From positions 1,368 through 65,367 of the forward strand of contig RFQR01000002.1 of the NCBI GenBank assembly GCA_009924895.1: a stretch of DNA of 64,000 nucleotides. The letters are read 5' to 3'. Both the position numbers and the translations under genes were made by a program. This document shows positions 1 through 64,000 of the stretch, in pieces; the first letter of the stretch is position 1, and each line of letters begins with the position of its first letter. The stretch is from a bacterium (GTDB taxonomy: Bacteria > Patescibacteriota > Minisyncoccia > Phycocordibacterales > UBA2100). The notes under the pieces were generated by a model. The model did no database searches. It had not been told where the DNA came from and was given only the letters and a program-made list of their open reading frames with translations.

Positions 1-174
1 GGACTTGCTGCAGCCGCACTCATCTCAGCGTGGCTTTCAGTTGTGCTCAAGACAGCGGTTGTGGGTATTGACCCTGCCTTCTTACTATGGAATGCGCTTA
101 TTCTTTCGTCGCTTGCTATTGCAATAAAGTTGGACTGCACATCATGTACCACCTGTGAAGTGCCAAAAGTATAG
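1..174 (+). CDS. 3' end of a membrane protein gene (partial; upstream part lies outside the window)
   Basis: Open frame from the window edge to TAG at 172-174. Hydrophobic translation (GLAAAALISAWLSVVLKTAVVG...). Confidence 0.3.
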   Translation, partial: GLAAAALISAWLSVVLKTAVVGIDPAFLLWNALILSSLAIAIKLDCTSCTTCEVPKV

Positions 175-177
175 GGT

Positions 178-480
178 ATGGACGAGCAGCGTCTCGAAGA
201 GATGTATCGCCTGGTAAAAGAAAACAATCGGATGCTCCATGCGCAGCGTCGCAACGCAGTTTGGGGAGCGATTTTCAAAGTGGTACTCTGGGCAGGATTT
301 ATCATCGTGCCCTTGTACCTGTATATGCAGTACCTCGCGCCCGTCATGCAATCAGCTCTCGATACGATGCAGCGTGTGCAGCAGGTTGGCGGGAGCGCAC
401 AAGGCCAGTTAAACAGTGCGCAAGATGCGCTTAAGAAGCTGCAAGATCAGTTAAATGCGCTTGTTCCGAAAAAGCCATAG
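178..480 (+). CDS. hypothetical small membrane protein (100 aa, one TM, C-terminal coiled-coil-like region)
   Basis: ORF track. Hydrophobic segment WGAIFKVVLWAGFIIVPLYLY. No family recognised. Confidence 0.4.
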   Translation: MDEQRLEEMYRLVKENNRMLHAQRRNAVWGAIFKVVLWAGFIIVPLYLYMQYLAPVMQSALDTMQRVQQVGGSAQGQLNSAQDALKKLQDQLNALVPKKP

Positions 481-693
481 TAGCCAAGCGCTTGCTCCGC
501 ACTAAAATCTCACAATTGATGCTTTCCAGTGCAACGTTTTTGTGGTATATAAAGATACTCACACTAAATGGTCGTTGATTTTGGGTGGGGCTTGCCTAGC
601 ACTAAATCTCAGTGCGAATGCGCAGTGAAATTGTGGCGCTGTCATTCTACGTAAGTCTATACTCGAAATACATTTCCTTTATTTTAGTAGTGG

Positions 694-766
694 GCTTGGG
701 TAACTCAGTTGGTAGAGTGCAACCCTGAAGAGGTTGAAGTCGCCGGTTCGAGCCCGGCCCCAAGCA
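694..766 (+). tRNA. tRNA-Phe (GAA)
   Basis: Cloverleaf read by eye. Acceptor gcttggg/cccaagc, D-arm agttggtaga, anticodon loop cuGAAga, T-loop ttcgagc. No encoded CCA. Confidence 0.85.
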
Positions 767-777
767 CAAACGGTTTC

Positions 778-1260
778 TTACTTACTTTTAACTTTTAGCT
801 TTGCCTGCTTTTTCTTATTGATTTTTGGGAGACGAATGACGAGAATGCCATGCTTCTCTGATGCTTCCGCGAGGTCAACATCAACTTCTTCAGGAAGGAG
901 GATGGTACGCGAGAATGACCCCCAGTATAATTCTTTTTGAAAATAGTCGTCCTCGTCCACTTCTTTTTCGTCCGTTCGGGAGCCTGTGATGGTAATCATT
1001 TCTCGCGAGAGAGATATGTCGAGTGATCCCAGCTGCACGCCGGCGATAAATGCTTTTACCACGATAGCATCTTGGGTTTGGTAGACATCTACCCCAAGTT
1101 CGCCGTCTGCTTCTTTGTCATCCCAATCGGTTGATTTTACTGAAAGATGTGAGGCCTGCTCACGCTCTGGTCCATCCTCGATGTAGTCACCGTCAGAGGA
1201 GGTACCCGTCAGTCGAGAGAAAAGAGAGGGTTTTTTTGTGGTGTCGTCACGTCCAAACAT
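778..1260 (-). CDS. Hsp20/alpha-crystallin family small heat-shock protein
   Basis: Alpha-crystallin-domain-like segment (DVYQTQDAIVVKAFIAGV...ISLSREMITITGSR...ILLPEEVD...LVIRLPK). Confidence 0.7.
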   Translation of the reverse strand: MFGRDDTTKKPSLFSRLTGTSSDGDYIEDGPEREQASHLSVKSTDWDDKEADGELGVDVYQTQDAIVVKAFIAGVQLGSLDISLSREMITITGSRTDEKEVDEDDYFQKELYWGSFSRTILLPEEVDVDLAEASEKHGILVIRLPKINKKKQAKLKVKSK

Positions 1261-1263
1261 AAT

Positions 1264-1956
1264 TTAAGAGCGCGGATGAATGCGTTTAATGTATTCTAGC
1301 ACGGCAAAGACTACGATGAGAGATATCCACACGACCGAAAACGTCCGAACGAGGTATGCTTCGGGCACATTCAGTATCAAATAGTTAAAGGTGCTATGCA
1401 CCGCAATTGCAGAGAGAATGCCAGCAATAAGCCACCAAAACTGTGCCACGCGGCTTTTGTAAAACGCAATACCGAGCGCGCAGCCGATAATAGAAGACGA
1501 AAGAACATGTAAGAGCGTCGCACCAACAAAACGCAAATCACCGGTAATAATCGTTTGTCGCAGGCTATTTCCGGCGAGAGGTGAAAGTAAGAAAAGAGTA
1601 TTCTCGAGCGCGGCAAAACCCAGTGCGGTGGCAATCATATAAATCACCGGGTCGATAGGCTCATCATCGTCACGTCGCCACAGTACGGTGATACGAGCAG
1701 AGAGATACTTACATACCTCTTCAATAGCAGACCATACAGTAAAAAGTAGTGTTGTTGTCGGGATAAGTGGCGCAACGGCTTTCTGCAGGGGGATAACGCA
1801 GGCGACAGTCAGCATCCCACCCAAAAATGCAAGCGCAATCAGATAGCGTGGCTCCGGATGTTCTCGGTCTTCACGTCGCCAAAACCAGAGCCATGCAAGA
1901 GAGGGAAAAAACCCGCCAGCAAGAGCGACTATGACGGGTTCAAATGCAAAATCCAT
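1264..1956 (-). CDS. PrsW-like intramembrane metalloprotease family membrane protein
   Basis: Polytopic membrane protein carrying EExxK (AIEEVCKYL) and FxxxH (VHSTFN) motifs typical of PrsW/CPBP-type proteases. Confidence 0.45.
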   Translation of the reverse strand: MDFAFEPVIVALAGGFFPSLAWLWFWRREDREHPEPRYLIALAFLGGMLTVACVIPLQKAVAPLIPTTTLLFTVWSAIEEVCKYLSARITVLWRRDDDEPIDPVIYMIATALGFAALENTLFLLSPLAGNSLRQTIITGDLRFVGATLLHVLSSSIIGCALGIAFYKSRVAQFWWLIAGILSAIAVHSTFNYLILNVPEAYLVRTFSVVWISLIVVFAVLEYIKRIHPRS

Positions 1957-2071
1957 TCGTTCTATTTTACCACTGCTTTACCCCGCACTAAAATCGACGG
2001 GGTGACTTTGCTGTGTAAGAAAATCAAACCTCACAAGCTGATATTTTGTGGTAACGAGAGTCCTGAGATTT

Positions 2072-4291
2072 TTAGTGCTGGGGCCAGCTCGCAACCATAA
2101 GAACTTCACTTTCCTTTGTGGGCAGCTTTTGCCAGATAGTTTCGGTCACAAACGGCATGAATGGGTGCAGAGCTTTGACTGACATTATGAGGATTTCATT
2201 GAGTGCACGAGCACGTGAGTTTCGTACAACAACATCTTCGCCCTTGAGGATTGGCTTTGATGCTTCGATAATTTCAGAAGCAAAACGATCCCACACGTAG
2301 TGATACAGAGCGTCTGCGGCGAGGTCGAGTCGGAACTGATCCATGTTTTTGGAGACGGCAGCGATAACGAGTTGTGCCTCGGTGATGAGTGCGCTGTCTT
2401 CGGAGTTCATCTCCGCTTTGATATCTGCTCCTGCACAACTCTCAAGCACGAAACGCGTGATGTTCCAAAGTTTATTTGCAAAGTGTTTGTATCCACGTAC
2501 ACGGTCTTCTGAGAGTTTCAAATCATTTCCTGGTTGAGCACCAATGATGAGCGAGAGGCGGGTAGCGTCAGCGCCGTACTTTTTCACCATGTCGAGTGGG
2601 TCAATGATGTTGCCGAGCGATTTTGACATCTTGCGTCCCTGACCATCACGCACGAGTCCGTGGAGATAGACATCCCGAAACGGTACCTGACCGGTGAGAC
2701 ATCCCGACATGAGGATCATGCGTGCAACCCAAAAGAAAAGGATGTCGTATCCAGTTTCGAGGACGGAGGTGGGGTGGAAGCGTTTGAAGTCATCAGTATT
2801 GTCGGGCCAACCGAGCGTCGAGAAGGTCCAGAGGCCTGAAGAGAACCACGTATCGAGCGTGTCTGGGTCTTGTTCCCAGCCTTCGCCTGGTGAATCAACT
2901 TGTACACGTATTTCATCTCCCTTAAACCATGCAGGAATGCGGTGACCAAACCAAATCTGGCGTGAAATGCACCAGTCGCGCAAGTTATCAATCCAATGGT
3001 GATACACGCGCTCGAATCGCTCAGGAGCAATACGAATCTGTCGCGTTTCAACAACATGACGCATCATTGCCTTGAGTGTTGTTTTTGAGCCCGACGCGAT
3101 TCCTTCAATTTCAGAATGGGGAAGGGTGAACTCTTTGTTTACGGCAACAAACCACTGCTGCTTTATTTGTGGCTCGATAGTTCCACCACCACGACTGTTG
3201 GTCGCGATGTTGTGGACGTATGCTTCGTCTACTTTTACGACGAGTCCTTTTGCTTTGAGTTTTTCAACAATCACTGCGCGAGCCTTTTTGATATGTTGCC
3301 CTGCAAACTCACCGGCAATAGGGAGAAGAATGCCGCGCTCATCGATTACTTGCTCGACGTCGAGGTTGTGGCGCTGAGCAATTTCAAAGTCGATCATTGA
3401 GTGTGACGGGGTGATAGTCATTACGCCAGAACCCACTTCCATTTGTGCAGCCTCGTCTTTAATGACCGTTGCGCTGATTGGCCCGTTAATCCATTCGAGG
3501 TCAATTTTCTGTCCGTGTTTAAATTCCGCGTAGCGTGCATCGTCGGGGTGCATGACGACATACTTGTCGCCGAATTTTGTTTCGGGGCGGACGGTACCAA
3601 TAACAAATGGTCCGTATTGGAAATAATAGAACGGGTCTTTCTGCTCCACGTATTCAATCTCATCATCAGAAACAGTGGTCTGGAGTTTTGGGTCCCAGTT
3701 CACAATACGATTACCGCGATAAATAAGTCCGAGCTCGTACATACGCACAAACGCAGTCATGACTGCTTTGTAACGCGGTTCGTCGAGTGTGTAAGCATAG
3801 CGACTCCAATCGAGTGATGCACCCATAGCACGCACCTGGCTAATGATGGTGTTTTTACTTTCTTCTGCAAATGTGCTCACCCGCTTCAAAAGCTCTTCAC
3901 GGCCAAGGTCATAGCGGGTGAGTTTTTCTTTTTTATAAATCTCACCTTCAACTTTTGATTGCGTTGCAATTGCCGCTGAATCGGTGCCCGGTATCCAAAG
4001 CGTGCGCTTGCCTTGCATGCGTGCGTAGCGAACCAAGATGTCTTCGACGGCAAGCATTGCCGCATGACCCATGTGGAGTGTGCCGGTCACGTTTGGTGGA
4101 GGGAGCACAATTGTGTAGCCTTCAGCATTTGCCTTGGTAACACCTTTTTCGACACAGACATCAGGATTGGTAAAACCACTTTCGTTCCACAGTTTTATTG
4201 TAGCCCCCTCGGCTTCTTCGGGGTTGTAGGGCTTCATGAATGCTTCTGGAATACCGCGATTTTCCTTCCCGCCCGATATTTTTGTGGTCAT
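2072..4291 (-). CDS. valS: valine--tRNA ligase (short form, 739 aa, no C-terminal coiled coil)
   Basis: Class I aaRS HIGH motif in a ValRS-type context (PPPNVTGTLHMGHA). KMSKS present. Editing-domain-sized insertion. Confidence 0.9.
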   Translation of the reverse strand: MTTKISGGKENRGIPEAFMKPYNPEEAEGATIKLWNESGFTNPDVCVEKGVTKANAEGYTIVLPPPNVTGTLHMGHAAMLAVEDILVRYARMQGKRTLWIPGTDSAAIATQSKVEGEIYKKEKLTRYDLGREELLKRVSTFAEESKNTIISQVRAMGASLDWSRYAYTLDEPRYKAVMTAFVRMYELGLIYRGNRIVNWDPKLQTTVSDDEIEYVEQKDPFYYFQYGPFVIGTVRPETKFGDKYVVMHPDDARYAEFKHGQKIDLEWINGPISATVIKDEAAQMEVGSGVMTITPSHSMIDFEIAQRHNLDVEQVIDERGILLPIAGEFAGQHIKKARAVIVEKLKAKGLVVKVDEAYVHNIATNSRGGGTIEPQIKQQWFVAVNKEFTLPHSEIEGIASGSKTTLKAMMRHVVETRQIRIAPERFERVYHHWIDNLRDWCISRQIWFGHRIPAWFKGDEIRVQVDSPGEGWEQDPDTLDTWFSSGLWTFSTLGWPDNTDDFKRFHPTSVLETGYDILFFWVARMILMSGCLTGQVPFRDVYLHGLVRDGQGRKMSKSLGNIIDPLDMVKKYGADATRLSLIIGAQPGNDLKLSEDRVRGYKHFANKLWNITRFVLESCAGADIKAEMNSEDSALITEAQLVIAAVSKNMDQFRLDLAADALYHYVWDRFASEIIEASKPILKGEDVVVRNSRARALNEILIMSVKALHPFMPFVTETIWQKLPTKESEVLMVASWPQH

Positions 4292-4533
4292 AGTGGGTAC
4301 TGAGAGTATATCGAAAAGTTGGTCATTTGCGTAGTCGAGTCAGCGGCGAAAATATCGAGGTGGGGAGCCATATTTTTAGGATAGCACAGAGGGTTGGAGG
4401 AGGGGACTTGACAATATATTTTTATAATTTATACTAGAAGCAAGTTGGAACGTGCCTGGTCCACCCTATGAGACCAGGACGTATACAGGAGTAAATGGAG
4501 TCCAGCCTCCTCTCCTCTTGTAGGGTGGCACAT

Positions 4534-4567
4534 TATTGTGCCACCCTTTTGTTTTTTATAGTCTTGC
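4534..4567 (+). terminator. intrinsic terminator (hairpin gggtggcacattattgtgccaccc plus T-tract) on the + strand
   Basis: 10-bp GC-rich stem, 4-nt loop, followed by ttttgtttttt. Overlaps the tsaD stop codon on the opposite strand. Confidence 0.6.
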
Positions 4568-5742
4568 ATTCCCTTGTGCCACGATGCCCAAACCGCCTGT
4601 AGGCGGATTTTTTGTTGCTTGAAAATAGCCAGCGAGCGCAATCATGACCGCATTGTCGGTAGAGAGCCCTGGTGCAGGGAAAAGTACTGGTACTTTGGAC
4701 TCTTCAGTAAGTCGTGAGCGCAAGTATGAATTTGCAGCGACGCCGCCACCTACCAAGATGCATTGTGCTCCGTGCTCTTCTGTTGCACGTAGAGTTTTCG
4801 AAACGAGTACATCCACAATCGATTCTTCGGTTTCTCGTGCGATGTCTGCGCGCATTTCGTCAGAGAGCGGCTGGTGTTGCTCAATTAATTTTCGTGCGGC
4901 AGTTTTGAGACCAGAAAAAGAAAAGTCGTAATCACCTGAATCTTTCATGCCACGAGGTAGAGTGGTGTGTTTCGTTTTTCCGCGCGCGAGAGAAGCAAGT
5001 TTTGAAATCTCAATGCCACCAGGATAGGGTAAATCTAAAATGCGCGCGATTTTATCAAACGCTTCACCGGCAGCGTCATCGCGTGTCTCGCCGAGCATCT
5101 GATAGTCGTCAAAGTTTTTTACTAACTGCAACTCAGTGTGACCGCCAGAGACAAGAAGTGCGAGTGCGGGTATCTCGAATTCTTTCTTGATACTTGAAAC
5201 TTGATACTTGTTATTTTCGCCAACAACGGAGGCGACTATGTGTCCCTCCATGTGGTTTATTGGGACTAATGGAATCTGCCACGACATCGAAAGCGCTTTT
5301 GCAAAGTTGATACCCGGCCACAGTGCGGGTTCGAGCCCGGGGCCAAAGGTCACAGCGATTGTGTCAATATCTGGTTTTGCATGAGTCTGTAAAAATTGTG
5401 TTACCTGTGGCAGTAGTTCACTTTCGCGCTCTAAAACCCTCTCAATATCCTCCCAAGGGGTACCCTTGGTATTTACCAAGGGTACCCCTTGGTGTGGAGT
5501 GACCGGTATGAGTATGTGCGCTTCAGTCAGTGCTTGCACCAAAAGTGGCACCAAGTTTTTTTGGTGTTCTCGCTTAGCGAGGTTGGGGAAGACGCCACCG
5601 TAAGGCGCATGGAGTGCTGCTTGTGAAAACAAGGCGTTGCCTACAATGGTATAAGAAAAGTCGGTATTAAAATTTCCCGTGCACTCAAGTACACAAACCG
5701 CTGTTTCGTCGCAACTTGTCTCAATCCCCAGGATTCTCATAT
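4556..5742 (-). CDS. tsaD: tRNA N6-adenosine threonylcarbamoyltransferase TsaD (Kae1/Gcp family), ~395 aa with an internal insertion
   Basis: N-terminus MRILGIETSCDETAV at the internal start. The upstream extension in the ORF track is unlikely. Conserved Gcp core motifs. Contains an insertion that carries a palindrome. Confidence 0.85.
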
Positions 5743-5784
5743 TGTTTGAATAGATTTCACTACCATAGCGCATAATGAGGAGAT

Positions 5785-7569
5785 ATGGAATCTTCGAAGA
5801 TAATCGCACCGCCCCAAGCGGTCTTACGGCGCTATATGCGAGCATCGTTACGGTACCCATTTCTTCTCGTGGGAGCACTCCTTGCACCGATTGGACTCCA
5901 GCTTACCGCACTCGCGACTCCGTGGTACATGCGGCATTTTTTCAATTTACTCGCTGAGCCGGTGGGAACCGTAAGTCGTGGAGAGTTTTTACATCTAATA
6001 TATATCATCGCAGGTATATCGCTTTTGGGGTGGGCGATGCGGCGGTGGCGTGGATGGAGTCAGGTGTATTTGGAAGTACACGTTCTTCAAAATTTAGGAC
6101 AAGAGGCGTTTGCCTACCTGCTTGACCACTCAGCACACTTTTTCTCGTCGCAATTCTCGGGCACGCTTACTCGTCGCGTGACGAAGTACAAGGATGCGTT
6201 TGAGACACTCTTCGATACTCTGGTAATGACCGCGATACCGCTCGTCGTGTTTTTGTTGGGTGCGTGTATCGTCCTTTTCATTCGAAATCCCGTTCTGGGC
6301 CTCGTGTTTGCGGCATGGTGTCTGCTTGCTATTTTGTTTCAGATTCTCGTGACGCAGTGGCGTCAGCCACTACGCGAAATGCGAGCCGTTGCGGATAGTG
6401 CGGTTGTCGGAACGATTGCCGACAGCGTATCAAATCAGAATACTGTGACTCTTTTTTCGGGCACCACGCATGAATCAGGTCGATTCCATGAGGTGCTTGA
6501 GACATGGCGCAAGGCAACACTCAAATCATGGGTTGCCGATGAGAACATCTGGAATGTGCAAGGTTTCCTCATGATCGCAGTAAATATCGGCATGCTCTAT
6601 GGCGCATATCATTTTTGGACGTTAGGCCAGCTGCAGGTGGGTGACTTTGTGCTCATTCAGTCATACCTCATTGGTACCTTTGATCAGATTATGAATATGA
6701 ATCGCGAGTTACGACGCGTGTATGACGCATTTGCCGACGCGGGAGAGATGGTAGCGATTCTTGATAAGCCGCACGGTATTGCCGATGGGACGGGGGCAAA
6801 AATACTACAAGTAACTAAGGGCACTATTTGTTTTAATGACGTATCATTTTATTTTCATAATGATCGGCCCATTTTGCAGAATCTTTCTGTTGTCATTCCT
6901 GGGGGACAGAAAGTTGCTCTTGTTGGGCCGTCAGGTGCGGGCAAATCGACAATCACTAAACTACTGCTACGACTCTATGATGTGACAGGCGGGGAGGTAT
7001 TGATTGATGAACAGTCAGTACGCGGCGTGACGCAAAATAGTTTGCGCAACGCGATCGGTTTTGTGCCACAAGAACCGGTTCTCTTTCACCGCACGCTTTT
7101 AGAAAATATTCGATACGGTAAGCGTGATGCAACGGACGCAGAAGTAATTGATGCTGCAAAGAAAGCGCACTGCGATGAGTTTATTCAGAATCTTCCCAAA
7201 AAGTATGAGACTCTTGTGGGGGAGCGCGGGGTGCGCCTCTCGGGTGGCGAGCGTCAGCGTGTTGCGATCGCACGCGCCATCTTGAAAAATGCACCGATTC
7301 TGGTCTTGGACGAAGCAACCTCAAGTCTTGATTCTGAATCAGAGGCCTTGATTCAAGATTCGCTTAAGGTCCTGATGGAGGGAAAGACAGTGATTGTGAT
7401 TGCACACCGGCTCTCGACCATTACTTCGATGGATCGTGTGTTAGTGATTGAAAGTGGGAAAGTTGAAGCCGATGGTACGCATGCGGAATTGCTTGCGCGA
7501 GATGGTCTCTATCAGCGTCTATGGAGTATTCAGGCAGGCGGGTTCATTCCCGAAGAAGGGGAGGAATAG
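5785..7569 (+). CDS. ABC transporter, fused permease/ATP-binding exporter (MsbA/ABCB-like)
   Basis: Six-TM N-terminal domain. Walker A GPSGAGKST, ABC signature LSGGERQRVAIARA, Walker B ILVLDEATS. Confidence 0.85.
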   Translation: MESSKIIAPPQAVLRRYMRASLRYPFLLVGALLAPIGLQLTALATPWYMRHFFNLLAEPVGTVSRGEFLHLIYIIAGISLLGWAMRRWRGWSQVYLEVHVLQNLGQEAFAYLLDHSAHFFSSQFSGTLTRRVTKYKDAFETLFDTLVMTAIPLVVFLLGACIVLFIRNPVLGLVFAAWCLLAILFQILVTQWRQPLREMRAVADSAVVGTIADSVSNQNTVTLFSGTTHESGRFHEVLETWRKATLKSWVADENIWNVQGFLMIAVNIGMLYGAYHFWTLGQLQVGDFVLIQSYLIGTFDQIMNMNRELRRVYDAFADAGEMVAILDKPHGIADGTGAKILQVTKGTICFNDVSFYFHNDRPILQNLSVVIPGGQKVALVGPSGAGKSTITKLLLRLYDVTGGEVLIDEQSVRGVTQNSLRNAIGFVPQEPVLFHRTLLENIRYGKRDATDAEVIDAAKKAHCDEFIQNLPKKYETLVGERGVRLSGGERQRVAIARAILKNAPILVLDEATSSLDSESEALIQDSLKVLMEGKTVIVIAHRLSTITSMDRVLVIESGKVEADGTHAELLARDGLYQRLWSIQAGGFIPEEGEE

Positions 7570-7734
7570 AGAATCTTCGTATAAAAAGGGTGACATAGTT
7601 GTGGGATTGGGTAAGAGCTTGAAATGTTGTTGTTTGTGGTCAAAAATATTTTGCTCGTCGTCACTCACAAAATTTTTCGACCCTGACTCGCGGCTCGCTC
7701 TGCTGAGCTCGCAATGCTCCGTCTCGCACCGCAG

Positions 7735-7766
7735 CAAAAAAGACTGGCGCAGGCCAGTCTTTTTTG
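7735..7766. terminator. bidirectional intrinsic terminator (A-tract, gactggc-gcag-gccagtc hairpin, T-tract)
   Basis: aaaaaagactggcgcaggccagtctttttt lies between the ABC exporter and the convergent tRNA-Val. Confidence 0.65.
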
Positions 7767-7772
7767 TCTCGG

Positions 7773-7845
7773 TGCGCGGTGAGGGATTTGAACCCCCGAC
7801 ATCTACAACGTCAATGTAGCGCTCTACCAACTGAGCTAACCGCGC
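7773..7845 (-). tRNA. tRNA-Val (GAC)
   Basis: Reverse complement gives gcgcggttagctcagttggtagagcgctacattGACgttgtag...ggttcaaatccctcaccgcgca. Anticodon loop uuGACgu. Confidence 0.85.
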
Positions 7846-7947
7846 ATTACTTCGCGATTATATCCGGTATCATCCACCGAAGCTAACCGCGCGGTATTTT
7901 GTCCCGACACTATAGCAGAAAAGCGAAAATTTCGGTAGCATGGTGCG

Positions 7948-8580
7948 ATGCTCATGCGTAATCTAACCTCGACCACACACTCGGTTGTAGTACAAGAAGC
8001 CGCCGCTGCTCTCAAAAAAGGCGGTGTTGTTTTGTATCCGACTGACACGCTCTACGGGCTCGGAGCAGATGCATTTTCAAACACTGCAGTTGATAAGATA
8101 TATGCAGTTAAGGAGCGTAAAGATGACAAGCCAATTCATGCCATCGTTTCGGACCTAGGAATGGCGGGAAAGTATGGATACATAGATGACCGGATTCGCA
8201 AAATTGCAACCGAATTACCCATGGGGAAGATTACATTTATTGTAAAAAAACGTGTGGGGGTTACGGGTGGCATCATGCGGGGTATGAAGACCTTTGGCTT
8301 TCGTATTCCTGACAATCGCTTTTGCCAAGACATGATTCGGGTATTTGGAAAACCAATTACAGCGACGAGCGCAAATGCGAGTGGCTACCCACCACAAAAC
8401 TCAATCGGCCCTATTTTTATACAAATTGGCAAAAATGCCGGTCTCATTGACGTGGCAGTCAATGCGGGGGAATTGCCAGAATCAAAACCGTCAACGGTGA
8501 TTGATTGCACAGGCAAGGAGTTAAAGATTTTGAGGGAGGGTGTGGTGAGTTCTGGCACCATTCAAGATGCTCTCTTGTGA
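7948..8580 (+). CDS. tsaC: L-threonylcarbamoyladenylate synthase (TsaC/YrdC/Sua5 family)
   Basis: YrdC-domain motifs VVLYPTDTLYGLGADAF and SANASG. Confidence 0.85.
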   Translation: MLMRNLTSTTHSVVVQEAAAALKKGGVVLYPTDTLYGLGADAFSNTAVDKIYAVKERKDDKPIHAIVSDLGMAGKYGYIDDRIRKIATELPMGKITFIVKKRVGVTGGIMRGMKTFGFRIPDNRFCQDMIRVFGKPITATSANASGYPPQNSIGPIFIQIGKNAGLIDVAVNAGELPESKPSTVIDCTGKELKILREGVVSSGTIQDALL

Positions 8581-8610
8581 GTTTTGAAATAGGTCTGTAC
8601 TATCATTAGT

Positions 8611-9339
8611 ATGGTTTTAAACTCACTTGGTCGCAACAAATCTTTGCCTAAGGGCAGTGATTATTTGGCAATCGAAAGAGGTCGTTTGCTCAAAGATGCA
8701 AGAAAGGTAGATAGGGAACTTAGAAGAGAGCTATTTTTTGAGTTCTTTGTCGTTACCAAAATGTTTGAACGTTTTGAGAATGATCTTGCTAAGCTTGATG
8801 TGGAGCAGGCGCAGGCTGACGAAATAATGCTTGGCGCTAAAGATCTTTCCAAGAAAGAGATATATGCAGCCTTGTCGTACCCCCACGAACTTCGTGAGCG
8901 TTTTCTAAAAAAAATACTGGATAGAGTTTCTTCGGGGGAAATCAGACCGAAAGGGCTCTTAAGGGAAATGTCGCGAATCGCTCAGAGAAATGGTTACAGC
9001 GTCGGTTTTCATATGTCAAAGTTTGACATACGCGAGTCTGGTAAGGGGTGGGCGGTGATAGGAAGAGAGCAGGATCACCGTGATGATGATTTGCCGATGG
9101 CTTACTATTCTCGAGAATTCAAACATCTCTACAGAAGGAAGCTAACAAACTATATGTATATCGTGAGGGCTGAAGATATGCATCGTGTCGGTGCTGATGG
9201 TAAATGGTGGCGCGCCCCCTCTCTTTCTATTGTCCAGCAAATTTCGGTTGATGAGCTGAGAAAAGGATTGGATGATCTTGACCTGGAAATGCGCTCGCAA
9301 GCACGAGAGGAAGGTGCGCCGATGGACGAAGAAGAATAA
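8611..9339 (+). CDS. hypothetical protein (242 aa, charged/helical, acidic C-terminus)
   Basis: ORF with a plausible start. No recognisable family. Confidence 0.45.
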   Translation: MVLNSLGRNKSLPKGSDYLAIERGRLLKDARKVDRELRRELFFEFFVVTKMFERFENDLAKLDVEQAQADEIMLGAKDLSKKEIYAALSYPHELRERFLKKILDRVSSGEIRPKGLLREMSRIAQRNGYSVGFHMSKFDIRESGKGWAVIGREQDHRDDDLPMAYYSREFKHLYRRKLTNYMYIVRAEDMHRVGADGKWWRAPSLSIVQQISVDELRKGLDDLDLEMRSQAREEGAPMDEEE

Positions 9340-9345
9340 ATTTTC

Positions 9346-9372
9346 AGGGGCGCATATGTGCGCCCCTGTTCT
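9346..9372 (+). terminator. intrinsic terminator hairpin aggggcgcatatgtgcgcccct
   Basis: Perfect 9-bp stem directly after the stop codon of the 8611..9339 ORF. Confidence 0.6.
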
Positions 9373-9699
9373 ACGTTCTGCCCACCAAGCAGGTGATAAG
9401 AGCTGCACGCTCCATCCCCAGTCTTATCACCCAGCTCCATAATTCTGATACGTCAGGTCGATCGCTTATCTCTTGTACACTTTTTTCACTTGATGTTGTA
9501 ATGGCGCGGTGCAAGATGCGTGCTTTTGTTATGTCCTCGACGTTCACTGTGTTGCTGAGTGTAATAGGTGCGAGATGGGGGTTTTCGCGACATGTTCTGA
9601 CATGGTGTACGAACTGATTCCAGTCCATTGACGACTCCTGTGTCTACTTTTTATCAAATTTAATTATAACACATTGCTAATAAAGTGCAACTCATACTT

Positions 9700-10344
9700 C
9701 TAGTGGTTCGTTTTTTCCGGCCTATATTTCTTCGCCACAGGGGCGTTGTCGGCAGCACGCCAGAGGTACCAGCTCGCAGCGCTTGCGTATTCTCGCCACG
9801 GTTTTGCGAAGCGTTCTATGGCTTTCGGTGATGGAAGAGTCTTTATGCCGTATACAATCTGAAATCCTTTGCGAATACCTAAATCGCCTGTGGGGAGTAC
9901 GTCAGGCCTGCCAAGAGTGAAGATAAGGAGCATGTGCACGGTCCAGACACCCACACCTTTTACTTGGGCAAGGTATTCCACCAATTCATCGCTACTCATT
10001 TTTGTAATTTTCTTCACATCAATGGTGCCGTCAGAAAACTTCTGTGCAAGGTCAGTAATGTAGGTTGCCTTCTGTCCCGAGAGCCCAGCAGAGCGCAGTA
10101 CTTCAAATGGTGTGTCGAGTACGTCCTGCGGTTCGGGAAATTTTTTGTCAGGAAAGAGCGCCGTAAATTTTGCAAAAATTGATACCGCCGCCTTTCCTGA
10201 AACTTGCTGAGAAATGATAGAGCGGCAGAGCGCCTGGAAGATGTTTTTACCACGACGCAGCTGTGGGGGACCATGCTTTTTTATCAGGGGCGCAAATTCT
10301 TTATGTTTAGCGAGCGGGTGGATCATCGCCACACTATGCCTCAT
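9700..10344 (-). CDS. HhH-GPD family DNA glycosylase (AlkA / 3-methyladenine DNA glycosylase II-like)
   Basis: ISQQVSGKAAVSIFAKF and the helix-hairpin-helix GPD region (VKGVGVWTVHMLLIF...D). Start is uncertain: 10380, 10344 or 10326. It overlaps the stop of the upstream permease gene. Confidence 0.7.
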   Translation of the reverse strand: MRHSVAMIHPLAKHKEFAPLIKKHGPPQLRRGKNIFQALCRSIISQQVSGKAAVSIFAKFTALFPDKKFPEPQDVLDTPFEVLRSAGLSGQKATYITDLAQKFSDGTIDVKKITKMSSDELVEYLAQVKGVGVWTVHMLLIFTLGRPDVLPTGDLGIRKGFQIVYGIKTLPSPKAIERFAKPWREYASAASWYLWRAADNAPVAKKYRPEKTNH

Positions 10345-11119
10345 TTCGTGCAAATTGTCCCGAATCGCGCGAAGCATCATACATACTTACGAAGAGTTTT
10401 GACGCAATAACACAGTAGACACAATTTTGAACAAATGCGATTCCGAAGAGTGTCCAGTCTACATTTCCGGTCGTGAGCGCAGTGCGGACGGCTTCAAATA
10501 CAAATGTGGGGGAGAACAAAATTGAAACCCACTGAACGTAGACCGGTAGTACTGAGAGTGGATAGAACGCCGCGACAAGTGGCTGAATGAGGCCAACTAA
10601 ACTCCATGAGACCGCCTGGATACGAGTACCATATTTCCAAATGAGGCCAAGAAGCGTAATACCAAGTGCATAGGCAAACAGTACAAAATTCGCGAACGCA
10701 AGAACAAGAGGAAGTATTCCCACGCTGAGCAGGTTGAAATGGAATACATACACACACAGTACTGCGTTGATTGTCAGCACTAACAGTGACTTCACTATTC
10801 CTGAAATAGTGTGCGCAAGAATGTATTCATTGAGTTGAAGCGGGGCAATAAAAAGGTTTGCCAAATTGCGTGACCAGATGTTCCACAATGACCCGAGTGT
10901 GACTGAATACTGCACAATCCAAATGATTCCCCACAGGAGCATGCCAGTGATAACGAATTGTGCAGCGGCGGGGTTTTCTTTACTGAGATACACTGAAATA
11001 AAACCAAACACGAGAATGTTGGTAAATGGAAAGACGATGATGTCGGCGATAACCTCGTATGAACGGCGAAGGACAAAGAGCTCTTGCCAAAGAATTGCAC
11101 GGACGCGACGGAAGTTCAT
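10334..11119 (-). CDS. ABC-2 type transporter permease
   Basis: Six-TM ABC-2 topology. Translationally coupled to the upstream ATPase, with an overlapping stop/start. Confidence 0.7.
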   Translation of the reverse strand: MNFRRVRAILWQELFVLRRSYEVIADIIVFPFTNILVFGFISVYLSKENPAAAQFVITGMLLWGIIWIVQYSVTLGSLWNIWSRNLANLFIAPLQLNEYILAHTISGIVKSLLVLTINAVLCVYVFHFNLLSVGILPLVLAFANFVLFAYALGITLLGLIWKYGTRIQAVSWSLVGLIQPLVAAFYPLSVLPVYVQWVSILFSPTFVFEAVRTALTTGNVDWTLFGIAFVQNCVYCVIASKLFVSMYDASRDSGQFARNEA

Positions 11120-12054
11120 ATGGTTGACGCTTTAGGTGCTCCTTTATCTGGGCGAGCTATCTGTAAAAAGACGTCTTCAAGCGTTGGCTTCTTTATTTCA
11201 ATGTCAGTAATCCAAATGCCAGTCTTACTTAAATCAAACAAAAGCCCAGGGATGTCATGATCGGTTGATTCGACTGCGATAGAAAGAGGTGCTGGAAACG
11301 AGTGATTAAGTTTACGCTCTGTCAGATAAGTGCGAAGTCCAGGTATTTCTTCGCGGAAGGTCACTTGCAGCGTGGCAGCTGAAATACTCTTGGTCAGATT
11401 TTCCGGGGTATCCTGTGCAACAATTTTTCCTCGATCAAGAAAGATTACTTCATCACAAATGCGAGTGATTTCGTTCATGTTGTGACTCGTATAAAGAATT
11501 GAAATGTTCCGCTCTTTTCTGAGTGTTTCGATGGTGCTTAGTGTTTTGTCAGCGATGTCAGGATCGAGTGATGCGGTGGGCTCGTCCATGAGGAGTATCT
11601 CGGGGTCGTTCAAGAGCGCCTTGGCAAGATTCACTCGTGTACGCTGTCCAGCGGAGAGGTCTTTATACAAAATATGCGCGTGTGAACTTATTTCAAATTG
11701 TTCGAGAAGATCCGCAATTTTTTTACGGGAGTGTGGTACCTGATAGAGTTCCGCAAAGGTAAACATGTTCTCCCAGACGGTGATACGACCCATGAGGGTA
11801 TTAAAAGCAGAGGTAGTGTTAATGCGCTGAAGACACTCAATCGGATTTTTCTGGAAATCAATTCCAAAATAGGAAATAGTCCCGCCGTTTTGTTTCGTAA
11901 TTCCTGAGAGCACCTGGATGGTGGTTGTCTTGCCTGCACCGTTGGGTCCAAGAAAGCCAACAATCTTGCCTCGAGGAACGCTAAAAGAAATGCCGTCAAC
12001 GGCGCGAAAATCACCATACGTTTTGACCAGATTTTTCACCTCAAGTACAGGCAT
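11116..12054 (-). CDS. ABC transporter ATP-binding protein (partner of the ABC-2 permease)
   Basis: Walker A GPNGAGKTTT, signature LSAGQRTRVNLAKA, Walker B LLMDEPTASLD. Likely start is MPVLEVKN at 12054. Confidence 0.85.
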   Translation of the reverse strand: MPVLEVKNLVKTYGDFRAVDGISFSVPRGKIVGFLGPNGAGKTTTIQVLSGITKQNGGTISYFGIDFQKNPIECLQRINTTSAFNTLMGRITVWENMFTFAELYQVPHSRKKIADLLEQFEISSHAHILYKDLSAGQRTRVNLAKALLNDPEILLMDEPTASLDPDIADKTLSTIETLRKERNISILYTSHNMNEITRICDEVIFLDRGKIVAQDTPENLTKSISAATLQVTFREEIPGLRTYLTERKLNHSFPAPLSIAVESTDHDIPGLLFDLSKTGIWITDIEIKKPTLEDVFLQIARPDKGAPKASTI

Positions 12055-12077
12055 GCCGTGTATGGTAGCATGAAGAC

Positions 12078-12383
12078 ATGTACGAAAAACAAATTGACGC
12101 AGCACAAGGAACGCCATTTCAGAAAAAGGTGTGGCACGAACTATGCCGTATCAAAAAAGGTGAGGTGATGACCTACACCGAACTTGCGCGGCGCATCGGC
12201 AAGCCGCGAGCGATAAGGGCAGCTGCTAATGCAGTAGGGGTAAACCCGTTTGCGCCGCAGGTACCGTGTCACCGTGTTGTACGAAGTGACGGTAAGCTTG
12301 GTGGGTATTCTGCAAAAGGAGGTATTGCTACAAAACTGAAACTTTTGAAACAGGAAAAGGTGGATGTGACAAAATTTCGCTAA
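12078..12383 (+). CDS. ogt: methylated-DNA--protein-cysteine methyltransferase, C-terminal DNA-binding/acceptor domain only (Ogt/MGMT-like, 101 aa)
   Basis: Active-site PCHRVV motif and winged-helix domain (VMTYTELARRIGKPRAIRAAANAVGVNP). No N-terminal domain. Confidence 0.8.
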   Translation: MYEKQIDAAQGTPFQKKVWHELCRIKKGEVMTYTELARRIGKPRAIRAAANAVGVNPFAPQVPCHRVVRSDGKLGGYSAKGGIATKLKLLKQEKVDVTKFR

Positions 12384-12385
12384 CT

Positions 12386-12751
12386 ATGGAGGCTGAAAAA
12401 GTGTCAGTGTACTACGATACAAAATGCTCGATGTGCACTGTTTTTGTGAGCGCGGTAGAGCGATCGTCAGTTGGCCACAAGTGCGACATGAAAGATATGT
12501 GGACTCAGTTGCCAGAGACTCTCAGTCAAGAGGCGGTTGATCGGGAGATTCATGCGATCGACTCACAGGGAAACGTGTATAAAAATATTGATGCAATACT
12601 TCATGTCATCTCTCTGAACCCGCGATGGCGTTTTCTCGCTAATATCGGTGCGTTACCAGGCATTCATTTTGTCTTAACGCACATATACTTGTTTGTTGCA
12701 AAACACAGACATCTCTTTTCACGCTTCTTCGTACTTCCGAAAGTACACTAA
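12386..12751 (+). CDS. DCC1-like thiol-disulfide oxidoreductase family protein (DUF393)
   Basis: N-terminal VYYDTKCSMCTV, a CxxC motif in the DUF393-like position. Confidence 0.45.
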   Translation: MEAEKVSVYYDTKCSMCTVFVSAVERSSVGHKCDMKDMWTQLPETLSQEAVDREIHAIDSQGNVYKNIDAILHVISLNPRWRFLANIGALPGIHFVLTHIYLFVAKHRHLFSRFFVLPKVH

Positions 12752-12757
12752 AATAGT

Positions 12758-13198
12758 ATGCACTATCTCCACACCATGGTTCGTGTCACAGACTTGGAAA
12801 AGGCACTCAGTTTCTATGGCGAGATTCTAGGACTTGTTGAGGTGGCGCGTCGAGACGACGAAAAGGGTAGATACACCAACGTCTTTTTGAGGGCGCCGGG
12901 AGATGAGGTAGATATGAACGGAAAGCGCGCTCCGCTTCTTGAACTTACCTATAATTGGGATACAGAAGAGTATGGTGGAGGGCGCAATTTTGGACACCTC
13001 GCCTATGCGGTCGAGAATATTTATGAGTACTGCGAGCGGCTGCAGAAAGCGGGAATTATGATTAATCGTCCGCCGCGCGATGGCAGGATGGCGTTCATCC
13101 GCTCACCTGAGGGCATTTCAATTGAATTGTTACAAATTGGTTCTCCTCTCCCGATACAAGAGCCATGGGTTTCAATGGGGAATACAGGTACGTGGTGA
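12758..13198 (+). CDS. glyoxalase I / VOC-family lactoylglutathione lyase
   Basis: [26 protein letters not shown] and [10 protein letters not shown] are typical of GloA. Confidence 0.75.
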
Positions 13199-13265
13199 CC
13201 CTTGTAAAATAACATAAAATGTTGTATAAAATATACAGAATCTGACGTAAACAAGGAGCATCACA

Positions 13266-14039
13266 ATGCAGATGCAAGAAGAAAGTCCTGAGGCAGTTAC
13301 GCTCTCGCGGCCAACAAAGCTGCGCCGCGCATTTACCGCCCTGGGAGAAGAGCGATTTCTTGCAGAGCTCATTCCTCTCAAAGATCGTGCGGCATACCAT
13401 CATGCGCTCACGATTGACGGGGTGAGCTCCAATGGACGAGCAAAAATCATAACCGCGCTCAAAGAGCGGCAGTATGAGGGCCCAATCAGGTTTCTCATGG
13501 TACTCCTCGTATTTGCGAGCACGGGGCTCTTCGCGATTGCGCTCAATCTACCGTTTTTCCAGGTTGAGAAGTTCTGGCTGTTCAAAAACAACGTCTCGGT
13601 GATCGACGGTCTCGGTGAGCTCTGGAGTGGAGGCGAGTACTTCTTGTTCTTCGCGATTCTCATCTTTACGATCGTTTTTCCGATTGCAAAGCTGGTCGTA
13701 CTCCTGTATGCGGCGACTATGTACGAGTACATCGGAAAGAAAGGGAAAAGTATGGTATGGGCGGTGGGAGAGCTCGGAAGGTTTTCGATGCTCGATGTAT
13801 TCATCGTCACCATTCTTGTGGTCTTGGTGAAAGCGAGCGCAATCGTGACTATCCATATTGGCGTCGGTATCTACGTCTTTACGGGCGCCGTAGTCTGCAT
13901 GCAGCTTATGTCGCTGTACTTGCAACATGTGCTCGACAAGTGCACTGAAGACATACACAAGCGCAGCAAAGAGATTGACCGCGTGTTGGAAGATGTGGAG
14001 CTTGAGCCCCACGAAAGGGCACTGCTTCTTGCAGCATGA
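13266..14039 (+). CDS. PqiA-like (paraquat-inducible protein A family) integral membrane protein
   Basis: Cytoplasmic N-terminus followed by TM segments and a GRFSMLDVF-type motif reminiscent of PqiA domains. Confidence 0.4.
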   Translation: MQMQEESPEAVTLSRPTKLRRAFTALGEERFLAELIPLKDRAAYHHALTIDGVSSNGRAKIITALKERQYEGPIRFLMVLLVFASTGLFAIALNLPFFQVEKFWLFKNNVSVIDGLGELWSGGEYFLFFAILIFTIVFPIAKLVVLLYAATMYEYIGKKGKSMVWAVGELGRFSMLDVFIVTILVVLVKASAIVTIHIGVGIYVFTGAVVCMQLMSLYLQHVLDKCTEDIHKRSKEIDRVLEDVELEPHERALLLAA

Positions 14040-14132
14040 GAACGTGAGCCGCCGAAACCCACGGGTTTCGGCGGCTTTGTATTTCGCTGAGTGTTTGGTA
14101 GGGTGAGGTGAGAAGCAAGCAAGAGGTGTGCT

Positions 14133-14465
14133 ATGAAAGAAAAACAAATCGAGTGGTTTGTCGAAGCGCTTTCGCCAGAAGCAAATGAGATGATTGCGAT
14201 GTTTTTGGCGACACAGTCATTGTGCAGTGAAGCATCTATCTCACAGATACTGTGTGTAGATGGTATATCGCGCAATTTGTGGCGGATTGACTCGTACCAT
14301 ATCAATCAGTTTCGCAGAGCACGTCGCAGCTTTAAGAAGGCAGATCTGCGCTTTTTTAAGCGTGAAAGGAGTTTCGGGCCGGTGCGTGAAGCGTCGTTCT
14401 TTACCCGCACACGTGCGTCAAAAAAGCGCAATGAGGCAGACGAATTTGTGCGCTCTCATGAGTAA
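14133..14465 (+). CDS. hypothetical protein (110 aa, basic C-terminus)
   Basis: ORF track only. Confidence 0.3.
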   Translation: MKEKQIEWFVEALSPEANEMIAMFLATQSLCSEASISQILCVDGISRNLWRIDSYHINQFRRARRSFKKADLRFFKRERSFGPVREASFFTRTRASKKRNEADEFVRSHE

Positions 14466-14469
14466 CTAT

Positions 14470-14493
14470 GCGGGCGGCCTTATGGCCGCCCGC
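14470..14493. terminator. bidirectional terminator hairpin gcgggcggcc-ttat-ggccgcccgc between convergent genes
   Basis: Perfect 10-bp GC stem between the stop codons of 14133..14465 (+) and 14493..15221 (-). Confidence 0.6.
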
Positions 14494-15221
14494 TACGCTT
14501 TACTCTCGGAGTCAGAATAGCTAAAATGATATTCAACAATTGGTTTTGTAATCGGTCCAACAAAAGTTCTATAGGCGGTCACTTTTGCATACTTGTAGGC
14601 GAGGCCCCATCGACCCTCTTTTTCCAATCTTCGTACTGAAAAATCGACATGATGAGGTAGTACATCATACGAACCGTGCTGGGCACACGAGCGAACAAAA
14701 TCATGATCTTCGCTCATGTGTACCTGTTCAGGGTAGCCACCAGATTTCTCAAATACGGTACGGGTAACCACGATACACATAGAACCACTTGGATTAAAGC
14801 GCTTGGTCGCCTTCATAATCATGTTGCTTGTTGCGACAAACGCCCTGTCGATTAACCGCGTGCTTCGCGGGCGCAGGGTTGCTGCCGCGACATCAATGCG
14901 GCGCTTGCGCATGTAGGCTGAGACGTCGCGCAAAAATGTTTTAGAAGGAAACGTAACATCCGCGTCAACAAAAAATATGAGGTCACCACGCGAATTCTTT
15001 GCTGCGTTATTTCTCCCTACCGCTGGCAGTCCACCCGGGACAATAAGGACCCGATGGAAGTGTTTTTCGTACGAACGTACGACCTCACGAGTTTTATCAC
15101 TTGAGTTTGCATCGGCAACAACAACTTCAATAGGCTCATCCACTGTTTGCAGAAGGAGTGACTTCAGCATGTTTTCGATATGAAACTCCTCGTTCAGAGT
15201 TGGAATTGCAATCGAAAGCAT
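14493..15221 (-). CDS. family 2 glycosyltransferase
   Basis: N-terminal SIAIPTLNEE, DxD-containing GT-A fold (VVADANSSDKT, FFVDADV). Confidence 0.8.
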   Translation of the reverse strand: MLSIAIPTLNEEFHIENMLKSLLLQTVDEPIEVVVADANSSDKTREVVRSYEKHFHRVLIVPGGLPAVGRNNAAKNSRGDLIFFVDADVTFPSKTFLRDVSAYMRKRRIDVAAATLRPRSTRLIDRAFVATSNMIMKATKRFNPSGSMCIVVTRTVFEKSGGYPEQVHMSEDHDFVRSCAQHGSYDVLPHHVDFSVRRLEKEGRWGLAYKYAKVTAYRTFVGPITKPIVEYHFSYSDSESKA

Positions 15222-15424
15222 AACGTCTCTTGATTATATCACTTGAGCAATACCGATAAAACGTTGTGTGGAGAGGGGAGATTGCCCAAGAACATTTTTA
15301 CATGTCGCTGAAAGTCAAAAATTTCCCGGGTTCTGCATAAGTGTACCCTTACCCGCCTCAGCGCCGCCGCGCTTGCGGCTTTCGAATCCCCCCGTTTTGC
15401 AAAAGCAAAAATCACCGCTTAGAA

Positions 15425-16040
15425 AACACGTTCTATTACGGGTCATTTGAATACCCGAGAGAAAGCGGTATCTGGTATAAGGGCAAACATAAGCCGATCA
15501 TCACCAAAGAGCTGTTTGATTTAGTCCAAGAGCAGGTAAAGAACTCACAACTGGTCCGCAAGGAGAATATCGAATTTGCCTTTACTAAAATCATGAAATG
15601 CGGTCTATGTGGCTCCGGTGTATCGGCAACCGAAAAGTTTAAAAAGCAGAAGAATGGACCTCCAAAGCGGCATGTCTACTATGGCTGTACCAAAGCAAGA
15701 GACAAGAACTGTAAGTGCGGCTACATCAGCGAAACTGAGCTAATAGACCAGTTGCAAAATCTGGCCGACAAGCTTGATCTCAAAAAGACGCCTATGCAAA
15801 ACAAAATTAAGGCCGAGATAAGAAGGTTTAAGAAGTTTCAGGGAATGGTTACAGGCAAATCCGACAGTATCGAGGTCAGTGACGTAGATGTTCAGAACTA
15901 TGCAAAGTTTTTACTCAAAGAGGGTGATGATCGTGAGAAACGAGACCTGCTTAGTTGTCTGAATGGGGAGCTTTTCCTAAGTGGTAAGACCATTGCTTTA
16001 CACAGTAAATCGACTATTTATCCAAGAAAACTTCCTGAAC
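15425..16040 (+). pseudogene. large serine recombinase, C-terminal fragment (recombinase/zinc-ribbon/coiled-coil region; catalytic N-terminal half missing)
   Basis: Translation (NTFYYGSFEYP...YYGCTKARDKNCKCGYISETELIDQL...LNGELFLSGKTIALHSKST) aligns with residues ~215-490 of the intact recombinase at 22863..24386 (NHFYYGIFKFK...YYRCTKKKTVCSQKYVREEALTEQV...SNHILFDKCISFSAKK). No resolvase domain upstream. Confidence 0.7.
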
Positions 16041-16822
16041 GAGAAAATTATCGCAAAGAGAGCAAGCATGATGAGAACGATTGTTCCGCCGGTCGAGAGA
16101 TTAAGATAAAACGAGACAAAGATTCCTGAGATAACCGAAAATAGAGATATTACCTCCGCGAAGAGAATGGTGCGAGAGAAGCTCGTTCGAAGCTGAAGAG
16201 CTGCCACGACTGGTATAACAATAAGAGCAGCAATGAGTAGTACCCCCACAACAGGAATAGAAAGTGCGATGGTAAGCGCTGATAATACAATGAGTATTTT
16301 GTTTATGCGGTCAACGGGAATTCCTGATACACGCGCCGATTCTTCATCAAAACTGATATAGATCAGTTCCTTATAGAGAGCAAAAATGGACACTACAACC
16401 ATAAGTGCAAGTCCTGCAATTACATACACGTCTCCCTGTGTTACCGTGACGATACTACCGAAAAGATAATTGAACAGATTACTATTAAAACCCTTCCCGA
16501 GACTGAGCAGTATGGTGGCAAGCGCGAGGGCGCCAGAAAGAAAAAGTGCGAGTGCCGATTCACCATATATGCGATTTGAAGTTCTGAGCCTCTCAATACC
16601 CAATGAGGAGGCGACCGACACACCTACAGCGGTCCACATCGGATTAATACCAAGTAGAAATCCGAGCGCTACACCGGCAAGCGAAATATGCGAGAGCGTG
16701 TCGGCTATCAACGAGTAGCGCCGCAGCACGAGAAATATGCCGATGAGCGGCGCAACGAAACCGACAATGAGTCCCGCCTCAATGCCTCGAACAACAAAGC
16801 CGTACTGGAAAATCTCTAGCAT
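15998..16822 (-). CDS. znuB: metal (Zn/Mn) ABC transporter permease
   Basis: ZnuB/MntB-type eight-TM permease. Operon context with the ATPase, SBP and zur. Confidence 0.8.
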   Translation of the reverse strand: MLEIFQYGFVVRGIEAGLIVGFVAPLIGIFLVLRRYSLIADTLSHISLAGVALGFLLGINPMWTAVGVSVASSLGIERLRTSNRIYGESALALFLSGALALATILLSLGKGFNSNLFNYLFGSIVTVTQGDVYVIAGLALMVVVSIFALYKELIYISFDEESARVSGIPVDRINKILIVLSALTIALSIPVVGVLLIAALIVIPVVAALQLRTSFSRTILFAEVISLFSVISGIFVSFYLNLSTGGTIVLIMLALFAIIFSFRKFSWINSRFTV

Positions 16823-16825
16823 AGA

Positions 16826-17572
16826 TTATGTATGTGGATGAGGAATGATATGTGTGTGTTTGAAATAGTCGTCAACCGAAGCATGATAAAAGAGGGTGCG
16901 ATCAATACACGCAACATGCATGGCTTCGTGTCCCACTTTCTCTATATCATGCGTAATAAGTACAACCGTAAGCCCCATTCTCTCGTTCATCTTTCTGAGA
17001 AGCGCATAGAATTCATCCCGAACATGCGTCTCAACACCAACAGTGGGCTCATCAAGGAATACGATCTCGGGCTTACCTGCGAGTGCGCGCGCAATGAATA
17101 TGCGCTGTTGTTGCCCACCCGACAAGTCACCAATCTGTCTGTCCCGATATTCCCACATGCCGACCTGTTCCAGTGACTCCTGAACAGCATCATGATCTTC
17201 CTGTATAACGCGCCGCAAAATACCACGACGACCGAAACGACCCATGAGGACTACTTCGCGCACCGTAGCCGGGAAGTTTGTATCAAAGTTCGTGGCTTTC
17301 TGCGGCACGTAGGCAATCTTCGGCCAATCCCTGAATGAGCGGATGTCTTGACCGAAGAGGCGGACTGAGCCGTCTTGAATCGGCAACAAGCCGAGGATGA
17401 TCTTAAGGAGTGTCGATTTACCTGCACCATTACCGCCCACGATCGCAAGATAATCGCCTCGATGAATCGACAATTGTATGTCGCGCAGGACCCTAGTCTC
17501 TCCATACGAATAAGAAAGGTCGCGTATCTCAATAATATTCTCACTATGGTCAGGATTGGTCATCATTTGCAT
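16826..17572 (-). CDS. znuC: metal ABC transporter ATP-binding protein
   Basis: Walker A GGNGAGKST, LSGGQQQRIFIARA, VFLDEPT. Confidence 0.85.
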   Translation of the reverse strand: MQMMTNPDHSENIIEIRDLSYSYGETRVLRDIQLSIHRGDYLAIVGGNGAGKSTLLKIILGLLPIQDGSVRLFGQDIRSFRDWPKIAYVPQKATNFDTNFPATVREVVLMGRFGRRGILRRVIQEDHDAVQESLEQVGMWEYRDRQIGDLSGGQQQRIFIARALAGKPEIVFLDEPTVGVETHVRDEFYALLRKMNERMGLTVVLITHDIEKVGHEAMHVACIDRTLFYHASVDDYFKHTHIIPHPHT

Positions 17573-18477
17573 TCAAGCGTAACACGGAGGTGTGCGAGAT
17601 TATCACGCATGACAGTCAGGTAATTTTTCCCTGCGGCAAGGTCATCCTCGGTCAGACCTTCGATCGGATCGAGTACCATGGTTTGAGCGCCTACTTCCGA
17701 TGCAATAGTCTGCGAGAGCTTCGGCGATACGAGACTCTCGAAGAAAATATATTTCACGTCGTTCTTTTTGGCGAACGTTGCGATATCAGCGAGCTGCTTC
17801 GGAGAAGGCTCTGCGTCTGGCGAAAGTCCTGCGATGGAAACCTGATTCAGATGATACGTGGTCGCCAGATATCCGAACGCCGCATGTGAAGTAATAATGA
17901 CCTTCTTGGCACAACTCGCAAGACCAGATCTGTACTCACTATCAAGTTGGTCAAGTTGGGTATTGAGAGCGTTAGCGTTACTCCTGTAGTAGGCCGCGTT
18001 GTCCGGATCAACTTGTTCAAATCCTTTCTCAATCCTCTCAACCATCTGCTTCATCAAAAGCGGTGATTGCCAAACGTGCGGATCAGTCACGGATTTTCCA
18101 TCTTCCACGACTGACTGCGTTTCTAAACCTTGTCCAGCAACAACCACGAGCGTCTTGGATGGATTTAGATTCTTCTGTAAGTCATTTGCCCACGCTTCGA
18201 CACCGCCGTTAACTACGAGCATCTCGCTATTTTCTATAGTCGCCATATCTTGCGCTGTCGGCTCATAGTCATGCGGCTCCGCGTCGGCGGGCGTAATATT
18301 GGTCACCTGAGCTTTATCGCCGCCAATCTGACTAGCAAGAAAATATTCAGGATAGAAACCTGCAGCGACTTTGGTTTTATGCGTCTGAGCCACTGGCGCT
18401 TTGGAGTGGAAAATTGCAAAGGAGATAACTCCGACGACGAGAACTGCTACGACTGCTGCGAACAATTTATTATTCAT
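17563..18477 (-). CDS. znuA: metal ABC transporter substrate-binding protein (ZnuA/TroA cluster-9 family)
   Basis: Signal/TM anchor. TroA-like fold with conserved His/Asp (PHDYEP, DPHVW). Confidence 0.8.
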   Translation of the reverse strand: MNNKLFAAVVAVLVVGVISFAIFHSKAPVAQTHKTKVAAGFYPEYFLASQIGGDKAQVTNITPADAEPHDYEPTAQDMATIENSEMLVVNGGVEAWANDLQKNLNPSKTLVVVAGQGLETQSVVEDGKSVTDPHVWQSPLLMKQMVERIEKGFEQVDPDNAAYYRSNANALNTQLDQLDSEYRSGLASCAKKVIITSHAAFGYLATTYHLNQVSIAGLSPDAEPSPKQLADIATFAKKNDVKYIFFESLVSPKLSQTIASEVGAQTMVLDPIEGLTEDDLAAGKNYLTVMRDNLAHLRVTLECK

Positions 18478-18501
18478 ATGATTAATTTTTTAATTATCTT
18501 A

Positions 18502-18921
18502 TTAAGCGGTTTTTATGCACGAATTACAGAGGCCGAAGAATTCTGCTGTGTGATCAGTAATTATCCTGAACGCAGATGCTTTTGTAAGCTTCGCTTCCTG
18601 AACACGACACTCGGTGTCCTCCACTCTTCCGCAACTAGTGCAGATGATGTGGTGGTGATGTTCCCGCAAAGCGTTCATCTCGTAGTGGGCATGACCATGT
18701 CGAAAATCAACTTCGCGAATGAGCCCAGAAGCCGTGAGTGACTCAAGTGCGCGGTAAAGTGTGACCTCGTCGAATGAAGGATCGAGCTTCTTCTTTAATC
18801 CTGCAACAGAAATAGGTTTATCTTCCTGCCAAAGCACCTTTAATAGGGTGACGCGTCCAGGGGTGGCCTTGCTGCCATATTCACGCAACAGTTCGGCAAA
18901 ATCAGGATTATTGCTTTTCAT
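18502..18921 (-). CDS. zur: Fur-family transcriptional regulator, probably Zur
   Basis: Winged-helix N-terminus, HHHHIICTSCGRVEDTEC metal sites. First gene of the znu operon. Confidence 0.8.
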   Translation of the reverse strand: MKSNNPDFAELLREYGSKATPGRVTLLKVLWQEDKPISVAGLKKKLDPSFDEVTLYRALESLTASGLIREVDFRHGHAHYEMNALREHHHHIICTSCGRVEDTECRVQEAKLTKASAFRIITDHTAEFFGLCNSCIKTA

Positions 18922-18977
18922 GATGTAACCCTATCACAAACGCAATATACTTGCAATTGAACACAATCGCTGGTAGT

Positions 18978-18992
18978 ATTGATAAATGCAAA
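18978..18992. promoter_or_regulatory. candidate Fur/Zur-box-like palindrome tgcaa-aatta-ttgca in the zur / secreted-protein intergenic region
   Basis: 5-bp inverted half-sites about 40 nt upstream of the likely start (19028) of the divergent secreted protein and 57 nt from the zur start. Confidence 0.35.
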
Positions 18993-19027
18993 ATTATTGC
19001 ACTTATAAAATATTCAACAAATTTGAA

Positions 19028-20425
19028 ATGAAACGAGCTACCGGAATATCAGTTGTTGCGATTACAGTCTTTCTGGCGGCACCATTTGCTTACGCCGGTA
19101 CGTTGCCCTGTCCGCATACATGGAATCAAAATTTGAAAATCGGAAGCGCCGGGGATGACGTGTTGAGTCTACAAAAAATCTTAAATTGCGATACTGATAC
19201 TGTCATAGCCATTACTGGCCCCGGTTCAAAAGGAAACGAAACCTCTAGTTACGGGAAGCTGACCGCACTGGCAGTAGTAAAGTTCCAACAAAAATATGCC
19301 GCGGAGATTCTCGCTCCGTCAGGACTTATAACAGGCACCGGGTCAGTCGGTGGAATGACTCGCGCGAAGCTGAACTCTCTGTGTAGGATCACACTTGCAA
19401 CGCAGAGCACTACAGCCTCCTCTTCTGAGCAAGACACGTTAGCCGTGATTTCTCCGCAGCAACCTAAGCCGACCTTGGCACCCGCTGGCGCTGGTGGTGT
19501 TCCATTTACAAACGTCACTCTCACGGCCGAAAGCAAAGACGTGATCGTCAATAACCTCACGGTTCAAAGGACGGGACCTGGCGTGGATAATGTATTCGAA
19601 TCTGTCGCATTGGTTGATGAGAATGGCGACGGCATTGGTGATGAGAAGCGTTTTAATTCCAATCACCAGGCCGTTCTCGGTGATCCTTTTACTATCCCAG
19701 CACACAGTTCCAAGACACTTACGCTCGTTGGAAACATGACTGACGACACGGCCGACTATGCCGGTCAGATGCCGACTCTAGAGGTTGTCGCAATAGATGC
19801 TTCATCACCCATCGAAGGGCTATTTCCGGTCAGAGGTACCGGCCAAGTGATAAACGACACACTTGTCATCGGAGGTGCGACAGCCACGCTCTCGCAATAC
19901 AATCCGTTTACGAGTTCAAATCGCTACATCAATGATACGGGCATCCGGTTTTCGGGTATTCGCATCACTGCTAATTCGCAAGAGGATATCACTCTCTCAT
20001 CGATTACTTGGGATCAGGGTGGCACGGCAGCAGCCAGCGATATCACTAATGTGACGACCATCGTCAATGGGGCTTCGTATCCTACGGAGGTTGATGGACG
20101 ATCGTACACCTCGACGTTCACGCCCGGCATCGTTATTCCCAAGGGGCAGACTGTGGACGTGTATGTGCAAGGTGACCTGACGACAACGGGATCAAACCGC
20201 ACTGTCGAGTTCGATATCGACAGCTCCGACGATATTGCCCTTACGGGTAACACTTACGGCTACGGCGTGGGAATCGCCGCAGGAGGCAATACCGCAACGG
20301 GAGGTAATTCAGTTTTCATCACTTCGACCGGAGACACCGATGGCGACGAAGGCAATCCATTCTTCGCTGGCTCGGTTGTAACAATTAATCCAGGCACTGT
20401 CATCTCCATTCAAAAAGCAAACTAA
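19028..20425 (+). CDS. secreted protein with an N-terminal peptidoglycan-binding-like domain and a Thr/Gly-rich beta-rich C-terminal region
   Basis: Signal peptide MKRATGISVVAITVFLAAPFAYA. PG-binding-like segment (GSAGDDVLSLQKILN...LTALAVVKFQQKYA). Start at the second ATG of the ORF. Confidence 0.5.
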   Translation: MKRATGISVVAITVFLAAPFAYAGTLPCPHTWNQNLKIGSAGDDVLSLQKILNCDTDTVIAITGPGSKGNETSSYGKLTALAVVKFQQKYAAEILAPSGLITGTGSVGGMTRAKLNSLCRITLATQSTTASSSEQDTLAVISPQQPKPTLAPAGAGGVPFTNVTLTAESKDVIVNNLTVQRTGPGVDNVFESVALVDENGDGIGDEKRFNSNHQAVLGDPFTIPAHSSKTLTLVGNMTDDTADYAGQMPTLEVVAIDASSPIEGLFPVRGTGQVINDTLVIGGATATLSQYNPFTSSNRYINDTGIRFSGIRITANSQEDITLSSITWDQGGTAAASDITNVTTIVNGASYPTEVDGRSYTSTFTPGIVIPKGQTVDVYVQGDLTTTGSNRTVEFDIDSSDDIALTGNTYGYGVGIAAGGNTATGGNSVFITSTGDTDGDEGNPFFAGSVVTINPGTVISIQKAN

Positions 20426-20459
20426 GGTTTTTGAGGCCCAAATTTGTTAACATTATCTC

Positions 20460-21629
20460 ATGCCTCAAAAATCCCTTTTATCATTTGTATTCGCATCAGC
20501 TCTGATGATTGCTGGAGTGTATTCGAGTGTCGCGCACGCACAAGAGCTGCTGGTAGACAAAGTGGAGACGGTAAAGGCACAGGTCACCGAAATCGTGAGC
20601 CAGGAGGTTAAGAATATTCCCGGCACTGACACCAGTCACGATTACCAGCAAATCAAAGTAAAAGTATTGGAGGGTACACAAAAGGATCAGATTATAACCG
20701 TCGATAACGATTATTTGAGTCTAAAGGTCGGAGAAGTGTTTTATCTGCGACACGAAACGGATGCCGCAAGCGGGAGAGAAATGTACGCCGTCACCGATCC
20801 ATACCGGCTACCGGCACTATACGGATTCATCGCGCTTTTCGTCATTTGCGTGCTTATTTTTGGAGGGTGGCAAGGGTTGCGAGGTCTTATCGCTCTCGCA
20901 TTAAGTTTCCTTTTTATTTTTTATCTGCTCTTTCCGGGCATCCTGCACGGCTACTCGCCAATCTTGGTAAGCGTTGGAGTTGCGTCGCTCATTATCGTGC
21001 TGGGCTCGTATATAACGCACGGTTTAAATAGAACCACCACAGCGGCAGTAGTAGGCATGGTGATAACAATTCTCCTTACCGGTGCCCTCGCATACTATGC
21101 CGTCCACGTGACCCGACTAAGTGGTTTCGCTTCAGAGGAAGCGGTGTATCTCAACTTCGACATGCGCGGTTCAATCGACTTCATAGGACTTCTACTAGGG
21201 AGCATCCTTATCGGCTTGCTTGGTGTTCTGTATGATGCGGCGATCAGTCAAGCAATCGCCATTGAGGAATTGCACAAAGTCGGACCCCACTTGTCCCGCG
21301 CCTTTATCTTTAAACGTGCCTTACGCATTGGGCGTGAACATATTGGCGCTCTCGTAAATACGCTTGCGATCGCGTACGTCGGCGCATCCTTGCCGCTTCT
21401 ATTGCTTTTCTATGCTTCGACCGACTCCAGCTTTTCTCTAAACTTGAACCGTGAGCTGTTTGCTACGGAAGTGATCCGCACCATGATTGGTTCGATTGGC
21501 CTCGTGCTCGCGGTACCGATCACTTCTCTTATTACTGTTCTCATGCTTATCAAACCAAAAAAGAACTCCGATAAGGCGGTGGTCGAGAAAGAGATGAGCG
21601 CGGTCAGTCATATAGGCCATTCTCATTAG
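20460..21629 (+). CDS. YibE/F-like multi-pass membrane protein
   Basis: N-terminal signal/TM, ~100-aa extracytoplasmic domain, then six or more TM helices. Architecture resembles the YibE/F family. Confidence 0.4.
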   Translation: MPQKSLLSFVFASALMIAGVYSSVAHAQELLVDKVETVKAQVTEIVSQEVKNIPGTDTSHDYQQIKVKVLEGTQKDQIITVDNDYLSLKVGEVFYLRHETDAASGREMYAVTDPYRLPALYGFIALFVICVLIFGGWQGLRGLIALALSFLFIFYLLFPGILHGYSPILVSVGVASLIIVLGSYITHGLNRTTTAAVVGMVITILLTGALAYYAVHVTRLSGFASEEAVYLNFDMRGSIDFIGLLLGSILIGLLGVLYDAAISQAIAIEELHKVGPHLSRAFIFKRALRIGREHIGALVNTLAIAYVGASLPLLLLFYASTDSSFSLNLNRELFATEVIRTMIGSIGLVLAVPITSLITVLMLIKPKKNSDKAVVEKEMSAVSHIGHSH

Positions 21630-21660
21630 CAATAGTAAGTAGACTTGGCACCAAAACTAC

Positions 21661-21690
21661 AAAAACCACATTGCAACGAATGTGGTTTTT
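21661..21690 (+). terminator. intrinsic terminator aaaaaccacat-tgcaacga-atgtggttttt
   Basis: Perfect hairpin with A/T flanks directly after the 20460..21629 gene. Confidence 0.6.
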
Positions 21691-21730
21691 GTAAAGCTAA
21701 AAACGAGCTTCCTCGTGCTAGCTGTTAGAT

Positions 21731-21830
21731 GCGGTGTATTATTAAAATAGCTCGAACTGAATTCAGCCCTCGCCGCGCAGAGCGCGGCTCGCAATGTGGG
21801 GGTGAAAAAATTCGGAGCGGCTCCGCCGCG
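21731..21830. repeat. left inverted repeat (IR-A) of the methyltransferase cassette
   Basis: gcggtgtattattaaaatagctcgaactgaattcagccctcgccgcgc is the exact reverse complement of 22687..22734. The match continues imperfectly for ~100 bp. Confidence 0.8.
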
Positions 21831-21865
21831 AAAATTAACAATTTCAAGTTTTTCTTTGGCGGCAA

Positions 21866-22546
21866 TTAAATGACTCTACTACCTTGATATTTTAATCTAA
21901 AAAATCCGCGTATGCCAAATAATGTGCGATATATGATAAAACCAATATTTTCCAAACGATTCAAAAAAGAATTTCTTTCCACTTTTTCAAAGTATGTAAT
22001 AGTATCAACCAAACGCGGATTTTTAATTCTAGATGATGTTAATAAAGGAATTGCTGTTGCTAAATTCGGACCGATAAAATGCCAAGAATCATGGAAGGCT
22101 AAAAATCCACCGTTCATTACTTTTGAAAACCATAAATTAAAGTCTAATTTAACAAAACTATATTCATGAGCACCATCAATAAAAGCAAATTCAATCTTTT
22201 GGTTAAAATTTTTCGCCGCATTTTCGGATGTATCTCTTACAGGCTCAACATATTCAGCTACTCCGGCCTTGTTTATATTTTGTTTAAATTCTTCAAATGT
22301 ATCAACTTTGCCGAACATTTTTTGATGTTCGGAGGAGCCGATGTGTGGATCAACGGCAAAAATTTTAACTTTATTCGCATCTCTAGAGCCGTTCCCAAGA
22401 CAAATAGTAGATTTTCCTTTCCACGAACCAACTTCTACGATTACATTTCCAGTTTTGATTTTCTTTGCAATGTTATACAAAGAAAGGCCCTCGGCCTCTG
22501 TCAACCACCCGCCAACATTTTCAGTAGCTTTATTAAAATCAAACAT
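21866..22546 (-). CDS. class I SAM-dependent methyltransferase (O-methyltransferase / Methyltransf_24-like)
   Basis: VIVEVGSWKGKST (GxGxG-like) and FAFIDGAHEY motifs. The gene is AT-rich relative to its neighbours. Confidence 0.7.
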   Translation of the reverse strand: MFDFNKATENVGGWLTEAEGLSLYNIAKKIKTGNVIVEVGSWKGKSTICLGNGSRDANKVKIFAVDPHIGSSEHQKMFGKVDTFEEFKQNINKAGVAEYVEPVRDTSENAAKNFNQKIEFAFIDGAHEYSFVKLDFNLWFSKVMNGGFLAFHDSWHFIGPNLATAIPLLTSSRIKNPRLVDTITYFEKVERNSFLNRLENIGFIIYRTLFGIRGFFRLKYQGSRVI

Positions 22547-22626
22547 ATGATTAAAAAATTTCTTTTGCCCTTAAAAAATATGATTCGAGCCGATTTGTTT
22601 TCAGGTTCTTTGGCAGTTTGGAATGT

Positions 22627-22734
22627 GCGCGGCGGAGCCGCTCATTTTTGCCTCGCCCGACCCGAGCCGCGCGAAGCGCGGCGAGGGCTGAATTCAGTTC
22701 GAGCTATTTTAATAATACACCGCCAGTTGGAATT
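22627..22734. repeat. right inverted repeat (IR-A') of the methyltransferase cassette
   Basis: Reverse complement of 21731..21830. Abuts IR-B directly. Confidence 0.8.
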
Positions 22735-22829
22735 TTTCAAGCAAGTGCCGTTCGCCTCGCGGCGGCTTTGCCGCCTCTCGGCAAGGATTTCAAATGGTTT
22801 TTTGGCCGAAAACGAAATGCATTTATCAA
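22733..22829. repeat. left inverted repeat (IR-B) upstream of the serine recombinase gene
   Basis: ccagttggaatttttcaagcaagtgccgttcgcctcgcggcggctttgccgcc... is the reverse complement of 24226..24332, with about four mismatches in ~100 bp. Confidence 0.85.
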
Positions 22830-22862
22830 TAAGGGCAAAAGAAATTTTTTAATCCTAATCTT

Positions 22863-24386
22863 ATGAAATACATACTTTATGCAAGAAAATCTACCGAGAG
22901 TGAGGAACGTCAAATTTTGAGTATTGAAGCCCAAATTTCCGAATTAAAAGAATTTGCCGCCAAAGAAAAACTTGAAATTGTTGCTTCGCTTTGCGAAGCC
23001 CAAACTGCCAAAGAACCTGGGCGAACGAAGTTCGCCGAAATGTTGTCATTTCTGCAAGCCGGAAAAGCTGACGGAATTTTGAGCTGGCATCCGGATCGTC
23101 TCGCCCGAAATTCCATAGACGGCGGACAAATTGTCTATTTGCTGGACACAGGAATAATTAAAGATTTGAAATTTCCGACATTTTGGTTTGACAATACACC
23201 GCAAGGAAAATTTATGTTGAACATTGCCTTTGGGCAAAGCAAATACTACATAGACAACTTGAGCGAGAATATTCGCCGAGGTCATCGCGCAAAACTTCGC
23301 AGGGGCGTATTCCCCGGCTTTGCTCCACTTGGCTATCTCAACAATCATCGCACTCGCGATATTGATATTGACCCAGAAAAATCTTCGCTAGTCCGAAAAG
23401 GTTTCGAGCTATACGCAACTGGCAAATACACCCTGAAGCAAATCGCGAGAGCGTTAAAAGATATTGGCCTCCGGAGTTACAAAGGCAATGTTCTTTCTGT
23501 TTCCTGTGCACAGAGACTTCTTCAAAATCATTTCTATTACGGAATTTTCAAATTTAAGGGCGAGACGTATCAGGGAATGCACGAGCCGTTAATTTCAAAG
23601 AAACTTTTTGATAAATGCCAAGAAGTTATGAAATCTCGCGGACATATCAAAACACGCAAAGCCGAGAAAACTTTTCCGTTTCGTGGATTATTCGCTTGCG
23701 GAGAGTGCGGCTGTGCTATTACTGCCGAAACTCAAAAGGGCCATAACTATTACAGATGTACGAAAAAGAAGACCGTTTGCTCGCAAAAATATGTCCGAGA
23801 GGAAGCACTGACCGAACAGGTGAAAAGTTTTCTTCAAAAAGTTTCTTTACCGAGCCAAGATGCTGAAAAGGTTTTGCGCGAGCTAGACAAAGACGAGCAG
23901 AAAGCAATAATGAGTAGCCGAGAAATTTTGCAAAATCTCAAAAGTGAAATTGTCGAAATCAGCACAAAGTTGGATAAATTGCTTTCTGCGTATCTCGACG
24001 AGATAGTTTCAGCCGATGAGTACGCCGCGCAAAAAGAGAAACTGCTCGCGCGAAAGGTCGAGTGTACTGAAGAAATCGGCGAAGTTGAGAACAAAAGTGT
24101 GTCTTGGCTCGAACCGGCTCGTGCGTTTGTAAAATCCTTAAATCAAGCTGAAAATCTTGTCCAGTCTGGGGATAAAGCAGAAATGACAACATTTCTAAAA
24201 CAAATCGGCTCGAATCATATTTTGTTTGATAAATGCATTTCGTTTTCGGCCAAAAAACCCTTTGAAATTCTTGCCGAGCGGCGGCAAAGCCGCCGCGAGG
24301 CGAACGGCACTTGCTTGAAAAATTCCAACTGGCGGAGAGGGAGGGATTCGAACCCTCGAGACAATTTTACTCGCCTAACACGTTAG
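22863..24386 (+). CDS. large serine recombinase (resolvase catalytic domain, recombinase domain, zinc ribbon, coiled coil)
   Basis: N-terminal YARKSTESEERQ...S...DRLAR catalytic motifs. Cys-rich ribbon CGECGC...YYRC. Coiled-coil C-terminus. The ORF runs into the adjacent tRNA-Ser, so the true stop may lie there. Confidence 0.85.
   Translation: MKYILYARKSTESEERQILSIEAQISELKEFAAKEKLEIVASLCEAQTAKEPGRTKFAEMLSFLQAGKADGILSWHPDRLARNSIDGGQIVYLLDTGIIKDLKFPTFWFDNTPQGKFMLNIAFGQSKYYIDNLSENIRRGHRAKLRRGVFPGFAPLGYLNNHRTRDIDIDPEKSSLVRKGFELYATGKYTLKQIARALKDIGLRSYKGNVLSVSCAQRLLQNHFYYGIFKFKGETYQGMHEPLISKKLFDKCQEVMKSRGHIKTRKAEKTFPFRGLFACGECGCAITAETQKGHNYYRCTKKKTVCSQKYVREEALTEQVKSFLQKVSLPSQDAEKVLRELDKDEQKAIMSSREILQNLKSEIVEISTKLDKLLSAYLDEIVSADEYAAQKEKLLARKVECTEEIGEVENKSVSWLEPARAFVKSLNQAENLVQSGDKAEMTTFLKQIGSNHILFDKCISFSAKKPFEILAERRQSRREANGTCLKNSNWRRGRDSNPRDNFTRLTR
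24226..24332. repeat. right inverted repeat (IR-B') inside the recombinase 3' coding region, ending at the CCA end of tRNA-Ser
   Basis: Reverse complement of 22733..22829. Its last 3 nt overlap the encoded CCA of tRNA-Ser. Confidence 0.85.
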
Positions 24387-24421
24387 CACCGTGCCGCCTT
24401 CGACCGCTCGGCCACCTCTCC
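24330..24421 (-). tRNA. tRNA-Ser (GCU), class II with long variable arm, CCA encoded
   Basis: Reverse complement ggagaggtggccgagcggtcgaaggcggcacggtGCTaacgtgt...gagggttcgaatccctccctctccgcca. Confidence 0.85.
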
Positions 24422-24490
24422 GTGCAAAGTAGCGTATCATTTTTTGCTCTTTTTCCCAAAAAATCGTATTATCTAAGCGTCTGCTAGGAA

Positions 24491-24563
24491 GGCCCTATCG
24501 TCTAGGGGTTAGGACAGCGCCTTTTCAAGGCGTTAACCCGGGTTCGAGTCCCGGTAGGGTCAC
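24491..24563 (+). tRNA. tRNA-Glu (UUC)
   Basis: ggccctatcgtctaggggttaggacagcgccttTTCaaggcgttaacccgggttcgagtcccggtagggtca. Resembles canonical bacterial tRNA-Glu. Confidence 0.85.
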
Positions 24564-24591
24564 AAAATAGAACTTCGTCCAATGAAAGGAC

Positions 24592-24636
24592 GGAACGCAC
24601 GCTCGCATGGGGCGAGCGTGCGTTCCGCTCTTTCTT
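24592..24636 (+). terminator. intrinsic terminator (15-bp GC-rich hairpin ggaacgcacgctcgc-atgg-ggcgagcgtgcgttcc plus T-rich tail)
   Basis: Perfect hairpin 29 nt downstream of tRNA-Glu. Confidence 0.65.
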
Positions 24637-24654
24637 CCGAAGAAGTTTCTTTAT

Positions 24655-24916
24655 GTGAGGATATTCTAACCTTTGCGCGAACGTATTTTGAGCGAAGCGA
24701 GTGACTTCGCACGCGCCGCGCGCGTGGTGATGTGTACCTGATCGTACGCCCGGATTCCACACCAACGCTGGGCACCGCCCGCCGCGGCCAAGGCCGCGGC
24801 AACTCCGAACAAATCCGCTCCATGCATTTCGGATTCGCCACGAGAATGCATTTTGAAGAAGAAGGAATGGGCGGGTTTGTTCAGGGTTGTGCATTTCAGG
24901 CAGGGCGGCGCGCAAC
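24655..24916. repeat. left copy of a ~260-bp imperfect inverted repeat (IR-C)
   Basis: Reverse complement aligns with 26879..27152 over its whole length. Shared blocks include ggttagaatatcctcaca, cgaaatgcatggagcgg and gaacaaacccgccc. Confidence 0.8.
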
Positions 24917-24955
24917 AAATATCTATACTAATCGAATTGAAGTGTTTCCTGTGAA

Positions 24956-25417
24956 TTGTGGTACTATTTCTGTATGAATCCTAACGAGTGGAAGATTGTC
25001 GGTTGGATCGAGATATCAATGTTACTCGGGTCGTTTGTTCTCGGCGGGCTAATACTGGCTCCATTATTTTTTGCTTCCACCGATGGCGCCGACCAATACG
25101 CAAATGTACTAATTGGTTTCTCGGCTTCTTTTTTCGGTGGAGTGATAGATATCTTTCTCACTCTGGCTTGTGCATGGGTAGGCGTTTGGAGTGCTGCGCG
25201 ACGCAAACTTTTTTCTTATGAGACTAGCGCCGAGCGGGTCGCACTTTTCAGCGTCTTATTTTTCTGGATTCTTAGCGATGCAACGCATTTGATTTTTATC
25301 ATTTTTGCTCCGCTCGCAACAGTACTGCTGGTACTTGTACAATTAGCCGCGCTGTTTGTCGGCATCAAAATCTTGGTTCAACGCGCAATAGATATGTCAG
25401 GAAATTTGTTGAGATAA
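24956..25417 (+). CDS. hypothetical integral membrane protein (153 aa, ~4 TM)
   Basis: ORF track. Strongly hydrophobic segments. No family recognised. Confidence 0.45.
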   Translation: MWYYFCMNPNEWKIVGWIEISMLLGSFVLGGLILAPLFFASTDGADQYANVLIGFSASFFGGVIDIFLTLACAWVGVWSAARRKLFSYETSAERVALFSVLFFWILSDATHLIFIIFAPLATVLLVLVQLAALFVGIKILVQRAIDMSGNLLR

Positions 25418-25427
25418 ATTTTCATAT

Positions 25428-25814
25428 ATGACGTCGAGTGAAGTAAAGATCATGGCAATTATTTCGATCTTCCTTCTGATGGGCGACTTTCTAATATCTC
25501 ATCTTGAAGTTCTTGCATGGCCGGAAGCAAGAATCGCCGGTTTTCTTGTTCATTTTGCCTTTCTGATCGGATGTTCTTGGGTTGCAACGTTTACAGCTGC
25601 TCGATTTGGCCTGCTCGAACCGCATATTCGTACGCGAATGATATCAGCAACGAGTATTGCAGTGTTCCTCCTTATTCTTTTAATGAAACACGTACCGCAA
25701 GCCGCTGGTTTGTTCGTGCGAGCACCGCTGCTAATGTTGATCAATTTCTTGATTTTTAATGCGCCATTGTATTTTGCGCTTAATTATTTTCTTCAACGGG
25801 AGACAAATTCATAA
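25428..25814 (+). CDS. hypothetical integral membrane protein (128 aa, ~4 TM)
   Basis: ORF track. 10-nt gap to the upstream gene. Hydrophobic. Confidence 0.45.
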   Translation: MTSSEVKIMAIISIFLLMGDFLISHLEVLAWPEARIAGFLVHFAFLIGCSWVATFTAARFGLLEPHIRTRMISATSIAVFLLILLMKHVPQAAGLFVRAPLLMLINFLIFNAPLYFALNYFLQRETNS

Positions 25815-25978
25815 TCCGCATCTCAACGTTAAATTGAAGACAGATCGAAACACAGCTTGAACCTAAAAGGATTGCTCACTTGCAGCAGAAATGAACATAC
25901 GCGACGAGAAGAAGGTGACACCGACAAATATCGCCCAGAATAAGATTGTCCACAGAGGTGATGACTTTAGGCCGGAAA

Positions 25979-26245
25979 TCAATTGCGGCACATCGGATGC
26001 AAAGACGCACACGACCACGAAATACGAGCACCGATAACAATCGACGCTATTCCGCCGAAGATTACAGTCACCACCGCAAAAGCCTCTACCAATGGTGGGA
26101 CGCGGGAAGCTCCGTTTGTGACCAATAGAACCCCTATCGCCAATCCCAAAACTATGGAGGCAAGATACAGGGCGAGCTGCATAAGAAAAATGCCACCCGC
26201 CACACTAAGAATGACATATGAGGGGCGCGTTGAATGCATGCACAT
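25979..26245 (-). CDS. hypothetical small membrane protein (88 aa, 2-3 TM)
   Basis: ORF track. Hydrophobic. Convergent with the two + strand membrane genes. Confidence 0.35.
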   Translation of the reverse strand: MCMHSTRPSYVILSVAGGIFLMQLALYLASIVLGLAIGVLLVTNGASRVPPLVEAFAVVTVIFGGIASIVIGARISWSCASLHPMCRN

Positions 26246-26286
26246 TACTGTACCATGTATTTGGCTGCGGCGATGATGCAGGAGTA

Positions 26287-26800
26287 AATAAAGAATCTTG
26301 TTGCGACTATAGGGATATGTATTTCGCGCCTCGTCCTATGCCATTCTTTCCCAATTTGCCCTGTTTGACGAGAGCGGCAGTATAGCGACTCGCTGTCGCG
26401 TCCGGGACATGCAGCAGCTTTTCAATTTCGTCATTTGTGATCGATTTGTGTTGCCTCACAAACTCCACAATTCTTGCGAGCTACACTTCTTTATTCCGCG
26501 TCTTTGTCGCAGCCGACTTCGCTCTATCGTTAGCACTCCATTTACGTCCAACTGGTGCTAAAGGTTGTGGTGTCGATATCGATTGCGACATTGACTGTGA
26601 ATCCACCGGTATTTCTTGAGCCGATGGTGATTCTTATGGAATGACGGGCGGCGGTTCTGTAGACGCTGATTGTTCGGCAACAGGAACATATACAGGCGCA
26701 GGCGGAATCGGTTCAGCAAGTGCTGGTGCGGCTGCTTCAAACACAGGCGCAGATTCAGTCGGAGTTGGCGTGTCTTGCACAACATAATCCGTCATTCCCT
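26287..26800 (-). pseudogene. decayed gene: Pro/Ala-rich N-terminal region plus C-terminal winged-helix-like DNA-binding segment, interrupted by a TAA, a frameshift and a TAG
   Basis: Three consecutive minus-strand frames read MTDYVVQDTPTPTESAPVFEAAAPALAEPIPPAPVYVPV..VIP*, then ..RKWSANDRAKSAATKTRNKEV*, then LARIVEFVRQHKSITNDEIEKLLHVPDATASRYTAALVKQGKLGKNGIGRGAKYISL*. Confidence 0.35.
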
Positions 26801-26878
26801 TAATCTATCAAAATCGGCTCACATTGAATGTCGAAACGGCTTATCCATATATATACGTTTGAGCCGTTTCGTCCTTTT

Positions 26879-27152
26879 GGATTTGTATGCGCCGTCCATG
26901 CCTGAAAGGCAGAACCCCGAACAAACCCGCCCATTCCTTCTTTTTCAAAATGCATTCTCGAGGCGAATCCGAAATGCATGGAGCGGGTTTGTTCGGAGTT
27001 GCCGCGGTACTCCGCGGCGGGCGGTTTGGCAGGATTGGCACGAACTCGGAGCGTACGCTTCGCGTCCGCAATTCCACGCACGCGGCGCGTGCGGAGTCAG
27101 TCGCTTCGCTCGAAATACGTTCGCGCGAAGGTTAGAATATCCTCACAAAGGC
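26879..27152. repeat. right copy of the ~260-bp imperfect inverted repeat (IR-C')
   Basis: Reverse complement of 24655..24916. Confidence 0.8.
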
Positions 27153-27183
27153 AAAAACTCTGCACTGCTGCGGAGTTTTTTGC
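27146..27183 (+). terminator. terminator-like hairpin (aaaaactctgcactgctgcggagtttttt), copy 1 of a 33-bp direct repeat
   Basis: A-tract, 7-bp stem (ctctgca.../...tgcggag with one G·U pair), T-tract. Repeated at 27358..27392. Confidence 0.5.
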
Positions 27184-27357
27184 ACTTTGTGAAGACGGAG
27201 CCATGTTTCGCTAGCAAGCGAAACGGGCGAGTCCGGGGCTGGAAAATTTTTGTTTGACAAACAAAAATTATTGTGGCTCACATCAAAAATAGGATCAAGA
27301 GGAGAAAAGTTTTGTCGAAAACTTTTCGAGCTCTTGGGAGGATCCTGGTAGTATCAC

Positions 27358-27392
27358 AAAGGCAAAAACTCTGCACTGCCGCGGAGTTTGTG
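27358..27392 (+). repeat. second copy of the cacaaaggcaaaaactctgcactgcYgcggagttt direct repeat (hairpin, weaker T-tract)
   Basis: Matches 27148..27180 at 32 of 33 positions. Confidence 0.5.
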
Positions 27393-27405
27393 CGGCGCGT
27401 TTTGG

Positions 27406-28485
27406 TCACTGCGAATCAAATATCACTGAGAGGTAGGGATCAATCTCGCGTTGGGTCATGTTGTAGAAACGTTCGTTTTTGAGGTACAAATCTGTTGCGA
27501 GACGGATGCCGACAAATCGCCAGTGCCACGGCTCAAATATGTAACTTTTATTTTCGCGAGGATACGAAAGAATAAAACCAAAGCGATATGCGTTTTTGCT
27601 AAGCCAGTCATAGGCCGGAGTTTTTTCAAATCCAGCGAGCACTGAACCATTTTGAGGTGATACAAAATCGAGGGTCGTGCCGAGTTGATGTTCTGAATAT
27701 CCTTGATCGGCAGAAAAAGAGTTCGCACCGGAACCGTAGGTAATGGTGTACGCGTTTTTTAGTTGTTTCTGTTCTTTGAACGAACGGTACGACGACTTTA
27801 TTTTGATCGGGACTCCTTCTGATTGTGCAGTGTCTATCATCGCCTTAAGTAGGGGCCATGCTTCTACGATAAATTTCTGGGAGACTCCTGTATTTGAAAC
27901 GTACTCCGAAGGTATGTCGGTCAAATGTTTTGGGGTGTAGTTTTCGCTCAAGAAATATACTTTCGAGTACTGGCTTAAAAGTTCGGGATCAGTTTGAGAA
28001 AGTTTTTGGAGTGTGCCGACGGTACTCGTGACCGTCCCCACAGTTTGCTCTATACCGCCAATGCGGCTATTTACTGCATCGATATGCTGCTGTGCGTTCG
28101 TGACCACTTGTGATAGACCGTCGGTCTGAGCGTTGACCTTATTGACCGCGGTTGTGAGCGTGACGATGTCATTGGAGAGTGATTGTGTTTGAAGGGCGAG
28201 TGAGTTGACGGTATTTTGCAGGTGAAGTTGTTGCCATACCGCGTAGGATGAAAGAGTGATAGATAGAGTCAAGGCGATGCCACTATATAACGAACTGGTA
28301 CTAATCGCGCCTCGCTCAGAAGTCATGACTTTATTGTAAAGGAAAAACGATTTCGTCGGTACTGCCAGGGGTTTAATTTTCTGATATAACAAGGTCATGT
28401 CAAATTTTTTGGGAGAAGTCCGGGTGTCCGTGCCGCCGACGTCAATAATCTCGAGCGTAACGCTCATGGAGTGTGAGGGACTCAC
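27406..28485 (-). CDS. membrane-anchored D-alanyl-D-alanine carboxypeptidase, peptidase M15B (VanY-like)
   Basis: N-terminal TM, coiled-coil spacer, C-terminal SYRSFKEQ...GYSEHQLGTTLD...EPWHWRF (zinc-binding H-x6-D and EPWH motifs of VanY/M15). Confidence 0.75.
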   Translation of the reverse strand: MSPSHSMSVTLEIIDVGGTDTRTSPKKFDMTLLYQKIKPLAVPTKSFFLYNKVMTSERGAISTSSLYSGIALTLSITLSSYAVWQQLHLQNTVNSLALQTQSLSNDIVTLTTAVNKVNAQTDGLSQVVTNAQQHIDAVNSRIGGIEQTVGTVTSTVGTLQKLSQTDPELLSQYSKVYFLSENYTPKHLTDIPSEYVSNTGVSQKFIVEAWPLLKAMIDTAQSEGVPIKIKSSYRSFKEQKQLKNAYTITYGSGANSFSADQGYSEHQLGTTLDFVSPQNGSVLAGFEKTPAYDWLSKNAYRFGFILSYPRENKSYIFEPWHWRFVGIRLATDLYLKNERFYNMTQREIDPYLSVIFDSQ

Positions 28486-28498
28486 TCTTCAGAAAAGC

Positions 28499-29047
28499 AT
28501 GAATTTTCGCGAGGAGCCGCATGCCGTCTTTTTGGTGCTTTCACGCGACGATGGCACCTATAAAGAAGAAATACGCGATGGGCTGCTTGTACTTGAAGGT
28601 CACGATTCTGTGGGTGCAGAAGGTGGGGGTGCGGGAGCAGATCAGATGCTTCAGTATGCAGGTGGGAAGCTTACGGAGAATGGGAAATTTTTTAAGGCAG
28701 CACAGGAGTATGAGGGGAGAGTGCGCGAGCCGCTGAATGTGCAAGTATATGAAAAGCTAGACGCAGGTGCATGCTTTGATAAGGGTCTATTTGATTTAGT
28801 TGGTGCAGAACGCACGAAAGAAGAGGGAAGGACGGTGTTCAAGTTCTTCCTGCGTCCTTGTGGAGATGAATACGTCGCTGGCACGCTGAAACAAGAGCGT
28901 ATGCTGAGTGCTATGGAGAAACAACAAATATGGTCGCGCACACATGGGCGATGTGAAGGGTGCGGTGCACAAGAAAATCTTCGTTTTGTAGATGAACAAC
29001 TTGTCTGTATGAAAGATAGAGGAGAGGGCAGCGGAATGCTGGGATAA
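28499..29047 (+). CDS. hypothetical protein (183 aa from Met-35 of the ORF), C-terminal Cys-containing segment
   Basis: ORF 28397..29047. The 5' part overlaps the convergent VanY-like gene, so a later start is preferred. HGRCEGCGAQENLRF is weakly HNH-like. Confidence 0.35.
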   Translation: MNFREEPHAVFLVLSRDDGTYKEEIRDGLLVLEGHDSVGAEGGGAGADQMLQYAGGKLTENGKFFKAAQEYEGRVREPLNVQVYEKLDAGACFDKGLFDLVGAERTKEEGRTVFKFFLRPCGDEYVAGTLKQERMLSAMEKQQIWSRTHGRCEGCGAQENLRFVDEQLVCMKDRGEGSGMLG

Positions 29048-29073
29048 GCATTTTCTCCATAACAGTGTCGTAT

Positions 29074-30138
29074 CTAGCGTACTCCTACTTCTTGCAAATA
29101 CGCACGGATGAATTGTTTGCACCCGATGTCTTCTTCACGAGTCGTGCCTTGTCCGCAGCCGTGAGGTGCAGGATCGGGTCGGCCACAAATCATGCCGTGG
29201 CAGTGATAGTACGCGCATTTGTCGGGACGAGAGAGGTGGAGTGCGGTGGGGAAGTTTCTCGTGCGAGCCTCATTTTCTTTTTGTATCTGTTTGGTTCGCG
29301 CTGCAATTTGTGTTTGGACTTCACGGAGCTCATCAGTCAAAGTATTTTTTTCCGCTTGGCGTCTCTCGAGCAATCGCTGATAGAATTCAAGCGACGATTC
29401 AATTGACACTTTTCGCTCCGCGCGCAGTGCATTCAAGGTTCCCTCGAACTGTGTTCGTGTGCTCTCCGGAGGGATGTAGGTACCAACTTCCCTCAAGTCA
29501 CGCTGCAATGAACTCATACGCTTTTTGATGTTGTTTATACTGTCTTCTGTGGATTGTATTTCGGAAGGCAGTGCCGCAGCTCTCTGTTGCAGAGCAACTA
29601 ATTCAGAATCAGTGCTGAGACTTATGAGTTGACAGTTTTGTATCTCAACGGGAGCTGCTCCGTCTTGTGGAAGTCTTGCGATGCGAGGATCTTCGGTAAA
29701 TTGTTTTGCACCAGTTGGTGGGTGGCATGCTTTTTCTCGTGCATCAAGCGCACTGAAAGCTGCTTTGAGCGCCGTTCGCATTGTTCGAGTGTTTTCTTCG
29801 AACGTGTCTCGACTGTTTTTTATGGATGCGTCGTATGCATCAAAGCACGCTTTCGTGTCCGACTGTTCGTACGGCACATTGGGCTTTGGTGGATTTGCTT
29901 GACGACACTGGTCGAGCGCCTCTTTCGATTTTTTGTACGTTGCGTACGCGTTGTCGCTTTTTTGAAAATAGGCGGTAAATTCAGCATGCGATGTGCTGTC
30001 GGCGGGCGAGGGGATACCATTGAATCCTGCGACTGCTGCGTCGCGTGTTTTTTGCGCCGCTGCGTAGGGGTCGACTGGTTCTGCGTTTAAACAGCGGCTG
30101 AGACGTTCGTCGATTGCAGCTTTTTCTTCAGTAAACAT
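29074..30138 (-). CDS. hypothetical coiled-coil protein with Cys/His-rich C-terminal end
   Basis: Long heptad-like helical regions. C-terminus CAYYHCHGMICGRPDPAPHGCGQG...C. Confidence 0.45.
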   Translation of the reverse strand: MFTEEKAAIDERLSRCLNAEPVDPYAAAQKTRDAAVAGFNGIPSPADSTSHAEFTAYFQKSDNAYATYKKSKEALDQCRQANPPKPNVPYEQSDTKACFDAYDASIKNSRDTFEENTRTMRTALKAAFSALDAREKACHPPTGAKQFTEDPRIARLPQDGAAPVEIQNCQLISLSTDSELVALQQRAAALPSEIQSTEDSINNIKKRMSSLQRDLREVGTYIPPESTRTQFEGTLNALRAERKVSIESSLEFYQRLLERRQAEKNTLTDELREVQTQIAARTKQIQKENEARTRNFPTALHLSRPDKCAYYHCHGMICGRPDPAPHGCGQGTTREEDIGCKQFIRAYLQEVGVR

Positions 30139-30354
30139 TTAAACCCTGGCGGTGACACCTGAATCGTACAATGACTGCAACTGCGTACGAGCGCTGTCGA
30201 TGTCGACGCACGCTGTTTTTTCAGCGTCAAAATTTTTCAGCGAAAGGATGACACCAAGAACCACTGCCGCCGCTACGGCGACACCACCAACAATCGTTGA
30301 TGTTTTCGTATTCATACCGATAGGGTGGGTATACGCCTTGTTTTGGGAGCGCAA
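30139..30354 (-). CDS. small single-TM protein (71 aa), same frame as the downstream coiled-coil ORF and separated from it by a single TAA
   Basis: TM segment TSTIVGGVAVAAAVVLGVILSL. The stop is followed immediately by the ATG of 29074..30138. Confidence 0.4.
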   Translation of the reverse strand: MRSQNKAYTHPIGMNTKTSTIVGGVAVAAAVVLGVILSLKNFDAEKTACVDIDSARTQLQSLYDSGVTARV

Positions 30355-30420
30355 AAACTAATGCTGTCCTGCCTTGCACACATGGCAGGCGACGTTCTAC
30401 GCCGCCTGCCGCCAAGTGTT

Positions 30421-30816
30421 TTACTTGGTAAACCACTCTTTGAGCCAACTCTTCATCTGCGCTATTTCACCCGACTGCACGGTAATGATTTCGTTACCAA
30501 ATTTCACCAATTCTGGTCGCTTGGTTCCCGCGAGCAACTCTTTTGCCATGTCGACTGCGCCTTGGTGGTGCACTATCATTTCTTCGAGAAATGCTTTTTC
30601 CAACTCTGCACCCGTTTTTCCTTTCATACCCATCATCACTCCTTGCATCGATGATTTCATGGTGTCGCTTTGCATTTCTGCTTGGTTTTGCATCATGCTT
30701 CCATCCGGCATCATGTGCATGTTCGTCGGTGGGGCAGCGTGGGAGCCTGCGCCGTAGCCAATACCCAGACCAATAATGAGACTCAAGAGTGTTGTAACGA
30801 ATGTTTTTGTTTCCAT
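30421..30816 (-). CDS. DUF305 family metal-binding protein (secreted)
   Basis: Signal peptide. Characteristic MIVHHQGAVDMAKE motif, Met/His-rich. Confidence 0.65.
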   Translation of the reverse strand: METKTFVTTLLSLIIGLGIGYGAGSHAAPPTNMHMMPDGSMMQNQAEMQSDTMKSSMQGVMMGMKGKTGAELEKAFLEEMIVHHQGAVDMAKELLAGTKRPELVKFGNEIITVQSGEIAQMKSWLKEWFTK

Positions 30817-31248
30817 CTTTTTATTATAATGTAGTGTCGCTTATGCTCAAAAGAGAGTGTATTATTCATACATATTGCAGAAATATTTGAATTTGGTTCT
30901 CATAAAAAGAGTGCAGTAGAAAAGCCGTGAGGGGTCTATGGGGAAGCAACACCTGAGGCCTTCAATTCCCTTAAAGAAGAGTGTGTACGTTTACGCGATG
31001 AGCTGGTACCGATCATGGAATCGAAAAGAGCAAAAATAAAAGATGACATGGTTGATCCAGAAACGGGTCAGAAAGTAGTTTCTCTTGCTCATTTGAGGGA
31101 GAAACGTGAATCTGATCGTGTGGCACTTTATGCTATCTATCCGTACAATCTGCTCATTACCTACGCAAACCTGCCATATCTTGCATGGGTTTCTTTTGCG
31201 AGTGTCTTCCAGCTGACGATAACGTATTTAAATTGGTAGAATCAGTCC

Positions 31249-31806
31249 GTGCACACAATTACCCTCAATGGTGCAGAAGTGGAATATGAGCTGCGCACGA
31301 GTAAACGCTCGCGCGGTGTGCGGCTGTCGCTACGTCCAGGGAAGGGACTCGTTGTTACGAAGCCAAGACTTGTGCCGACGTTTTTAGTGGAAAACTTTCT
31401 GCACAAAAAAGCGGATTGGATACTCAAACATGTCGAGCGCATCAAAAATACTCCCGACTATTTGGTCCACAAGGGAGCAAAGCGAGAATTTGAAAAACAC
31501 AAAGATAAGGCGCTCGTGCTTGCACACGAGCGCCTCGAGCAATTCAACAAATTTTACAATTTTACGTACAAGAAAGTAACTGTCCGCAACCAAAAGACGC
31601 GATGGGGGAGTTGTTCTCGTACAGGCACCATCTCTTTTAGTTATCGCATCGCGCTGTTACCCAAAGAGCTCGCAGACTACATTGTGGTCCACGAGCTCTG
31701 CCACCTGGGCGCCTTTAACCACTCGCGGGCCTTTTGGGCACTCGTGGAGAAGACCGTACCAAACCATCGTGAGCTGCGGGCACACCTGCGCGGGCGGTTA
31801 AGCTGA
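31249..31806 (+). CDS. YgjP-like metal-dependent hydrolase (DUF45 / SprT-like, M48-type HExxH)
   Basis: WGSCSRTGTISFSYRIALLP...VVHELCHL motif. Confidence 0.7.
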   Translation: MHTITLNGAEVEYELRTSKRSRGVRLSLRPGKGLVVTKPRLVPTFLVENFLHKKADWILKHVERIKNTPDYLVHKGAKREFEKHKDKALVLAHERLEQFNKFYNFTYKKVTVRNQKTRWGSCSRTGTISFSYRIALLPKELADYIVVHELCHLGAFNHSRAFWALVEKTVPNHRELRAHLRGRLS

Positions 31807-31840
31807 GGTATACTGACAATACTATCCCTAACAAACACCT

Positions 31841-32605
31841 ATGACATTTTTAGCACCCGTTCTGGTTCTTCTTATTATCTTCCTCGCGCTCTCATTGCGT
31901 GTGGTCAAAGAGTACGAGCGCGGTGTTATCTTTTTCTTGGGTAAATGCACGGGCATCCGCGGTCCCGGTCTCATCATTTTGATTCCAGTCTTGGAACAAA
32001 TGACACGAGTCCAGCTGCGCACCGTCACCATGGCGATTCCGTCACAGAAAATCATCTCAAAAGATAACGTGTCAATCGATATTGCTGCGGTGGCGTACTA
32101 TCACGTCGTTGATCCGGTCAAGGCAACGAATGCTATCGAAGATGTCTATTCTGCCGTAAATCAGATCAGTCAAACGACGGTACGAAATGTGGTCGGACAG
32201 TTCCAGCTCGACCAACTGCTTTCACAAACAGGAGACATTAATTCTCAAATTAAAAACGTGATCGATAGTCATACCGAGCCATGGGGTGTGCAAGTAACGG
32301 CAGTTGAAATCAAAGACATCGTGCTTCCTGATAATATGCAGCGAGCAATGGCGAAAGAAGCAGAGGCAGAACGCGAACGCCGCGCAAAAGTTGTTGCGGC
32401 ACAAGGTGAGTATCAAGCAGCACAAAAGCTCGGCGAGGCAGCGGACATTATGGCAGCCCACCCGGTTGCGCTCCAGCTGCGTACGCTCCAGACGATGGCA
32501 GAAATTAGTGTTGAGAAGAACTCAACTATTATTTTTCCTGCGCAGTTTATGACGACGGTGCAGGAGGCGTTCAAGATGCTCAAGGCAGATAGTCAAAAGT
32601 CCTAA
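31841..32605 (+). CDS. SPFH/band-7 domain protein (stomatin/prohibitin-like)
   Basis: N-terminal TM followed by the band-7 domain (VVKEYERGVIFFLGK...SKDNVSIDIAAVAYY...) and an Ala/Glu-rich coiled coil. Confidence 0.8.
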   Translation: MTFLAPVLVLLIIFLALSLRVVKEYERGVIFFLGKCTGIRGPGLIILIPVLEQMTRVQLRTVTMAIPSQKIISKDNVSIDIAAVAYYHVVDPVKATNAIEDVYSAVNQISQTTVRNVVGQFQLDQLLSQTGDINSQIKNVIDSHTEPWGVQVTAVEIKDIVLPDNMQRAMAKEAEAERERRAKVVAAQGEYQAAQKLGEAADIMAAHPVALQLRTLQTMAEISVEKNSTIIFPAQFMTTVQEAFKMLKADSQKS

Positions 32606-32607
32606 CA

Positions 32608-32835
32608 ATGGCCCAGGCAAAAGTCATTCGTACGAATCCCAAATTGTGGGAGGCATGTAAAAAAGAAGTGCTCGAAAAGGTAGGTAAGTTTTCGGCACGT
32701 GCTATGCAGCAGGCAGTAGTGCTTTACAAAAAACGCGGTGGTGAGTATACCAGTACAAAAAGCTCCGACAATTCGCTGGTGAAATGGAATAAAAAGCAAA
32801 AGACTAAAAAGCCCTATCGTTCAGAAATGGAATGA
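32608..32835 (+). CDS. hypothetical small basic protein (75 aa)
   Basis: ORF track. Tightly coupled to the SPFH gene, 2-nt gap. Confidence 0.35.
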   Translation: MAQAKVIRTNPKLWEACKKEVLEKVGKFSARAMQQAVVLYKKRGGEYTSTKSSDNSLVKWNKKQKTKKPYRSEME

Positions 32836-32973
32836 CGAGCACGGCGGCACTTTTCTGAACAGTACACGACCTGCTCCCATTGGCTTCGGCTTTCCCAGGA
32901 TTTTCTATTTGAAAATGCTCGTGCGCATACGGGGCACGTTTTGTTTTGTTGGAGTATGGTTTTCTTTTTCACG

Positions 32974-34479
32974 TTAGTGGTCGCGGGCTGGGCTGTCGTG
33001 TTTTAGCCCATATCGCTTGAGTGCCTGTGCTCGTGCTTCTTTGTGAGGCACAATCGGTTGTGGCGTCAGTACACGTTCGCCAAGCCAGAGGCGCTGATAT
33101 GCACCCGATGTGTCATAATTTTCTGCTTGCAATTCGGGATTAAAAATCCGAATTGGTTTGGGATCAGCACCAACAGATGCTCCCCACTGCCAGCCACCGT
33201 TGTTGGACGCTTCGTCGAGGTCAATGAGTGCCGCGCGGAAGTATTCTTGGCCCCAGCGCCAATCAACACCGAGATTTTTAGTGAGCACGCTCGCAACTAT
33301 CATGCGGGCACGATTATGCATCCAGCCTGTTGTTGTGATTTGTTCCATCGCAGCATCGACGATTGGGTAGCCAGTTTTGCCCTGTATCCATGCAGTAAAA
33401 CGTATAAGTGCCACGGAATCTTTTTCCCACGCCACGGTATTACGAAATTTTTTCTGAAATTCTTCGTTCTGTAAGTTCGGGTAATGATAGTAGAGATATT
33501 TGTAAAATTCGCGCCAGATGAGTTCTGAAAGATACGCAACTGGACCTTCGGGGAGGTGAATCGCATCGAGGTGGTCGAGTTTGTTGTGATAGTGCTTTTG
33601 AATTTCAGATTTTAGGGTGCGTGCAGAAACGAGACCCCACGCGAGTGCGAGAGACATGCGCGAAGTTGCTCCTGTTTGTGGCGGGTGTGTTGGTTCGGTC
33701 ACGGTGTCTGCGGCGAGAGAATTGCGTTGCGTTTTGTAGTGAGTGAGATGTCCGTTATCGAGAAACCACGCGAAGCGCAGCAATGCTTCTTTTTCAGACG
33801 TGTACCATGTCTCCAACTGTGGCGGTGGGGTGAACGTGTCGAGGTCGATGGTGTGTGTGCCAACGAGGAGTGTGCGCGAGCTTCCAAGCGCTTTCGTGAG
33901 GTATTCAGTCGTGCAGGGAACTGCATCTGGGAGTGATGCGAGAAAATCGGCACTTGGATACTGCGCATCGCTTGGTTTGGAGAGTGGCATTTCTTCTGCA
34001 AGCATAAACTGACTCCAAACAGCATTTTTAAAGGGGGTAAAGACACTGTAGTAGTCGCGCGCACCAGTTTTTGTCTCGCGTTCGACGGTGAGTTGGTCTT
34101 TCAAAATATGTACCGTGATGCCGTACGTTGTCAGCCACTTTACTTGGCGATAAAAATCAGGATGAACGTCCTCGTTTACATAGATAGTGATGGTCGCTTT
34201 TTGAGCGAGTGACTCAAATACTTTTATTGCAACACCGCGCAGGACTGCAAAGCGAGTAAAATGATGCGCAAACGACGGGAGTGCGCGTGAAATGAAAAAA
34301 CGAGAGGGGAGCCCAAACTGTTGACTCGGATTTCCTGCGCACATGTAATTCTCAAGAATAAATAGTGGCAAAAAAGCTTTGTTTTTTGACTTACTTTCGG
34401 CAAGTGCCTTGTAGAGTGCGGGATTATCCCGCATACGAAAATCGCGCCGTGCCCAATAAATAATGAGTTCTTTATTCAC
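32974..34479 (-). CDS. phr: deoxyribodipyrimidine photolyase / cryptochrome family FAD-binding protein
   Basis: Photolyase N-terminal alpha/beta domain. FAD-binding signature TGYPIVDAAMEQ...GWMHNRARMIVASVL...DLDEASNNGGWQW. Confidence 0.85.
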   Translation of the reverse strand: MNKELIIYWARRDFRMRDNPALYKALAESKSKNKAFLPLFILENYMCAGNPSQQFGLPSRFFISRALPSFAHHFTRFAVLRGVAIKVFESLAQKATITIYVNEDVHPDFYRQVKWLTTYGITVHILKDQLTVERETKTGARDYYSVFTPFKNAVWSQFMLAEEMPLSKPSDAQYPSADFLASLPDAVPCTTEYLTKALGSSRTLLVGTHTIDLDTFTPPPQLETWYTSEKEALLRFAWFLDNGHLTHYKTQRNSLAADTVTEPTHPPQTGATSRMSLALAWGLVSARTLKSEIQKHYHNKLDHLDAIHLPEGPVAYLSELIWREFYKYLYYHYPNLQNEEFQKKFRNTVAWEKDSVALIRFTAWIQGKTGYPIVDAAMEQITTTGWMHNRARMIVASVLTKNLGVDWRWGQEYFRAALIDLDEASNNGGWQWGASVGADPKPIRIFNPELQAENYDTSGAYQRLWLGERVLTPQPIVPHKEARAQALKRYGLKHDSPARDH

Positions 34480-34516
34480 GCTGGTAGTGTAGCACAGGGC
34501 TTGATACCATGGTGGT

Positions 34517-34813
34517 ATGGATTATATGCATGGCGGAATGGGTATGGGGTTTGGATTACCAGTTATGTTTGGTTCGTTTTTTTTCATTATTCTCATTTGG
34601 AGTCTTTTGTGGAAAGGACTCGCACTCTGGCGCGCTGCAAAACGTGACGATAACTGGTGGTTTGTTGCATTTCTTATTTTGAACACAGCGGGTATTTTGG
34701 AAATCGTCTATCTCTTTGCAGTGACGGGTGCTAAATTATCTGACTTTACCGGTCCACTTACCTCGCAGGCATCAGGCGCGGCGCAGCCAGAAAAGAAAGA
34801 TGTTCAGAGCTAG
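34517..34813 (+). CDS. small two-TM membrane protein (98 aa; resembles PLDc_N-type small membrane proteins)
   Basis: FFFIILIWSLLWKGLALW...WWFVAFLILNTAGILEIVYLF. Confidence 0.35.
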   Translation: MDYMHGGMGMGFGLPVMFGSFFFIILIWSLLWKGLALWRAAKRDDNWWFVAFLILNTAGILEIVYLFAVTGAKLSDFTGPLTSQASGAAQPEKKDVQS

Positions 34814-35621
34814 TGTTGCAGCAGGGTTTCTTGTGGCACCTGCGTACGTGTTTGCGTTCGCTGTTTCTCCACCCACCCCAATTCAAGGTGAGGCAATTCT
34901 TCTACGTTTTCCTGAGCCGGTGTCGCAGGTCCGAGTGGCTGGTGGAGATGCGCCGATGGTCCACGTCGGCACCTCAAGCGTTGCACTTTACGCTTTTGGC
35001 CTCACGACTCGGGCAGGGAGCTACCCCGTGTCATGGAGGGATATGCATGGGGGGCGCGCCACCTCTACCATTTTTCTTACTTCACGTACGCGCTCGTCCG
35101 CTACCATGGATATACCAAAAAAACTCGGAGGGACGACAGCGAAAAACGCCAAGCGCGTAGTCTCTCTTCTTGAAAAAGAAAATACAAAAATTATGTCACT
35201 TCGCTCACATACGAAACAGTTATGGAGCGAAGCGTTCATACTTCCGCTCCTGAATCCCGTCGTGACTGATCCGTATGGGTATATTCGAGAGACAGCGGGT
35301 GCAGAGATTACGCATAAAGGAACTGATTATCGCGCGGCGGTAGGTACGCCGGTTATGGCAATGAATCGAGGTATCGTGCGGATGGTGCGTGCTTCTCCCG
35401 TATACGGAAAAACGATTGTGGTTGATCATGGGCAGGGATTGTTTACACTCTACATGCATCTCTCGCGTATTTCTGTCTCAACGGGTGAATTGATAGAGCG
35501 AGGAAGCGTGATAGGAAAAAGCGGTGCAACAGGGTACGCTGAGCATCCTCACTTACATGTGTCGGTGCGACTTTCTGGTGAATCGGTCGATCCAGTCGCA
35601 TTTTTAAAGTTGTTTGAATAA
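34801..35621 (+). CDS. secreted M23 family metallopeptidase (LytM/lysostaphin-like)
   Basis: Signal peptide MFRASVAAGFLVAPAYVFA. HxxxD (THKGTDY) and HxH (HLHVSV) M23 motifs. Start taken at 34801, inside the ORF-track ORF. Confidence 0.8.
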
Positions 35622-35723
35622 GTAAAGAGGGCGGCATGATGCCGCCCTCCCATACTCCTCAGATAAGCCTTTGGTTACACTGCTCGGTCGTTCTATTCGA
35701 AGACTTGGCTTCGACCACCGCTT

Positions 35724-36236
35724 TCACCGAGAGAGCGCGGTGCGAGATGTGGCGTGAACGTCGTGGCGTGCCTCGGCATGAGGCGGAGAGCCGATGTTCT
35801 TTCCGACGGCATAGCCGATTCGGGAGATGAACTCACCAAGCTCGATTGGGGTGCAGCGGACTATCCGTGCAATCGTTGCGTATTGTCGCACGATACTTTT
35901 GACGAGAGCGATGCGCTGAGCGCTATCCCTGCTGTTCGACGACTGCACCCCTCTCAACTTTCGAAAGTCAAATCGGGTTCCTGCTTCGTCTTTAAACCCC
36001 GAGTGCCAGAGCAGATCGGAGACTGCACCATTTCGCGCACTGGTTTTTCCTTCAATGGTCAGTGCGTTTCTCAGCAGCTTGAGCGCAAGTTCGTGCATCT
36101 TTCGATTGGTCAACGTCATTGAGAGTTGCCTCGTGAGAAGTACTACGCGGAAATGCGTAGCGTTCGCACGATACTCAATTTTCAGGGAACGGTCAATTGC
36201 TGCACCGGTGATGCTATACTGCCGGCATGCATTCAT
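35724..36236 (-). CDS. hypothetical protein (170 aa), orphan ORF between the M23 peptidase and pyrF
   Basis: ORF track only. No motif recognised. Overlaps the pyrF start by 10 nt on the opposite strand. Confidence 0.25.
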   Translation of the reverse strand: MNACRQYSITGAAIDRSLKIEYRANATHFRVVLLTRQLSMTLTNRKMHELALKLLRNALTIEGKTSARNGAVSDLLWHSGFKDEAGTRFDFRKLRGVQSSNSRDSAQRIALVKSIVRQYATIARIVRCTPIELGEFISRIGYAVGKNIGSPPHAEARHDVHATSRTALSR

Positions 36237-37039
36237 GGTCAGAAAAAATACAGGCTCAGTGGAGTAAAAAAAACTATCTCTGCATCGGTCTTGATCCCGA
36301 TCGTACCAAGCTTCCGCTGCAGAGGGCTAGTGCTTCGGAAACAATAACCGCTTTTAATTGCGCTCTTATCGATGCAACAAAAGACAGTGTTGCAGCATAT
36401 AAACCGAACACAGCATTTTATGAAGCATATGGCGAAGAGGGGTGGACCGCACTCAAAGCAACGTGTGACTATATCCGATCAGCAGTGCCTGAAGTGGCAA
36501 TTATTCTTGATGCAAAACGGGGTGATATTGGCACCACGAATGAAGGATACGTACAGATGGCATTTGATTTCCTGAAAGCCGATGCGATCACGGTACAGCC
36601 ATACCTCGGAGGAGAAGCGCTGAGGCCATTTCTGGAGCATGTGGACAAAGGAATAATAGTGCTCTGTAAAACATCTAATCAGGGCAGCGCAGAATTTCAA
36701 AATATTGTAACCGCTGACGGCCCCTTATATATTCATGTTGCAAAGCGAGTCGCACATAAGTGGAATGAGAACAACAACTGCGCACTCGTTATTGGTGCCA
36801 CATATATCGATGAGCTGCAGGCAGTGCGTGAAGCGACACCGGATATCCCGCTTCTCATTCCTGGTATTGGTGCGCAGGGAGGAGATCTCGGCGCGACAGT
36901 ACGTGCGGGAGCGCGGAACATGATTATCGCAATTTCGCGCTCTATTATCTACGCTTCACAGGGCCCTGATTTTGCCGAGGCTGCTCGCGCTGAAGCGCAA
37001 AAATATCATAGCGCGATACAAGAGGCGCTGGTACAATAG
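36227..37039 (+). CDS. pyrF: orotidine 5'-phosphate decarboxylase (type 2)
   Basis: LCIGLDPD and DAKRGDIGTT catalytic motifs. Confidence 0.85.
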   Translation: MHSWSEKIQAQWSKKNYLCIGLDPDRTKLPLQRASASETITAFNCALIDATKDSVAAYKPNTAFYEAYGEEGWTALKATCDYIRSAVPEVAIILDAKRGDIGTTNEGYVQMAFDFLKADAITVQPYLGGEALRPFLEHVDKGIIVLCKTSNQGSAEFQNIVTADGPLYIHVAKRVAHKWNENNNCALVIGATYIDELQAVREATPDIPLLIPGIGAQGGDLGATVRAGARNMIIAISRSIIYASQGPDFAEAARAEAQKYHSAIQEALVQ

Positions 37040-37044
37040 CCATT

Positions 37045-37674
37045 ATGGTCACTGATTCTGAAGCACTCCAGATTTTAGAAGACGCAGGCGCGTTTCGCGC
37101 CGGACACTTTGTCTATACATCAGGACGACATGGAGATAAATATGTCAATAAAGATGCGCTCTATGTGACGACTCGTGAAGTGTCGCGCCTCTGCGAAGCG
37201 ATGGCGGCACGAGCGCTCGAGCACGCGCCGGAAGCGGTTATTGGCCCTGCGGTTGGTGCCGCTATTTTAGCACAGTGGACCGCGCACCACCTCTCTCTTA
37301 TGACAGGGGAAGATATTGCTGCTGTCTATGCCGACAAAGATGGACAAGGTGGATTTGTTATAAAGCGCGGCTACGACAAAGTAATTAAAGGTAAAAAGGT
37401 ACTTGTGGTGGAAGATTTAGTGACAACGGGAGGATCAATTAAAAAAGTCATCGACTGTGTAAAGAATGTTGAGGCCACTATCGTTGGAGCAATTGCAATT
37501 TGTAATCGCGGTGGTGTCACCAAGAAAGATATTTCAAACCCACCCCTTTTCGAGGCGCTGGTAAATGTGCACTTAAGCTCATGGGAAGAAAAAGAGTGCG
37601 AGCTCTGTAAACGTGGCATCCCTGTATCGGTTGACGTGGGTCACGGGAAAGATTTTACCGCAAAAAAGAAATAG
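37045..37674 (+). CDS. pyrE: orotate phosphoribosyltransferase
   Basis: PRPP-binding motif VLVVEDLVTTGGS. Directly downstream of pyrF. Confidence 0.85.
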   Translation: MVTDSEALQILEDAGAFRAGHFVYTSGRHGDKYVNKDALYVTTREVSRLCEAMAARALEHAPEAVIGPAVGAAILAQWTAHHLSLMTGEDIAAVYADKDGQGGFVIKRGYDKVIKGKKVLVVEDLVTTGGSIKKVIDCVKNVEATIVGAIAICNRGGVTKKDISNPPLFEALVNVHLSSWEEKECELCKRGIPVSVDVGHGKDFTAKKK

Positions 37675-38613
37675 CTAGTTTCCCTCAGCTTTAATCCACA
37701 GATAGATATCTTCAAGCGCTTTTACCGCATCGCCTGCAGCAATGTTGTTTTGGTGGTAGAGCCCATCGATGCAGTCGCCGGCAGCCCAAATACCAACGTG
37801 CGAAGTGCGCATAGAGCGGTGATCCGAGATTTTGATGCGACCAAACTGGTCGCGTTCTACGACGTTTTTAACCAAATCGGTTGCCGGAATTATACCAATC
37901 TCAACAAAAATACCAGAGCAGGGAATCGTGGTGCGCTCACCACTTTTTGTATGTTCAACCACCACTGACTCAACAAATACCGAGCCGGTCACTTCAACCG
38001 GAACGACATTCGTGAGTATTGTTGCATTCGGGTGTGCTCGGACTGCATCGACGGTTTTTGGGTCTGCTTTTGAAATATCGGCACTACGAGAGAGGAGGGT
38101 GACTGATTTTGCATAGGCAAGAAGCTGTGCTGCGGTCTCAAAACCAGCATTGCCTGCACCCACAACTACGGTATCAGTTCCGGCAAAAAGAGGCCCATCG
38201 CATGAGGCGCAGTAGACAACGCCCTTGTTTTCAAATTGCTCCGCCCCGGGTACGGTTAGTTTACGCCGCGCGCCACCTGTTGTGATGAGGACCGCTTTTG
38301 CGATCACTGACTCTGTGCCAACAGTGATATTGAACGAGTCGTCGATTTTTTCTACTAACTGCGCACGCACGCCTGTCTTTAACGTAACGTATGGATCCGC
38401 GTATTCGCGTACATGCTTTTCAAGTGATTTTGCAAGATCAGCTCCTGATATATGCGGGGTACCAATCCAATTTTGAATATCAGGTGATTCGATACTTTGT
38501 CCGTCGAAACTCTCGGTAATGAATATAGTTTTGAGTTGTTTGCGCGCGGCATAGACTGCTGCCGAGCAGCCTGCAGGCCCACCTCCAATAATTGCAAGAT
38601 CAAAATTTACCAT
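37675..38613 (-). CDS. trxB: thioredoxin-disulfide reductase
   Basis: FAD GxGxxG (IIGGGPAGCSAA), redox-active CASCDG, NADPH site VVGAGNAG. Confidence 0.85.
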   Translation of the reverse strand: MVNFDLAIIGGGPAGCSAAVYAARKQLKTIFITESFDGQSIESPDIQNWIGTPHISGADLAKSLEKHVREYADPYVTLKTGVRAQLVEKIDDSFNITVGTESVIAKAVLITTGGARRKLTVPGAEQFENKGVVYCASCDGPLFAGTDTVVVGAGNAGFETAAQLLAYAKSVTLLSRSADISKADPKTVDAVRAHPNATILTNVVPVEVTGSVFVESVVVEHTKSGERTTIPCSGIFVEIGIIPATDLVKNVVERDQFGRIKISDHRSMRTSHVGIWAAGDCIDGLYHQNNIAAGDAVKALEDIYLWIKAEGN

Positions 38614-38622
38614 GAAAGATAC

Positions 38623-39840
38623 CTATTTTCTCCGTAAGAATGAAGGGAGGCCACCCCACGGGTCTTCTTCGTCTATCTCGGGCGCTGCTGTTTTATCACT
38701 TTTTATGACATCTTTGAGCGGTTCTTTTGCTTTTTCTTTTTCAAGAATTGATGCCGGAGTTGCTTGTTTTTTTGCAATCTCTTCTCGCTCAGCTGCCTTT
38801 GCCGGTGGAACTTCAACTTCTTTGCGGGGAGGGAGTTTGTTAGGGACGAAAAGCGGCATGCCTTTCACTTGTGGAATGTTGCCCTCAGGGAAGCCTGTTG
38901 CGATAACGGTGACACGCACCTGGCTTTTCTTGAGTGAGTCGTCAGTAACAGCACCGAAGATGACTTTTGCCTCTGGGTCAATTGCTTCAGTAATAACAGC
39001 TGCTGCGTCTTGGATTTCAAGCATGCCAAGATCGTCGCTGCCAGCGACTGAGAAGAGCACACCTTTTGCTCCCGTGATTGAGACGTCGAGAAGCGGCGAT
39101 GAAATTGCTGCTTTTGCCGCTTCGGTTGCGCGTCGCTCGCCGATTGCTTCGCCGATACCCATAAGTGCCGAGCCCGCATTTTGCATGACTGAGCGCACAT
39201 CAGCAAAGTCGACGTTAATGATGCCGGTCGTGGTGATGAGATCGGAAATACCCTCGACTGCTTGTTTCAAAATGTCATCACACATACCGAATGCATTCTT
39301 GATTCCGGTATCGCGTGAGACGACTGAGAGCAGCTTGTCGTTCGGAACAATAATAATGGCATCGACTGCTTTGCGCAGTTCCGAAAGGCCTTGGTCTGCA
39401 AGACGCGAGCGCACCTGGCCCTCAAATCCAAACGGCTTTGTTACTACGCCGACAGTGAGTGCGCCCAGGTCGCGCGCGATTTTCGCAACAACGGGCGCAG
39501 CGCCAGTCCCGGTGCCACCGCCCATGCCGCAGGTGATAAATACCATATCAGAACCACGAAGAGCTTCTTGGATTTCTTCACGCGTCTCTTCTGCCGATTG
39601 CTTGCCAAGTTCCGGGTTCATGCCGGTCCCCAAACCGCGCGTTAGCGTTTTTCCAATATGAATCTTTTTGCTCGCTTTTGATTTATGCAAATCTTGCGCA
39701 TCGGTGTTTATTGCGATGAAGTCAACGCCCTCGACATTGGATGAAACCATGTGGTTCACGGCGTTCCCGCCTGAGCCGCCAACGCCCACGACGCGGATTC
39801 GCGCGAACGACTCTACATCTGATTTTACCTGTTTACTCAT
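38623..39840 (-). CDS. ftsZ: cell division protein FtsZ
   Basis: Tubulin signature GGGTGTGAAPVVA. T7 loop. Confidence 0.9.
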   Translation of the reverse strand: MSKQVKSDVESFARIRVVGVGGSGGNAVNHMVSSNVEGVDFIAINTDAQDLHKSKASKKIHIGKTLTRGLGTGMNPELGKQSAEETREEIQEALRGSDMVFITCGMGGGTGTGAAPVVAKIARDLGALTVGVVTKPFGFEGQVRSRLADQGLSELRKAVDAIIIVPNDKLLSVVSRDTGIKNAFGMCDDILKQAVEGISDLITTTGIINVDFADVRSVMQNAGSALMGIGEAIGERRATEAAKAAISSPLLDVSITGAKGVLFSVAGSDDLGMLEIQDAAAVITEAIDPEAKVIFGAVTDDSLKKSQVRVTVIATGFPEGNIPQVKGMPLFVPNKLPPRKEVEVPPAKAAEREEIAKKQATPASILEKEKAKEPLKDVIKSDKTAAPEIDEEDPWGGLPSFLRRK

Positions 39841-39925
39841 AGAATGTGCAGTGAAGAAATAGTACCGACATAGTATCAGATTTTAGAAGTGCACATTATT
39901 GACACAATGCGCTGAGCGTTACTTT

Positions 39926-41101
39926 CTATGGGAGCAACGAAGCGCCGAATTGCTTTATTGCAGCCCAGGCATCGCGAAACACATCGCGAAATGAGGTTAC
40001 TTCTTTCTGGATATCTTCATAAAATGCCCAGCGACAGAGTCCGTATGCTACTGCCCATGACGCATCGGTGGGACCGGCGGTGCGCAGTGAAAGGTTGAGG
40101 CCCACCTGGGATGGTATTTTGAGTACGGCACGGGCAATGTCAACACCACTCATCACACTTGAACCGCCACCCGTTAAGACAATACCTGCGGGAAGGAGTT
40201 GGTGTCTACCGATGGTTTTTAGGTGTGCTGCTATCAGCGTAAACATATCTTTTACTCGGCTGTGAACGACGTGCTGCATTTTTTTGGAAGGAATATCACT
40301 TCCGAGGATGGTGCCGCGTTTCATCTGTTCAGCATCGGAGAGAGGAATTTGAAATGAGAGTGCAAGGCTGTGCGTGATCTCGTTTGAACCAATAGGAAAA
40401 ATTTTTACCGAAATCGGAACATCGTTGTCAAAAACGATGATTGAAAGCGTCTCAGAGCCGATATTTGCAAGCGCGACTCCTGCGGAGCGCTGCGCTTTAG
40501 TCAGCGTCGTAAGGCTTGCCGCAATTGGTGATGCGACAATATGCTCAACTTCAATCCCTGTTGCCTCGACCGCCGCCATTAGATCATCGTGGTGCTTCTC
40601 AAGCATGGTAACAAGAAGCGTATCGACCGAGAGTTTGGCACCTTGTAAGCCCTCGGGCGTGCCCAGTACTTTGTTGCCGTCGACTCGGTATTCGAGGGGG
40701 AGCGTGTGAACGATGGTACGGTTGATAAGGCGCGGCGCAGAGCGCTTTTCGCTCTCACGCAAAACACGTTCAATGTCGCGTTCGGTTACAACACCCCCCG
40801 AAGGAGTAAGCGTGACCTCGCCCGTTGCGCGCAATTCGTCGAGTCCGACTCCGCCGATTGCAACGCTTGCACTGTGTACTTTTACTTTTGCATTTCCTTG
40901 CGCACGTTCCAGCGCCTCTTTGATGCATTTTGTGGCTTCAGTGCTATCGACAATGTACCCATGTCGCAGTCCGCGCGAAACGGCAGTGCCGGTGCCGATA
41001 ACATGCAGTGGTCCGTCAGCGGATTCGGGCGCAGCTGCAATCGCCACTTTAACGTGGTAGGTACCAATATCGATTCCCGTATAGACACGGCGGAGCATCA
41101 T
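39926..41101 (-). CDS. ftsA: cell division protein FtsA
   Basis: Actin-like ATPase fold. N-terminal YTGIDIGTYHVKVAIA. Immediately upstream of ftsZ. Confidence 0.85.
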   Translation of the reverse strand: MMLRRVYTGIDIGTYHVKVAIAAAPESADGPLHVIGTGTAVSRGLRHGYIVDSTEATKCIKEALERAQGNAKVKVHSASVAIGGVGLDELRATGEVTLTPSGGVVTERDIERVLRESEKRSAPRLINRTIVHTLPLEYRVDGNKVLGTPEGLQGAKLSVDTLLVTMLEKHHDDLMAAVEATGIEVEHIVASPIAASLTTLTKAQRSAGVALANIGSETLSIIVFDNDVPISVKIFPIGSNEITHSLALSFQIPLSDAEQMKRGTILGSDIPSKKMQHVVHSRVKDMFTLIAAHLKTIGRHQLLPAGIVLTGGGSSVMSGVDIARAVLKIPSQVGLNLSLRTAGPTDASWAVAYGLCRWAFYEDIQKEVTSFRDVFRDAWAAIKQFGASLLP

Positions 41102-41155
41102 CTCATTGTACTGTTCTTTTGAAAAAAAGACTGCCCGTACTCTGGGGATAGGGGC

Positions 41156-41587
41156 TTACCGAAAGTGTGCGCGAGTTGCAGCTTCAAGCCGATCCATAGC
41201 ACCGCCATGGTCATACCCTTTCAAGTGGTAGCAGCCGTGAACAAAAAGGAGAATAAGGCGCTCTTTCAGGGTTGTTTTGTATCTGCGCGCCTCACGCTCT
41301 GCCTTGCGGATGTTCAGAATGATTTCGCCGTTGTGGGCGTCGAGTTCAAATGAGAGAACGTTCGGAGAGTAGGTCTTTTTACGAGTCTCAGTGTTTATGC
41401 GACGCGCGAGAGTGTCGCCACAGATAACAAGAGAGAGCGAGTATGAAGTACCCAGGACTGATCGTGCGATACGCTCAAATGGAATCGGGGGAATAGGGCT
41501 ACGGACGGTTGAGTGTAGCTCAACCGTCCGTAGTGTGTCTTTTTTAGTATGAGACTCGTTCCCTGAAGTTTTCTGAGAATGTGCCAT
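41156..41587 (-). CDS. ybeY: rRNA maturation endoribonuclease YbeY
   Basis: HGCYHLKGYDH zinc-binding motif (H-x-x-x-H-x-x-G-Y-D-H). Confidence 0.8.
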   Translation of the reverse strand: MAHSQKTSGNESHTKKDTLRTVELHSTVRSPIPPIPFERIARSVLGTSYSLSLVICGDTLARRINTETRKKTYSPNVLSFELDAHNGEIILNIRKAEREARRYKTTLKERLILLFVHGCYHLKGYDHGGAMDRLEAATRAHFR

Positions 41588-41696
41588 GGTGGGACTCGTC
41601 CGCCTAAACTTTTCAGCGATACAAATGGGTTTACGACTCTCTATTAGGACGCTTACATTCTGTGACTAACGCTCGTTATCAAAAAGTTGTGGCGGA

Positions 41697-42017
41697 CTAG
41701 CGCGCAACAGGAGTTGCATCGCCAAGACCGGTTTTAGAGGGTACTGAGTCGCGAACGGTATTTGGCTTCTCTTCGCGGGTAAACTTACGTGCGGTTTCAA
41801 CGACCTTGCCCTCCTTGAGCAATTTAAAGTAGTTTGCGGTGTATTTGATACGCTTGAGAGCTTTTTTCTTCGTCACTGCTTTTGAAAGCGAGCGCGAGTG
41901 GTAGCGGATGGTGCGTGAGTTTTTAACAATACCAGTACCCTGCACGCGGCGGGTGAATTTGCGCAGCAAAGAAAGCATATTCTCGCCTGGATTTTTTGTG
42001 ACTTCTACATTGACCAT
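41697..42017 (-). CDS. rpsU: 30S ribosomal protein bS21
   Basis: Basic ~100-aa protein with an S21-like pattern (MVNVEVTKNPGENMLSLLRKFTRRVQG...). Start taken at the internal Met. Confidence 0.65.
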   Translation of the reverse strand: MVNVEVTKNPGENMLSLLRKFTRRVQGTGIVKNSRTIRYHSRSLSKAVTKKKALKRIKYTANYFKLLKEGKVVETARKFTREEKPNTVRDSVPSKTGLGDATPVAR

Positions 42018-42059
42018 GTCGGCACACTCTACCACAAAAGAGCGCAGTAATGCAAGGAG

Positions 42060-43238
42060 TTATGCAGTGACACCGATCCGATGCCTCCTGAGATACGAAA
42101 CCAGGTCTTCTATTGGAACTGCTTCTTGAGAATTGGTAAATGTTTCGCGTACGAGAATAGTACCTTCCATGGCTTCTTTGTGGCCCAAAATGAGCATAAA
42201 GGGTGTGGCGAGCTCTTTTGCTTTGTGCATCTGGTCACCCATACGCTCGTACATCAGGGACTGATGTACGGGAATAGATTCGCGGCGCAGGAGTTCGAGG
42301 ACTTTGAGGGCACGGCGGCGCGATTCGGTCCCGAGGTGTGCAAAGAAAATCGAGGCGTTCGGTTTTTGTTCTGAACGAGCTTTCGTCTTACCGTGGATCT
42401 CACAGGAAATTGAGGCAATTGCGGAAGGAACCGGTGATCCGGTAACGCGCGCAGTCAAGGGGTCGTACCGTCCACCAAAGACTATTGGAATCGTTGCGCC
42501 AGTTTCTTGATCCTTTGTGGAGAGCTCAAAGAGGGTGTGAGACCAGCATTCTCGACTGCCTAAGAGGCGCGGATTGAGTTCGTAGGGCATCGACATTGCT
42601 TCGAGGTACTCAATGATGTCCCAAAAGCGGCGGCGCTCTTCTTCAATCAGATACTCGACGCTCTGCGGCGCGCGAGCAAGGCCTGGGTGTTCGCGCTCAA
42701 TGAGTTGCACGAGGGTGCCGAGCGGGTCTTGCGCCGCTCGAGGACGCAGTGCCGGCGCGATGCTCTCGACATGTTTACGCAAAAAAGTGCCAACATCGCG
42801 TACAAAACGGTTTGATGATTCGTGCGTACCAATTGAATTAAGTGTGAGCGTTCGTTTCTCCACGCCTGCTTCTGCCGCGATTGCATCTGAGACAACAATA
42901 AGGAGCGCCTCGGCGATAGGAAGTGGCGTGCCAATCACGTGCAGTTCGAGGGTGACATTGTCAGGGCGTTCGCCGCCGCGCGGGGTCGCCATGCGCCATA
43001 CCATAAGTGCACGTTGGCTGCTTTTGAGATTTGCGCAGTGTTTTGCAGATGCCGCGAGTGTACGCTCGTCCCGGCGTGCAAAATTGATGTCGCCGTGGGA
43101 AATTCTTTTCTCGTCACGATTTTTTTCACGGGGTGGAACAGTGTCTGCGGGTACGAAACCATAGTACTCTGCGACTGAAATTGCTGATGAAAGAAACCCG
43201 GCAGTATTTTCATGTTTGGTGTCGCGGATTCGGATCAT
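42060..43238 (-). CDS. hisS: histidine--tRNA ligase (class II; HisZ-like paralog not excluded)
   Basis: Class II motif 3 GGRYDPL. C-terminal anticodon-binding domain (ILGHKEAMEGTILVRE...). N-terminal region diverged. Confidence 0.65.
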   Translation of the reverse strand: MIRIRDTKHENTAGFLSSAISVAEYYGFVPADTVPPREKNRDEKRISHGDINFARRDERTLAASAKHCANLKSSQRALMVWRMATPRGGERPDNVTLELHVIGTPLPIAEALLIVVSDAIAAEAGVEKRTLTLNSIGTHESSNRFVRDVGTFLRKHVESIAPALRPRAAQDPLGTLVQLIEREHPGLARAPQSVEYLIEEERRRFWDIIEYLEAMSMPYELNPRLLGSRECWSHTLFELSTKDQETGATIPIVFGGRYDPLTARVTGSPVPSAIASISCEIHGKTKARSEQKPNASIFFAHLGTESRRRALKVLELLRRESIPVHQSLMYERMGDQMHKAKELATPFMLILGHKEAMEGTILVRETFTNSQEAVPIEDLVSYLRRHRIGVTA

Positions 43239-43371
43239 AAGAGTGGAAAGTTTGTGTAAGGTTTACCCGCCTAAATTTTTAAAAAAGAAGTATACGCACA
43301 CTAGTGTGTAATTCGGTATGGTCTGACTGATTAGTTAATAACATGTAAAATTTTGGCGGATTTAGTGTTTC

Positions 43372-43956
43372 CTAATAACGCGCTTCACCGGGTAAAAAAT
43401 CGATCAAGGTGAGAGGGTAGAGTCGCACCAACACCTTTCCTACGATGTCAGCACGAGGAAGGACGCCCCAAGTGCGCGAATCAGACGATACATGACGATT
43501 GTCTCCGAGCACAAAATACTCGCCATTTCGCAGCTGGATCTCTTGGTCAGTCGGTCCACCGTAATTATTCGCGTCAAGATAGGGCTCAGAAAGTGTTTTT
43601 GGCTCAGAACCGGGGGTCGTGACAGTTACTTTGTTGTCTCTGACAGTGATTGTGTCTCCCGGAAGGCCAACCAAGCGCTTGATGAGTGCTCTGCTTTCGT
43701 TTTGTGGGAGATCAAGCACGATAACATCGCCACGAGTGGGCTCGCTGAAGCGGTATGAGACCTTGTCGATAAGTAAATAATGATAGTTATCAAAGGTCGG
43801 TTCCATAGAAGCTCCGACGACGATGTAGGGAGCGATAATAAAGGTGCGCACAATGAGTGCGATTGCTCCGGCAAGAAAAAGATATGCGAGAAAGCTACCC
43901 CAACTTTCGGAGGATTGATCCGATGAAGACGAAACTTCAAACATCGAATCTGACAT
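43372..43956 (-). CDS. lepB: signal peptidase I
   Basis: N-terminal TM. Catalytic Ser box GASMEPTF and Lys box (GDNRHVSSDSR). Confidence 0.85.
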   Translation of the reverse strand: MSDSMFEVSSSSDQSSESWGSFLAYLFLAGAIALIVRTFIIAPYIVVGASMEPTFDNYHYLLIDKVSYRFSEPTRGDVIVLDLPQNESRALIKRLVGLPGDTITVRDNKVTVTTPGSEPKTLSEPYLDANNYGGPTDQEIQLRNGEYFVLGDNRHVSSDSRTWGVLPRADIVGKVLVRLYPLTLIDFLPGEARY

Positions 43957-44082
43957 GTGCGAAAGTATATCGAATGTACTTCATTGACACAAAGAGCAAA
44001 CGTGTGTTGTACAACGAAAAAAATATTTTTTTCTGATTTTTAAAAAAATTTTTACAAAAAAAGTGAGCGTGCAGATTTTTTT

Positions 44083-44688
44083 ATGCGTGCTAGCATGAAA
44101 TTCATGAATTACGTCATTGTCGGTCTCGGAAATCCTGGAAATGAGTACGAACACACGCGCCATAATGCGGGGAGAGAGGCGGTTGAGTACTTTGCAAAGA
44201 AAAATGACGCATCAGAATGGAAAGAAGATGCAAAAAGCGAAGCAACGGTCGCAAAAGTAGGGAAAACTGTTCTTGTTTTGCCTGATACGTTCATGAATAA
44301 GTCGGGAAGTGCGGTGGTAAAGCATGTAAAGAGTGTAAAAGCAGCGGAAAATCTCGTCGTAGTGTATGACGATCTTGATTTGCCGCTCGGAAAGGTGAAA
44401 ATCTCGTTTAATCGCGGTAGCGGCGGACACAAAGGAATCGAGTCCATTACTCGCGCCGTGAAAACGCAGAAATTTGTCCGCATTCGGATCGGTGTTTCTC
44501 CTGCAACCTCAAGCGGTAAGCTCAAAAAACCGGATAGAGAGGAGAAAGTGATAGATTTTATTCTCGGGAAATTCAAGCCGGCAGAACAAGATGCGCTCAA
44601 AAAGGTCTATAAGGTCGTTGCGGGGGCAATTCGGGAGATTATCGAAGAGGGGAGACTCGTGGCGATGAATCATTACAATAGTGTTTGA
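44083..44688 (+). CDS. pth: peptidyl-tRNA hydrolase
   Basis: VIVGLGNPGNEYEHTRHNAG N-terminal signature. The true start could also be 44095. Confidence 0.85.
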   Translation: MRASMKFMNYVIVGLGNPGNEYEHTRHNAGREAVEYFAKKNDASEWKEDAKSEATVAKVGKTVLVLPDTFMNKSGSAVVKHVKSVKAAENLVVVYDDLDLPLGKVKISFNRGSGGHKGIESITRAVKTQKFVRIRIGVSPATSSGKLKKPDREEKVIDFILGKFKPAEQDALKKVYKVVAGAIREIIEEGRLVAMNHYNSV

Positions 44689-44751
44689 TTGACTTTTTCT
44701 GTCGCTTGTATTAGGGTGCACGAAGACTTAACCACAGAAGCGAGGTGACCA

Positions 44752-45282
44752 ATGCTGACACTGAACAAACATCCTTCACCCTCGTGGGGCTTATTTCTTG
44801 ATAACGGCACTATCCCAAACTCGCGGCACCCTGTTCTCGTGTATAAAAACGCATTCGACTTCACTGATCGCTCAAGTGTATATCGAGAAGTTGAGGTGCA
44901 TGTTTCTGCACACGGGTGGCGTCTCGAGTGGGAGTGGAGGATTTACCGATATACACACTGGCACAGTACCGCTCACGAAGCGCTTGCGTGTATCGAAGGA
45001 GATGCTGTTGTCGAAGTGGGTGGTCCTCAATATGGAGAAGAATACAATGTGATTCCCGGGACGATCATGGTTATTCCTGCTGGTGTTGCCCATCGAAATA
45101 AACGATACTCTTCGGACTTTAAAGTTCTGGGAATGTATCCGGAAGAACAGAAATGGAATTTGATAAAAGGAGCACGTACCTTTTCTCCAATTGGTCGCCG
45201 GCAGAGTCGAAAAGTGCCGGTACCGCGTGCTGATCCGTTCTTTGGTCCTAAAGGCCCACTTACGAAGTTGTGGCATGAATGA
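44752..45282 (+). CDS. cupin domain protein
   Basis: Two-His cupin motifs (HTGGVS / HW.STAHEALACIEG...PAGVAHRN). Confidence 0.55.
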   Translation: MLTLNKHPSPSWGLFLDNGTIPNSRHPVLVYKNAFDFTDRSSVYREVEVHVSAHGWRLEWEWRIYRYTHWHSTAHEALACIEGDAVVEVGGPQYGEEYNVIPGTIMVIPAGVAHRNKRYSSDFKVLGMYPEEQKWNLIKGARTFSPIGRRQSRKVPVPRADPFFGPKGPLTKLWHE

Positions 45283-45336
45283 AAAGCGGGCGGGTGCAAT
45301 AGCGCCCGCCCGCTTCTCTTTTTTCTGAATGAAACC

Positions 45337-46431
45337 TTAGCTCATCGGTTTCAATGTCATACGACGCTCTTTTGGTTCGAAGAAGGTAATCGTGAATGGA
45401 TATACTTTTCCGAGCTCGAGCTTTGCGCGCAAATCTTGCTCGTTTGCGAATTCTGACACATGTACCAAGCCTGCAACACCTTCTTCGATAGAAGCGAGCG
45501 CGCCGTGCTTGTTATGTTTGATGACAATAGCTTCGACTTTCTGATCTTTTGTGTACTTCGAAGCAGCAACTTTCCACGGATCATCCTTAAGTGCTTTGAT
45601 TGAGAGTGAGACCTTGCCATCTTTTACTTCGATGACCTTCACCTTCACTTTTTCGCCCACCTTGTAACGGGTACGAGGATTCTCGACGAGCGCCCAGTCC
45701 ATTTCTGAAATATGCACCAAACCTTCGAGACCTTCTTCGATTTTCACAAAGACACCGAAATCGGTTGCGCCGGTTACAACGCCTTCCATGGTTTCGCCCA
45801 CGGTATATTTCTCGACAAGTGTTGAGCGCTCCGAAGTACCAGCACCCTTCTCGCTAAAGATAAGTTTTTGTTCTTTTGGAGAAGCGGTGATAACCTGAAC
45901 TTCGAGTTTCTGACCAATCAATTTCTTGAGCTCGACAAAAATCTTATCCTTGTCGCCATCGGGCACGCGTGGATAGTGCGCTGAGCCGAGCTGTGATGCA
46001 GGGAGAAATCCTTGGATGCCGTTCCAGGTAATGATAAGGCCTCCTTTGTTCGCATCCGCGATAGGAAGTTCAAATACTTTCTTTTCTTCGACTGCTTTCT
46101 CTGCTTCACTCCACATGAGCGCTTGGCGCGCTTCGCGCAGCGAAAGTTCGATGTAACCGTCTTCGTTTTCTGCATGAACGACCTTTGCGGCAACGGTGTC
46201 GCCCACATGCACATTCTTCAAGGTCTCACGTGCTGATAAGTATTCACGACCAAAAATAAGACCGGTACCAAACGGATGCAGATCTACAAAAATACGAGCG
46301 CGACCAACAGCGACGACCGGTCCTTCGACTACGTCGCCCACCGCGGGACGCTTCGGTGCGTTTGCAAGGAGCTCGTGCACCGGTGCTTCGACTGCTTCAA
46401 CCTCAGAAACTACTTCTTTTTCTTTTGTCAT
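45337..46431 (-). CDS. rpsA: 30S ribosomal protein S1 (four S1 domains)
   Basis: Repeated S1 OB-fold signatures (GDVVEGPVVAV, G.KLEVQVI, GETMEGVVTGATDFGVFVKI, G.KVKVKVIEVKDGKVSLSIK). Confidence 0.85.
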   Translation of the reverse strand: MTKEKEVVSEVEAVEAPVHELLANAPKRPAVGDVVEGPVVAVGRARIFVDLHPFGTGLIFGREYLSARETLKNVHVGDTVAAKVVHAENEDGYIELSLREARQALMWSEAEKAVEEKKVFELPIADANKGGLIITWNGIQGFLPASQLGSAHYPRVPDGDKDKIFVELKKLIGQKLEVQVITASPKEQKLIFSEKGAGTSERSTLVEKYTVGETMEGVVTGATDFGVFVKIEEGLEGLVHISEMDWALVENPRTRYKVGEKVKVKVIEVKDGKVSLSIKALKDDPWKVAASKYTKDQKVEAIVIKHNKHGALASIEEGVAGLVHVSEFANEQDLRAKLELGKVYPFTITFFEPKERRMTLKPMS

Positions 46432-46831
46432 GTTTGAGTGCGGACTTTGAGTGGAGGTTTCATGCGAGCTATGCTCGCCGACCTCTATTCATACCTCAAA
46501 GTGTTTACCCGCTAAAGTAATAATAAAAGCTCCGTGAGGAGCTAGAGAAATATACCGAAAGAATGCCGAGAATGCAAGAAAAAGTGAGGGCCCGCTCGCA
46601 TAGCGGACCCTCGGCACTTACTGCGGTGGACTTGCCATCTCTGGCCCTCCTGTCCGAGCGTGCTGTCATTTTTTGATGAGCTTTCTCAGCTCAAGGCGTT
46701 TCTACCTCCTCAAGGTAGTGCATTAAACGCTTCCTTCCGGTTGCGGTGATGCTGCCAACTCCCAGGGGGAGTGCGTGAAGTTGTGTCATCTTCACTTTTG
46801 CGCGTCAAGCCGTATGCGGTATACTCTCACC

Positions 46832-47452
46832 ATGATTCTTACCTACCACACTGGTTCTTGTATCAAAGCCACTTCAGGCGACACATCCATTGTCTTCGGC
46901 CCTGTTTCAAAAGAGTCTAAAGCATTTAAGCCGACTAATTTTGGCGTTGACGTTGCACTCATCTCGGTGAATCACGCTGATATGAATGGTGCAGCAGAAG
47001 CAGCGCGTGGTGAGAAGCAGCCGTTTGTCATTTCCGGTCCCGGAGAATACGAACTTAAAGATATTACGGTGAGTGGTTTTGGCTCAACTTCTGGGTGGGG
47101 TAAGGAAGAACGCATCAATACCGTGTATTCAATCACCTTTGACGGACTCCATGTGCTCTACTGTGGCGCCTTGAATACGACTGATTTACCTGAAGAACTT
47201 GTTGAGATGGATGCGCCCGACGTACTTATTGTGCCGATTGGCGGAGAAGGGATGCTTGATCCGGCGGGGGCACAAAAACTCTCGGTGAAACTTGAGGCAA
47301 AAATCGTGATCCCCGTTCTCTTTGATGCTGCATCACTCAAGACTTTTTTGAAGGAGGCTGGCGCAGAAGGAACGAAGGCGGTTGATAAGCTTACTCTTAA
47401 AGTAAAAGATATTGTTGATAAGCAAAACGAAGTTGTTGTATTGGAGGCGTGA
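46832..47452 (+). CDS. MBL-fold metallo-hydrolase (UPF0173-like)
   Basis: MILTYHTGSCIKATSGDTSIVFGP...NHADMNG pattern. Start at the internal Met. Confidence 0.55.
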   Translation: MILTYHTGSCIKATSGDTSIVFGPVSKESKAFKPTNFGVDVALISVNHADMNGAAEAARGEKQPFVISGPGEYELKDITVSGFGSTSGWGKEERINTVYSITFDGLHVLYCGALNTTDLPEELVEMDAPDVLIVPIGGEGMLDPAGAQKLSVKLEAKIVIPVLFDAASLKTFLKEAGAEGTKAVDKLTLKVKDIVDKQNEVVVLEA

Positions 47453-47753
47453 TGCCCAGAAAAAATACGCTACAATAGCGGCATGGTTGTTCGTCGCGCT
47501 GTTGAACATTTGCGAACAAGACCGCATCACGAGCGTCACGCGGTTGCGCTCACTATCTCTGTTGCGATTATGGCAGTACTCTTTTTTGCTTGGGGATATT
47601 TCTTTTTCGCTCGGCTGCAAGAGCAAGAGACGGTACCGGTTGAGGCGCAGCCGGCAGCAGCGGCTGCGCCTTTCGTCAACCAAATCTAGCATATGGCATT
47701 TACGAGGGTGCTGTGGTGGCGCTCTCGTATTTTTTTGATACACTACTTCCACC

Positions 47754-50249
47754 ATGGCACGAAAATCCGCTGCGCCAACACCAAGCCCTGCCCCTGAAAC
47801 AGCGCCGCAAACGGGTGTTGTCGCTCGTTCAATTACCTCTGAAATGCGCGAGTCATACCTCGACTATGCGATGTCGGTTATTACAGCGCGCGCGCTTCCC
47901 GACGTGCGTGACGGCTTAAAGCCGGTGCACCGCCGCATTCTTTTCATGATGAACAAGCTCGGCCTCACCGCTGGCGGTAAGACACGCAAGTCCGCAACGG
48001 TTGTGGGTGAAGTTATGGGAAAGCTCCATCCGCACGGTGATATGGCGATTTACGATGCGCTTGCAAAAATGGCGCAGGATTTTTCGATGCGCTATCCGCT
48101 TATCATCGGGCAAGGAAACTTTGGTTCTATCGACGGTGATAACCCCGCAGCGATGCGCTATACAGAAGCAAAAATGTCACGCCTCGGTAGTGAGATGCTT
48201 CGTGATATTGAAAAAGAGACGGTAAACTTCTTGCCCAACTACGACAATACCGAAGAGGAGCCGCATGTCTTGCCGACTGCGGTGCCAAACCTTCTCTTGA
48301 ACGGCACGCTTGGTATTGCGGTGGGCATGGCGACTAATGTACCGCCGCATAACTTGCGCGAAGTCTGTGCCGCCACAGTGCATCTTATTGATGATCCTAA
48401 AGCGACAACTGAAGACCTTTTGCAGCATGTGCAAGGGCCTGATTTTCCGACAGGCTGTATTGCATTTAATCAGAAAGATTTGGCACATGCCTACGCTACG
48501 GGGCGCGGTCCTGTTGTTGTGCGCGGCGAGACAGAGATAGTAGAAGGAAAAAAAGAAGACTACTCAATCATCATCACGTCGATCCCATATCGCGTAAACA
48601 AAGCAGATCTTCTCACGCGCATTGCAGATTTGGTACATGAGAAAAAGCTCGAAGGCATCCGCGACGTTCGCGACGAATCGGCAAAAGATATTCGCGTTGT
48701 GATTGAGCTTAAGAACAATGCTAATCCACAGACGGTTCTAAACTTTCTGTACAAACACACGCAGCTCGAGGAGACATTTCACTACAACGTCGTGGCGCTT
48801 GTCGACGGTGTGCCGCAGACCCTGTCACTCAAAGCTATTCTTGAAAACTTTATAGCCCACCGCAAAGAAGTAGTGACCCGTCGCACGAAATTCGACCTCA
48901 CCAAAGCACAGGCACGCGAGCACATTTTGCTTGGTCTCAAGAAAGCGCTCGATCACATTGACGAAATAATCGCGCTCATTAAGAAGTCGAAAACAGTCGA
49001 CGAAGCCCGTATGGGCCTCATGACAAAGTTCAAGTTCTCCGAGATTCAGGCGAATGCAATCCTTGACATGCGCCTCCAGAAACTTGCAGGCCTCGAGCGC
49101 AAGAAAATAGAGGATGAATTGAAAGAGGTGCAGGCTCTTATCGAATACCTCCAGACGCTTCTCAAGAGCGAAAAAAAGATGATGGATCTTATCAAAAAAG
49201 AGATTGGAGAGATTTCTGAGAAGTACGGCGATGACCGTCGGACAAAAATCGTAAAGCGTGGCGCACAGATCTTGAACGCCGAAGATTTAATTGCTGACGA
49301 GGAGAGTGTGCTGGTTCTCACCAAGGGGGGTTATATCAAACGCACCAATCCATCCGAATACCGTAAGCAAAAGCGCGGCGGAGTGGGTGTTGTTGATCTT
49401 GATACGAAAGATGAAGACTTTGTTACGCATTTTGTGACAGCCTCTGCTCATTGCGACATGCTCTTTTTCTCCGATCGAGGTAAGGCATATCAGATCAAGA
49501 TGTACGAATTACCAGAGGGAAAGCGTGCGACGAAAGGTAAGTCAATCATGAATTTTATTTCGCTCGAACAAGGCGAAACCATCACCTCGATTCTCCCCAT
49601 GCCGAAAGAGGCAAAAGAGACAGCAGGACTCTCCCTTATGCTCGCGACACGACAGGGGACCGTGAAGAAAACGTCTGCTGCCGCATTTAAAGAAGTACGC
49701 CGCTCAGGGCTTATCGCAATCACGCTCGACAAAGGCGACTCGCTTATTTCTGCGCAGTTTGTTCGCAAAGGGGATGATTTTATTTTGGTAACCACCGAAG
49801 GGCAATCGATTCGATTTGCAGAGGATGAGGTGCGCGAAATGGGACGACAGGCGGGCGGCGTGCGTGGTATGAAGCTCGATAAGAATGATGCGATTGTGGG
49901 TGGCGGTGTTATTCCAAAAGATGCAGAGGATGCCGATCTTCTTGTTGTTTCTTCGACAGGCTACGGAAAAAAGACATCACTTTCTGAATACAAGACACAA
50001 GGCAGGGGTGGTAGTGGCATTAAGACCATGCAAATTACGGCAAAAACCAGAGAGCTCGTCGGTGCTGCGGTTATTAAAGAAAAAGGGTGCGAAATTGTTG
50101 CGATGTCAAAGAAAAGTCAGACGATTCGTACGAGTGTTGACGAATTGCCAACGCTTTCCCGCGCGACACAAGGTGTTCGCGTCATGAAACTGTACGAAGG
50201 AGACAGTGTTGCCTCGTTCGTGATATTTGAGGGTGGTAGCGAAGAATAG
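47754..50249 (+). CDS. gyrA: DNA gyrase subunit A (topoisomerase IV ParC not strictly excluded)
   Basis: N-terminal LDYAMSVI..RALPDVRDGLKPVHRR, active-site region, C-terminal beta-pinwheel repeats. Confidence 0.9.
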   Translation: MARKSAAPTPSPAPETAPQTGVVARSITSEMRESYLDYAMSVITARALPDVRDGLKPVHRRILFMMNKLGLTAGGKTRKSATVVGEVMGKLHPHGDMAIYDALAKMAQDFSMRYPLIIGQGNFGSIDGDNPAAMRYTEAKMSRLGSEMLRDIEKETVNFLPNYDNTEEEPHVLPTAVPNLLLNGTLGIAVGMATNVPPHNLREVCAATVHLIDDPKATTEDLLQHVQGPDFPTGCIAFNQKDLAHAYATGRGPVVVRGETEIVEGKKEDYSIIITSIPYRVNKADLLTRIADLVHEKKLEGIRDVRDESAKDIRVVIELKNNANPQTVLNFLYKHTQLEETFHYNVVALVDGVPQTLSLKAILENFIAHRKEVVTRRTKFDLTKAQAREHILLGLKKALDHIDEIIALIKKSKTVDEARMGLMTKFKFSEIQANAILDMRLQKLAGLERKKIEDELKEVQALIEYLQTLLKSEKKMMDLIKKEIGEISEKYGDDRRTKIVKRGAQILNAEDLIADEESVLVLTKGGYIKRTNPSEYRKQKRGGVGVVDLDTKDEDFVTHFVTASAHCDMLFFSDRGKAYQIKMYELPEGKRATKGKSIMNFISLEQGETITSILPMPKEAKETAGLSLMLATRQGTVKKTSAAAFKEVRRSGLIAITLDKGDSLISAQFVRKGDDFILVTTEGQSIRFAEDEVREMGRQAGGVRGMKLDKNDAIVGGGVIPKDAEDADLLVVSSTGYGKKTSLSEYKTQGRGGSGIKTMQITAKTRELVGAAVIKEKGCEIVAMSKKSQTIRTSVDELPTLSRATQGVRVMKLYEGDSVASFVIFEGGSEE

Positions 50250-50327
50250 TTTTCCCCGGCTCTGTAAGTAGGGTACTCACCGTGCCGTATAATCGATTCA
50301 TGTCCAGCCGTAATGTAGTGACGCTTT

Positions 50328-50924
50328 TTGTGTATGCAAAAGACTGACTCAATACAGGAGCCGAATGACTTTCAAAGTGTCCAGTCTAGTACTGCTGGAT
50401 TTGCTCACCCACCACGCACTGTTGCTGCGATGCATATAGAGCTCGGCATGAAAGTTGCTGACTTTGGCTCAGGCTCTGGTGCCTACGCACTTTTGTTTGC
50501 CGACGCCGTAGGCCCGCAAGGGCGCGTATATGCAATCGATATTCAAAAAGACCTCTTACGACGCACGCACACGATGGCAGTGCAAAAAAATCTTCACAAC
50601 ATTGAAATTATTTGGGGTGATGTAGAACTTCCGCATGGTTCCAAGCTAGCCGACAAGCTTCTCGATCTCGTGCTTATCTCCAATCTCCTGTTTCAAGTCA
50701 CGGGTAAGGGAGAACTCATGAAAGAAGCACGGCGCGTGTTGAAATCAGGAGGTCGATTAGTGGTCGTGGACTGGTCGGACTCATTCGGCGGCTTAGGACC
50801 GCAGCCAGGAGACATTGTCACAGAAGAAAAAGCGCGCATCCTTGCACAGGCGCACGGATTTTTGTTTCAGAAATCGTTTGACGCGGGCGCTCATCATTAC
50901 GGTATGATATTCGATACGGTATGA
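50328..50924 (+). CDS. class I SAM-dependent methyltransferase
   Basis: Motif I VADFGSGSGAYA. Post-I acidic residue YAIDIQ. Confidence 0.65.
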   Translation: MCMQKTDSIQEPNDFQSVQSSTAGFAHPPRTVAAMHIELGMKVADFGSGSGAYALLFADAVGPQGRVYAIDIQKDLLRRTHTMAVQKNLHNIEIIWGDVELPHGSKLADKLLDLVLISNLLFQVTGKGELMKEARRVLKSGGRLVVVDWSDSFGGLGPQPGDIVTEEKARILAQAHGFLFQKSFDAGAHHYGMIFDTV

Positions 50925-52270
50925 AGAAGTCATCACCCTTTCAAATCATTGTTCTGTGTATTTTTGGCGCACTCGGAGTCGGCTCCATGATTGTTTTTGC
51001 GCTTTTTGTAAATGGCAATCAGACCGCACGCACGGGACCCGTCGTGATCTGGGGCACGCTTGACGGAAAAGTGTTTGAATCGGTGTTGAAGTACCTTTCC
51101 GAAGAAAATGAGGTCTATAAAGAAACAACGTATGTACAGAAGGGTGCCACTGATTTTCCCGACGTGCTTGCGCGAGCTCTCGCATCGGGTCAAGGACCAG
51201 ATCTTGTGCTTCTCAGCCAAGATCAGGCGTATCTGGAGGCGCCAAATATGCTCAGATTCCCTGAGTCCGAGATCTCCCCATCACAATTTACTGATATGTA
51301 CGTGTATTCAGCAGCACCGTTTGTAACTGCAGAGGGGGTTATGGCAATTCCTGTTATCGCTGATCCGCTCATTTTGTATTCAAACAAAGATTTACTCGCA
51401 GCAGCAGGATACTCGCTTCCGCCCAAATACTGGGATGAGCTTTTTGACATGGCGCGCGTTATTACGGGGTGCGGTGTAGCACGTGGTGGTACCGTCGGAT
51501 ACGTGACTGGCTGCGATCGCGATTCACTCTCAATTAAAAAAGCAACGATTGCGCTTGGCACCTACGATAATGTTGATCATGCCAAAGACATTCTGAGTAC
51601 CATCATTTTACAAAGTGGCGGAAGCATTACGCGTCGCGATGAGTCAGGGGCACTCATAAGTGCGCTCATTACACGAGGCAACCAGAGCACCTCGCCTACT
51701 GAGAGTGCACTGCGTTTCTACACCGAATTTTCGGACCCTTCAAAAGATGATTACAGCTGGAGCTCGGCGATGCGCGACTCCCGCTCGGCCTTTAGCGCTG
51801 GCGATCTTGCGCTCTATATCGGGTATGCGAGCGAGCGCTACCTTATTGCAAACGCAAATCCTAACCTGAATGTCGGCTATTCGTTTTTACCGCAGATACG
51901 CAATAAAAACAGCGTGATAACCGGCGCTCGAGTATACGGTCTCGCAATACCTCGGACGAGTACGAACCCAACTGGTGCTGCGCAAGTTGCGTATAATTTT
52001 TCGGATAGTTTTGCATCTCTCGTTACGGCAAACGCCTATGGTGTCGTATCAGCTCGTCGCGATGTTCTCTCACAAGGAGGGTCCAAGGTAGTTCCGTCGC
52101 TATTTGCTTCCTCGACCATCGTGAGTGCGTCGTGGATTGATCCTGATCCGCAAAAGACAGACGCTCTCTTTCGCGCTATGATTACTGATGTTGTGAGCGG
52201 CACGGTACGTCTCACCGAAGGCGCCTCCCGAGCTGATCAGCAACTAAAAGCTATACTTGATGTACCATGA
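50921..52270 (+). CDS. membrane-anchored extracellular solute-binding protein (family 1, MalE-like)
   Basis: N-terminal TM anchor, then a periplasmic-binding-protein-like alpha/beta region. Overlaps the upstream MTase stop (ATGA), which suggests co-transcription. Confidence 0.55.
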   Translation: MKKSSPFQIIVLCIFGALGVGSMIVFALFVNGNQTARTGPVVIWGTLDGKVFESVLKYLSEENEVYKETTYVQKGATDFPDVLARALASGQGPDLVLLSQDQAYLEAPNMLRFPESEISPSQFTDMYVYSAAPFVTAEGVMAIPVIADPLILYSNKDLLAAAGYSLPPKYWDELFDMARVITGCGVARGGTVGYVTGCDRDSLSIKKATIALGTYDNVDHAKDILSTIILQSGGSITRRDESGALISALITRGNQSTSPTESALRFYTEFSDPSKDDYSWSSAMRDSRSAFSAGDLALYIGYASERYLIANANPNLNVGYSFLPQIRNKNSVITGARVYGLAIPRTSTNPTGAAQVAYNFSDSFASLVTANAYGVVSARRDVLSQGGSKVVPSLFASSTIVSASWIDPDPQKTDALFRAMITDVVSGTVRLTEGASRADQQLKAILDVP

Positions 52271-52653
52271 ACCGAATACTCATTTTTCTTGTCATGATAG
52301 CCCCGATTGTTGCGTTTGCAGGAACGCAAGGCGGCAAATTCGAGAATCCATTGACACTAGAAGATTTTCGAGAGTTTGTAGCCGCTCTCATGAAGGTGGT
52401 CGTTATTTTCGGTATGCCACTTGTCGCGCTCGCACTGGTATATTCTGGTTTTTTGTTTGCAAAGGCGCGTGGCAACAGTAGGGATTTAGATACTGCAAAG
52501 AAAAATTTCAAAAATACTATCTACGGGGCCGTGCTTATCATGGGGGCATGGGTCTTTGCGATGGCGCTCTGGGGTACCGTAGGGCAGATTATTAATGGCG
52601 GAGGCGGGGGAAGTGCAACGCCGTCGCCTCCTGTGAGGACCATCAGTGCATAG
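52267..52653 (+). CDS. small secreted/membrane protein, paralog 1 of 5 (signal peptide plus two TM helices; VirB2/TrbC-pilin-like architecture)
   Basis: MNRILIFLVMIAPIVAFA signal, TM1 VVVIFGMPLVALALVYSGFLF, loop, TM2 IYGAVLIMGAWVFAMALWGTV. Gly-rich tail. Confidence 0.5.
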   Translation: MNRILIFLVMIAPIVAFAGTQGGKFENPLTLEDFREFVAALMKVVVIFGMPLVALALVYSGFLFAKARGNSRDLDTAKKNFKNTIYGAVLIMGAWVFAMALWGTVGQIINGGGGGSATPSPPVRTISA

Positions 52654-52667
52654 AACAAGATTATAGT

Positions 52668-52964
52668 ATGAATCGATTTTTCACGATGCTGGTGTTTCTC
52701 TTTCTTCCAACGCTTTCGTTTGCAGCAGGCAAGACCGTCATGGACATTGCCAAGATGATCACAACCTATATCAACATGGTGATTGCGCTCATGATTACGG
52801 CAGGCCTTGTTATATTTCTTTTTTCAGCGCTCAAAGGTTTTGGTTCATCGGGGGAAGGAAAGTCGGAATTTAAAAGAGTTCTTATTTGGGGTGTTATTGC
52901 GCTTTTTGTGATGGTATCAGTCTGGGGACTCGTCACGCTGATAAAAAACACGATAGCTATTTAA
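52668..52964 (+). CDS. small secreted/membrane protein, paralog 2 of 5
   Basis: MNRFFTMLVFLFLPTLSFAAG signal, TM1 MVIALMITAGLVIFLFSAL, loop GFGSSGEGK, TM2 LIWGVIALFVMVSVWGLVTLI. Confidence 0.5.
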   Translation: MNRFFTMLVFLFLPTLSFAAGKTVMDIAKMITTYINMVIALMITAGLVIFLFSALKGFGSSGEGKSEFKRVLIWGVIALFVMVSVWGLVTLIKNTIAI

Positions 52965-52969
52965 AATTC

Positions 52970-53344
52970 ATGAAACGCATACTTGCAGTTGCAATACTCG
53001 TACCAGAATTTGTCTGTGCGCAGTCGCTCTATCAGGTGTGGAATGTTGCAAACCTGTTTTCCGGTATCCTTATTGTTGTTTCATTTATTTTCTTTTTTGG
53101 TGGTTTTGCCCTCTACATAGCACGGCTTGGCCGTACCTACCGCTCAGAAGGAATCGACCTCATGCAATGGGGTGTTTCTTTTCTGTTTGTTTTTTTGGTG
53201 CTGAGCACCATTTCCCGATGGACGCTTCTGTACCCATGGGCGATTCCCTGGGTATTTGCGCTCCTCATCATCGGTCTTTTTATGGTCTATATCCTCCCTG
53301 AACTCATCGCGGGCGGTGGCGAAAAGAAGAAAGAACACGACTAG
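52970..53344 (+). CDS. small secreted/membrane protein, paralog 3 of 5 (divergent, Trp-rich)
   Basis: MKRILAVAILVPEFVCA signal, two or three TM helices. Start taken at the internal Met, 6 nt after the paralog-2 stop. Confidence 0.45.
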   Translation: MKRILAVAILVPEFVCAQSLYQVWNVANLFSGILIVVSFIFFFGGFALYIARLGRTYRSEGIDLMQWGVSFLFVFLVLSTISRWTLLYPWAIPWVFALLIIGLFMVYILPELIAGGGEKKKEHD

Positions 53345-53430
53345 TGCTTGTCCACAGAGCAGCTAAGTGTCCCTTGTGCCTCTTTTCTAATGGCGGTACC
53401 ATTAAATCATTAACGAAATAAACAGCATTT

Positions 53431-53820
53431 ATGTCTTTTAGAAAGATAACAGCTTCGGTTTCTGGTGTTGCGCTCTCTGCTCTGCCATTTATTGCTTTTG
53501 CACAGGCACCTTCTCTTAACCGCGGTATTACTGGAGTATTGTTGACATTGAACAATGCGCTCAACATGCTTATTGGCATTTTGATTACCGCGGCAATTGT
53601 TGTTTTCTTTTACGGATTAGTAAAGTATCTATGGTCGAATGCGGGTGAGGAGAAACAGAACGCCATCAAGATCATGGTGAATGGCGTTGTGGTTATATTC
53701 GTGATGGTATCTATTTGGGGGTTAGTTGCTCTTCTTCAATTCACTCTTGGTGTCAATGGTCGCCAAAACATTACGTTCCCAACAGGTGCTCCAGTAAACA
53801 GCACGCCTACACTTAACTAA
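53431..53820 (+). CDS. small secreted/membrane protein, paralog 4 of 5
   Basis: Signal ALSALPFIAFAQA, TM1 MLIGILITAAIVVFFYGLV, loop, TM2 MVNGVVVIFVMVSIWGLVALL. Confidence 0.5.
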   Translation: MSFRKITASVSGVALSALPFIAFAQAPSLNRGITGVLLTLNNALNMLIGILITAAIVVFFYGLVKYLWSNAGEEKQNAIKIMVNGVVVIFVMVSIWGLVALLQFTLGVNGRQNITFPTGAPVNSTPTLN

Positions 53821-53889
53821 CTCTTCAGGTTTTCAACAAAAACGCCAGGATGACCTAGCTTTTTTGTGTTGGTACGATAGGATTGCCTC

Positions 53890-54204
53890 ATGGTTCAAGG
53901 AGCGCAAGCTATTCGAGATGCGGCAATCACATACGTCATAGATCCGATTTTGATGCTCATGTTTTCACTTGGGTTCTTCTTTTTTGTGTTAGGTATCGTT
54001 GAATTTTTATGGAAAATGAAAGATGGGAAGGTAAGCGAAGAAGGAAAAGAACATATGAAATGGGGACTTCTCGGTATGGTCATCATGAGCAGTATATGGG
54101 GCATCATCGCGCTCATCGATAACTCTCTTGGTCTTAATTTGGGTAATCCGCGAAACCCGAACATCGACGCGTCTCAAATCCCGAGTCTCGAGCGGATTCG
54201 GTAG
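53890..54204 (+). CDS. small membrane protein, paralog 5 of 5
   Basis: TM1 ILMLMFSLGFFFFVLGIV, loop with KDGKVSEEGKEH, TM2 WGLLGMVIMSSIWGIIALI. Confidence 0.5.
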   Translation: MVQGAQAIRDAAITYVIDPILMLMFSLGFFFFVLGIVEFLWKMKDGKVSEEGKEHMKWGLLGMVIMSSIWGIIALIDNSLGLNLGNPRNPNIDASQIPSLERIR

Positions 54205-54213
54205 GAAAGATTG

Positions 54214-54294
54214 TGGGCGAGAGAGGACTTGCACCTCCACGTCTTCCGACATTAGCTCCTAAGGCTAACGCGTCTTCTATTTCGCCACTCGCCC
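54214..54294 (-). tRNA. tRNA-Leu (UAG)-like, class II, with non-canonical D-loop (no GG) and T-loop (UGCAAGU instead of UUCRANU). Possible pseudo-tRNA.
   Basis: Reverse complement gggcgagtggcgaaatagaagacgcgttagccttAGgagctaatgtcggaagacgtggaggtgcaagtcctctctcgccca. 7-bp acceptor, anticodon loop cuUAGga, long variable arm. Confidence 0.5.
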
Positions 54295-54329
54295 AGTGTG
54301 CGCGTACTGTACCATAACTTTTTTTCTTG

Positions 54330-54620
54330 TCGTAGGGACTGTTTGTCTTTCAGTCGGTAAGCTGTAATATTTTTCCCGTCGCAAAAATATTTAGTTTCCC
54401 CACGCCTCGCCCGTTTTTCCTACTGGAAAAACATGGCTCCGGCTCGGACTTGTAACAAAAAACATTCCGCAGGGACTGTTTTTCTTTCAAGTCCCCAATC
54501 TGTTCATTTTTTGTCGTCACAAAAAATGCCAGACTGGGCACGGCTCGCGGTTTTGCATTGCTGTTCAAAACAACGCTCCGCCTCGGACAATGTCAGAAAA
54601 CCTGCCGTAGGGCAGGTTGT
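54330..54620. repeat. ~134-bp tandem direct repeat, about 2.3 copies, between the two tRNA genes
   Basis: The unit starts (g/c)agggactgttt(g/t)tctttca(g/a)... and contains ...ttt(t)Scgtc(r)caaaaa(a)t...ctccgSctcggac.... Copies begin near 54333, 54467 and, partially, 54601. Confidence 0.6.
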
Positions 54621-54631
54621 TGTGTACATTG

Positions 54632-54704
54632 TCCGCCCACTAGGATTCGAACCTAGGACCGTCTCGTTAAGAGCGAGCTGCTCTACCAACTGAGCTATGG
54701 GCGG
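54632..54704 (-). tRNA. tRNA-Lys (CUU)
   Basis: Reverse complement ccgcccatagctcagttggtagagcagctcgctCTTaacgagacggtcctaggttcgaatcctagtgggcgga. Closely resembles canonical tRNA-Lys, but has C1:G72. Confidence 0.8.
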
Positions 54705-54796
54705 ATACTGGTGCATTGTACACAAAAAAAGCGTATTGGAAACCTTAGAATATTTGATTTAGAAAAAAAGTGAGGGCGCCCCAAGGGCGCCCTCAC

Positions 54797-55756
54797 TCAT
54801 TTTGTTTTCAAAATGAGAGATGACAGTGACTCGTCTTGGTGAATCCGTCGAATTGCTTGCGCCAGAAGTGGCGCGACAGATATCAGTACAAACTTTCCGT
54901 TTTTACCCGAGAGCTTTTCGGGAGTCAAAACAGTGTCGGTAAGAAATACTTGAGTAAATGCGCTTTTGCTCAGGTTGTCGAGCGCGTTACCTGAGAGTAT
55001 TCCATGTGTTGCATACGCAAAGATGCGTTTTGCTCCCGCTTTTTTTGCTGCCTCTGCATCGGCAATCATGGTGCCACCGGTATCTATCATGTCGTCAACA
55101 AAGAGAACGTCTTTGTTTTTGACACTACCAATGATTTGAATACGCTTGTCGACCATGCCCGGTGCGACGCGCCGCTTTGAGAAAATCACACAGTCATCTT
55201 GACCGAGATACTGTGCATATTGTAGCGCTCTCGCTGTCCCTCCTTTATCAGGAGATGCCACAACGAATGACTTGTTGAGCACTCTGTGAAGATACGGAAC
55301 AGCGGCATGCGAACTATACAGATGATCTGTTACCATGGGCTCAAAGTGCGCCGCTGTCGCTTCAGAGTGTAGGTCCAGCAATAGCGCGCGGTCAGCCCCG
55401 GTGAGTTTCAGGGTCTCAATGGCAGCTTTTGCCGCAACTGGTACGCGGGGTCTGTCTTTTCTGTCTTGGCGATTGTAACCAAGGTATGGAATAACCAAGG
55501 TCACACGCCCCGCTGATGCCATGCGCGCTGCTTTTCCAAGCAGCATCATTTCGAAAAAGTTTTCAGCTGGCGGCGGTGTTGAGTTGATGATAAAAACATC
55601 AGCTCCTCGCACATCAGCTTGCAACTCGATTCGAACTTCTCCATCGTTGAACCTCCCAACAATTGCCGGCGAAGGGTCAATGCTCAGGAGCTCAGCAATG
55701 CGTGGTACTAAGTGGTTGCTGGCATTTCCTGAAAAAAGGCGAATTTGTCTATTCAT
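54797..55756 (-). CDS. prs: ribose-phosphate pyrophosphokinase (PRPP synthetase)
   Basis: N-terminal RLFSGNASNHL. PRPP-binding loop VDDMIDTGGT. Divalent-cation site. Confidence 0.9.
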   Translation of the reverse strand: MNRQIRLFSGNASNHLVPRIAELLSIDPSPAIVGRFNDGEVRIELQADVRGADVFIINSTPPPAENFFEMMLLGKAARMASAGRVTLVIPYLGYNRQDRKDRPRVPVAAKAAIETLKLTGADRALLLDLHSEATAAHFEPMVTDHLYSSHAAVPYLHRVLNKSFVVASPDKGGTARALQYAQYLGQDDCVIFSKRRVAPGMVDKRIQIIGSVKNKDVLFVDDMIDTGGTMIADAEAAKKAGAKRIFAYATHGILSGNALDNLSKSAFTQVFLTDTVLTPEKLSGKNGKFVLISVAPLLAQAIRRIHQDESLSSLILKTK

Positions 55757-56038
55757 TGGTACCTCCTTCTGTTCTGCGCTCGTATGCGCCTGAAAGCAGG
55801 ATACTACAACCCCATATATTCACAATCTACGTGAGACCCGGGCCGGAATTGCACCGGCGCATAAGAGTTTTGCAGACTCCCGTGTTAACTAACTTCACCA
55901 CCGGGTCGTGAGGTGTACTCTAACATAAAATGGGATTACAATCATAAATAAAGCAATTTTCCGTCGTGTGTCGAGATGGTGGCGGTCAACGAGCTTTGAG
56001 GTTAGATTGTTTAGAATCTTGATAGTGAGTGAATATTT

Positions 56039-56125
56039 GCCGGGATGATGGAATGGTAGACATCAGACACTTAAAATGTCTTGCTGGGTAACACTGGCGT
56101 GTGGGTTCGAGTCCCACTCCCGGCA
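56039..56125 (+). tRNA. tRNA-Leu (UAA), class II
   Basis: gccgggatgatggaatggtagacatcagacacttAAaatgtc...tgggttcgagtcccactcccggca. Long variable arm. Confidence 0.85.
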
Positions 56126-56136
56126 CTAAAACATCC

Positions 56137-56161
56137 AAAACCGAGGCAGTGCCTCGGTTTT
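56137..56161 (+). terminator. intrinsic terminator aaaaccgaggca-gtg-cctcggtttt
   Basis: Perfect hairpin with a T-tract immediately after tRNA-Leu. Confidence 0.65.
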
Positions 56162-56395
56162 GTGTATGTTTTTGCCGCGAGTAGGGCTCGTAAGTGAGGA
56201 CTGAGGACCCGTCAGCAGACGGGGATGTCCGAACAGGACCGAGAGGAGTATGTTTGCGACGGCGAACATACGAGCTCTTGGTCGAGCTCCTTCGGCACAG
56301 ACAAAAAAAGAAAAACGTGGCGATTTTTTTAAGCACATGACCGAGCCACTCTCAGCACAGAAAAGTTTTTTGTTTGTAGTGTAAAATATAGAGTA

Positions 56396-56863
56396 TGGAA
56401 AACGATGAGCCGTTTTTGCGAATGGCGATAGAGAACTCAAAAAAAATCTATGAACGGCAGGAACTTTCCCGCGGGGGCAGTGGTTGTAAAAGATGGAGAA
56501 GTGATCTCGTCCGAAATCAGTTCGCCGTACCCTGGACTTTTTCATGCGGACTCTAAAGCTGTGTCAACAGCGTTTCAAAAAAGTGGCGTCCAGAAAGGCG
56601 CAATCTTGTATGTGGGTCTTGAGCCGTGTCTCATGTGTACCAGTGTTGCGTATTGGGCAGGGATACGCCGCATTGTATTTGCTATACCGAAGTCCAACGT
56701 GTCCAGTAATTACTATGAGACGCATAACGATACTCACAATGTTGTCGCAGCGTTTAATGAGTATATGAACATCGTTCACTTGAAATCACTGGAGCCGGAG
56801 GTATTGGAGGTCGTGAGGAAGTGGGAGAACAACCACTCGACGGATCTATCGTCAGTTATTTAG
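56396..56863 (+). pseudogene. CMP/dCMP-deaminase-family zinc deaminase (TadA-like), reading frame split by a +1 shift in an A8 homopolymer (56437..56444)
   Basis: Frame A gives MENDEPFLRMAIENSKKIYERQ. Frame B (ORF track 56450..56863) gives NGRNFPAGAVVVKDGEVIS...HADSKA...GLEPCLMCTS. Removing one A fuses them into a canonical TadA-like N-terminus. The catalytic motif reads HAD, not HAE. Confidence 0.55.
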
Positions 56864-56887
56864 AATGGCTCAGGATTTTACTGAGTA

Positions 56888-57208
56888 CTATTTCCCCCTC
56901 AACCCCTCATCAACCGCCTGACGATTTTTCTCGCCATAGTCGATAACCACCTCGATAAACGGTGGGCGACCGATGCCAGCTTTGTGAATAAAGGCTTTGA
57001 GCTCGGTGCGATTGCGTTTTGCAAATGCAAGCGCATCTTGTTCTGCTGACTCTGGCATCACTGAAATATAAATTGTCGAGTTTTTGAGATCGGGAGAAAC
57101 ATCTGCTCGTGTCACCGTGATGAGCGACGTTCCGTTTGATTCGCGCACAAAAAACTCTGCCGCATAGTGGGCAAGGGCTTCAGCTATTTGGATACGTCGG
57201 TGGTTCAT
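56888..57208 (-). CDS. rbfA: ribosome-binding factor A
   Basis: RIQIAEALAHYAAEFFVRESNGTSLITVTRADVSPDLKNSTIYISV is an RbfA KH-like pattern. Overlaps the infB stop. Confidence 0.8.
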   Translation of the reverse strand: MNHRRIQIAEALAHYAAEFFVRESNGTSLITVTRADVSPDLKNSTIYISVMPESAEQDALAFAKRNRTELKAFIHKAGIGRPPFIEVVIDYGEKNRQAVDEGLRGK

Positions 57209-58704
57209 ATAGTTTTTCGTTCAACATGTTCGAGGATATCGCCACTTGCAAGTTCCGCTTCAATCTCGACTTCGATACCGCACTCTGCCCCTGATTCTAC
57301 TTTGCTGACGTTTTGCCGATTGCTCTGCATGTTGAGTACGGTTCCTTCGCCTAAGATTTCACCGCGTCGCACCGCACGAACTGTCTTTCCTGCAGAAAAA
57401 TACCCCTCAAGAACAGAACACCCTATTAAATGCACGTTTCGCTTCTCGGAAAAGAGTTTCAAGACACGTGCTTTGCCAAGAATAGTTTCGATAGTTCGCT
57501 TCGGTGCTGACTTACGCATCAGTTCTTCAACACGCTCAGTCATTTTATAAATAATTGAAAAGGTCTCAATGCGAACACCGTCACGCTGCGCTAAAACATG
57601 CGCCATGGTATCGGTTGAGGCATTAAAACCAATAACAAATGGATTAGGACTCTTTGTGGCAACCGCAGTCTTCACATCGCTTTCCGTTATAGTACCGACC
57701 CCTTCTTGTACCACCGTCACTCCCATGTGCTCATCGCCGAGCTTGCCCAGTTCGAGTCGAATTGCCTCCAGAGTGCCGCTTGCGTCAGCGCGAACGACGA
57801 CAGGGAAGAGAAATCTACCCTCAGCGTTTTGAGCAAACACAGGCACGGTTGCCTTTGCCTTTTCTTCTGCAGCAGTTGCTTCAGCTTCTTTTTTACTCTC
57901 AAATGAAACAAACGTTGAACCAACATTAGGCATTTCATCAAATCCAACAATGGTAACCGGAGTAGAAAAGCTCGCAGATTTGAGCGTTTTGCCCGCATGA
58001 TTTTCCATCAGCCGCACCGGTGCAACGCCGCTCCCAGCGCAAATCGCCATACCGGTCAGAAGTGTGCCATTGGTAATAATGAGTGTTGCGGCGAGCCCGC
58101 GTTTTGGGTCGCGATGCGCCTCGATTACATAGCCACTCGCGAGCGCCTTTGGATCAGCCCGTAACTCTTCAAGCTCAGCGACAATAAGAATGAGGTTTAG
58201 CAGTTCGTCTACCCCCGCACCACTTTTCGCAGAAATTGCAGCCCATGAAATGTCTCCACCAAGCTTTTCGAGATAGACACCGTGTTCGGCAAGAGAGTTT
58301 TGAGTGCGCATGACATCGGCATTTGGCTTATCGATTTTGTTGATTGCGACAACAAACGGAATGCCCGATTGTTTGATACTCTCGAGCGCTTCAAGCGTTT
58401 GTGCTTTTACTCCGTCATCTGCCGCGACTACCAAGATGGCGATGTCGGCTGCGTTTGCTCCGCGTGCGCGAATTGCCTGAAAGGCGGCGTGTCCCGGAGT
58501 GTCGATAAAGGTAATGCGCTTTTTGACACCATCTTTTTCATGTTCAACTTCGTATGCGGCAACATGCTGCGTGATGCCACCTGCCTCTTTGGCGACAGTG
58601 TTTGTTTTTCGAATATAGTCTAAAAGCGTCGATTTACCATGATCGACATGTCCCATGACAACCACAATAGGCGGGCGTTCGATGTGTCCAGGTTGTTCTG
58701 TCAT
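57205..58704 (-). CDS. infB: translation initiation factor IF-2 (short form, no N-terminal extension)
   Basis: G-domain VVVMGHVDHGKSTLLD, DTPGH, NKID. C-terminal beta-barrels. Confidence 0.9.
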   Translation of the reverse strand: MTEQPGHIERPPIVVVMGHVDHGKSTLLDYIRKTNTVAKEAGGITQHVAAYEVEHEKDGVKKRITFIDTPGHAAFQAIRARGANAADIAILVVAADDGVKAQTLEALESIKQSGIPFVVAINKIDKPNADVMRTQNSLAEHGVYLEKLGGDISWAAISAKSGAGVDELLNLILIVAELEELRADPKALASGYVIEAHRDPKRGLAATLIITNGTLLTGMAICAGSGVAPVRLMENHAGKTLKSASFSTPVTIVGFDEMPNVGSTFVSFESKKEAEATAAEEKAKATVPVFAQNAEGRFLFPVVVRADASGTLEAIRLELGKLGDEHMGVTVVQEGVGTITESDVKTAVATKSPNPFVIGFNASTDTMAHVLAQRDGVRIETFSIIYKMTERVEELMRKSAPKRTIETILGKARVLKLFSEKRNVHLIGCSVLEGYFSAGKTVRAVRRGEILGEGTVLNMQSNRQNVSKVESGAECGIEVEIEAELASGDILEHVERKTI

Positions 58705-58797
58705 AGGGTAGGGGGCGCATAGAAAAGCGTGAACGACAGTATAACATTGTTTGATTCGATTTGCACTTTTTCCGCCTATTTGCTACACTCTTGCGGC

Positions 58798-59484
58798 ATG
58801 TCATCAATTCAAACAACTGCACTTACCGACGCCGGTTCGCACATCGGTTATTCGCGTACGCGCCGCCATCCGACCGCGCAAAAATTTCTTTTAGGCACGA
58901 AAGATCGTACTGATATTTTTAATGTAGAAAATTCGACAAAACTCCTTGAAAAAGCTATTGAATTTGTAAAAGCAACCGCATCTACCGGTCGCCAGGTGCT
59001 TTTTGTTGGAGGCAAGGCGGAAGTTCAGGTTGCACTGAAGCGCGCTGCTGAAAAAGTAGCTATGCCGTATGTTGCAGGGCGCTGGGTAGGAGGAACGCTG
59101 ACCAACTTTAAAAACATTCGAGGTCGTATTGATCGTCTTGTAAAACTCATGGACGAACGCGAGAAAGGCGAACTCATCAAGTACACGAAGCGTGAACGCC
59201 TCATGATTGACCGTGAAATCGACGAACTTCTTGCACGCTTCGGTGGTCTTATTTCGATGAAAGAAAAGCCTATGGCGCTCTTCGTGATTGACCCGCGCCA
59301 TGAGCACACGGCAGTGCGTGAAGCAAATCAGCTTGGCATTCCTGTTGTGGCTCTCGCTTCTTCCGACTGTGATTTTTCTATGCTTCAGTATCCGGTTCCC
59401 GGTAATGATGCAACAAGTAAGAGTATTGCCTATGTTATCGGCATCATCGTCGATGCGTTTTTAGCCGGTAAAAAGGCAGCGTAA
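58798..59484 (+). CDS. rpsB: 30S ribosomal protein S2
   Basis: AGSHIGY..TRRHP..KFLLGTKDRTDIFNVENS...VLFVGGK matches S2. Start at the internal Met of the ORF-track ORF. Confidence 0.85.
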   Translation: MSSIQTTALTDAGSHIGYSRTRRHPTAQKFLLGTKDRTDIFNVENSTKLLEKAIEFVKATASTGRQVLFVGGKAEVQVALKRAAEKVAMPYVAGRWVGGTLTNFKNIRGRIDRLVKLMDEREKGELIKYTKRERLMIDREIDELLARFGGLISMKEKPMALFVIDPRHEHTAVREANQLGIPVVALASSDCDFSMLQYPVPGNDATSKSIAYVIGIIVDAFLAGKKAA

Positions 59485-59547
59485 GCGTGCACTTTTCCAC
59501 CGCGTGTAAATTGTCGTTTTCCTTTTATCATTTATAGTGTTCTTTAT

Positions 59548-60135
59548 ATGGCAGAAATCACAACCGATGTTATCAAAGCTCTTCGTGACGAAACGAAAGT
59601 ATCAGTCATGCAGTGCAAAAAAGCGCTCGAAGAAGCGGGAGGCGATGTTGAAAAAGCGAAAGTTATCTTGCGTAAAATTTCTGCGCAGGCATCAGCAAAA
59701 AAAGCAGATCGAGAGTTGGGAGCTGGTACTGCAGCTGCCTATGTCCATGCTGGCGGTCAGGTTGTAGGCGCCGTTGTTCTTTCTTGTGAGACCGATTTTG
59801 TCTCAAAAAATGAAGAGTTCATGAAACTAGCAAAAGATATCGCAATGCACGTTGCTGCGATGGCGCCGCAGTTTTTGAACCGAGATCAGGTGCGTGATGA
59901 AGACACAAAGGCGGCAAAAGAGGTCTTTATGGGTGAAGTTGCGAATATTCCCGAAGGAAAGCGTGAAGTTGCGCTTCAGGGCAAGATTGATAGTTATTTG
60001 AAAGACAAGGTGCTTCTCGACCAACCGTTCGTAAAAGATCCTGCCGTCACTATCCAGGGGCTGCTCGACAATGCGGTGCAAAAGTTTGGGGAAAAGACGG
60101 TCATCACTCGCTTTGAGCGCCTGTCGGTGAAATAA
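59548..60135 (+). CDS. tsf: elongation factor Ts
   Basis: UBA-like N-terminus ITTDVIKALRDETKVSVMQCKKALEEAGGDVEKA. Downstream of rpsB. Confidence 0.9.
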   Translation: MAEITTDVIKALRDETKVSVMQCKKALEEAGGDVEKAKVILRKISAQASAKKADRELGAGTAAAYVHAGGQVVGAVVLSCETDFVSKNEEFMKLAKDIAMHVAAMAPQFLNRDQVRDEDTKAAKEVFMGEVANIPEGKREVALQGKIDSYLKDKVLLDQPFVKDPAVTIQGLLDNAVQKFGEKTVITRFERLSVK

Positions 60136-60138
60136 CGT

Positions 60139-60546
60139 ATGGTGGCTTTCGCCGTTGGAACATTCTTCTTCTCTCTTGTCGGTATCGTCTCGTTGTTCTC
60201 ACTCAAACGCTATGAAGTTGCGCGCGGCTTGGTGCTCTGGGCGCCATATCGGGCGCAGGCTGATGACTATGCGCGCGCGCTCAAGCATGCTGCAATCAGT
60301 CTCGAGCAAGAAATGGTAACGTGGCCGCCCAAGGGTAACTTAATCTGCCGTTATTTCATACATCGTGCTGCTCTCGCGAGTGCGCGCGGTTTTAATGCGG
60401 CAGAGCAATGGGCGCACCGCCTTGCAGACCGCGTCTCGCACCGCCATGGTTTTGAGCGCCGTGAGACACGCTCGCGGTTTTTGAAAGAAGTATCAAATGG
60501 TGTCGGCAAAAGATCGGCGCAAGAGCTTGAAAAAAGTGAGGAATGA
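60139..60546 (+). CDS. hypothetical protein with N-terminal TM helix (135 aa)
   Basis: ORF track only. Confidence 0.35.
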   Translation: MVAFAVGTFFFSLVGIVSLFSLKRYEVARGLVLWAPYRAQADDYARALKHAAISLEQEMVTWPPKGNLICRYFIHRAALASARGFNAAEQWAHRLADRVSHRHGFERRETRSRFLKEVSNGVGKRSAQELEKSEE

Positions 60547-60618
60547 AGGCACAATTGCAATGCCCTAAAACTTTTGCACAGCAAAAGTTCGGGCGAACGT
60601 TTTTTACAAAACGTTTTA

Positions 60619-60691
60619 GCCGGGATAGCTCAGTTGGTAGAGCAACTCTTTTGTAAAGAGAAGGTCCCCGGTTCAAGTCCGGGTCCCGGCT
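60619..60691 (+). tRNA. tRNA-Thr (UGU)
   Basis: gccgggatagctcagttggtagagcaactcttTTGTaaagagaaggtccccggttcaagtccgggtcccggct. Resembles canonical tRNA-Thr(UGU). Confidence 0.85.
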
Positions 60692-60705
60692 CTCAGAAAT
60701 TAAAG

Positions 60706-61401
60706 TTACTGTTTTTCTTTCGTACTCGTCGAGCTTGGGAGTTTTTTGAGGGCGGGGGCGATTTTTTCCATATCCTCGATACTCTTGAAGCCATAGTACG
60801 GCGTACCTTGAATGACGAGTGCTGGTAGCTCGCCGTCGAGATCGTGGATAGCAGTAAGTGTTTTAAGTGCGGAGAGGTCGAGGTTATAGTCAAATGAATA
60901 GACGCGCAGTGTTGGATATTTTTCAGCAAGCGCCGTGAGTACATACCCCTGACGCTCACAGTCTTTGCAATCTCCCGTGTTTGAATAGAAATAGAGAATT
61001 ACGACTGGTTTCAATTTGCACTTTGCCGCCACTTTTTGAATCAGCAAAATGTCTTTAATTTCAAGCAGCGAGTAGTAGCGTTTGAGGCGCAAGAGCTCTT
61101 CGTCGTTCGCGCCGCGATTATTTTCAAGATAGGAGAGCCGTTCACCAAGTGGCTGAAGCTCGCGCGAGAGAACAGAATTTTCAGCGATGTCTTTGCATGA
61201 GTGTTCAGCAAGCAAATCAAACTGTGTTTCGAGAGAAAGAATATCAATCGCGATTTGATCCTGCGTTGTACGTACATTAACTACTCGCTTACTATTAAAA
61301 TAGTTTGAAATGTAAAATGCAGTTGCAAATACAAGCGCGGTAATTGCAAATGCAGTCAGATAGGTGGTTGTTTTTGGGGTACGCATAAAGATCATCGCCA
61401 T
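60706..61401 (-). CDS. membrane-anchored thioredoxin-fold protein with a CxxC motif (DsbA/thiol-disulfide oxidoreductase-like)
   Basis: N-terminal TM, coiled-coil spacer, then VVILYFYSNTGDCKDCERQGYVL (CKDC). Confidence 0.45.
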   Translation of the reverse strand: MAMIFMRTPKTTTYLTAFAITALVFATAFYISNYFNSKRVVNVRTTQDQIAIDILSLETQFDLLAEHSCKDIAENSVLSRELQPLGERLSYLENNRGANDEELLRLKRYYSLLEIKDILLIQKVAAKCKLKPVVILYFYSNTGDCKDCERQGYVLTALAEKYPTLRVYSFDYNLDLSALKTLTAIHDLDGELPALVIQGTPYYGFKSIEDMEKIAPALKKLPSSTSTKEKQ

Positions 61402-62606
61402 TTCACGCCGGTATTAAGTGCAGCGCGAACGACGGCAATTGTGAGCCATAATGGCACAATAAAGCCATAGAGCACAAGGAATACCGGCGTAGAGAGCGGT
61501 GGATAGCGATGACCTGAGAGTCGGGAGCCGATCACGATGAGCGTAATTGCAGATGCAAGCGACGCGAGCGACAAGAGCAAGATGACACTCGTATTGACGT
61601 AAAAGAGTGAGGGGGCGACGGGCGCGTGGAACCCGAGGATTGAAAAGCGTACCAGTATATGCTGGAGTGCATTCCCGAGGCCCCACAGTACGTGAGTTGC
61701 AAGCAAAATCGCAGAAAAGATAGAAATAACCGCCGTTGGTAAGACGATAAGTCCTAAGTTACCATAGGTAGGATTGCCAAACATGTGACGATAATCAAGC
61801 GCGTTGCGAAGAAACCCGTATGTCCAACGAACGCGTTGTCTTATAAGCGTGCGTAGTGTTGCTGGTGTTGTTGTTTCGACGCGGGCGAGCGGCACGTTCA
61901 CAATACGATACCCATGCTCCTGGAGTCGCATACCCATTTCCATATCTTCGGTCGAGTGTGCGTGCTTCCACCCGCCGACAGCGCGTACTGCGCTCACGCG
62001 TAAGAACGAAAAGGGACCCGGCGTGATAAAGACTGACCCGATTGCGGCGAGTGCAAAACGGTGAAAAATGGAGAGGCGGTATTCAACGTTTTGGATGTGC
62101 TGCAGCGTTGATCTAGGTTCACGAACGATAATCCCCGGTGTGACTGCTGCAACATCCGCATCGGTAAATCCGGTAATGATGTGACGGAGTGCATCGCTCT
62201 GTACTGTCGAATCTGCATCGAGACAGCCAATGAATTCGCTTTTTGTGTTGCTCAACACGAGATTGAGTGCGGTGTGCTTACCACCGTTTTTCTTTTTTAT
62301 GAGCGTAACGCGCGGATCAAACGTATATGCGCGCGCGATTTCATAGGTATTATCGGTTGAACCATCATCAACAATTGTTATCGACAATTTATCTTTTGGA
62401 TAGTCAAGTGCAAGGAGCGACGCAATAGAGCGTGCAATACCGGGTTCTTCGTTAAAGCATGGAACGACAATGGTTACTGTTGGTAGTTTTGAGTCCGGCA
62501 GAGGGGTCGCAGTTGACCGGCGAGAGTCGATAAATGAAATAAGCAAAAAAACCTCGAAATAGAGGGCCAAAAAGAGAGCTATGTACACAACAATGTCGAA
62601 TGACAT
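61392..62606 (-). CDS. processive family 2 glycosyltransferase (cellulose/chitin/hyaluronan synthase-like, integral membrane)
   Basis: TIVVPCFNEE, DDGSTD, DAD, QRVRW (Q-x-x-R-W) motifs. N- and C-terminal TM helices. Overlaps the downstream gene, which suggests an operon. Confidence 0.75.
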   Translation of the reverse strand: MSFDIVVYIALFLALYFEVFLLISFIDSRRSTATPLPDSKLPTVTIVVPCFNEEPGIARSIASLLALDYPKDKLSITIVDDGSTDNTYEIARAYTFDPRVTLIKKKNGGKHTALNLVLSNTKSEFIGCLDADSTVQSDALRHIITGFTDADVAAVTPGIIVREPRSTLQHIQNVEYRLSIFHRFALAAIGSVFITPGPFSFLRVSAVRAVGGWKHAHSTEDMEMGMRLQEHGYRIVNVPLARVETTTPATLRTLIRQRVRWTYGFLRNALDYRHMFGNPTYGNLGLIVLPTAVISIFSAILLATHVLWGLGNALQHILVRFSILGFHAPVAPSLFYVNTSVILLLSLASLASAITLIVIGSRLSGHRYPPLSTPVFLVLYGFIVPLWLTIAVVRAALNTGVKWR

Positions 62607-62684
62607 CGCAAATAATTATACCACGAAAAGCAAAAAAAAGATAGGTACGGTGAACAAGTTTGTCCGCCAAGAAGTCTCCCTATA

Positions 62685-63512
62685 GTGCAATCGCTACTAA
62701 ATTCAAGTACAATTCCGACAATGCCGCAAGGTCATGTGCACCCGATATCACACCTCATCCGCGCCGCGGTTGATATTTTTGGTCGCATGGGGTTTGCCTT
62801 TGCCGAAGGTCCGCTTCTCGAAGACGAATGGCACAATTTCGATGCACTGAATGTCCCCAAGAATCATCCAGCGCGTGATATGCAGGACACCTTTTTTATT
62901 AAAGACGATGCCCTAAACACTTCACACAGTGAAGTGTCGGGCGAACACCCTCAAGGAGAGGATGTTTTAGCCGGACATGTATTGCGTACGCATACTTCTC
63001 CGGTGCAATTGCGATACATGGAAGGGCAGGTGAAACAAGGAATAAAGCCACCGTACCGTGTCATTGTGCCGGGTAAAGTGTTTCGTAACGAAGCAACTGA
63101 CATGACCCATGAAGCGGAATTTTTTCAGCTTGAAGGATTGGCAGTAGGAGAGGATGTCACACTCGCGCATTTAAAAGGTACGCTCGAGCGCTTTTTTCGC
63201 GAACTCTTTCATGGCGCGAAAGTCGAAGTGCGTTTTCGCCCGAGTTTCTTTCCGTTTGTTGAGCCTGGTGTCGAAGTAGACATGCGATTGGTTGGTAAGA
63301 ATGTCCCTGAGAAATTACGCGACAAATGGATTGAAATGATGGGTGCAGGTATGATTCATCCTACTGTTTTGCAAAATGCGGGAGTTGATCCGAAGCAGTA
63401 TCAAGGTTTTGCATTTGGTATGGGTCTCGACCGTCTTGCGATGCTGCGATGGGGAATTGATGATGTGCGACTTATGCATTCAGCGGATCTGCGGTTCATC
63501 AACCAATTCTAA
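62685..63512 (+). CDS. pheS: phenylalanine--tRNA ligase alpha subunit (short form, catalytic core only)
   Basis: FDALNVPKNHPARDMQDTFF, class II motifs 2 and 3 (FRNE...; GAGMIHP...GFAFGMGLDRLAML). Confidence 0.85.
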   Translation: MQSLLNSSTIPTMPQGHVHPISHLIRAAVDIFGRMGFAFAEGPLLEDEWHNFDALNVPKNHPARDMQDTFFIKDDALNTSHSEVSGEHPQGEDVLAGHVLRTHTSPVQLRYMEGQVKQGIKPPYRVIVPGKVFRNEATDMTHEAEFFQLEGLAVGEDVTLAHLKGTLERFFRELFHGAKVEVRFRPSFFPFVEPGVEVDMRLVGKNVPEKLRDKWIEMMGAGMIHPTVLQNAGVDPKQYQGFAFGMGLDRLAMLRWGIDDVRLMHSADLRFINQF

Positions 63513-63514
63513 GT

Positions 63515-64000
63515 ATGAAAATCTCTCGCTTGTGGCTCCAAACATGGTTTGAAAAAGAACTTCCACCCGTAGAAGAGCTTTCAACGGCGCTCACCTTTCA
63601 CGCATTTGAAATTGACGGGGTTGAGGATGATGTCTTAGATGTTAAAGTGACACCAAACCGCGGACATGACTGTTTGTCATATCGCGGTATCGCGAAAGAA
63701 ATTTCTGCGATTTTGCAGATACCACTCAAGGCTCGTCCAGAATTTGACCTTGCGAAAAAGACTGATGCTATTTCTATTACACTTTCGACACCACAATGCC
63801 ACCGTTTCGTTGCGGGATACATAAAGAATGTAAATGTCGCTCCTTCTCCTGCATGGCTCAAAGATGCGCTTGAAAAACAGGGGCAGCGCTCTATCAACAA
63901 CGTTGTCGATGTTACGAACTATGTAATGTTCAACATCGGACAACCGCTCCACGCCTTTGATGCAGGTCAACTGAAAGAGAGTAATGGTACCTATGCGTTT
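63515..64000 (+). CDS. pheT: phenylalanine--tRNA ligase beta subunit (5' part; continues beyond the window)
   Basis: MKISRLWLQTWFEKELPPVEELSTALTFHAFEIDGVED... is typical of the PheT N-terminus. 2-nt gap after pheS. No stop before the window end. Confidence 0.8.
   Translation, partial: MKISRLWLQTWFEKELPPVEELSTALTFHAFEIDGVEDDVLDVKVTPNRGHDCLSYRGIAKEISAILQIPLKARPEFDLAKKTDAISITLSTPQCHRFVAGYIKNVNVAPSPAWLKDALEKQGQRSINNVVDVTNYVMFNIGQPLHAFDAGQLKESNGTYAF

Follow-up and report, generated by a model that had tools for sequence, protein, structure and literature searches.

Whether two contiguous cassettes, each bracketed by its own inverted repeats and together abutting the 3' end of a tRNA-Ser gene, are separate insertions or parts of one element was the question raised by this locus, which lies in a 64-kb stretch of patescibacterial DNA (the window, the whole sequence analysed). 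We consider it probable that both cassettes form a single bipartite mobile element of Patescibacteria (CPR bacteria), present here as one integrated copy, and a large serine recombinase (LSR) is, on balance, the likely sole enzyme of its mobility. The integrated LSR element occupied positions 21731-24335 of the window (approximately 2.6 kb) at the 3' end of tRNA-Ser(GCU). The elements of this very large family retain internally an extra, inverted copy of their own insertion site, and a search of the accessible literature found no description of such a family. The site logic presented here was derived from sequence comparison, and the chemistry of integration was taken from the LSR family.

The inverted repeats noticed in a sequence-only reading of the locus were real, and only small corrections of coordinates were needed. 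IR-B was indeed the inverted partner of IR-B', starting at 22720 rather than at 22733; 22720-22829 was the reverse complement of 24226-24335 (110 nt, 3 mismatches, 97%). IR-A (21731-21791) paired with IR-A' (22663-22723) over 61 nt at 95%, with a perfect core of 44-48 nt, and an additional exact match of 16 nt connected 21815-21830 with 22628-22643; the gapped comparison of 21731-21836 with 22622-22723 gave approximately 85% over about 105 nt. IR-A' and IR-B did overlap, by 4 nt (CCGC, 22720-22723) and not by the 2 nt reported. IR-B' reached the encoded CCA of the tRNA as described, with its end placed at 24335, so that it shared the final 6 nt (CCGCCA) of tRNA-Ser(gct). Each arm contained a GC hairpin of its own, in agreement with the same reading. 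Further copies of IR-A or IR-B were not present within the 64-kb window (zero matches were expected by chance), and the repeats were thus not multicopy there. Five further exact inverted matches, absent from the sequence-only reading, connected the recombinase and cargo modules, namely F1' (21837-21865) with F1 (22954-22982), P2' (22549-22573) with P2 (22830-22854), P1' (22575-22601) with P1 (24197-24223), F2' (22602-22621) with F2 (23000-23019), and Q (23037-23055) with Q' (24177-24195).

The ORF at 22863-24386 on the plus strand was confirmed to encode an LSR of 507 aa with Resolvase (the catalytic domain, PF00239, aa 4-148, E-value 2e-19), Recombinase (PF07508, aa 171-259) and Zn_ribbon_recom (PF13408, aa 272-324) domains. 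The YARKST motif with Ser10 was kept in every homologue listed. The protein matched the A118 and SPbeta integrases distantly, with the best PDB E-value of 4e-6 in the DNA-binding part, and the match to the A118 integrase structure 4kis covered aa 213-375. The gene was located between two P' arms, the A arm (IR-B, 22720-22829, plus strand), which repeats the recombinase tail region in inverted, non-coding form, and the A' arm (IR-B', 24226-24335, plus strand), one of which was its own translated 3' end. The ORF crossed IR-B' and continued for 55 nt into the tRNA in antisense; aa 1-454 corresponded to the family-conserved core, aa 455-491 to the tail from the A' arm, and the final 17 aa were antisense to tRNA-Ser. 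The last nucleotides of the A' arm at the same time restored the discriminator and CCA of the tRNA. The earlier observation that C-terminal codons of the recombinase form one repeat arm was correct. The tail frame was open in 67 of 68 loci (26 and 15 for the other frames), and the coding of the A' arm as a recombinase tail appears to be under selection. In approximately 8-11 of the 51 closest homologues, the tail read into an R arm and not into a tRNA.

The other module was a single-gene cargo cassette located between two P arms. The R arm (IR-A, 21731-21836, plus strand), a P-type att arm, contained from outside to inside a half-site with GCTCGAAC, the GC hairpin, and, for the minus strand, a terminator-like hairpin (21825-21813) with a T run after it. 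It was followed by F1' on the minus strand, which adjoined the stop codon of the cargo gene (21866-22546, minus strand) coding for a class I SAM methyltransferase of 226 aa (Methyltransf_24). The presence of a single methyltransferase gene of low GC content, as first read, was verified (31-37%, compared with approximately 48-50% in the flanks), and this low GC fits a swappable cargo. The cargo region, a variable cassette slot, was the only part without homology to the otherwise collinear relatives L005 and L007, and the cargo genes were functionally diverse across loci. The 5' leader of the gene (22549-22621, minus strand) consisted of three pieces of the recombinase gene, P2', P1' and F2', which were arranged on the minus strand in the order F2-P1-t-P2 and included ...KQIGSNHIF-stop. 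The R' arm (IR-A', 22622-22723, plus strand) carried a terminator-like hairpin on the plus strand (22629-22641), and its end, ...TAATAATACACCGC(CA), was a mimic of the tRNA 3' end.

The arms met their surroundings at three junctions, P-core-B' (21731), P-core-P' (22720, inverted) and B-core-P' (24335), which correspond to attR, a complete internal attP in inverted orientation, and attL, respectively. IR-A and IR-A' each represent the P arm, IR-B and IR-B' each the P' arm, and the boundary at 22720 common to both modules is a complete attP with one arm from each pair. The attR core (S1) was located at 21731-21734 (CCGC on the minus strand), with the predicted crossover dinucleotide CC at 21733-21734 and the host flank B' (21700-21730) to its left. 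The internal attP (S2, P-CC-P', 22690-22760, plus strand; crossover CC 22720-22721) was inverted relative to attL and attR, its P half being the R' arm and its P' half the A arm. In attL (S3), the P' half was the A' arm and the B half was tRNA-Ser(gct) (24330-24421, minus strand; crossover CC 24334-24335). The three-way comparison of S1, S2 and S3 in the window and 50 other loci showed that the left half of S2 equalled that of S1 and the right half of S2 equalled that of S3, while the remaining half of S3 was always a tRNA 3' end and the remaining half of S1 was unrelated host DNA. Throughout these 51 loci, an A arm was the only kind of arm adjoining a tRNA, and an R arm the only kind adjoining a host flank. 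The shortest overlaps were GC, CCG, GCA and CAC (2-3 nt), indicating that the exchange took place at tRNA positions 71-72, the two nucleotides with which the shared stretch begins. A conservative exchange between attP and attB with a 2-bp core, yielding attL and attR, would leave this pattern. An empty attB for the window locus was not recovered. The direct repeats that had been expected at tRNA-borne elements are a property of tyrosine-integrase islands, whereas the products of an LSR have in common no more than the 2-bp crossover and what attP mimicry adds. A tyrosine-integrase island was rejected here, as the element had no tyrosine recombinase and its attL and attR shared only 4-7 nt instead of a direct repeat of a tRNA 3' segment of 15-50 nt.

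The spacing of a motif within the sites was also of the LSR kind. Counted from the arm start, the T-arm-like TTCGA motif of the tRNA was at 17 nt in 48 of 58 loci; in the R' arm of 30 loci the distance was 22 nt. The window was one of these 30, and its TTCGAG in the R' arm was 5 bp farther from the crossover than TTCGAA of the tRNA. This difference matches the +5 bp offset between attP and attB half-sites of LSRs, a rule that Rutherford and Van Duyne reportedly formulated in 2013. A second subfamily had a duplicated motif, and the +5 bp offset was not clear-cut there (24 loci with the duplication).

Approximately 8000 close homologues of the recombinase were found, and 160 related loci of Patescibacteria were retrieved for comparison. 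Most of them showed the same anatomy, with recombinases only 56-65% identical, and the full anatomy was mapped in eight divergent loci and in L089. The target tRNAs covered about 12 amino-acid specificities, and the tRNA was always convergent with the recombinase gene. The inverted A copy was detected in 96 of 100 loci (median identity 100%), and the fused inverted P1'-F2' in 84 of 104. Arms within one locus were typically 98-100% identical, and the window arms were 75-86% identical to those of L005 and L007; divergence was thus seen between loci and not within a locus. No gene resembling a recombination directionality factor (RDF) was found in the 2.6-kb element, the methyltransferase gene being the only other ORF.

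The pieces shared between the modules included the most constrained nucleotides of the recombinase gene. F1, the hairpin h (22983-22999) and F2 together covered codons 31-52 (22954-23019, plus strand); this stretch showed the lowest synonymous variation in the ORF, and h was maintained by covariation. F1-h-F2 was classed as a cis element acting at the nucleotide level. P1 was the conserved final 27 nt of the recombinase core (ATCGGCTCGAAT, plus strand) and was similar to the T-arm and R-arm motif. P2 (plus strand) was a leader piece common to the recombinase and cargo genes. Q, on the plus strand, and its 19-nt exact inverted partner Q' each formed a small hairpin, and the pair was present in a subset of relatives. 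The pieces around the cargo (F1' and P2'-P1'-F2') constituted a second, permuted set of four recombinase-gene pieces that included the flanks of the covarying hairpin. This conserved set flanked every cargo and would belong to the design of the element.

A putative sigma70-like promoter, a consensus match only, spanned the internal attP (22712-22740, minus strand) and pointed to the methyltransferase gene. Its -35 element (TTGAAA) belonged to the A arm and its -10 element (TATTAT) to the R' arm; 17 nt separated them, and 10 of 12 positions matched the consensus. A promoter-like arrangement was found at the same position in approximately 27 of 47 loci and was weak in one subfamily. The promoter-like site coincided with motifs that may serve as recombinase-binding sites instead.

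Variants in other genomes differed in the orientation of the modules. In L035 the cargo module was flipped between identical arms of 117 nt, in L065 and L140 the recombinase module was flipped with the tRNA upstream, and in L058 both A arms were joined to tRNA 3' ends. One orientation was strongly predominant among the loci, and all three assemblies carrying the window locus had one orientation only. The suggestion of a recombinase-borne invertible or mobilisable module was thus sustained for a mobilisable LSR element, and, as to invertibility, by flipped modules in these other genomes. In the mechanism that we propose, attP of a circular form (R' arm-CC-A arm) would recombine with attB, the 3' end of tRNA-Ser, and a crossover at tRNA positions 71-72 would produce attL (tRNA-CC-A, 24335) and attR (R'-CC-host flank, 21731). 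The R' arm would mimic the tRNA 3' half, and the A arm would resupply the discriminator and CCA. The promoter assembled across the internal attP would drive the cargo gene, with the terminator in the outer R arm ending the cassette. Either module could be inverted through its arms of about 100 bp, most simply by RecA-dependent recombination, in which case gene conversion by the same route would keep the arms identical, or alternatively by the LSR; the cargo would be silenced by a flip of its module. The free circle would carry two inverted attPs and exist as two isomers, from which the orientation variants of other genomes may derive. A convincing circular contig was not found among the loci, L012 being ambiguous (an inverted-repeat assembly graph with an N gap). 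We infer both the mode of flipping of the modules and the reason for retaining the internal attP. To our knowledge, canonical LSRs without a directionality factor recombine attP with attB only, and LSR-catalysed flipping (attP x attL/attR) or excision has no known basis here. Neither the F1/F2/P1/P2 duplicates nor the strong predominance of one orientation is accounted for by the model.

The separate pair of inverted repeats around each module could instead reflect two independent, adjacent IS-like units, an autonomous A-recombinase-A' and a non-autonomous R-methyltransferase-R' with terminal inverted repeats of about 100 bp, whose recombinase would act as a serine transposase and whose circles would have palindromic joints (A'|A, R'|R) and fuse through them. 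The two modules are related as circles opened at P1|P2 (recombinase) and at F1|F2 (cargo), cargo cassettes in L053 and L020 are separated by 'closed' hairpin units, and the recombinase module of L058 stands alone between two tRNA ends. We nevertheless regard this account as unlikely, since the junctions P-O-B', P-O-P' and B-O-P' in 51 loci correspond to one attP x attB event and over 80% of loci contain both modules in the same order. Moreover, the crossover CC of the window is not palindromic, so palindromic joints would be mismatched, and we know of no LSR that recombines two P-type sites with each other. L078, a simple form with R at one end, A' at the other and no internal site, together with the attP formed at the common boundary, also speaks against two concatenated independent modules as first proposed. 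The related proposal of two MITE-like or foldback insertions was abandoned: the arms were single-copy in the 64-kb window, bracketed genes, were coding in one case, and lacked a flanking direct duplication; across about 160 loci they occupied fixed places in a conserved gene-bearing element, and the half-sites at their outer ends were those expected from a single exchange of attP with attB.

An ordinary LSR element that at one time acquired an inverted duplicate of its att region would also account for several features; the repeats would then be functionless and maintained by gene conversion, and the variants would be accidents of homologous recombination. The arm identity within a locus is as gene conversion gives, simple forms such as L078 exist, and any activity of the element is a prediction. 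We nevertheless think this account improbable. The architecture is kept in most of the 160 loci at the recombinase divergence given above. No stretch of the ORF is under tighter nucleotide constraint than F1, F2 and P1, both copies of which persist, and the placement of the promoter-like site and of the terminators suits a cargo expression unit. The internal attP is intact even though it can be lost by deletion from one palindromic GC hairpin to another, as in L053. The third account, in which the recombinase is mainly a DNA invertase switching the methyltransferase and/or its own gene by phase variation and the tRNA is a mere neighbour, has little to recommend it beyond the single genes between inverted repeats, the putative promoter outside the invertible cargo segment, and the flipped isomers. 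The position at the 3' end of about 12 tRNA species with arms joined to unrelated flanks indicates mobility, the protein has the architecture of LSR integrases and not of the small Hin/Gin type, and one orientation is strongly dominant. An assembly artefact by a chimeric or fold-back de Bruijn join can practically be discounted. The contig came from a MEGAHIT-type metagenome assembly, inverted repeats break assemblies, many related contigs ended in the A' arm, and the contig L003 terminated symmetrically within IR-A. However, L003, an independent assembly of a different run (Logan SRR8075959), reproduced 21749-22705 exactly, and the same anatomy was found in more than 100 independent assemblies of different projects and assemblers, mostly inside long contigs.

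We put forward only tentatively that these mobile elements make up a class of their own, a platform combining a recombinase with a cassette, in which the inverted attP and the permuted F1-hairpin-F2-P1-P2 pieces act as a built-in machine for rearrangement and regulation. If so, one option would be an RDF-independent, LSR-driven flip-flop with phase-varied cargo and antisense RNA directed at four sites in the recombinase mRNA. Another would be a state-dependent C-terminus of the recombinase (tRNA when integrated, R arm when circular or flipped) that sets directionality, and a third an integron-like cassette exchange based on a serine recombinase. L058 further suggests that, through the internal attP, such elements might drive inversions of the chromosome between tRNAs in CPR genomes.

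Among known systems, phage LSRs (Bxb1, phiC31, A118/LI, SPbeta SprA/YokA) share the domain set, short att sites with an inferred 2-bp crossover, attL and attR products without long direct repeats, and an attP half-site motif 5 bp farther out than in attB; their sequence relation to the window recombinase is only distant. Unlike them, the present element targets the 3' ends of many tRNAs through a tRNA-mimicking arm, has a recombinase gene crossing attL into the target, keeps a complete inverted attP inside after integration, has pairwise identical arms of about 100 bp, lacks a directionality factor gene, and measures only 2-3 kb with the recombinase and one cargo gene. Tycheposons, too, are small elements that carry cargo and lie stacked at the 3' ends of tRNAs in streamlined genomes; an LSR is used by a minority, and most use tyrosine recombinases with direct partial-tRNA repeats, and the searched text of that report does not describe an internal inverted attP or arm duplication (bioRxiv 10.1101/2020.12.28.424599).

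In Tn4451/Tn4453 (TnpX), Tn5397 (TndX) and IS607, as here, a serine recombinase is the only mobility protein, and their small circular intermediate is what would be expected of this element. They differ in low target specificity (a GA dinucleotide or none), in having no long inverted arms, in ends that are not tRNA mimics, and in retaining no internal copy of the joint. The promoter of Tn4451 is assembled at the circle joint, resembling the promoter-like site across attP. The invertible systems Hin/Gin/Cin, Min (p15B) and the shufflons also have genes between inverted repeats and a fixed promoter outside the invertible segment. The enhancer of hin and gin is a cis element in the 5' part of the recombinase gene, comparable to F1-h-F2. 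Their invertases are small serine or tyrosine enzymes that work with 26-bp sites and Fis, and the systems are not mobile through these sites, whereas the repeats here are att arms of an integrating element for which inversion is proposed. A small serine invertase was rejected as the enzyme of this locus: it would have about 190 aa with a C-terminal HTH and sites of about 26 bp, in contrast to at least 454 aa, LSR domains and arms of about 100 bp. The yeast 2-micron plasmid resembles the predicted circle in being split by two inverted sites into two unique arcs with two isomers, and the four integration products predicted for such a circle fit the three orientation classes seen; FLP is a tyrosine recombinase of a replicating eukaryotic plasmid, whereas this element has no replication function.

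An integron was also rejected, as IntI, attI and attC were absent and the likeness was limited to a variable one-gene slot and a hairpin spacer. That likeness to integron cassettes consisted of a promoter-less, highly variable slot with conserved boundaries and, in some relatives, tandem cassettes with a conserved spacer unit containing a structure-conserved hairpin. Such arrays were rare here, in contrast to integrons, and the unit between cassettes was made of recombinase-gene pieces.

The two pairs of inverted repeats described in the sequence-only reading were confirmed overall, with small shifts of coordinates needed. In the IR-B pair, 22720-22829 was the reverse complement of 24226-24335 over 110 nt with three mismatches, and in the IR-A pair, 21731-21791 matched 22663-22723 over 61 nt with 95% identity. 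The repeat search additionally detected an exact 16-mer linking 21815-30 and 22628-43 in the IR-A arms, which extended over 21731-21836 and 22622-22723 in the gapped alignment. The methyltransferase ORF (21866-22546, minus strand) encodes a Methyltransf_24 protein, and its low GC content held upon inspection (31-37% against approximately 48-50% in the surroundings). The 507-aa ORF of the large serine recombinase (LSR) located at 22863-24386 has Resolvase, Recombinase and Zn_ribbon_recom domains, and the last six bases (CCGCCA) of tRNA-Ser(gct) (24330-24421, minus strand) are overlapped by IR-B'.

The outer arm ends at 21731 (S1), 22720 (S2) and 24335 (S3) were compared on the strand showing CCGC. 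The sequences were TAATAATACA-CCGC-ATCTAACAGC for S1, TAATAATACA-CCGC-CAGTTGGAAT for S2, and CCCTCCCTCT-CCGC-CAGTTGGAAT for S3. S2 consisted of the left half of S1 and the right half of S3, and this three-way relation was detected in 51 loci, where the remaining half of S3 was always tRNA and that of S1 was unrelated host DNA. As such a relation is the signature of conservative exchange between attP and attB, the sequences mark S3 as the putative attL (B-O-P'), S1 as attR (P-O-B') and S2 as attP (P-O-P'). S2 was located inside the integrated element, inverted relative to S1 and S3. The P arm accordingly occurs twice, as IR-A in attR and as IR-A' in the internal attP (hereafter the R and R' arms), and so does the P' arm, as IR-B in the internal attP and as IR-B' in attL (the A and A' arms). 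We consider it highly probable that the locus is one LSR element carrying attR, an internal inverted attP, and attL. The earlier proposal of a recombinase-borne invertible or mobilisable module was close to the evidence, namely this arrangement of sites and the orientation variants among relatives.

The shortest identity overlaps in the related loci, GC (L082), CCG (L044), GCA (L126) and CAC (L150), left only the initial two shared bases as the point of exchange, and these correspond to tRNA positions 71-72. The window bases at the inferred crossover were CC at 21733-4, 22720-1 and 24334-5. The shared CCGC contains CG/GC and could be regarded as a palindromic core allowing recombination blind to orientation, but the cross-locus overlaps assigned the exchange to its two leading nucleotides, CC in the case of the window. 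The predicted empty site (attB) would be the end of tRNA-Ser, ...CTCTCC, followed by GCATCTAACAGCTAGC, and the joint of the predicted circle would run from 24226-24335 into 21731 onwards. The end of the R' arm was tRNA-like (..ACACCGCCA or ..CTGCACCA) and carried a T-arm-like TTCGA motif. The distance of this motif from the arm start was 17 nt in the tRNA (48 of 58 loci) and 22 nt in the R' arm (30 loci including the window); in a second subfamily the motif was duplicated, and the offset between attP and attB was unclear there. The half-sites of attP and attB of large serine integrases are known to differ by a 5-bp shift, outward in attP. The A arm provides the discriminator and CCA, by which insertion alters the 3' end of the tRNA gene. 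The host flank at S1 indicates that the native tRNA genes of many loci have no encoded CCA or only a partial one, as seen at L017, L046, L048, and 21724-21734 in the window.

The recombinase core (aa 1-455) had approximately 8000 close homologues, from which 80 loci of GTDB species representatives and 80 of JGI metagenomes were fetched; nearly all of these 160 loci belonged to Patescibacteria. The tRNA was always convergent with the recombinase gene, 73-115 nt past residue 454, and the targets were tRNAs for Ser, Leu, Gln, Ala, Trp, Arg, Val, Tyr, Ile, Lys, Asn and Gly. In almost every locus the ORF extended approximately 25-40 codons past residue 454 and then into the antisense of the tRNA 3' end (...W-RRGRDSNP...). 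The stretch following residue 454 was repeated in inverted orientation 30-170 nt upstream of the start codon in 96 of the 100 testable loci, with a median identity of 100%. When the window was compared with L005 and L007, whose recombinases are approximately 80% identical to that of the window, all parts were aligned but the cargo gene. The cargo at other loci included C5 DNA methylase, HD protein, NAD(P)HX dehydratase, other SAM methyltransferases, DUF218, bacterial PH domain, several products anchored to the membrane by their N-terminus, and unknowns. The metagenome contigs very often stopped approximately 90-230 nt past residue 454, inside the A' arm or the tRNA (for example L097, L099, L121 and L163). 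Homologues with N-terminal truncation were considered as rearrangement products, but P0078 was merely interrupted by IS110; the Resolvase domain is missing in such homologues because an IS110-family insertion splits the gene, as observed at 2317-5329 of L085 (ERZ4903125 contig) in one lineage.

The copy of the P' arm in attL is translated as part of the recombinase ORF. The recombinase frame was open for 24 codons past residue 454 in 67 of 68 loci, when compared to 26 and 15 loci for the other two frames. Accidental read-through was therefore ruled out for the part of the tail encoded by A' (at least 24 codons), and was accepted for the tail beyond the crossover. The codon-position entropy showed little conservation of the tail at the protein level. 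The arms within one locus were usually identical and those of different loci were divergent (75-86% identity between the window and L005 or L007), indicating that the arms evolve in concert. The simplest cause would be gene conversion between nearby 100-bp inverted repeats.

The alternative of MITE-like insertions or genome-wide repeats, raised in the sequence-only reading, predicts multiple copies of the arms. A search allowing three mismatches, together with the self-comparison of the whole window, found only two local copies of each arm core at this single locus within the 64 kb, where zero matches were expected by chance, and this possibility was ruled out. An assembly artefact was likewise ruled out by independent assemblies; the region 21749-22705 was matched exactly by a 957-nt contig of an unrelated run. 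A phage origin was rejected, as there was a single distant match in the IMG/VR viral contigs. The recombinase was recognized as LSR by the domain tests, and its sites agreed with the attP/attB logic in the comparative tests. The solved integrases are only distant relatives of it. The locus lacks the features that define MITEs, small-invertase switches, tyrosine-integrase tRNA islands and integrons. Individual properties are shared with known systems: Tn4451-type elements have a promoter at the joint, where a promoter-like site with a consensus match exists here; Hin/Gin systems contain, as here, a cis element early in the recombinase gene, within its 5' part; the 2-micron plasmid has the two-arc topology of the circle predicted here; and integrons have a variable one-gene slot in common. 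Full-text literature searches in an incomplete library found no description of the architecture, which counts as absence of evidence only. It is a genuine possibility that a new mechanism is encoded in this architecture.

The sensitive self-comparison of the window detected five further exact inverted matches between the two cassettes. The sequences F1' (21837-65), P2' (22549-73), P1' (22575-601) and F2' (22602-21) were reverse complements of 22954-82 (F1), 22830-54 (P2), 24197-223 (P1) and 23000-19 (F2), respectively, and a fifth pair, Q/Q', linked 23037-55 and 24177-95. The methyltransferase is accordingly flanked by exact pieces of the recombinase gene. On the minus strand from 22601 to 22546, a sequence encoding ...KQIGSNHIF-stop was followed by a 25-nt leader identical to that of the recombinase gene and then the methyltransferase ATG. 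No Rfam family was found in the arms or pieces, and the sole RNA matches were two tRNAs. F1, F2 and P1 showed the least synonymous variation within the recombinase ORF, and the 17 nt separating F1 and F2 form a 7-bp hairpin (h) kept by covariation, with 97% of cells paired and double-sided changes in 84. Its covariation score was reached by none of 500 shuffles, and shifted registers scored far lower. The 5' region of the recombinase gene was rich in other small hairpins (23020-23055), including GGCGAAC-GAA-GTTCGCC (within 23020-23036) directly 3' of F2. The Q/Q' pair (GAAATG-nnnn-CATTTC), 17 nt past F2 and 1 nt ahead of P1, was present again in only some relatives.

A fused inverted P1'-F2' was detected 170-340 nt upstream in 84 of 104 loci, and the full order was R - F1' - cargo' - P2' - P1' - F2' - R' followed by A - P2 - rec(F1 h F2 ... 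P1) - A' - tRNA' in eight divergent loci and L089. Each element has a second set of pieces in permuted order around the cargo. The recombinase module can be drawn as a circle (P2 N F1 h F2 body P1) opened by the A arms between P1 and P2, and the cargo module as a circle (P2 cargo F1. F2 P1 t) opened by the R arms between F1 and F2. Candidate roles of the second set are control of the recombinase by sense/antisense RNA, accessory binding sites, homology flanks for cassette exchange, or a relic of a permuted twin copy. The idea of accessory binding sites came from the P1 core GGCTCGAAC, which resembles the T-arm and R-arm motif; its likeness to the T-arm half-site was taken as resemblance only. 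The possibility that LSR crossovers also take place where the arms end on the inside (P1/A' and P1'/F2') was rejected, as the spacing was off by one nucleotide, the flanking dinucleotides were unlike between the partners, and the inner ends were not conserved as DNA.

A sigma70-like promoter sequence (TTGAAA, 17 nt, TATTAT; 22740-22712, minus strand; 10/12 consensus match) straddled the crossover of the internal attP, facing the R' arm and, beyond it, the F2-P1-P2 leader and the methyltransferase. The -35/-10 pair was found at the equal position in approximately 27 of 47 loci. A terminator-like hairpin (21825-21813, minus strand) was located directly after the methyltransferase and F1, and both R arms had such a hairpin at the inner end, facing outward. 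Judging from these signals, the cargo module resembles a self-sufficient expression unit with a promoter that would exist only where the P' arm meets the P arm.

A free circle would hold two inverted attPs and two unique arcs, resulting in two isomers and four possible integration products. Three of the four were observed: the common form; a form (L035) in which the cargo module is flipped between two 117-nt arms of identical sequence; and a form (L065 and L140) in which the tRNA lies upstream of the recombinase gene, whose tail runs into an R arm. Among the 51 closest homologues, approximately 33 tails ran into tRNA and approximately 8-11 into the R arm (...W-RCxLxxVRxYFExNP-stop), although tandem arrays would give the same R-arm tail. 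L058 (JAUSGE010000001.1, about -215 to +1610 from the recombinase start) had the recombinase module alone, flanked by tRNA-Ala(cgc) on one side and by a tRNA 3' fragment and tRNA-Ala(tgc) on the other, with both A arms joined to tRNA 3' ends; such a remnant would be expected if the internal attP had recombined with a second tRNA gene and thereby inverted part of the chromosome. L078 was a simple form without the internal site, and L053 and L020 had two cassettes or closed units (F1-hairpin-F2-P1-t-P2). The arm GC hairpins are palindromic and thereby serve as direct as well as inverted repeats; the closure in L053 can be explained by deletion between them. The statement as a whole, combining one LSR element with promoter-driven cargo, flipping and gene conversion, the latter three inferred, appears moderately likely.

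No circular contig was found among the 160 loci; L012 had a 51-nt terminal overlap, but an N gap fell at its second attP and its repeat graph was ambiguous. Amplification by a single-stranded dumbbell, a rolling hairpin or a 2-micron-like mode was rejected, as the element has no replication gene and these loci gave no circular contigs. The Rep gene at L089 belongs to a neighbouring element. In L089-L096, which represent the P0017 organism in many samples, the typical twin element had no intact tRNA after it; the region from +1500 to +5500 instead contained a methyltransferase, a rolling-circle initiator of the REP_ORF2-G2P-like kind and another large serine recombinase. These are different elements stacked at one site.

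Patescibacteria (CPR) have tiny genomes with few recognised mobile elements. The present family has thousands of copies, uses many tRNA genes, gives the tRNA an encoded CCA end, and delivers single accessory genes such as methyltransferases including DNA C5-methylase, HD hydrolase, and surface or secreted proteins, and so could be among the principal channels for gene flux, and perhaps for phase variation, across the CPR radiation. The family provides LSRs that in nature use a tRNA 3' end as attB and recognise it via a mimicking attP arm, and members tuned to different tRNAs and crossover dinucleotides offer a ready panel of orthogonal integrases. They also raise the question of directionality, as the element has no gene for a recombination directionality factor, retains attP beside attL and attR, and changes the recombinase C-terminus with the recombination state. 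The architecture accounts for the variable lengths of the recombinase ORFs (annotated as 464-608 aa), their overlap with tRNA, and the frequent breaks of CPR contigs at this position in assemblies.

A third inverted-repeat pair (24654-24911 and 26889-27147; 261 nt, 85%) was observed downstream of tRNA-Glu(ttc), enclosing approximately 2 kb with small membrane ORFs and a 53-aa HTH-like ORF. The sequence TCCTGGTAGTATCACAAA at 27343-27360 repeated the tRNA-Glu 3' end TCCCGGTAGGGTCACAAA at 15 of 18 positions, and a 36-nt direct repeat (27143-78 and 27354-89) contained a terminator-like hairpin. The region 24564-27389 has the appearance of a second island, one without an integrase, at the adjacent tRNA.

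Follow-up and report, generated by a model that had tools for sequence, protein, structure and literature searches.

Five anciently diverged VirB2/TrbC-like pilin-family proteins in a conserved seven-gene cassette of Paceibacteria

The 64-kb stretch of DNA analyzed here (the window) comes from a Kaiserbacteria-like Paceibacteria MAG and carries five small consecutive genes whose products, according to an earlier note on this DNA, resemble VirB2/TrbC pilins. The locus raises the question of what a set of such proteins does where no T4SS gene adjoins it: the earlier note proposed either a stand-alone paralog array with cell-surface or piliation functions or a membrane-active peptide family.

All five ORFs lie consecutively on the + strand, as had been described, and are here called p1 (52267..52653, 128 aa), p2 (52668..52964, 98 aa), p3 (52970..53344, 124 aa), p4 (53431..53820, 129 aa) and p5 (53890..54204, 104 aa). 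The start of p1 does overlap the stop of the upstream binding-protein gene, by 4 nt (ATGA, 52267-52270), and the sizes and spacers first given (98-152 aa and 6-90 nt) are revised to 98-129 aa and to 14, 5, 86 and 69 nt. The size correction concerns p3: gene calls and the ortholog alignment agree on a 124-aa protein beginning at the ATG at 52970, and neither supports the 152-aa version from a TTG, which would reach 79 nt into p2. The same genome, recovered from another sample, yields the identical five genes in independent gene calls. Since each of the five has orthologs in 38 distinct relatives, they stand far beyond chance ORFs, a reading ruled out by this conservation. No further pilin paralogs were found in the 64-kb window.

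Profile searches place p1-p5 in the Pfam family PF18895 (T4SS_pilin, related to TrbC/VirB2), which bears out the pilin-like reading. p1 passes the gathering cut-off of 26.6 bits with 31.6 bits and the other four score under it (p2 23.4, p4 24.4, p5 19.3 and p3 12.6 bits), PF18895 being the top Pfam match of p2, p4 and p5 and the second, likewise sub-cut-off, match of p3. When sequences are grouped by position (39 in each group, from the window and 38 relatives), PF18895 is matched by 39/39 p1-position and 36/39 p4-position sequences (E<1e-3), and PF04956 (TrbC) by 32/39 p1-position sequences (best E 9e-9). Comparison of the position groups by hhalign joins p2-p5 as mutual homologs (probability 83-99.8%), with 99.8% for p2 versus p4, 99.4% for p4 versus p5 and about 98.7% (E 3e-16) for p3 versus p4; blastp links p2 to p4 at 8e-18. 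By these comparisons p1 represents a separate, more TrbC-like subfamily, tied to p2-p5 only via the common Pfam family, and identity among the five is 15-33%. The p1 and p4 profiles returned nothing meaningful from the PDB, and none of the solved pilin structures matched at the level of sequence. Type IV (PilA-like) pilins have a class III signal peptide (cleaved between G and F or M) and a single N-terminal hydrophobic helix, an architecture not found in p1-p5: p1-p4 begin with AxA-type signal peptides followed by two or three further hydrophobic helices, and none of the five has a Pfam pilin (N_methyl) match.

Topology was assigned from hydropathy (hydrophobic-segment analysis) only. The arrangement described for all five, a signal peptide plus two TM helices, holds for p1 (signal peptide ending in AFA before G), p2 and p4 (ending in AFA before Q). 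It fails for p3, a divergent paralog whose signal peptide is followed by three hydrophobic helices in the mature part, the C-terminal one being an addition often seen at this position, and for p5, which has two helices and is predicted to lack a signal peptide, in each of the 38 relatives as in the window: the p5 group shows just two hydrophobic segments in 39/39 sequences, and 9 nt before the ATG there is an in-frame TAG. Similarly, the W-G reported as conserved in all five is a feature of the p2, p4 and p5 groups (SIWG; SVWG in the p2 and SIWG in the p4 of the window); p3 has W and not WG, and the W-G of p1 is not kept in its orthologs, which have a consensus G-G at this site and a conserved W seven residues earlier. 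An AlphaFold2 model of p4 predicts a helical hairpin (residues 32-68 and 73-106, block pLDDT 83-93), for which a Foldseek search of the PDB found nothing specific (best E-value 1.3).

The five genes complete a seven-gene cassette that begins with a methyltransferase gene (50334..50924, + strand), followed by the gene of a membrane-anchored MalE-like binding protein (50921..52270, + strand). This cassette is present in most of 80 loci from species-representative genomes and also on independent contigs, and the array, whose lack of conservation in related genomes had been named as grounds for abandoning the pilin reading, is decisively conserved. Between gyrA and the methyltransferase gene, inserted genes take up as much as 4.9 kb; the cassette itself is free of insertions at loci with the canonical gene order. 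The gyrA neighbor is conserved at 67/80 loci, so some of the synteny in the clade is simply inherited. Proteins at the same position in different genomes score 191-311 against each other, versus 38-146 for different positions in one genome; the highest cross-genome score, 311, is that of p4, the best-conserved paralog. Judged by these scores, p1-p5 are five anciently diverged orthologous groups in fixed order, which answers the question, raised earlier and not then assessed, of whether they are diverging duplicates: because each position forms its own orthologous group, they are not recent duplicates or shuffling variants, and cross-genome comparison showed no sign of recent duplication or sequence exchange between positions.

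The first two genes of the cassette provide candidate partners for the pilin-like proteins. The methyltransferase (class I, SAM-dependent; 196 aa from the called ATG at 50334, the longest ORF beginning at a TTG at 50328) matches Methyltransf_31/11/25 and Ubie_methyltran in Pfam; among solved structures, the generic SAM methyltransferase 3dh0 comes closest to it (E 2.8e-15). The last 4 nt of the methyltransferase gene are also the first 4 of the binding-protein gene, an overlap present in 66% of relatives. The binding protein (SBP_bac_1, 449 aa) matches PF01547 at 8.6e-20 (72.4 bits, cut-off 26) as well as PF13416; searched against the PDB, its profile finds sugar-binding proteins (E ~1e-12), and it has at least 495 relatives in species-representative genomes. 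It has no lipobox and instead carries a conserved N-terminal transmembrane anchor, with a conservation of 0.71 versus 0.62 for the remainder of the protein: residues such as F7, Q8, L12, F15, G16 and F26 are kept in 90% or more of 40 sequences, and F7, Q8, L12, F15 and F26 are invariant in a six-sequence alignment. No permease (BPD_transp) or matching ABC ATPase was found within 10 kb of the gene, and likewise in relatives.

The 86-nt spacer between p3 and p4 divides the cassette. It holds a predicted sigma-70-like promoter of p4-p5 (53374..53402, + strand; -35 TTGTGC at 53374-53379, a 17-nt spacer and -10 TACCAT at 53397-53402), preceded by a DnaA-box-like element (53348..53356, + strand) that reads TTGTCCACA in the window and TTATCCACA in most relatives. 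The exact TTATCCACA 9-mer occurs in 23/39 p3-p4 spacers; with up to one mismatch allowed, 38/39 have it, and a single one of these does not lie on the + strand. Elsewhere, only 2 exact copies were found in 457 kb. The gap from box to -35 is either 17-19 nt or 7-8 nt, and these distances are helically phased. The pattern TTGNNN-16/17-TAnnAT is present in 35/39 of the spacers versus 2.5% of random chunks, and promoter and box together form a composite motif seen in 35/39 spacers, where they are visible as aligned blocks, and once in the 64-kb window. Across 1.0 Mb of loci this composite motif has 70 occurrences, of which just two are off the cassette strand; 43 were verified at the p4 position, and most others lie at roughly the same offset from the binding-protein gene. 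DnaA-box-like sites as such are not enriched in the whole window (17 versus 11.6 expected), and we call the TTATCCACA-type site DnaA-box-like on the basis of its consensus match and conserved position, DnaA itself being a candidate binder. A generic promoter scan did not pick up the p4-p5 promoter, because TTGTGC matches TTGACA at 3/6 positions.

We also considered this motif as a terminator hairpin of p3 (CACA...TGTG, then a T run) and rejected that reading. In several loci such a stem would be only ~4 bp long; moreover, the sequence itself is kept instead of co-varying, and the elements stand at helically phased distances. In an Rfam scan of 50000-55000 the two tRNAs were the only hits beyond sub-threshold noise, and the p3-p4 spacer matched no RNA family. 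The cassette is accordingly best described, from its predicted signals, as two expression units: the first five genes, tightly packed or overlapping, and p4-p5 behind their own putative promoter. The co-transcription with binding protein and methyltransferase that had been proposed for the whole array probably holds only for p1-p3, and not for p4-p5 with their own conserved promoter.

The absence of VirB4, VirD4 and VirB6 genes from the window, as the earlier note had it, stands: ten large or unassigned ORFs were scanned against Pfam, and the other large ORFs, read from their translations and precomputed Pfam tables, are housekeeping genes. Outside the window, precomputed Pfam tables show no T4SS gene either, over 10 kb on the downstream side and the ~1.4 kb of contig covered on the upstream side; nor did a screen of large ORFs in 80 relatives, by eye only, reveal a T4SS ATPase or channel gene up to 6 kb from the cassette. 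Within these limits, the array is encoded with T4SS machinery (VirB4, VirB6, VirB3) neither in the window nor at the relatives' loci. That the array is "stand-alone" is nonetheless unlikely: in Table S1 of PMC12102498, VirB4 is listed as present in the assemblies of eight of ten cassette-bearing relatives and as negative in two, a count that concerns relatives and not the source genome, whose locus-tag prefix EBR66 and accession prefix NBV76 were not found in the available part of the supplement to that paper.

Tandem arrays of divergent VirB2-like pilins have already been described in Patescibacteria (PMC12102498; Wang 2023). In 383 assemblies, 441 such arrays with 2-11 genes each have been counted, and Southlakia epibionticum ML1 has a six-gene essential VirB2-like array within its T4SS locus (PMC10633639, PMC12102498, PMC12857230); in the single patescibacterial species tested for this, both T4SS and pilin array proved essential (PMC10633639). 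These arrays share with p1-p5 their families (PF18895/PF04956), tandem arrangement, low mutual identity (~25%), predicted two-helix hairpin and a monoderm, ultra-small organism as their host. Taking at least two tandem pilin-family genes of low identity as the mark of such an array, p1-p5, as five genes that are 15-33% identical, belong to the class, and if viewed only as first described they are one more member of it. Unlike the published arrays, however, p1-p5 are neither in nor near a virB4 cluster, they sit downstream of gyrA in a conserved cassette that also encodes a methyltransferase and a MalE-like binding protein, they are fixed positional orthologs across many species and they have an internal promoter with a DnaA-box-like site. 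The location away from virB4, the binding-protein/methyltransferase cassette, the positional orthology and the internal promoter are not mentioned in the patescibacterial array literature that we examined; what is new here is the conserved seven-gene cassette, its ancient positional paralogs, the p5 without a signal peptide and the internal promoter.

VirB2 (Agrobacterium T-pilin) and TrbC (RP4) of PF04956 also combine a signal peptide with two hydrophobic helices that a short charged loop connects. Classical VirB2/TrbC pilins belong to diderm systems, are encoded by a single gene inside a T4SS operon and are cyclised or otherwise processed, whereas no such processing enzyme or operon context is seen with p1-p5. 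The binding protein has partial parallels in PrgZ of pCF10, an OppA-like pheromone receptor, and ChvE of Agrobacterium, a sugar sensor for VirA, which are likewise orphan solute-binding-type proteins genetically or functionally tied to a T4SS; it differs from them in its protein family, in that its link is a gene overlap with a pilin gene and in that the cassette shows no evidence of signaling partners. Several divergent tandem VirB2 paralogs also occur in Bartonella/Anaplasma, where the multiple copies are read as antigenic or host-range variants (PMC12102498); unlike that case, the positional orthology of p1-p5 argues for distinct, co-required roles.

We consider it rather likely that p1-p5 are VirB2/TrbC-superfamily pilin-like proteins that serve, within this conserved cassette, as subunits of a heteromeric pilus or conduit of a T4SS encoded elsewhere. 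p1-p4 would be inserted via Sec and cleaved by signal peptidase I after the AxA motif, and p5 would enter the membrane without cleavage; all five would fold into a hairpin of two helices joined by a short, charged loop on the cytoplasmic side. A monoderm-type T4SS (VirB4, VirB6-like and other components) encoded elsewhere in the genome would then draw the subunits from the membrane for assembly into a heteromeric pilus or conduit used in host-cell contact. Its own putative promoter and its conservation, the highest of the five, make p4 the candidate major subunit, and p1-p3 are probably minor or initiating subunits. The binding protein probably contributes ligand binding, adhesion or sensing to this membrane complex. 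We know of no pilus of this pilin family seen in any Paceibacterium.

The fact that no T4SS genes were seen beside the cassette could also point to a T4SS-independent membrane complex, in which the anchored binding protein and five hairpin proteins form a surface or uptake-and-sensing assembly, e.g., for capture of host carbohydrates, with the pilin fold as scaffold rather than filament. Binding-protein and p1 genes that overlap or nearly abut, the unusually conserved anchor, the lack of an adjoining ABC permease or ATPase and the absence of a signal peptide from p5 (39/39) all fit such an assembly. We nevertheless regard it as unlikely, as there is no known precedent for a transporter made of VirB2-like hairpins, the cassette has no energising component, orphan binding proteins can use transporters encoded elsewhere and VirB4 is present in most of the relatives listed in the published table. 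An extended version is more doubtful still: a self-contained surface device, possibly without a canonical T4SS, in which a five-subunit VirB2-like filament or channel would be coupled via the binding-protein anchor to a carbohydrate-binding head capturing host-derived molecules, with DnaA setting major-subunit output and so tying pilus production to replication or nutritional state.

Interchangeable variants, i.e., major pilins that can stand in for one another and thereby widen the host range or change the surface, have been proposed for Patescibacteria arrays (PMC12102498) as for the VirB2 paralogs of Bartonella and Anaplasma, and the low mutual identity (15-33%) and a copy number after p1 of ~3 to 6 in more distant relatives are in line with this. 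Each position is, however, a separate orthologous group kept across 38 relatives with no sign of recent duplication or sequence exchange, structural differences are fixed (p5 without signal peptide, p3 with an extra helix, p1 TrbC-like) and so are order and promoter placement, which makes variants of this kind quite improbable. The small size and two hydrophobic helices would suit membrane-active peptides (holins, bacteriocins, immunity proteins) or toxin-like small proteins, and p5 weakly matches the NCBIfam TsaT toxin (E 0.005, 17 bits versus a cut-off of 80). This idea, the second of those first put forward, finds no support in the data and is very improbable, given the core chromosomal position beside gyrA in 67/80 relatives, the ancient orthology, the consistent assignment to the pilin family by Pfam and the lack of any phage, lysis or bacteriocin-export neighbor.

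The means by which Patescibacteria draw on host cells for their needs are still an open question. A fixed set of five different subunits is maintained across a large Paceibacteria clade, which argues for a heteromeric structure over antigenic variation. The cassette further names two concrete candidate partners, an anchored sugar-binding-type protein and a methyltransferase, and its defined p4-p5 promoter with a putative DnaA-box-like operator makes the regulation of these proteins testable.

The five pilin-like genes, here p1 to p5, lie in tandem on the forward strand at 52267–54204 and are present as the five consecutive open reading frames (ORFs) that an earlier note had described from the sequence: p1 (52267–52653, 128 aa), p2 (52668–52964, 98 aa), p3 (52970–53344, 124 aa), p4 (53431–53820, 129 aa) and p5 (53890–54204, 104 aa). 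Upstream of them lie genes for a class I SAM methyltransferase (MT; 50334–50924) and a 449-aa SBP_bac_1 binding protein (SBP; 50921–52270), which complete a cassette of seven genes. A 4-nt ATGA overlap is found at both the MT/SBP and SBP/p1 junctions, the second being the overlap with the SBP stop codon that the note had reported. Its 152-aa version of p3 has to be given up: that version begins at a TTG within p2, and p3 is 124 aa in independent gene calls (same genome, other sample), with which the ortholog alignments concur. The spacers, put at 6–90 nt, are in fact 14, 5, 86 and 69 nt. A convergent tRNA-Leu gene directly follows p5. Farther downstream on the reverse strand, a strong GC-rich hairpin of 14 bp that carries a T run (54768–54798) sits directly ahead of the PRPP synthetase gene and overlaps its start codon (54797–54795) by 3 nt; lying downstream of a reverse-strand tRNA-Lys gene, it could be a terminator for an upstream reverse-strand transcript or a leader element.

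We assign p1–p5 to the type IV secretion system (T4SS) pilin family with high confidence, since matches in both Pfam and profile–profile comparison support membership well at the level of sequence profiles. The pilin-like reading of the note thus holds in Pfam, where p1 scores 31.6 bits against PF18895 (T4SS_pilin; gathering cut-off 26.6) and where the same model is the best match for p2, p4 and p5 and the second-best for p3, all four falling under the cut-off. When the same-position proteins of the window and 38 relatives were scanned singly, PF18895 was matched in 39/39 of the p1 group, which also matched PF04956 (TrbC/VirB2) in 32/39, and in 36/39 of the p4 group. Profile–profile comparison interlinks p2, p3, p4 and p5 at 83–99.8% probability and sets p1 apart as a separate subfamily (at most 17.7% probability to p2–p5). 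No solved structure was matched by sequence profile, and no pilin paralog beyond p1–p5 was found within the window.

The common layout of a signal peptide and two transmembrane helices claimed for all five proteins stands, by hydropathy, for p1, p2 and p4, whose signal peptides have an AxA-type end; p3 shares this layout but carries a third helix, and p5 consists of two helices only, an in-frame TAG 9 nt ahead of its ATG leaving no room for an N-terminal extension. These differences in topology among positions are conserved: exactly two hydrophobic segments occur in all 39 members of the p5 group (window and 38 relatives), and three occur in 37/39 of both the p2 and p4 groups. An AlphaFold2 model of p4 (62 homologs) predicts a helical hairpin spanning residues 32–68 and 73–106 (pLDDT 83–93 in the hairpin blocks, mean 70.9), and a Foldseek search returned only generic hairpins; the predicted fold is compatible with the pilin family but not diagnostic of it.

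The window proteins are identical to NCBI entries NBV76772–NBV76776 (‘bacterium’; locus tags EBR66_01245–01260, on a contig of 631 kb), and the closest named relatives are Candidatus Kaiserbacteria. Five further contigs with p4 homologs carry the same string of MT, SBP and four or five small genes, and the string is kept even in L014, a relative at 40% identity whose flanks differ. Searching one genome per species with an SBP alignment yielded at least 495 relatives, and the top 80 loci all come from Patescibacteria (34–48% identity). In phmmer searches of 94 loci with the seven window proteins, MT, SBP and p1 were matched in 87, p2-, p4- and p5-type proteins in 86 and p3-type proteins in 76. 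The commonest architecture is MT-SBP-p1-p2-p3-p4-p5 (39 loci), each position best matching its own window counterpart, and the remaining architectures are mostly truncations at contig ends or cases in which p2 received the label of p4, its closest paralog; in more distant loci, MT-SBP-p1 is retained and ~3–6 paralogs come after it. The first five genes overlap or nearly abut (median gaps −4, 4, 2 and 6 nt), and in loci of canonical gene order no spacer within the cassette exceeds 509 nt.

Part of this synteny is inherited, because gyrA lies upstream of the cassette in 67/80 loci. Between gyrA and MT the spacer can be as short as 40 nt or as long as 4.9 kb, with an IS200-type transposase in some loci, and the neighbours downstream vary among loci. 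Such IS200-type (Y1_Tnp) insertions occur in several relatives, never within the cassette, and lie just upstream of MT at L007 2861–3529, L012 6088–6753 and L014 1681–2379. In some relatives a second, longer class I methyltransferase is encoded just downstream of the pilin array (L002 11280–12203, reverse strand; L015 9656–10480; L040 9551–10363). One distant relative (L011) has a three-gene pilin-family array without SBP or MT at 10001–11340; LemA and an M48 peptidase precede it, and gyrB lies ~6 kb upstream. In L096, the stretch that reaches beyond the 3′ end of the window, gyrB is found on the opposite strand at 4682–6727, ~9 kb past that end, and no dnaA was found in the part read beyond the window.

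The earlier note had left open whether the five genes are diverging duplicates, and alignment scores now answer this. Mean local alignment scores are 191–311 for proteins that share a position across genomes, compared with 38–146 for different positions in one genome; the duplications are therefore older than the radiation of this clade, and neither set of scores points to exchange of sequence among positions. Literature on such arrays offers the idea that the paralogs are interchangeable variants, and it is against this idea that both the age of the duplications and the lack of exchange argue.

The p3–p4 spacer never falls below 54 nt (median 122 nt) and contains three conserved DNA blocks between genes whose proteins are just ~40–45% identical. 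The full arrangement, found in 35/39 distinct spacers, consists of T[A/G]TCC[A/C]CA, a gap of 17–19 nt (29 cases) or 7–8 nt (6 cases), TTGNNN, 16–17 nt, TAnnAT and ~37 nt to the p4 start codon. As read from sequence, the first block is a DnaA-box consensus and the other two, at their spacing, form a sigma-70-type promoter pattern, one that 2.5% of random chunks also show. The exact TTATCCACA is present in 23/39 spacers but occurs only twice in 457 kb of locus sequence outside them. A difference of roughly one helical turn separates the short from the long gaps, as would be expected of a protein-binding site that needs to face RNA polymerase. The window has the DnaA-box-like element TTGTCCACA at 53348–53356, TTGTGC at 53374–53379 and TACCAT at 53397–53402, and the composite motif has a single site in the 64 kb, within 53345–53430. 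Across 1.0 Mb of loci there are 70 copies, only two on the opposite strand; 43 are verified just upstream of p4, and most of the rest, in loci without tabulated p4 coordinates, have a similar offset from the SBP gene. Outside the window, the module lies in p3–p4 spacers among loci L002–L094, and Rfam returned no RNA family in the spacer. A promoter with an upstream factor site very likely precedes p4, and DnaA, suggested by the box sequence alone, is a tentative candidate for that factor.

In SBP, the N-terminal membrane anchor (residues 1–33; 50921–51020) is more conserved than the remainder (mean top-residue frequency 0.71 vs 0.62), and 90% or more of 40 sequences share residues such as F7, Q8, L12, F15, G16 and F26. 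A plain anchor is seldom so well conserved, which suggests that the segment may make specific contacts within the membrane. The window SBP also has a ~14-residue insertion, CGVARGGTVGYVTG, near two Cys residues (~184–200; ~51470–51530), which is missing from five aligned orthologs.

The absence of VirB4, VirD4 and VirB6 genes from the window is borne out by Pfam scans of ten large or unassigned ORFs, the other large ORFs reading as housekeeping from translations and precomputed Pfam tables. None of the three was found in the 10 kb downstream or ~1.4 kb upstream of the window, and when the large ORFs lying up to 6 kb from the cassette in relatives were clustered and their N-termini screened by eye, nothing resembled a T4SS ATPase. 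Among ten cassette-bearing assemblies looked up in Table S1 of PMC12102498, VirB4 is marked present in eight; the two negative assemblies are scaffold-level (742 and 501 kb). VirB2-like genes lie near virB4 in only 1135/1948 assemblies (PMC12102498), so detached pilin genes are common. Elsewhere in the window, 21900–24600 has low GC (0.41 vs ~0.48) and three ORFs and may be a small integrated element; its 507-aa ORF, near a tRNA-Glu gene, has an N-terminus resembling a serine recombinase and stops ~60 nt short of the 3′ end of a tRNA-Ser gene that overlaps its last ~57 nt.

Arrays of tandem divergent VirB2-like genes are already described in Patescibacteria, with 441 arrays of 2–11 genes in 383 assemblies at a mean identity of 25% (PMC12102498), and p1–p5 therefore belong to a described class. 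The array of Southlakia epibionticum, within a T4SS cluster, is essential (Wang et al., 2023; PMC10633639), and a 2025 review treats this as the sole exception to the absence of VirB2 from monoderm T4SSs. These three sources mention neither an SBP nor a relevant methyltransferase, and the combination of all three was not found in open-access full-text literature. The feature is real, well conserved and of a known kind; to the known arrays it adds a fixed five-subunit set, the joining of that set to both an orphan MalE-like protein (SBP) and a methyltransferase, and a phased DnaA-box-like promoter, none of which was found described in the open-access literature searched. We propose that p1–p4 would be exported and cleaved and p5 inserted uncleaved, all five sitting in the membrane as hairpins, with p4, and perhaps p5, made in larger amounts from its own promoter. 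A T4SS encoded elsewhere would then extract the subunits and build a heteromeric pilus or conduit from them, a reading of the sequences that we somewhat favour; at this site SBP would serve as a module for ligand binding or adhesion, and MT may have a role as well.
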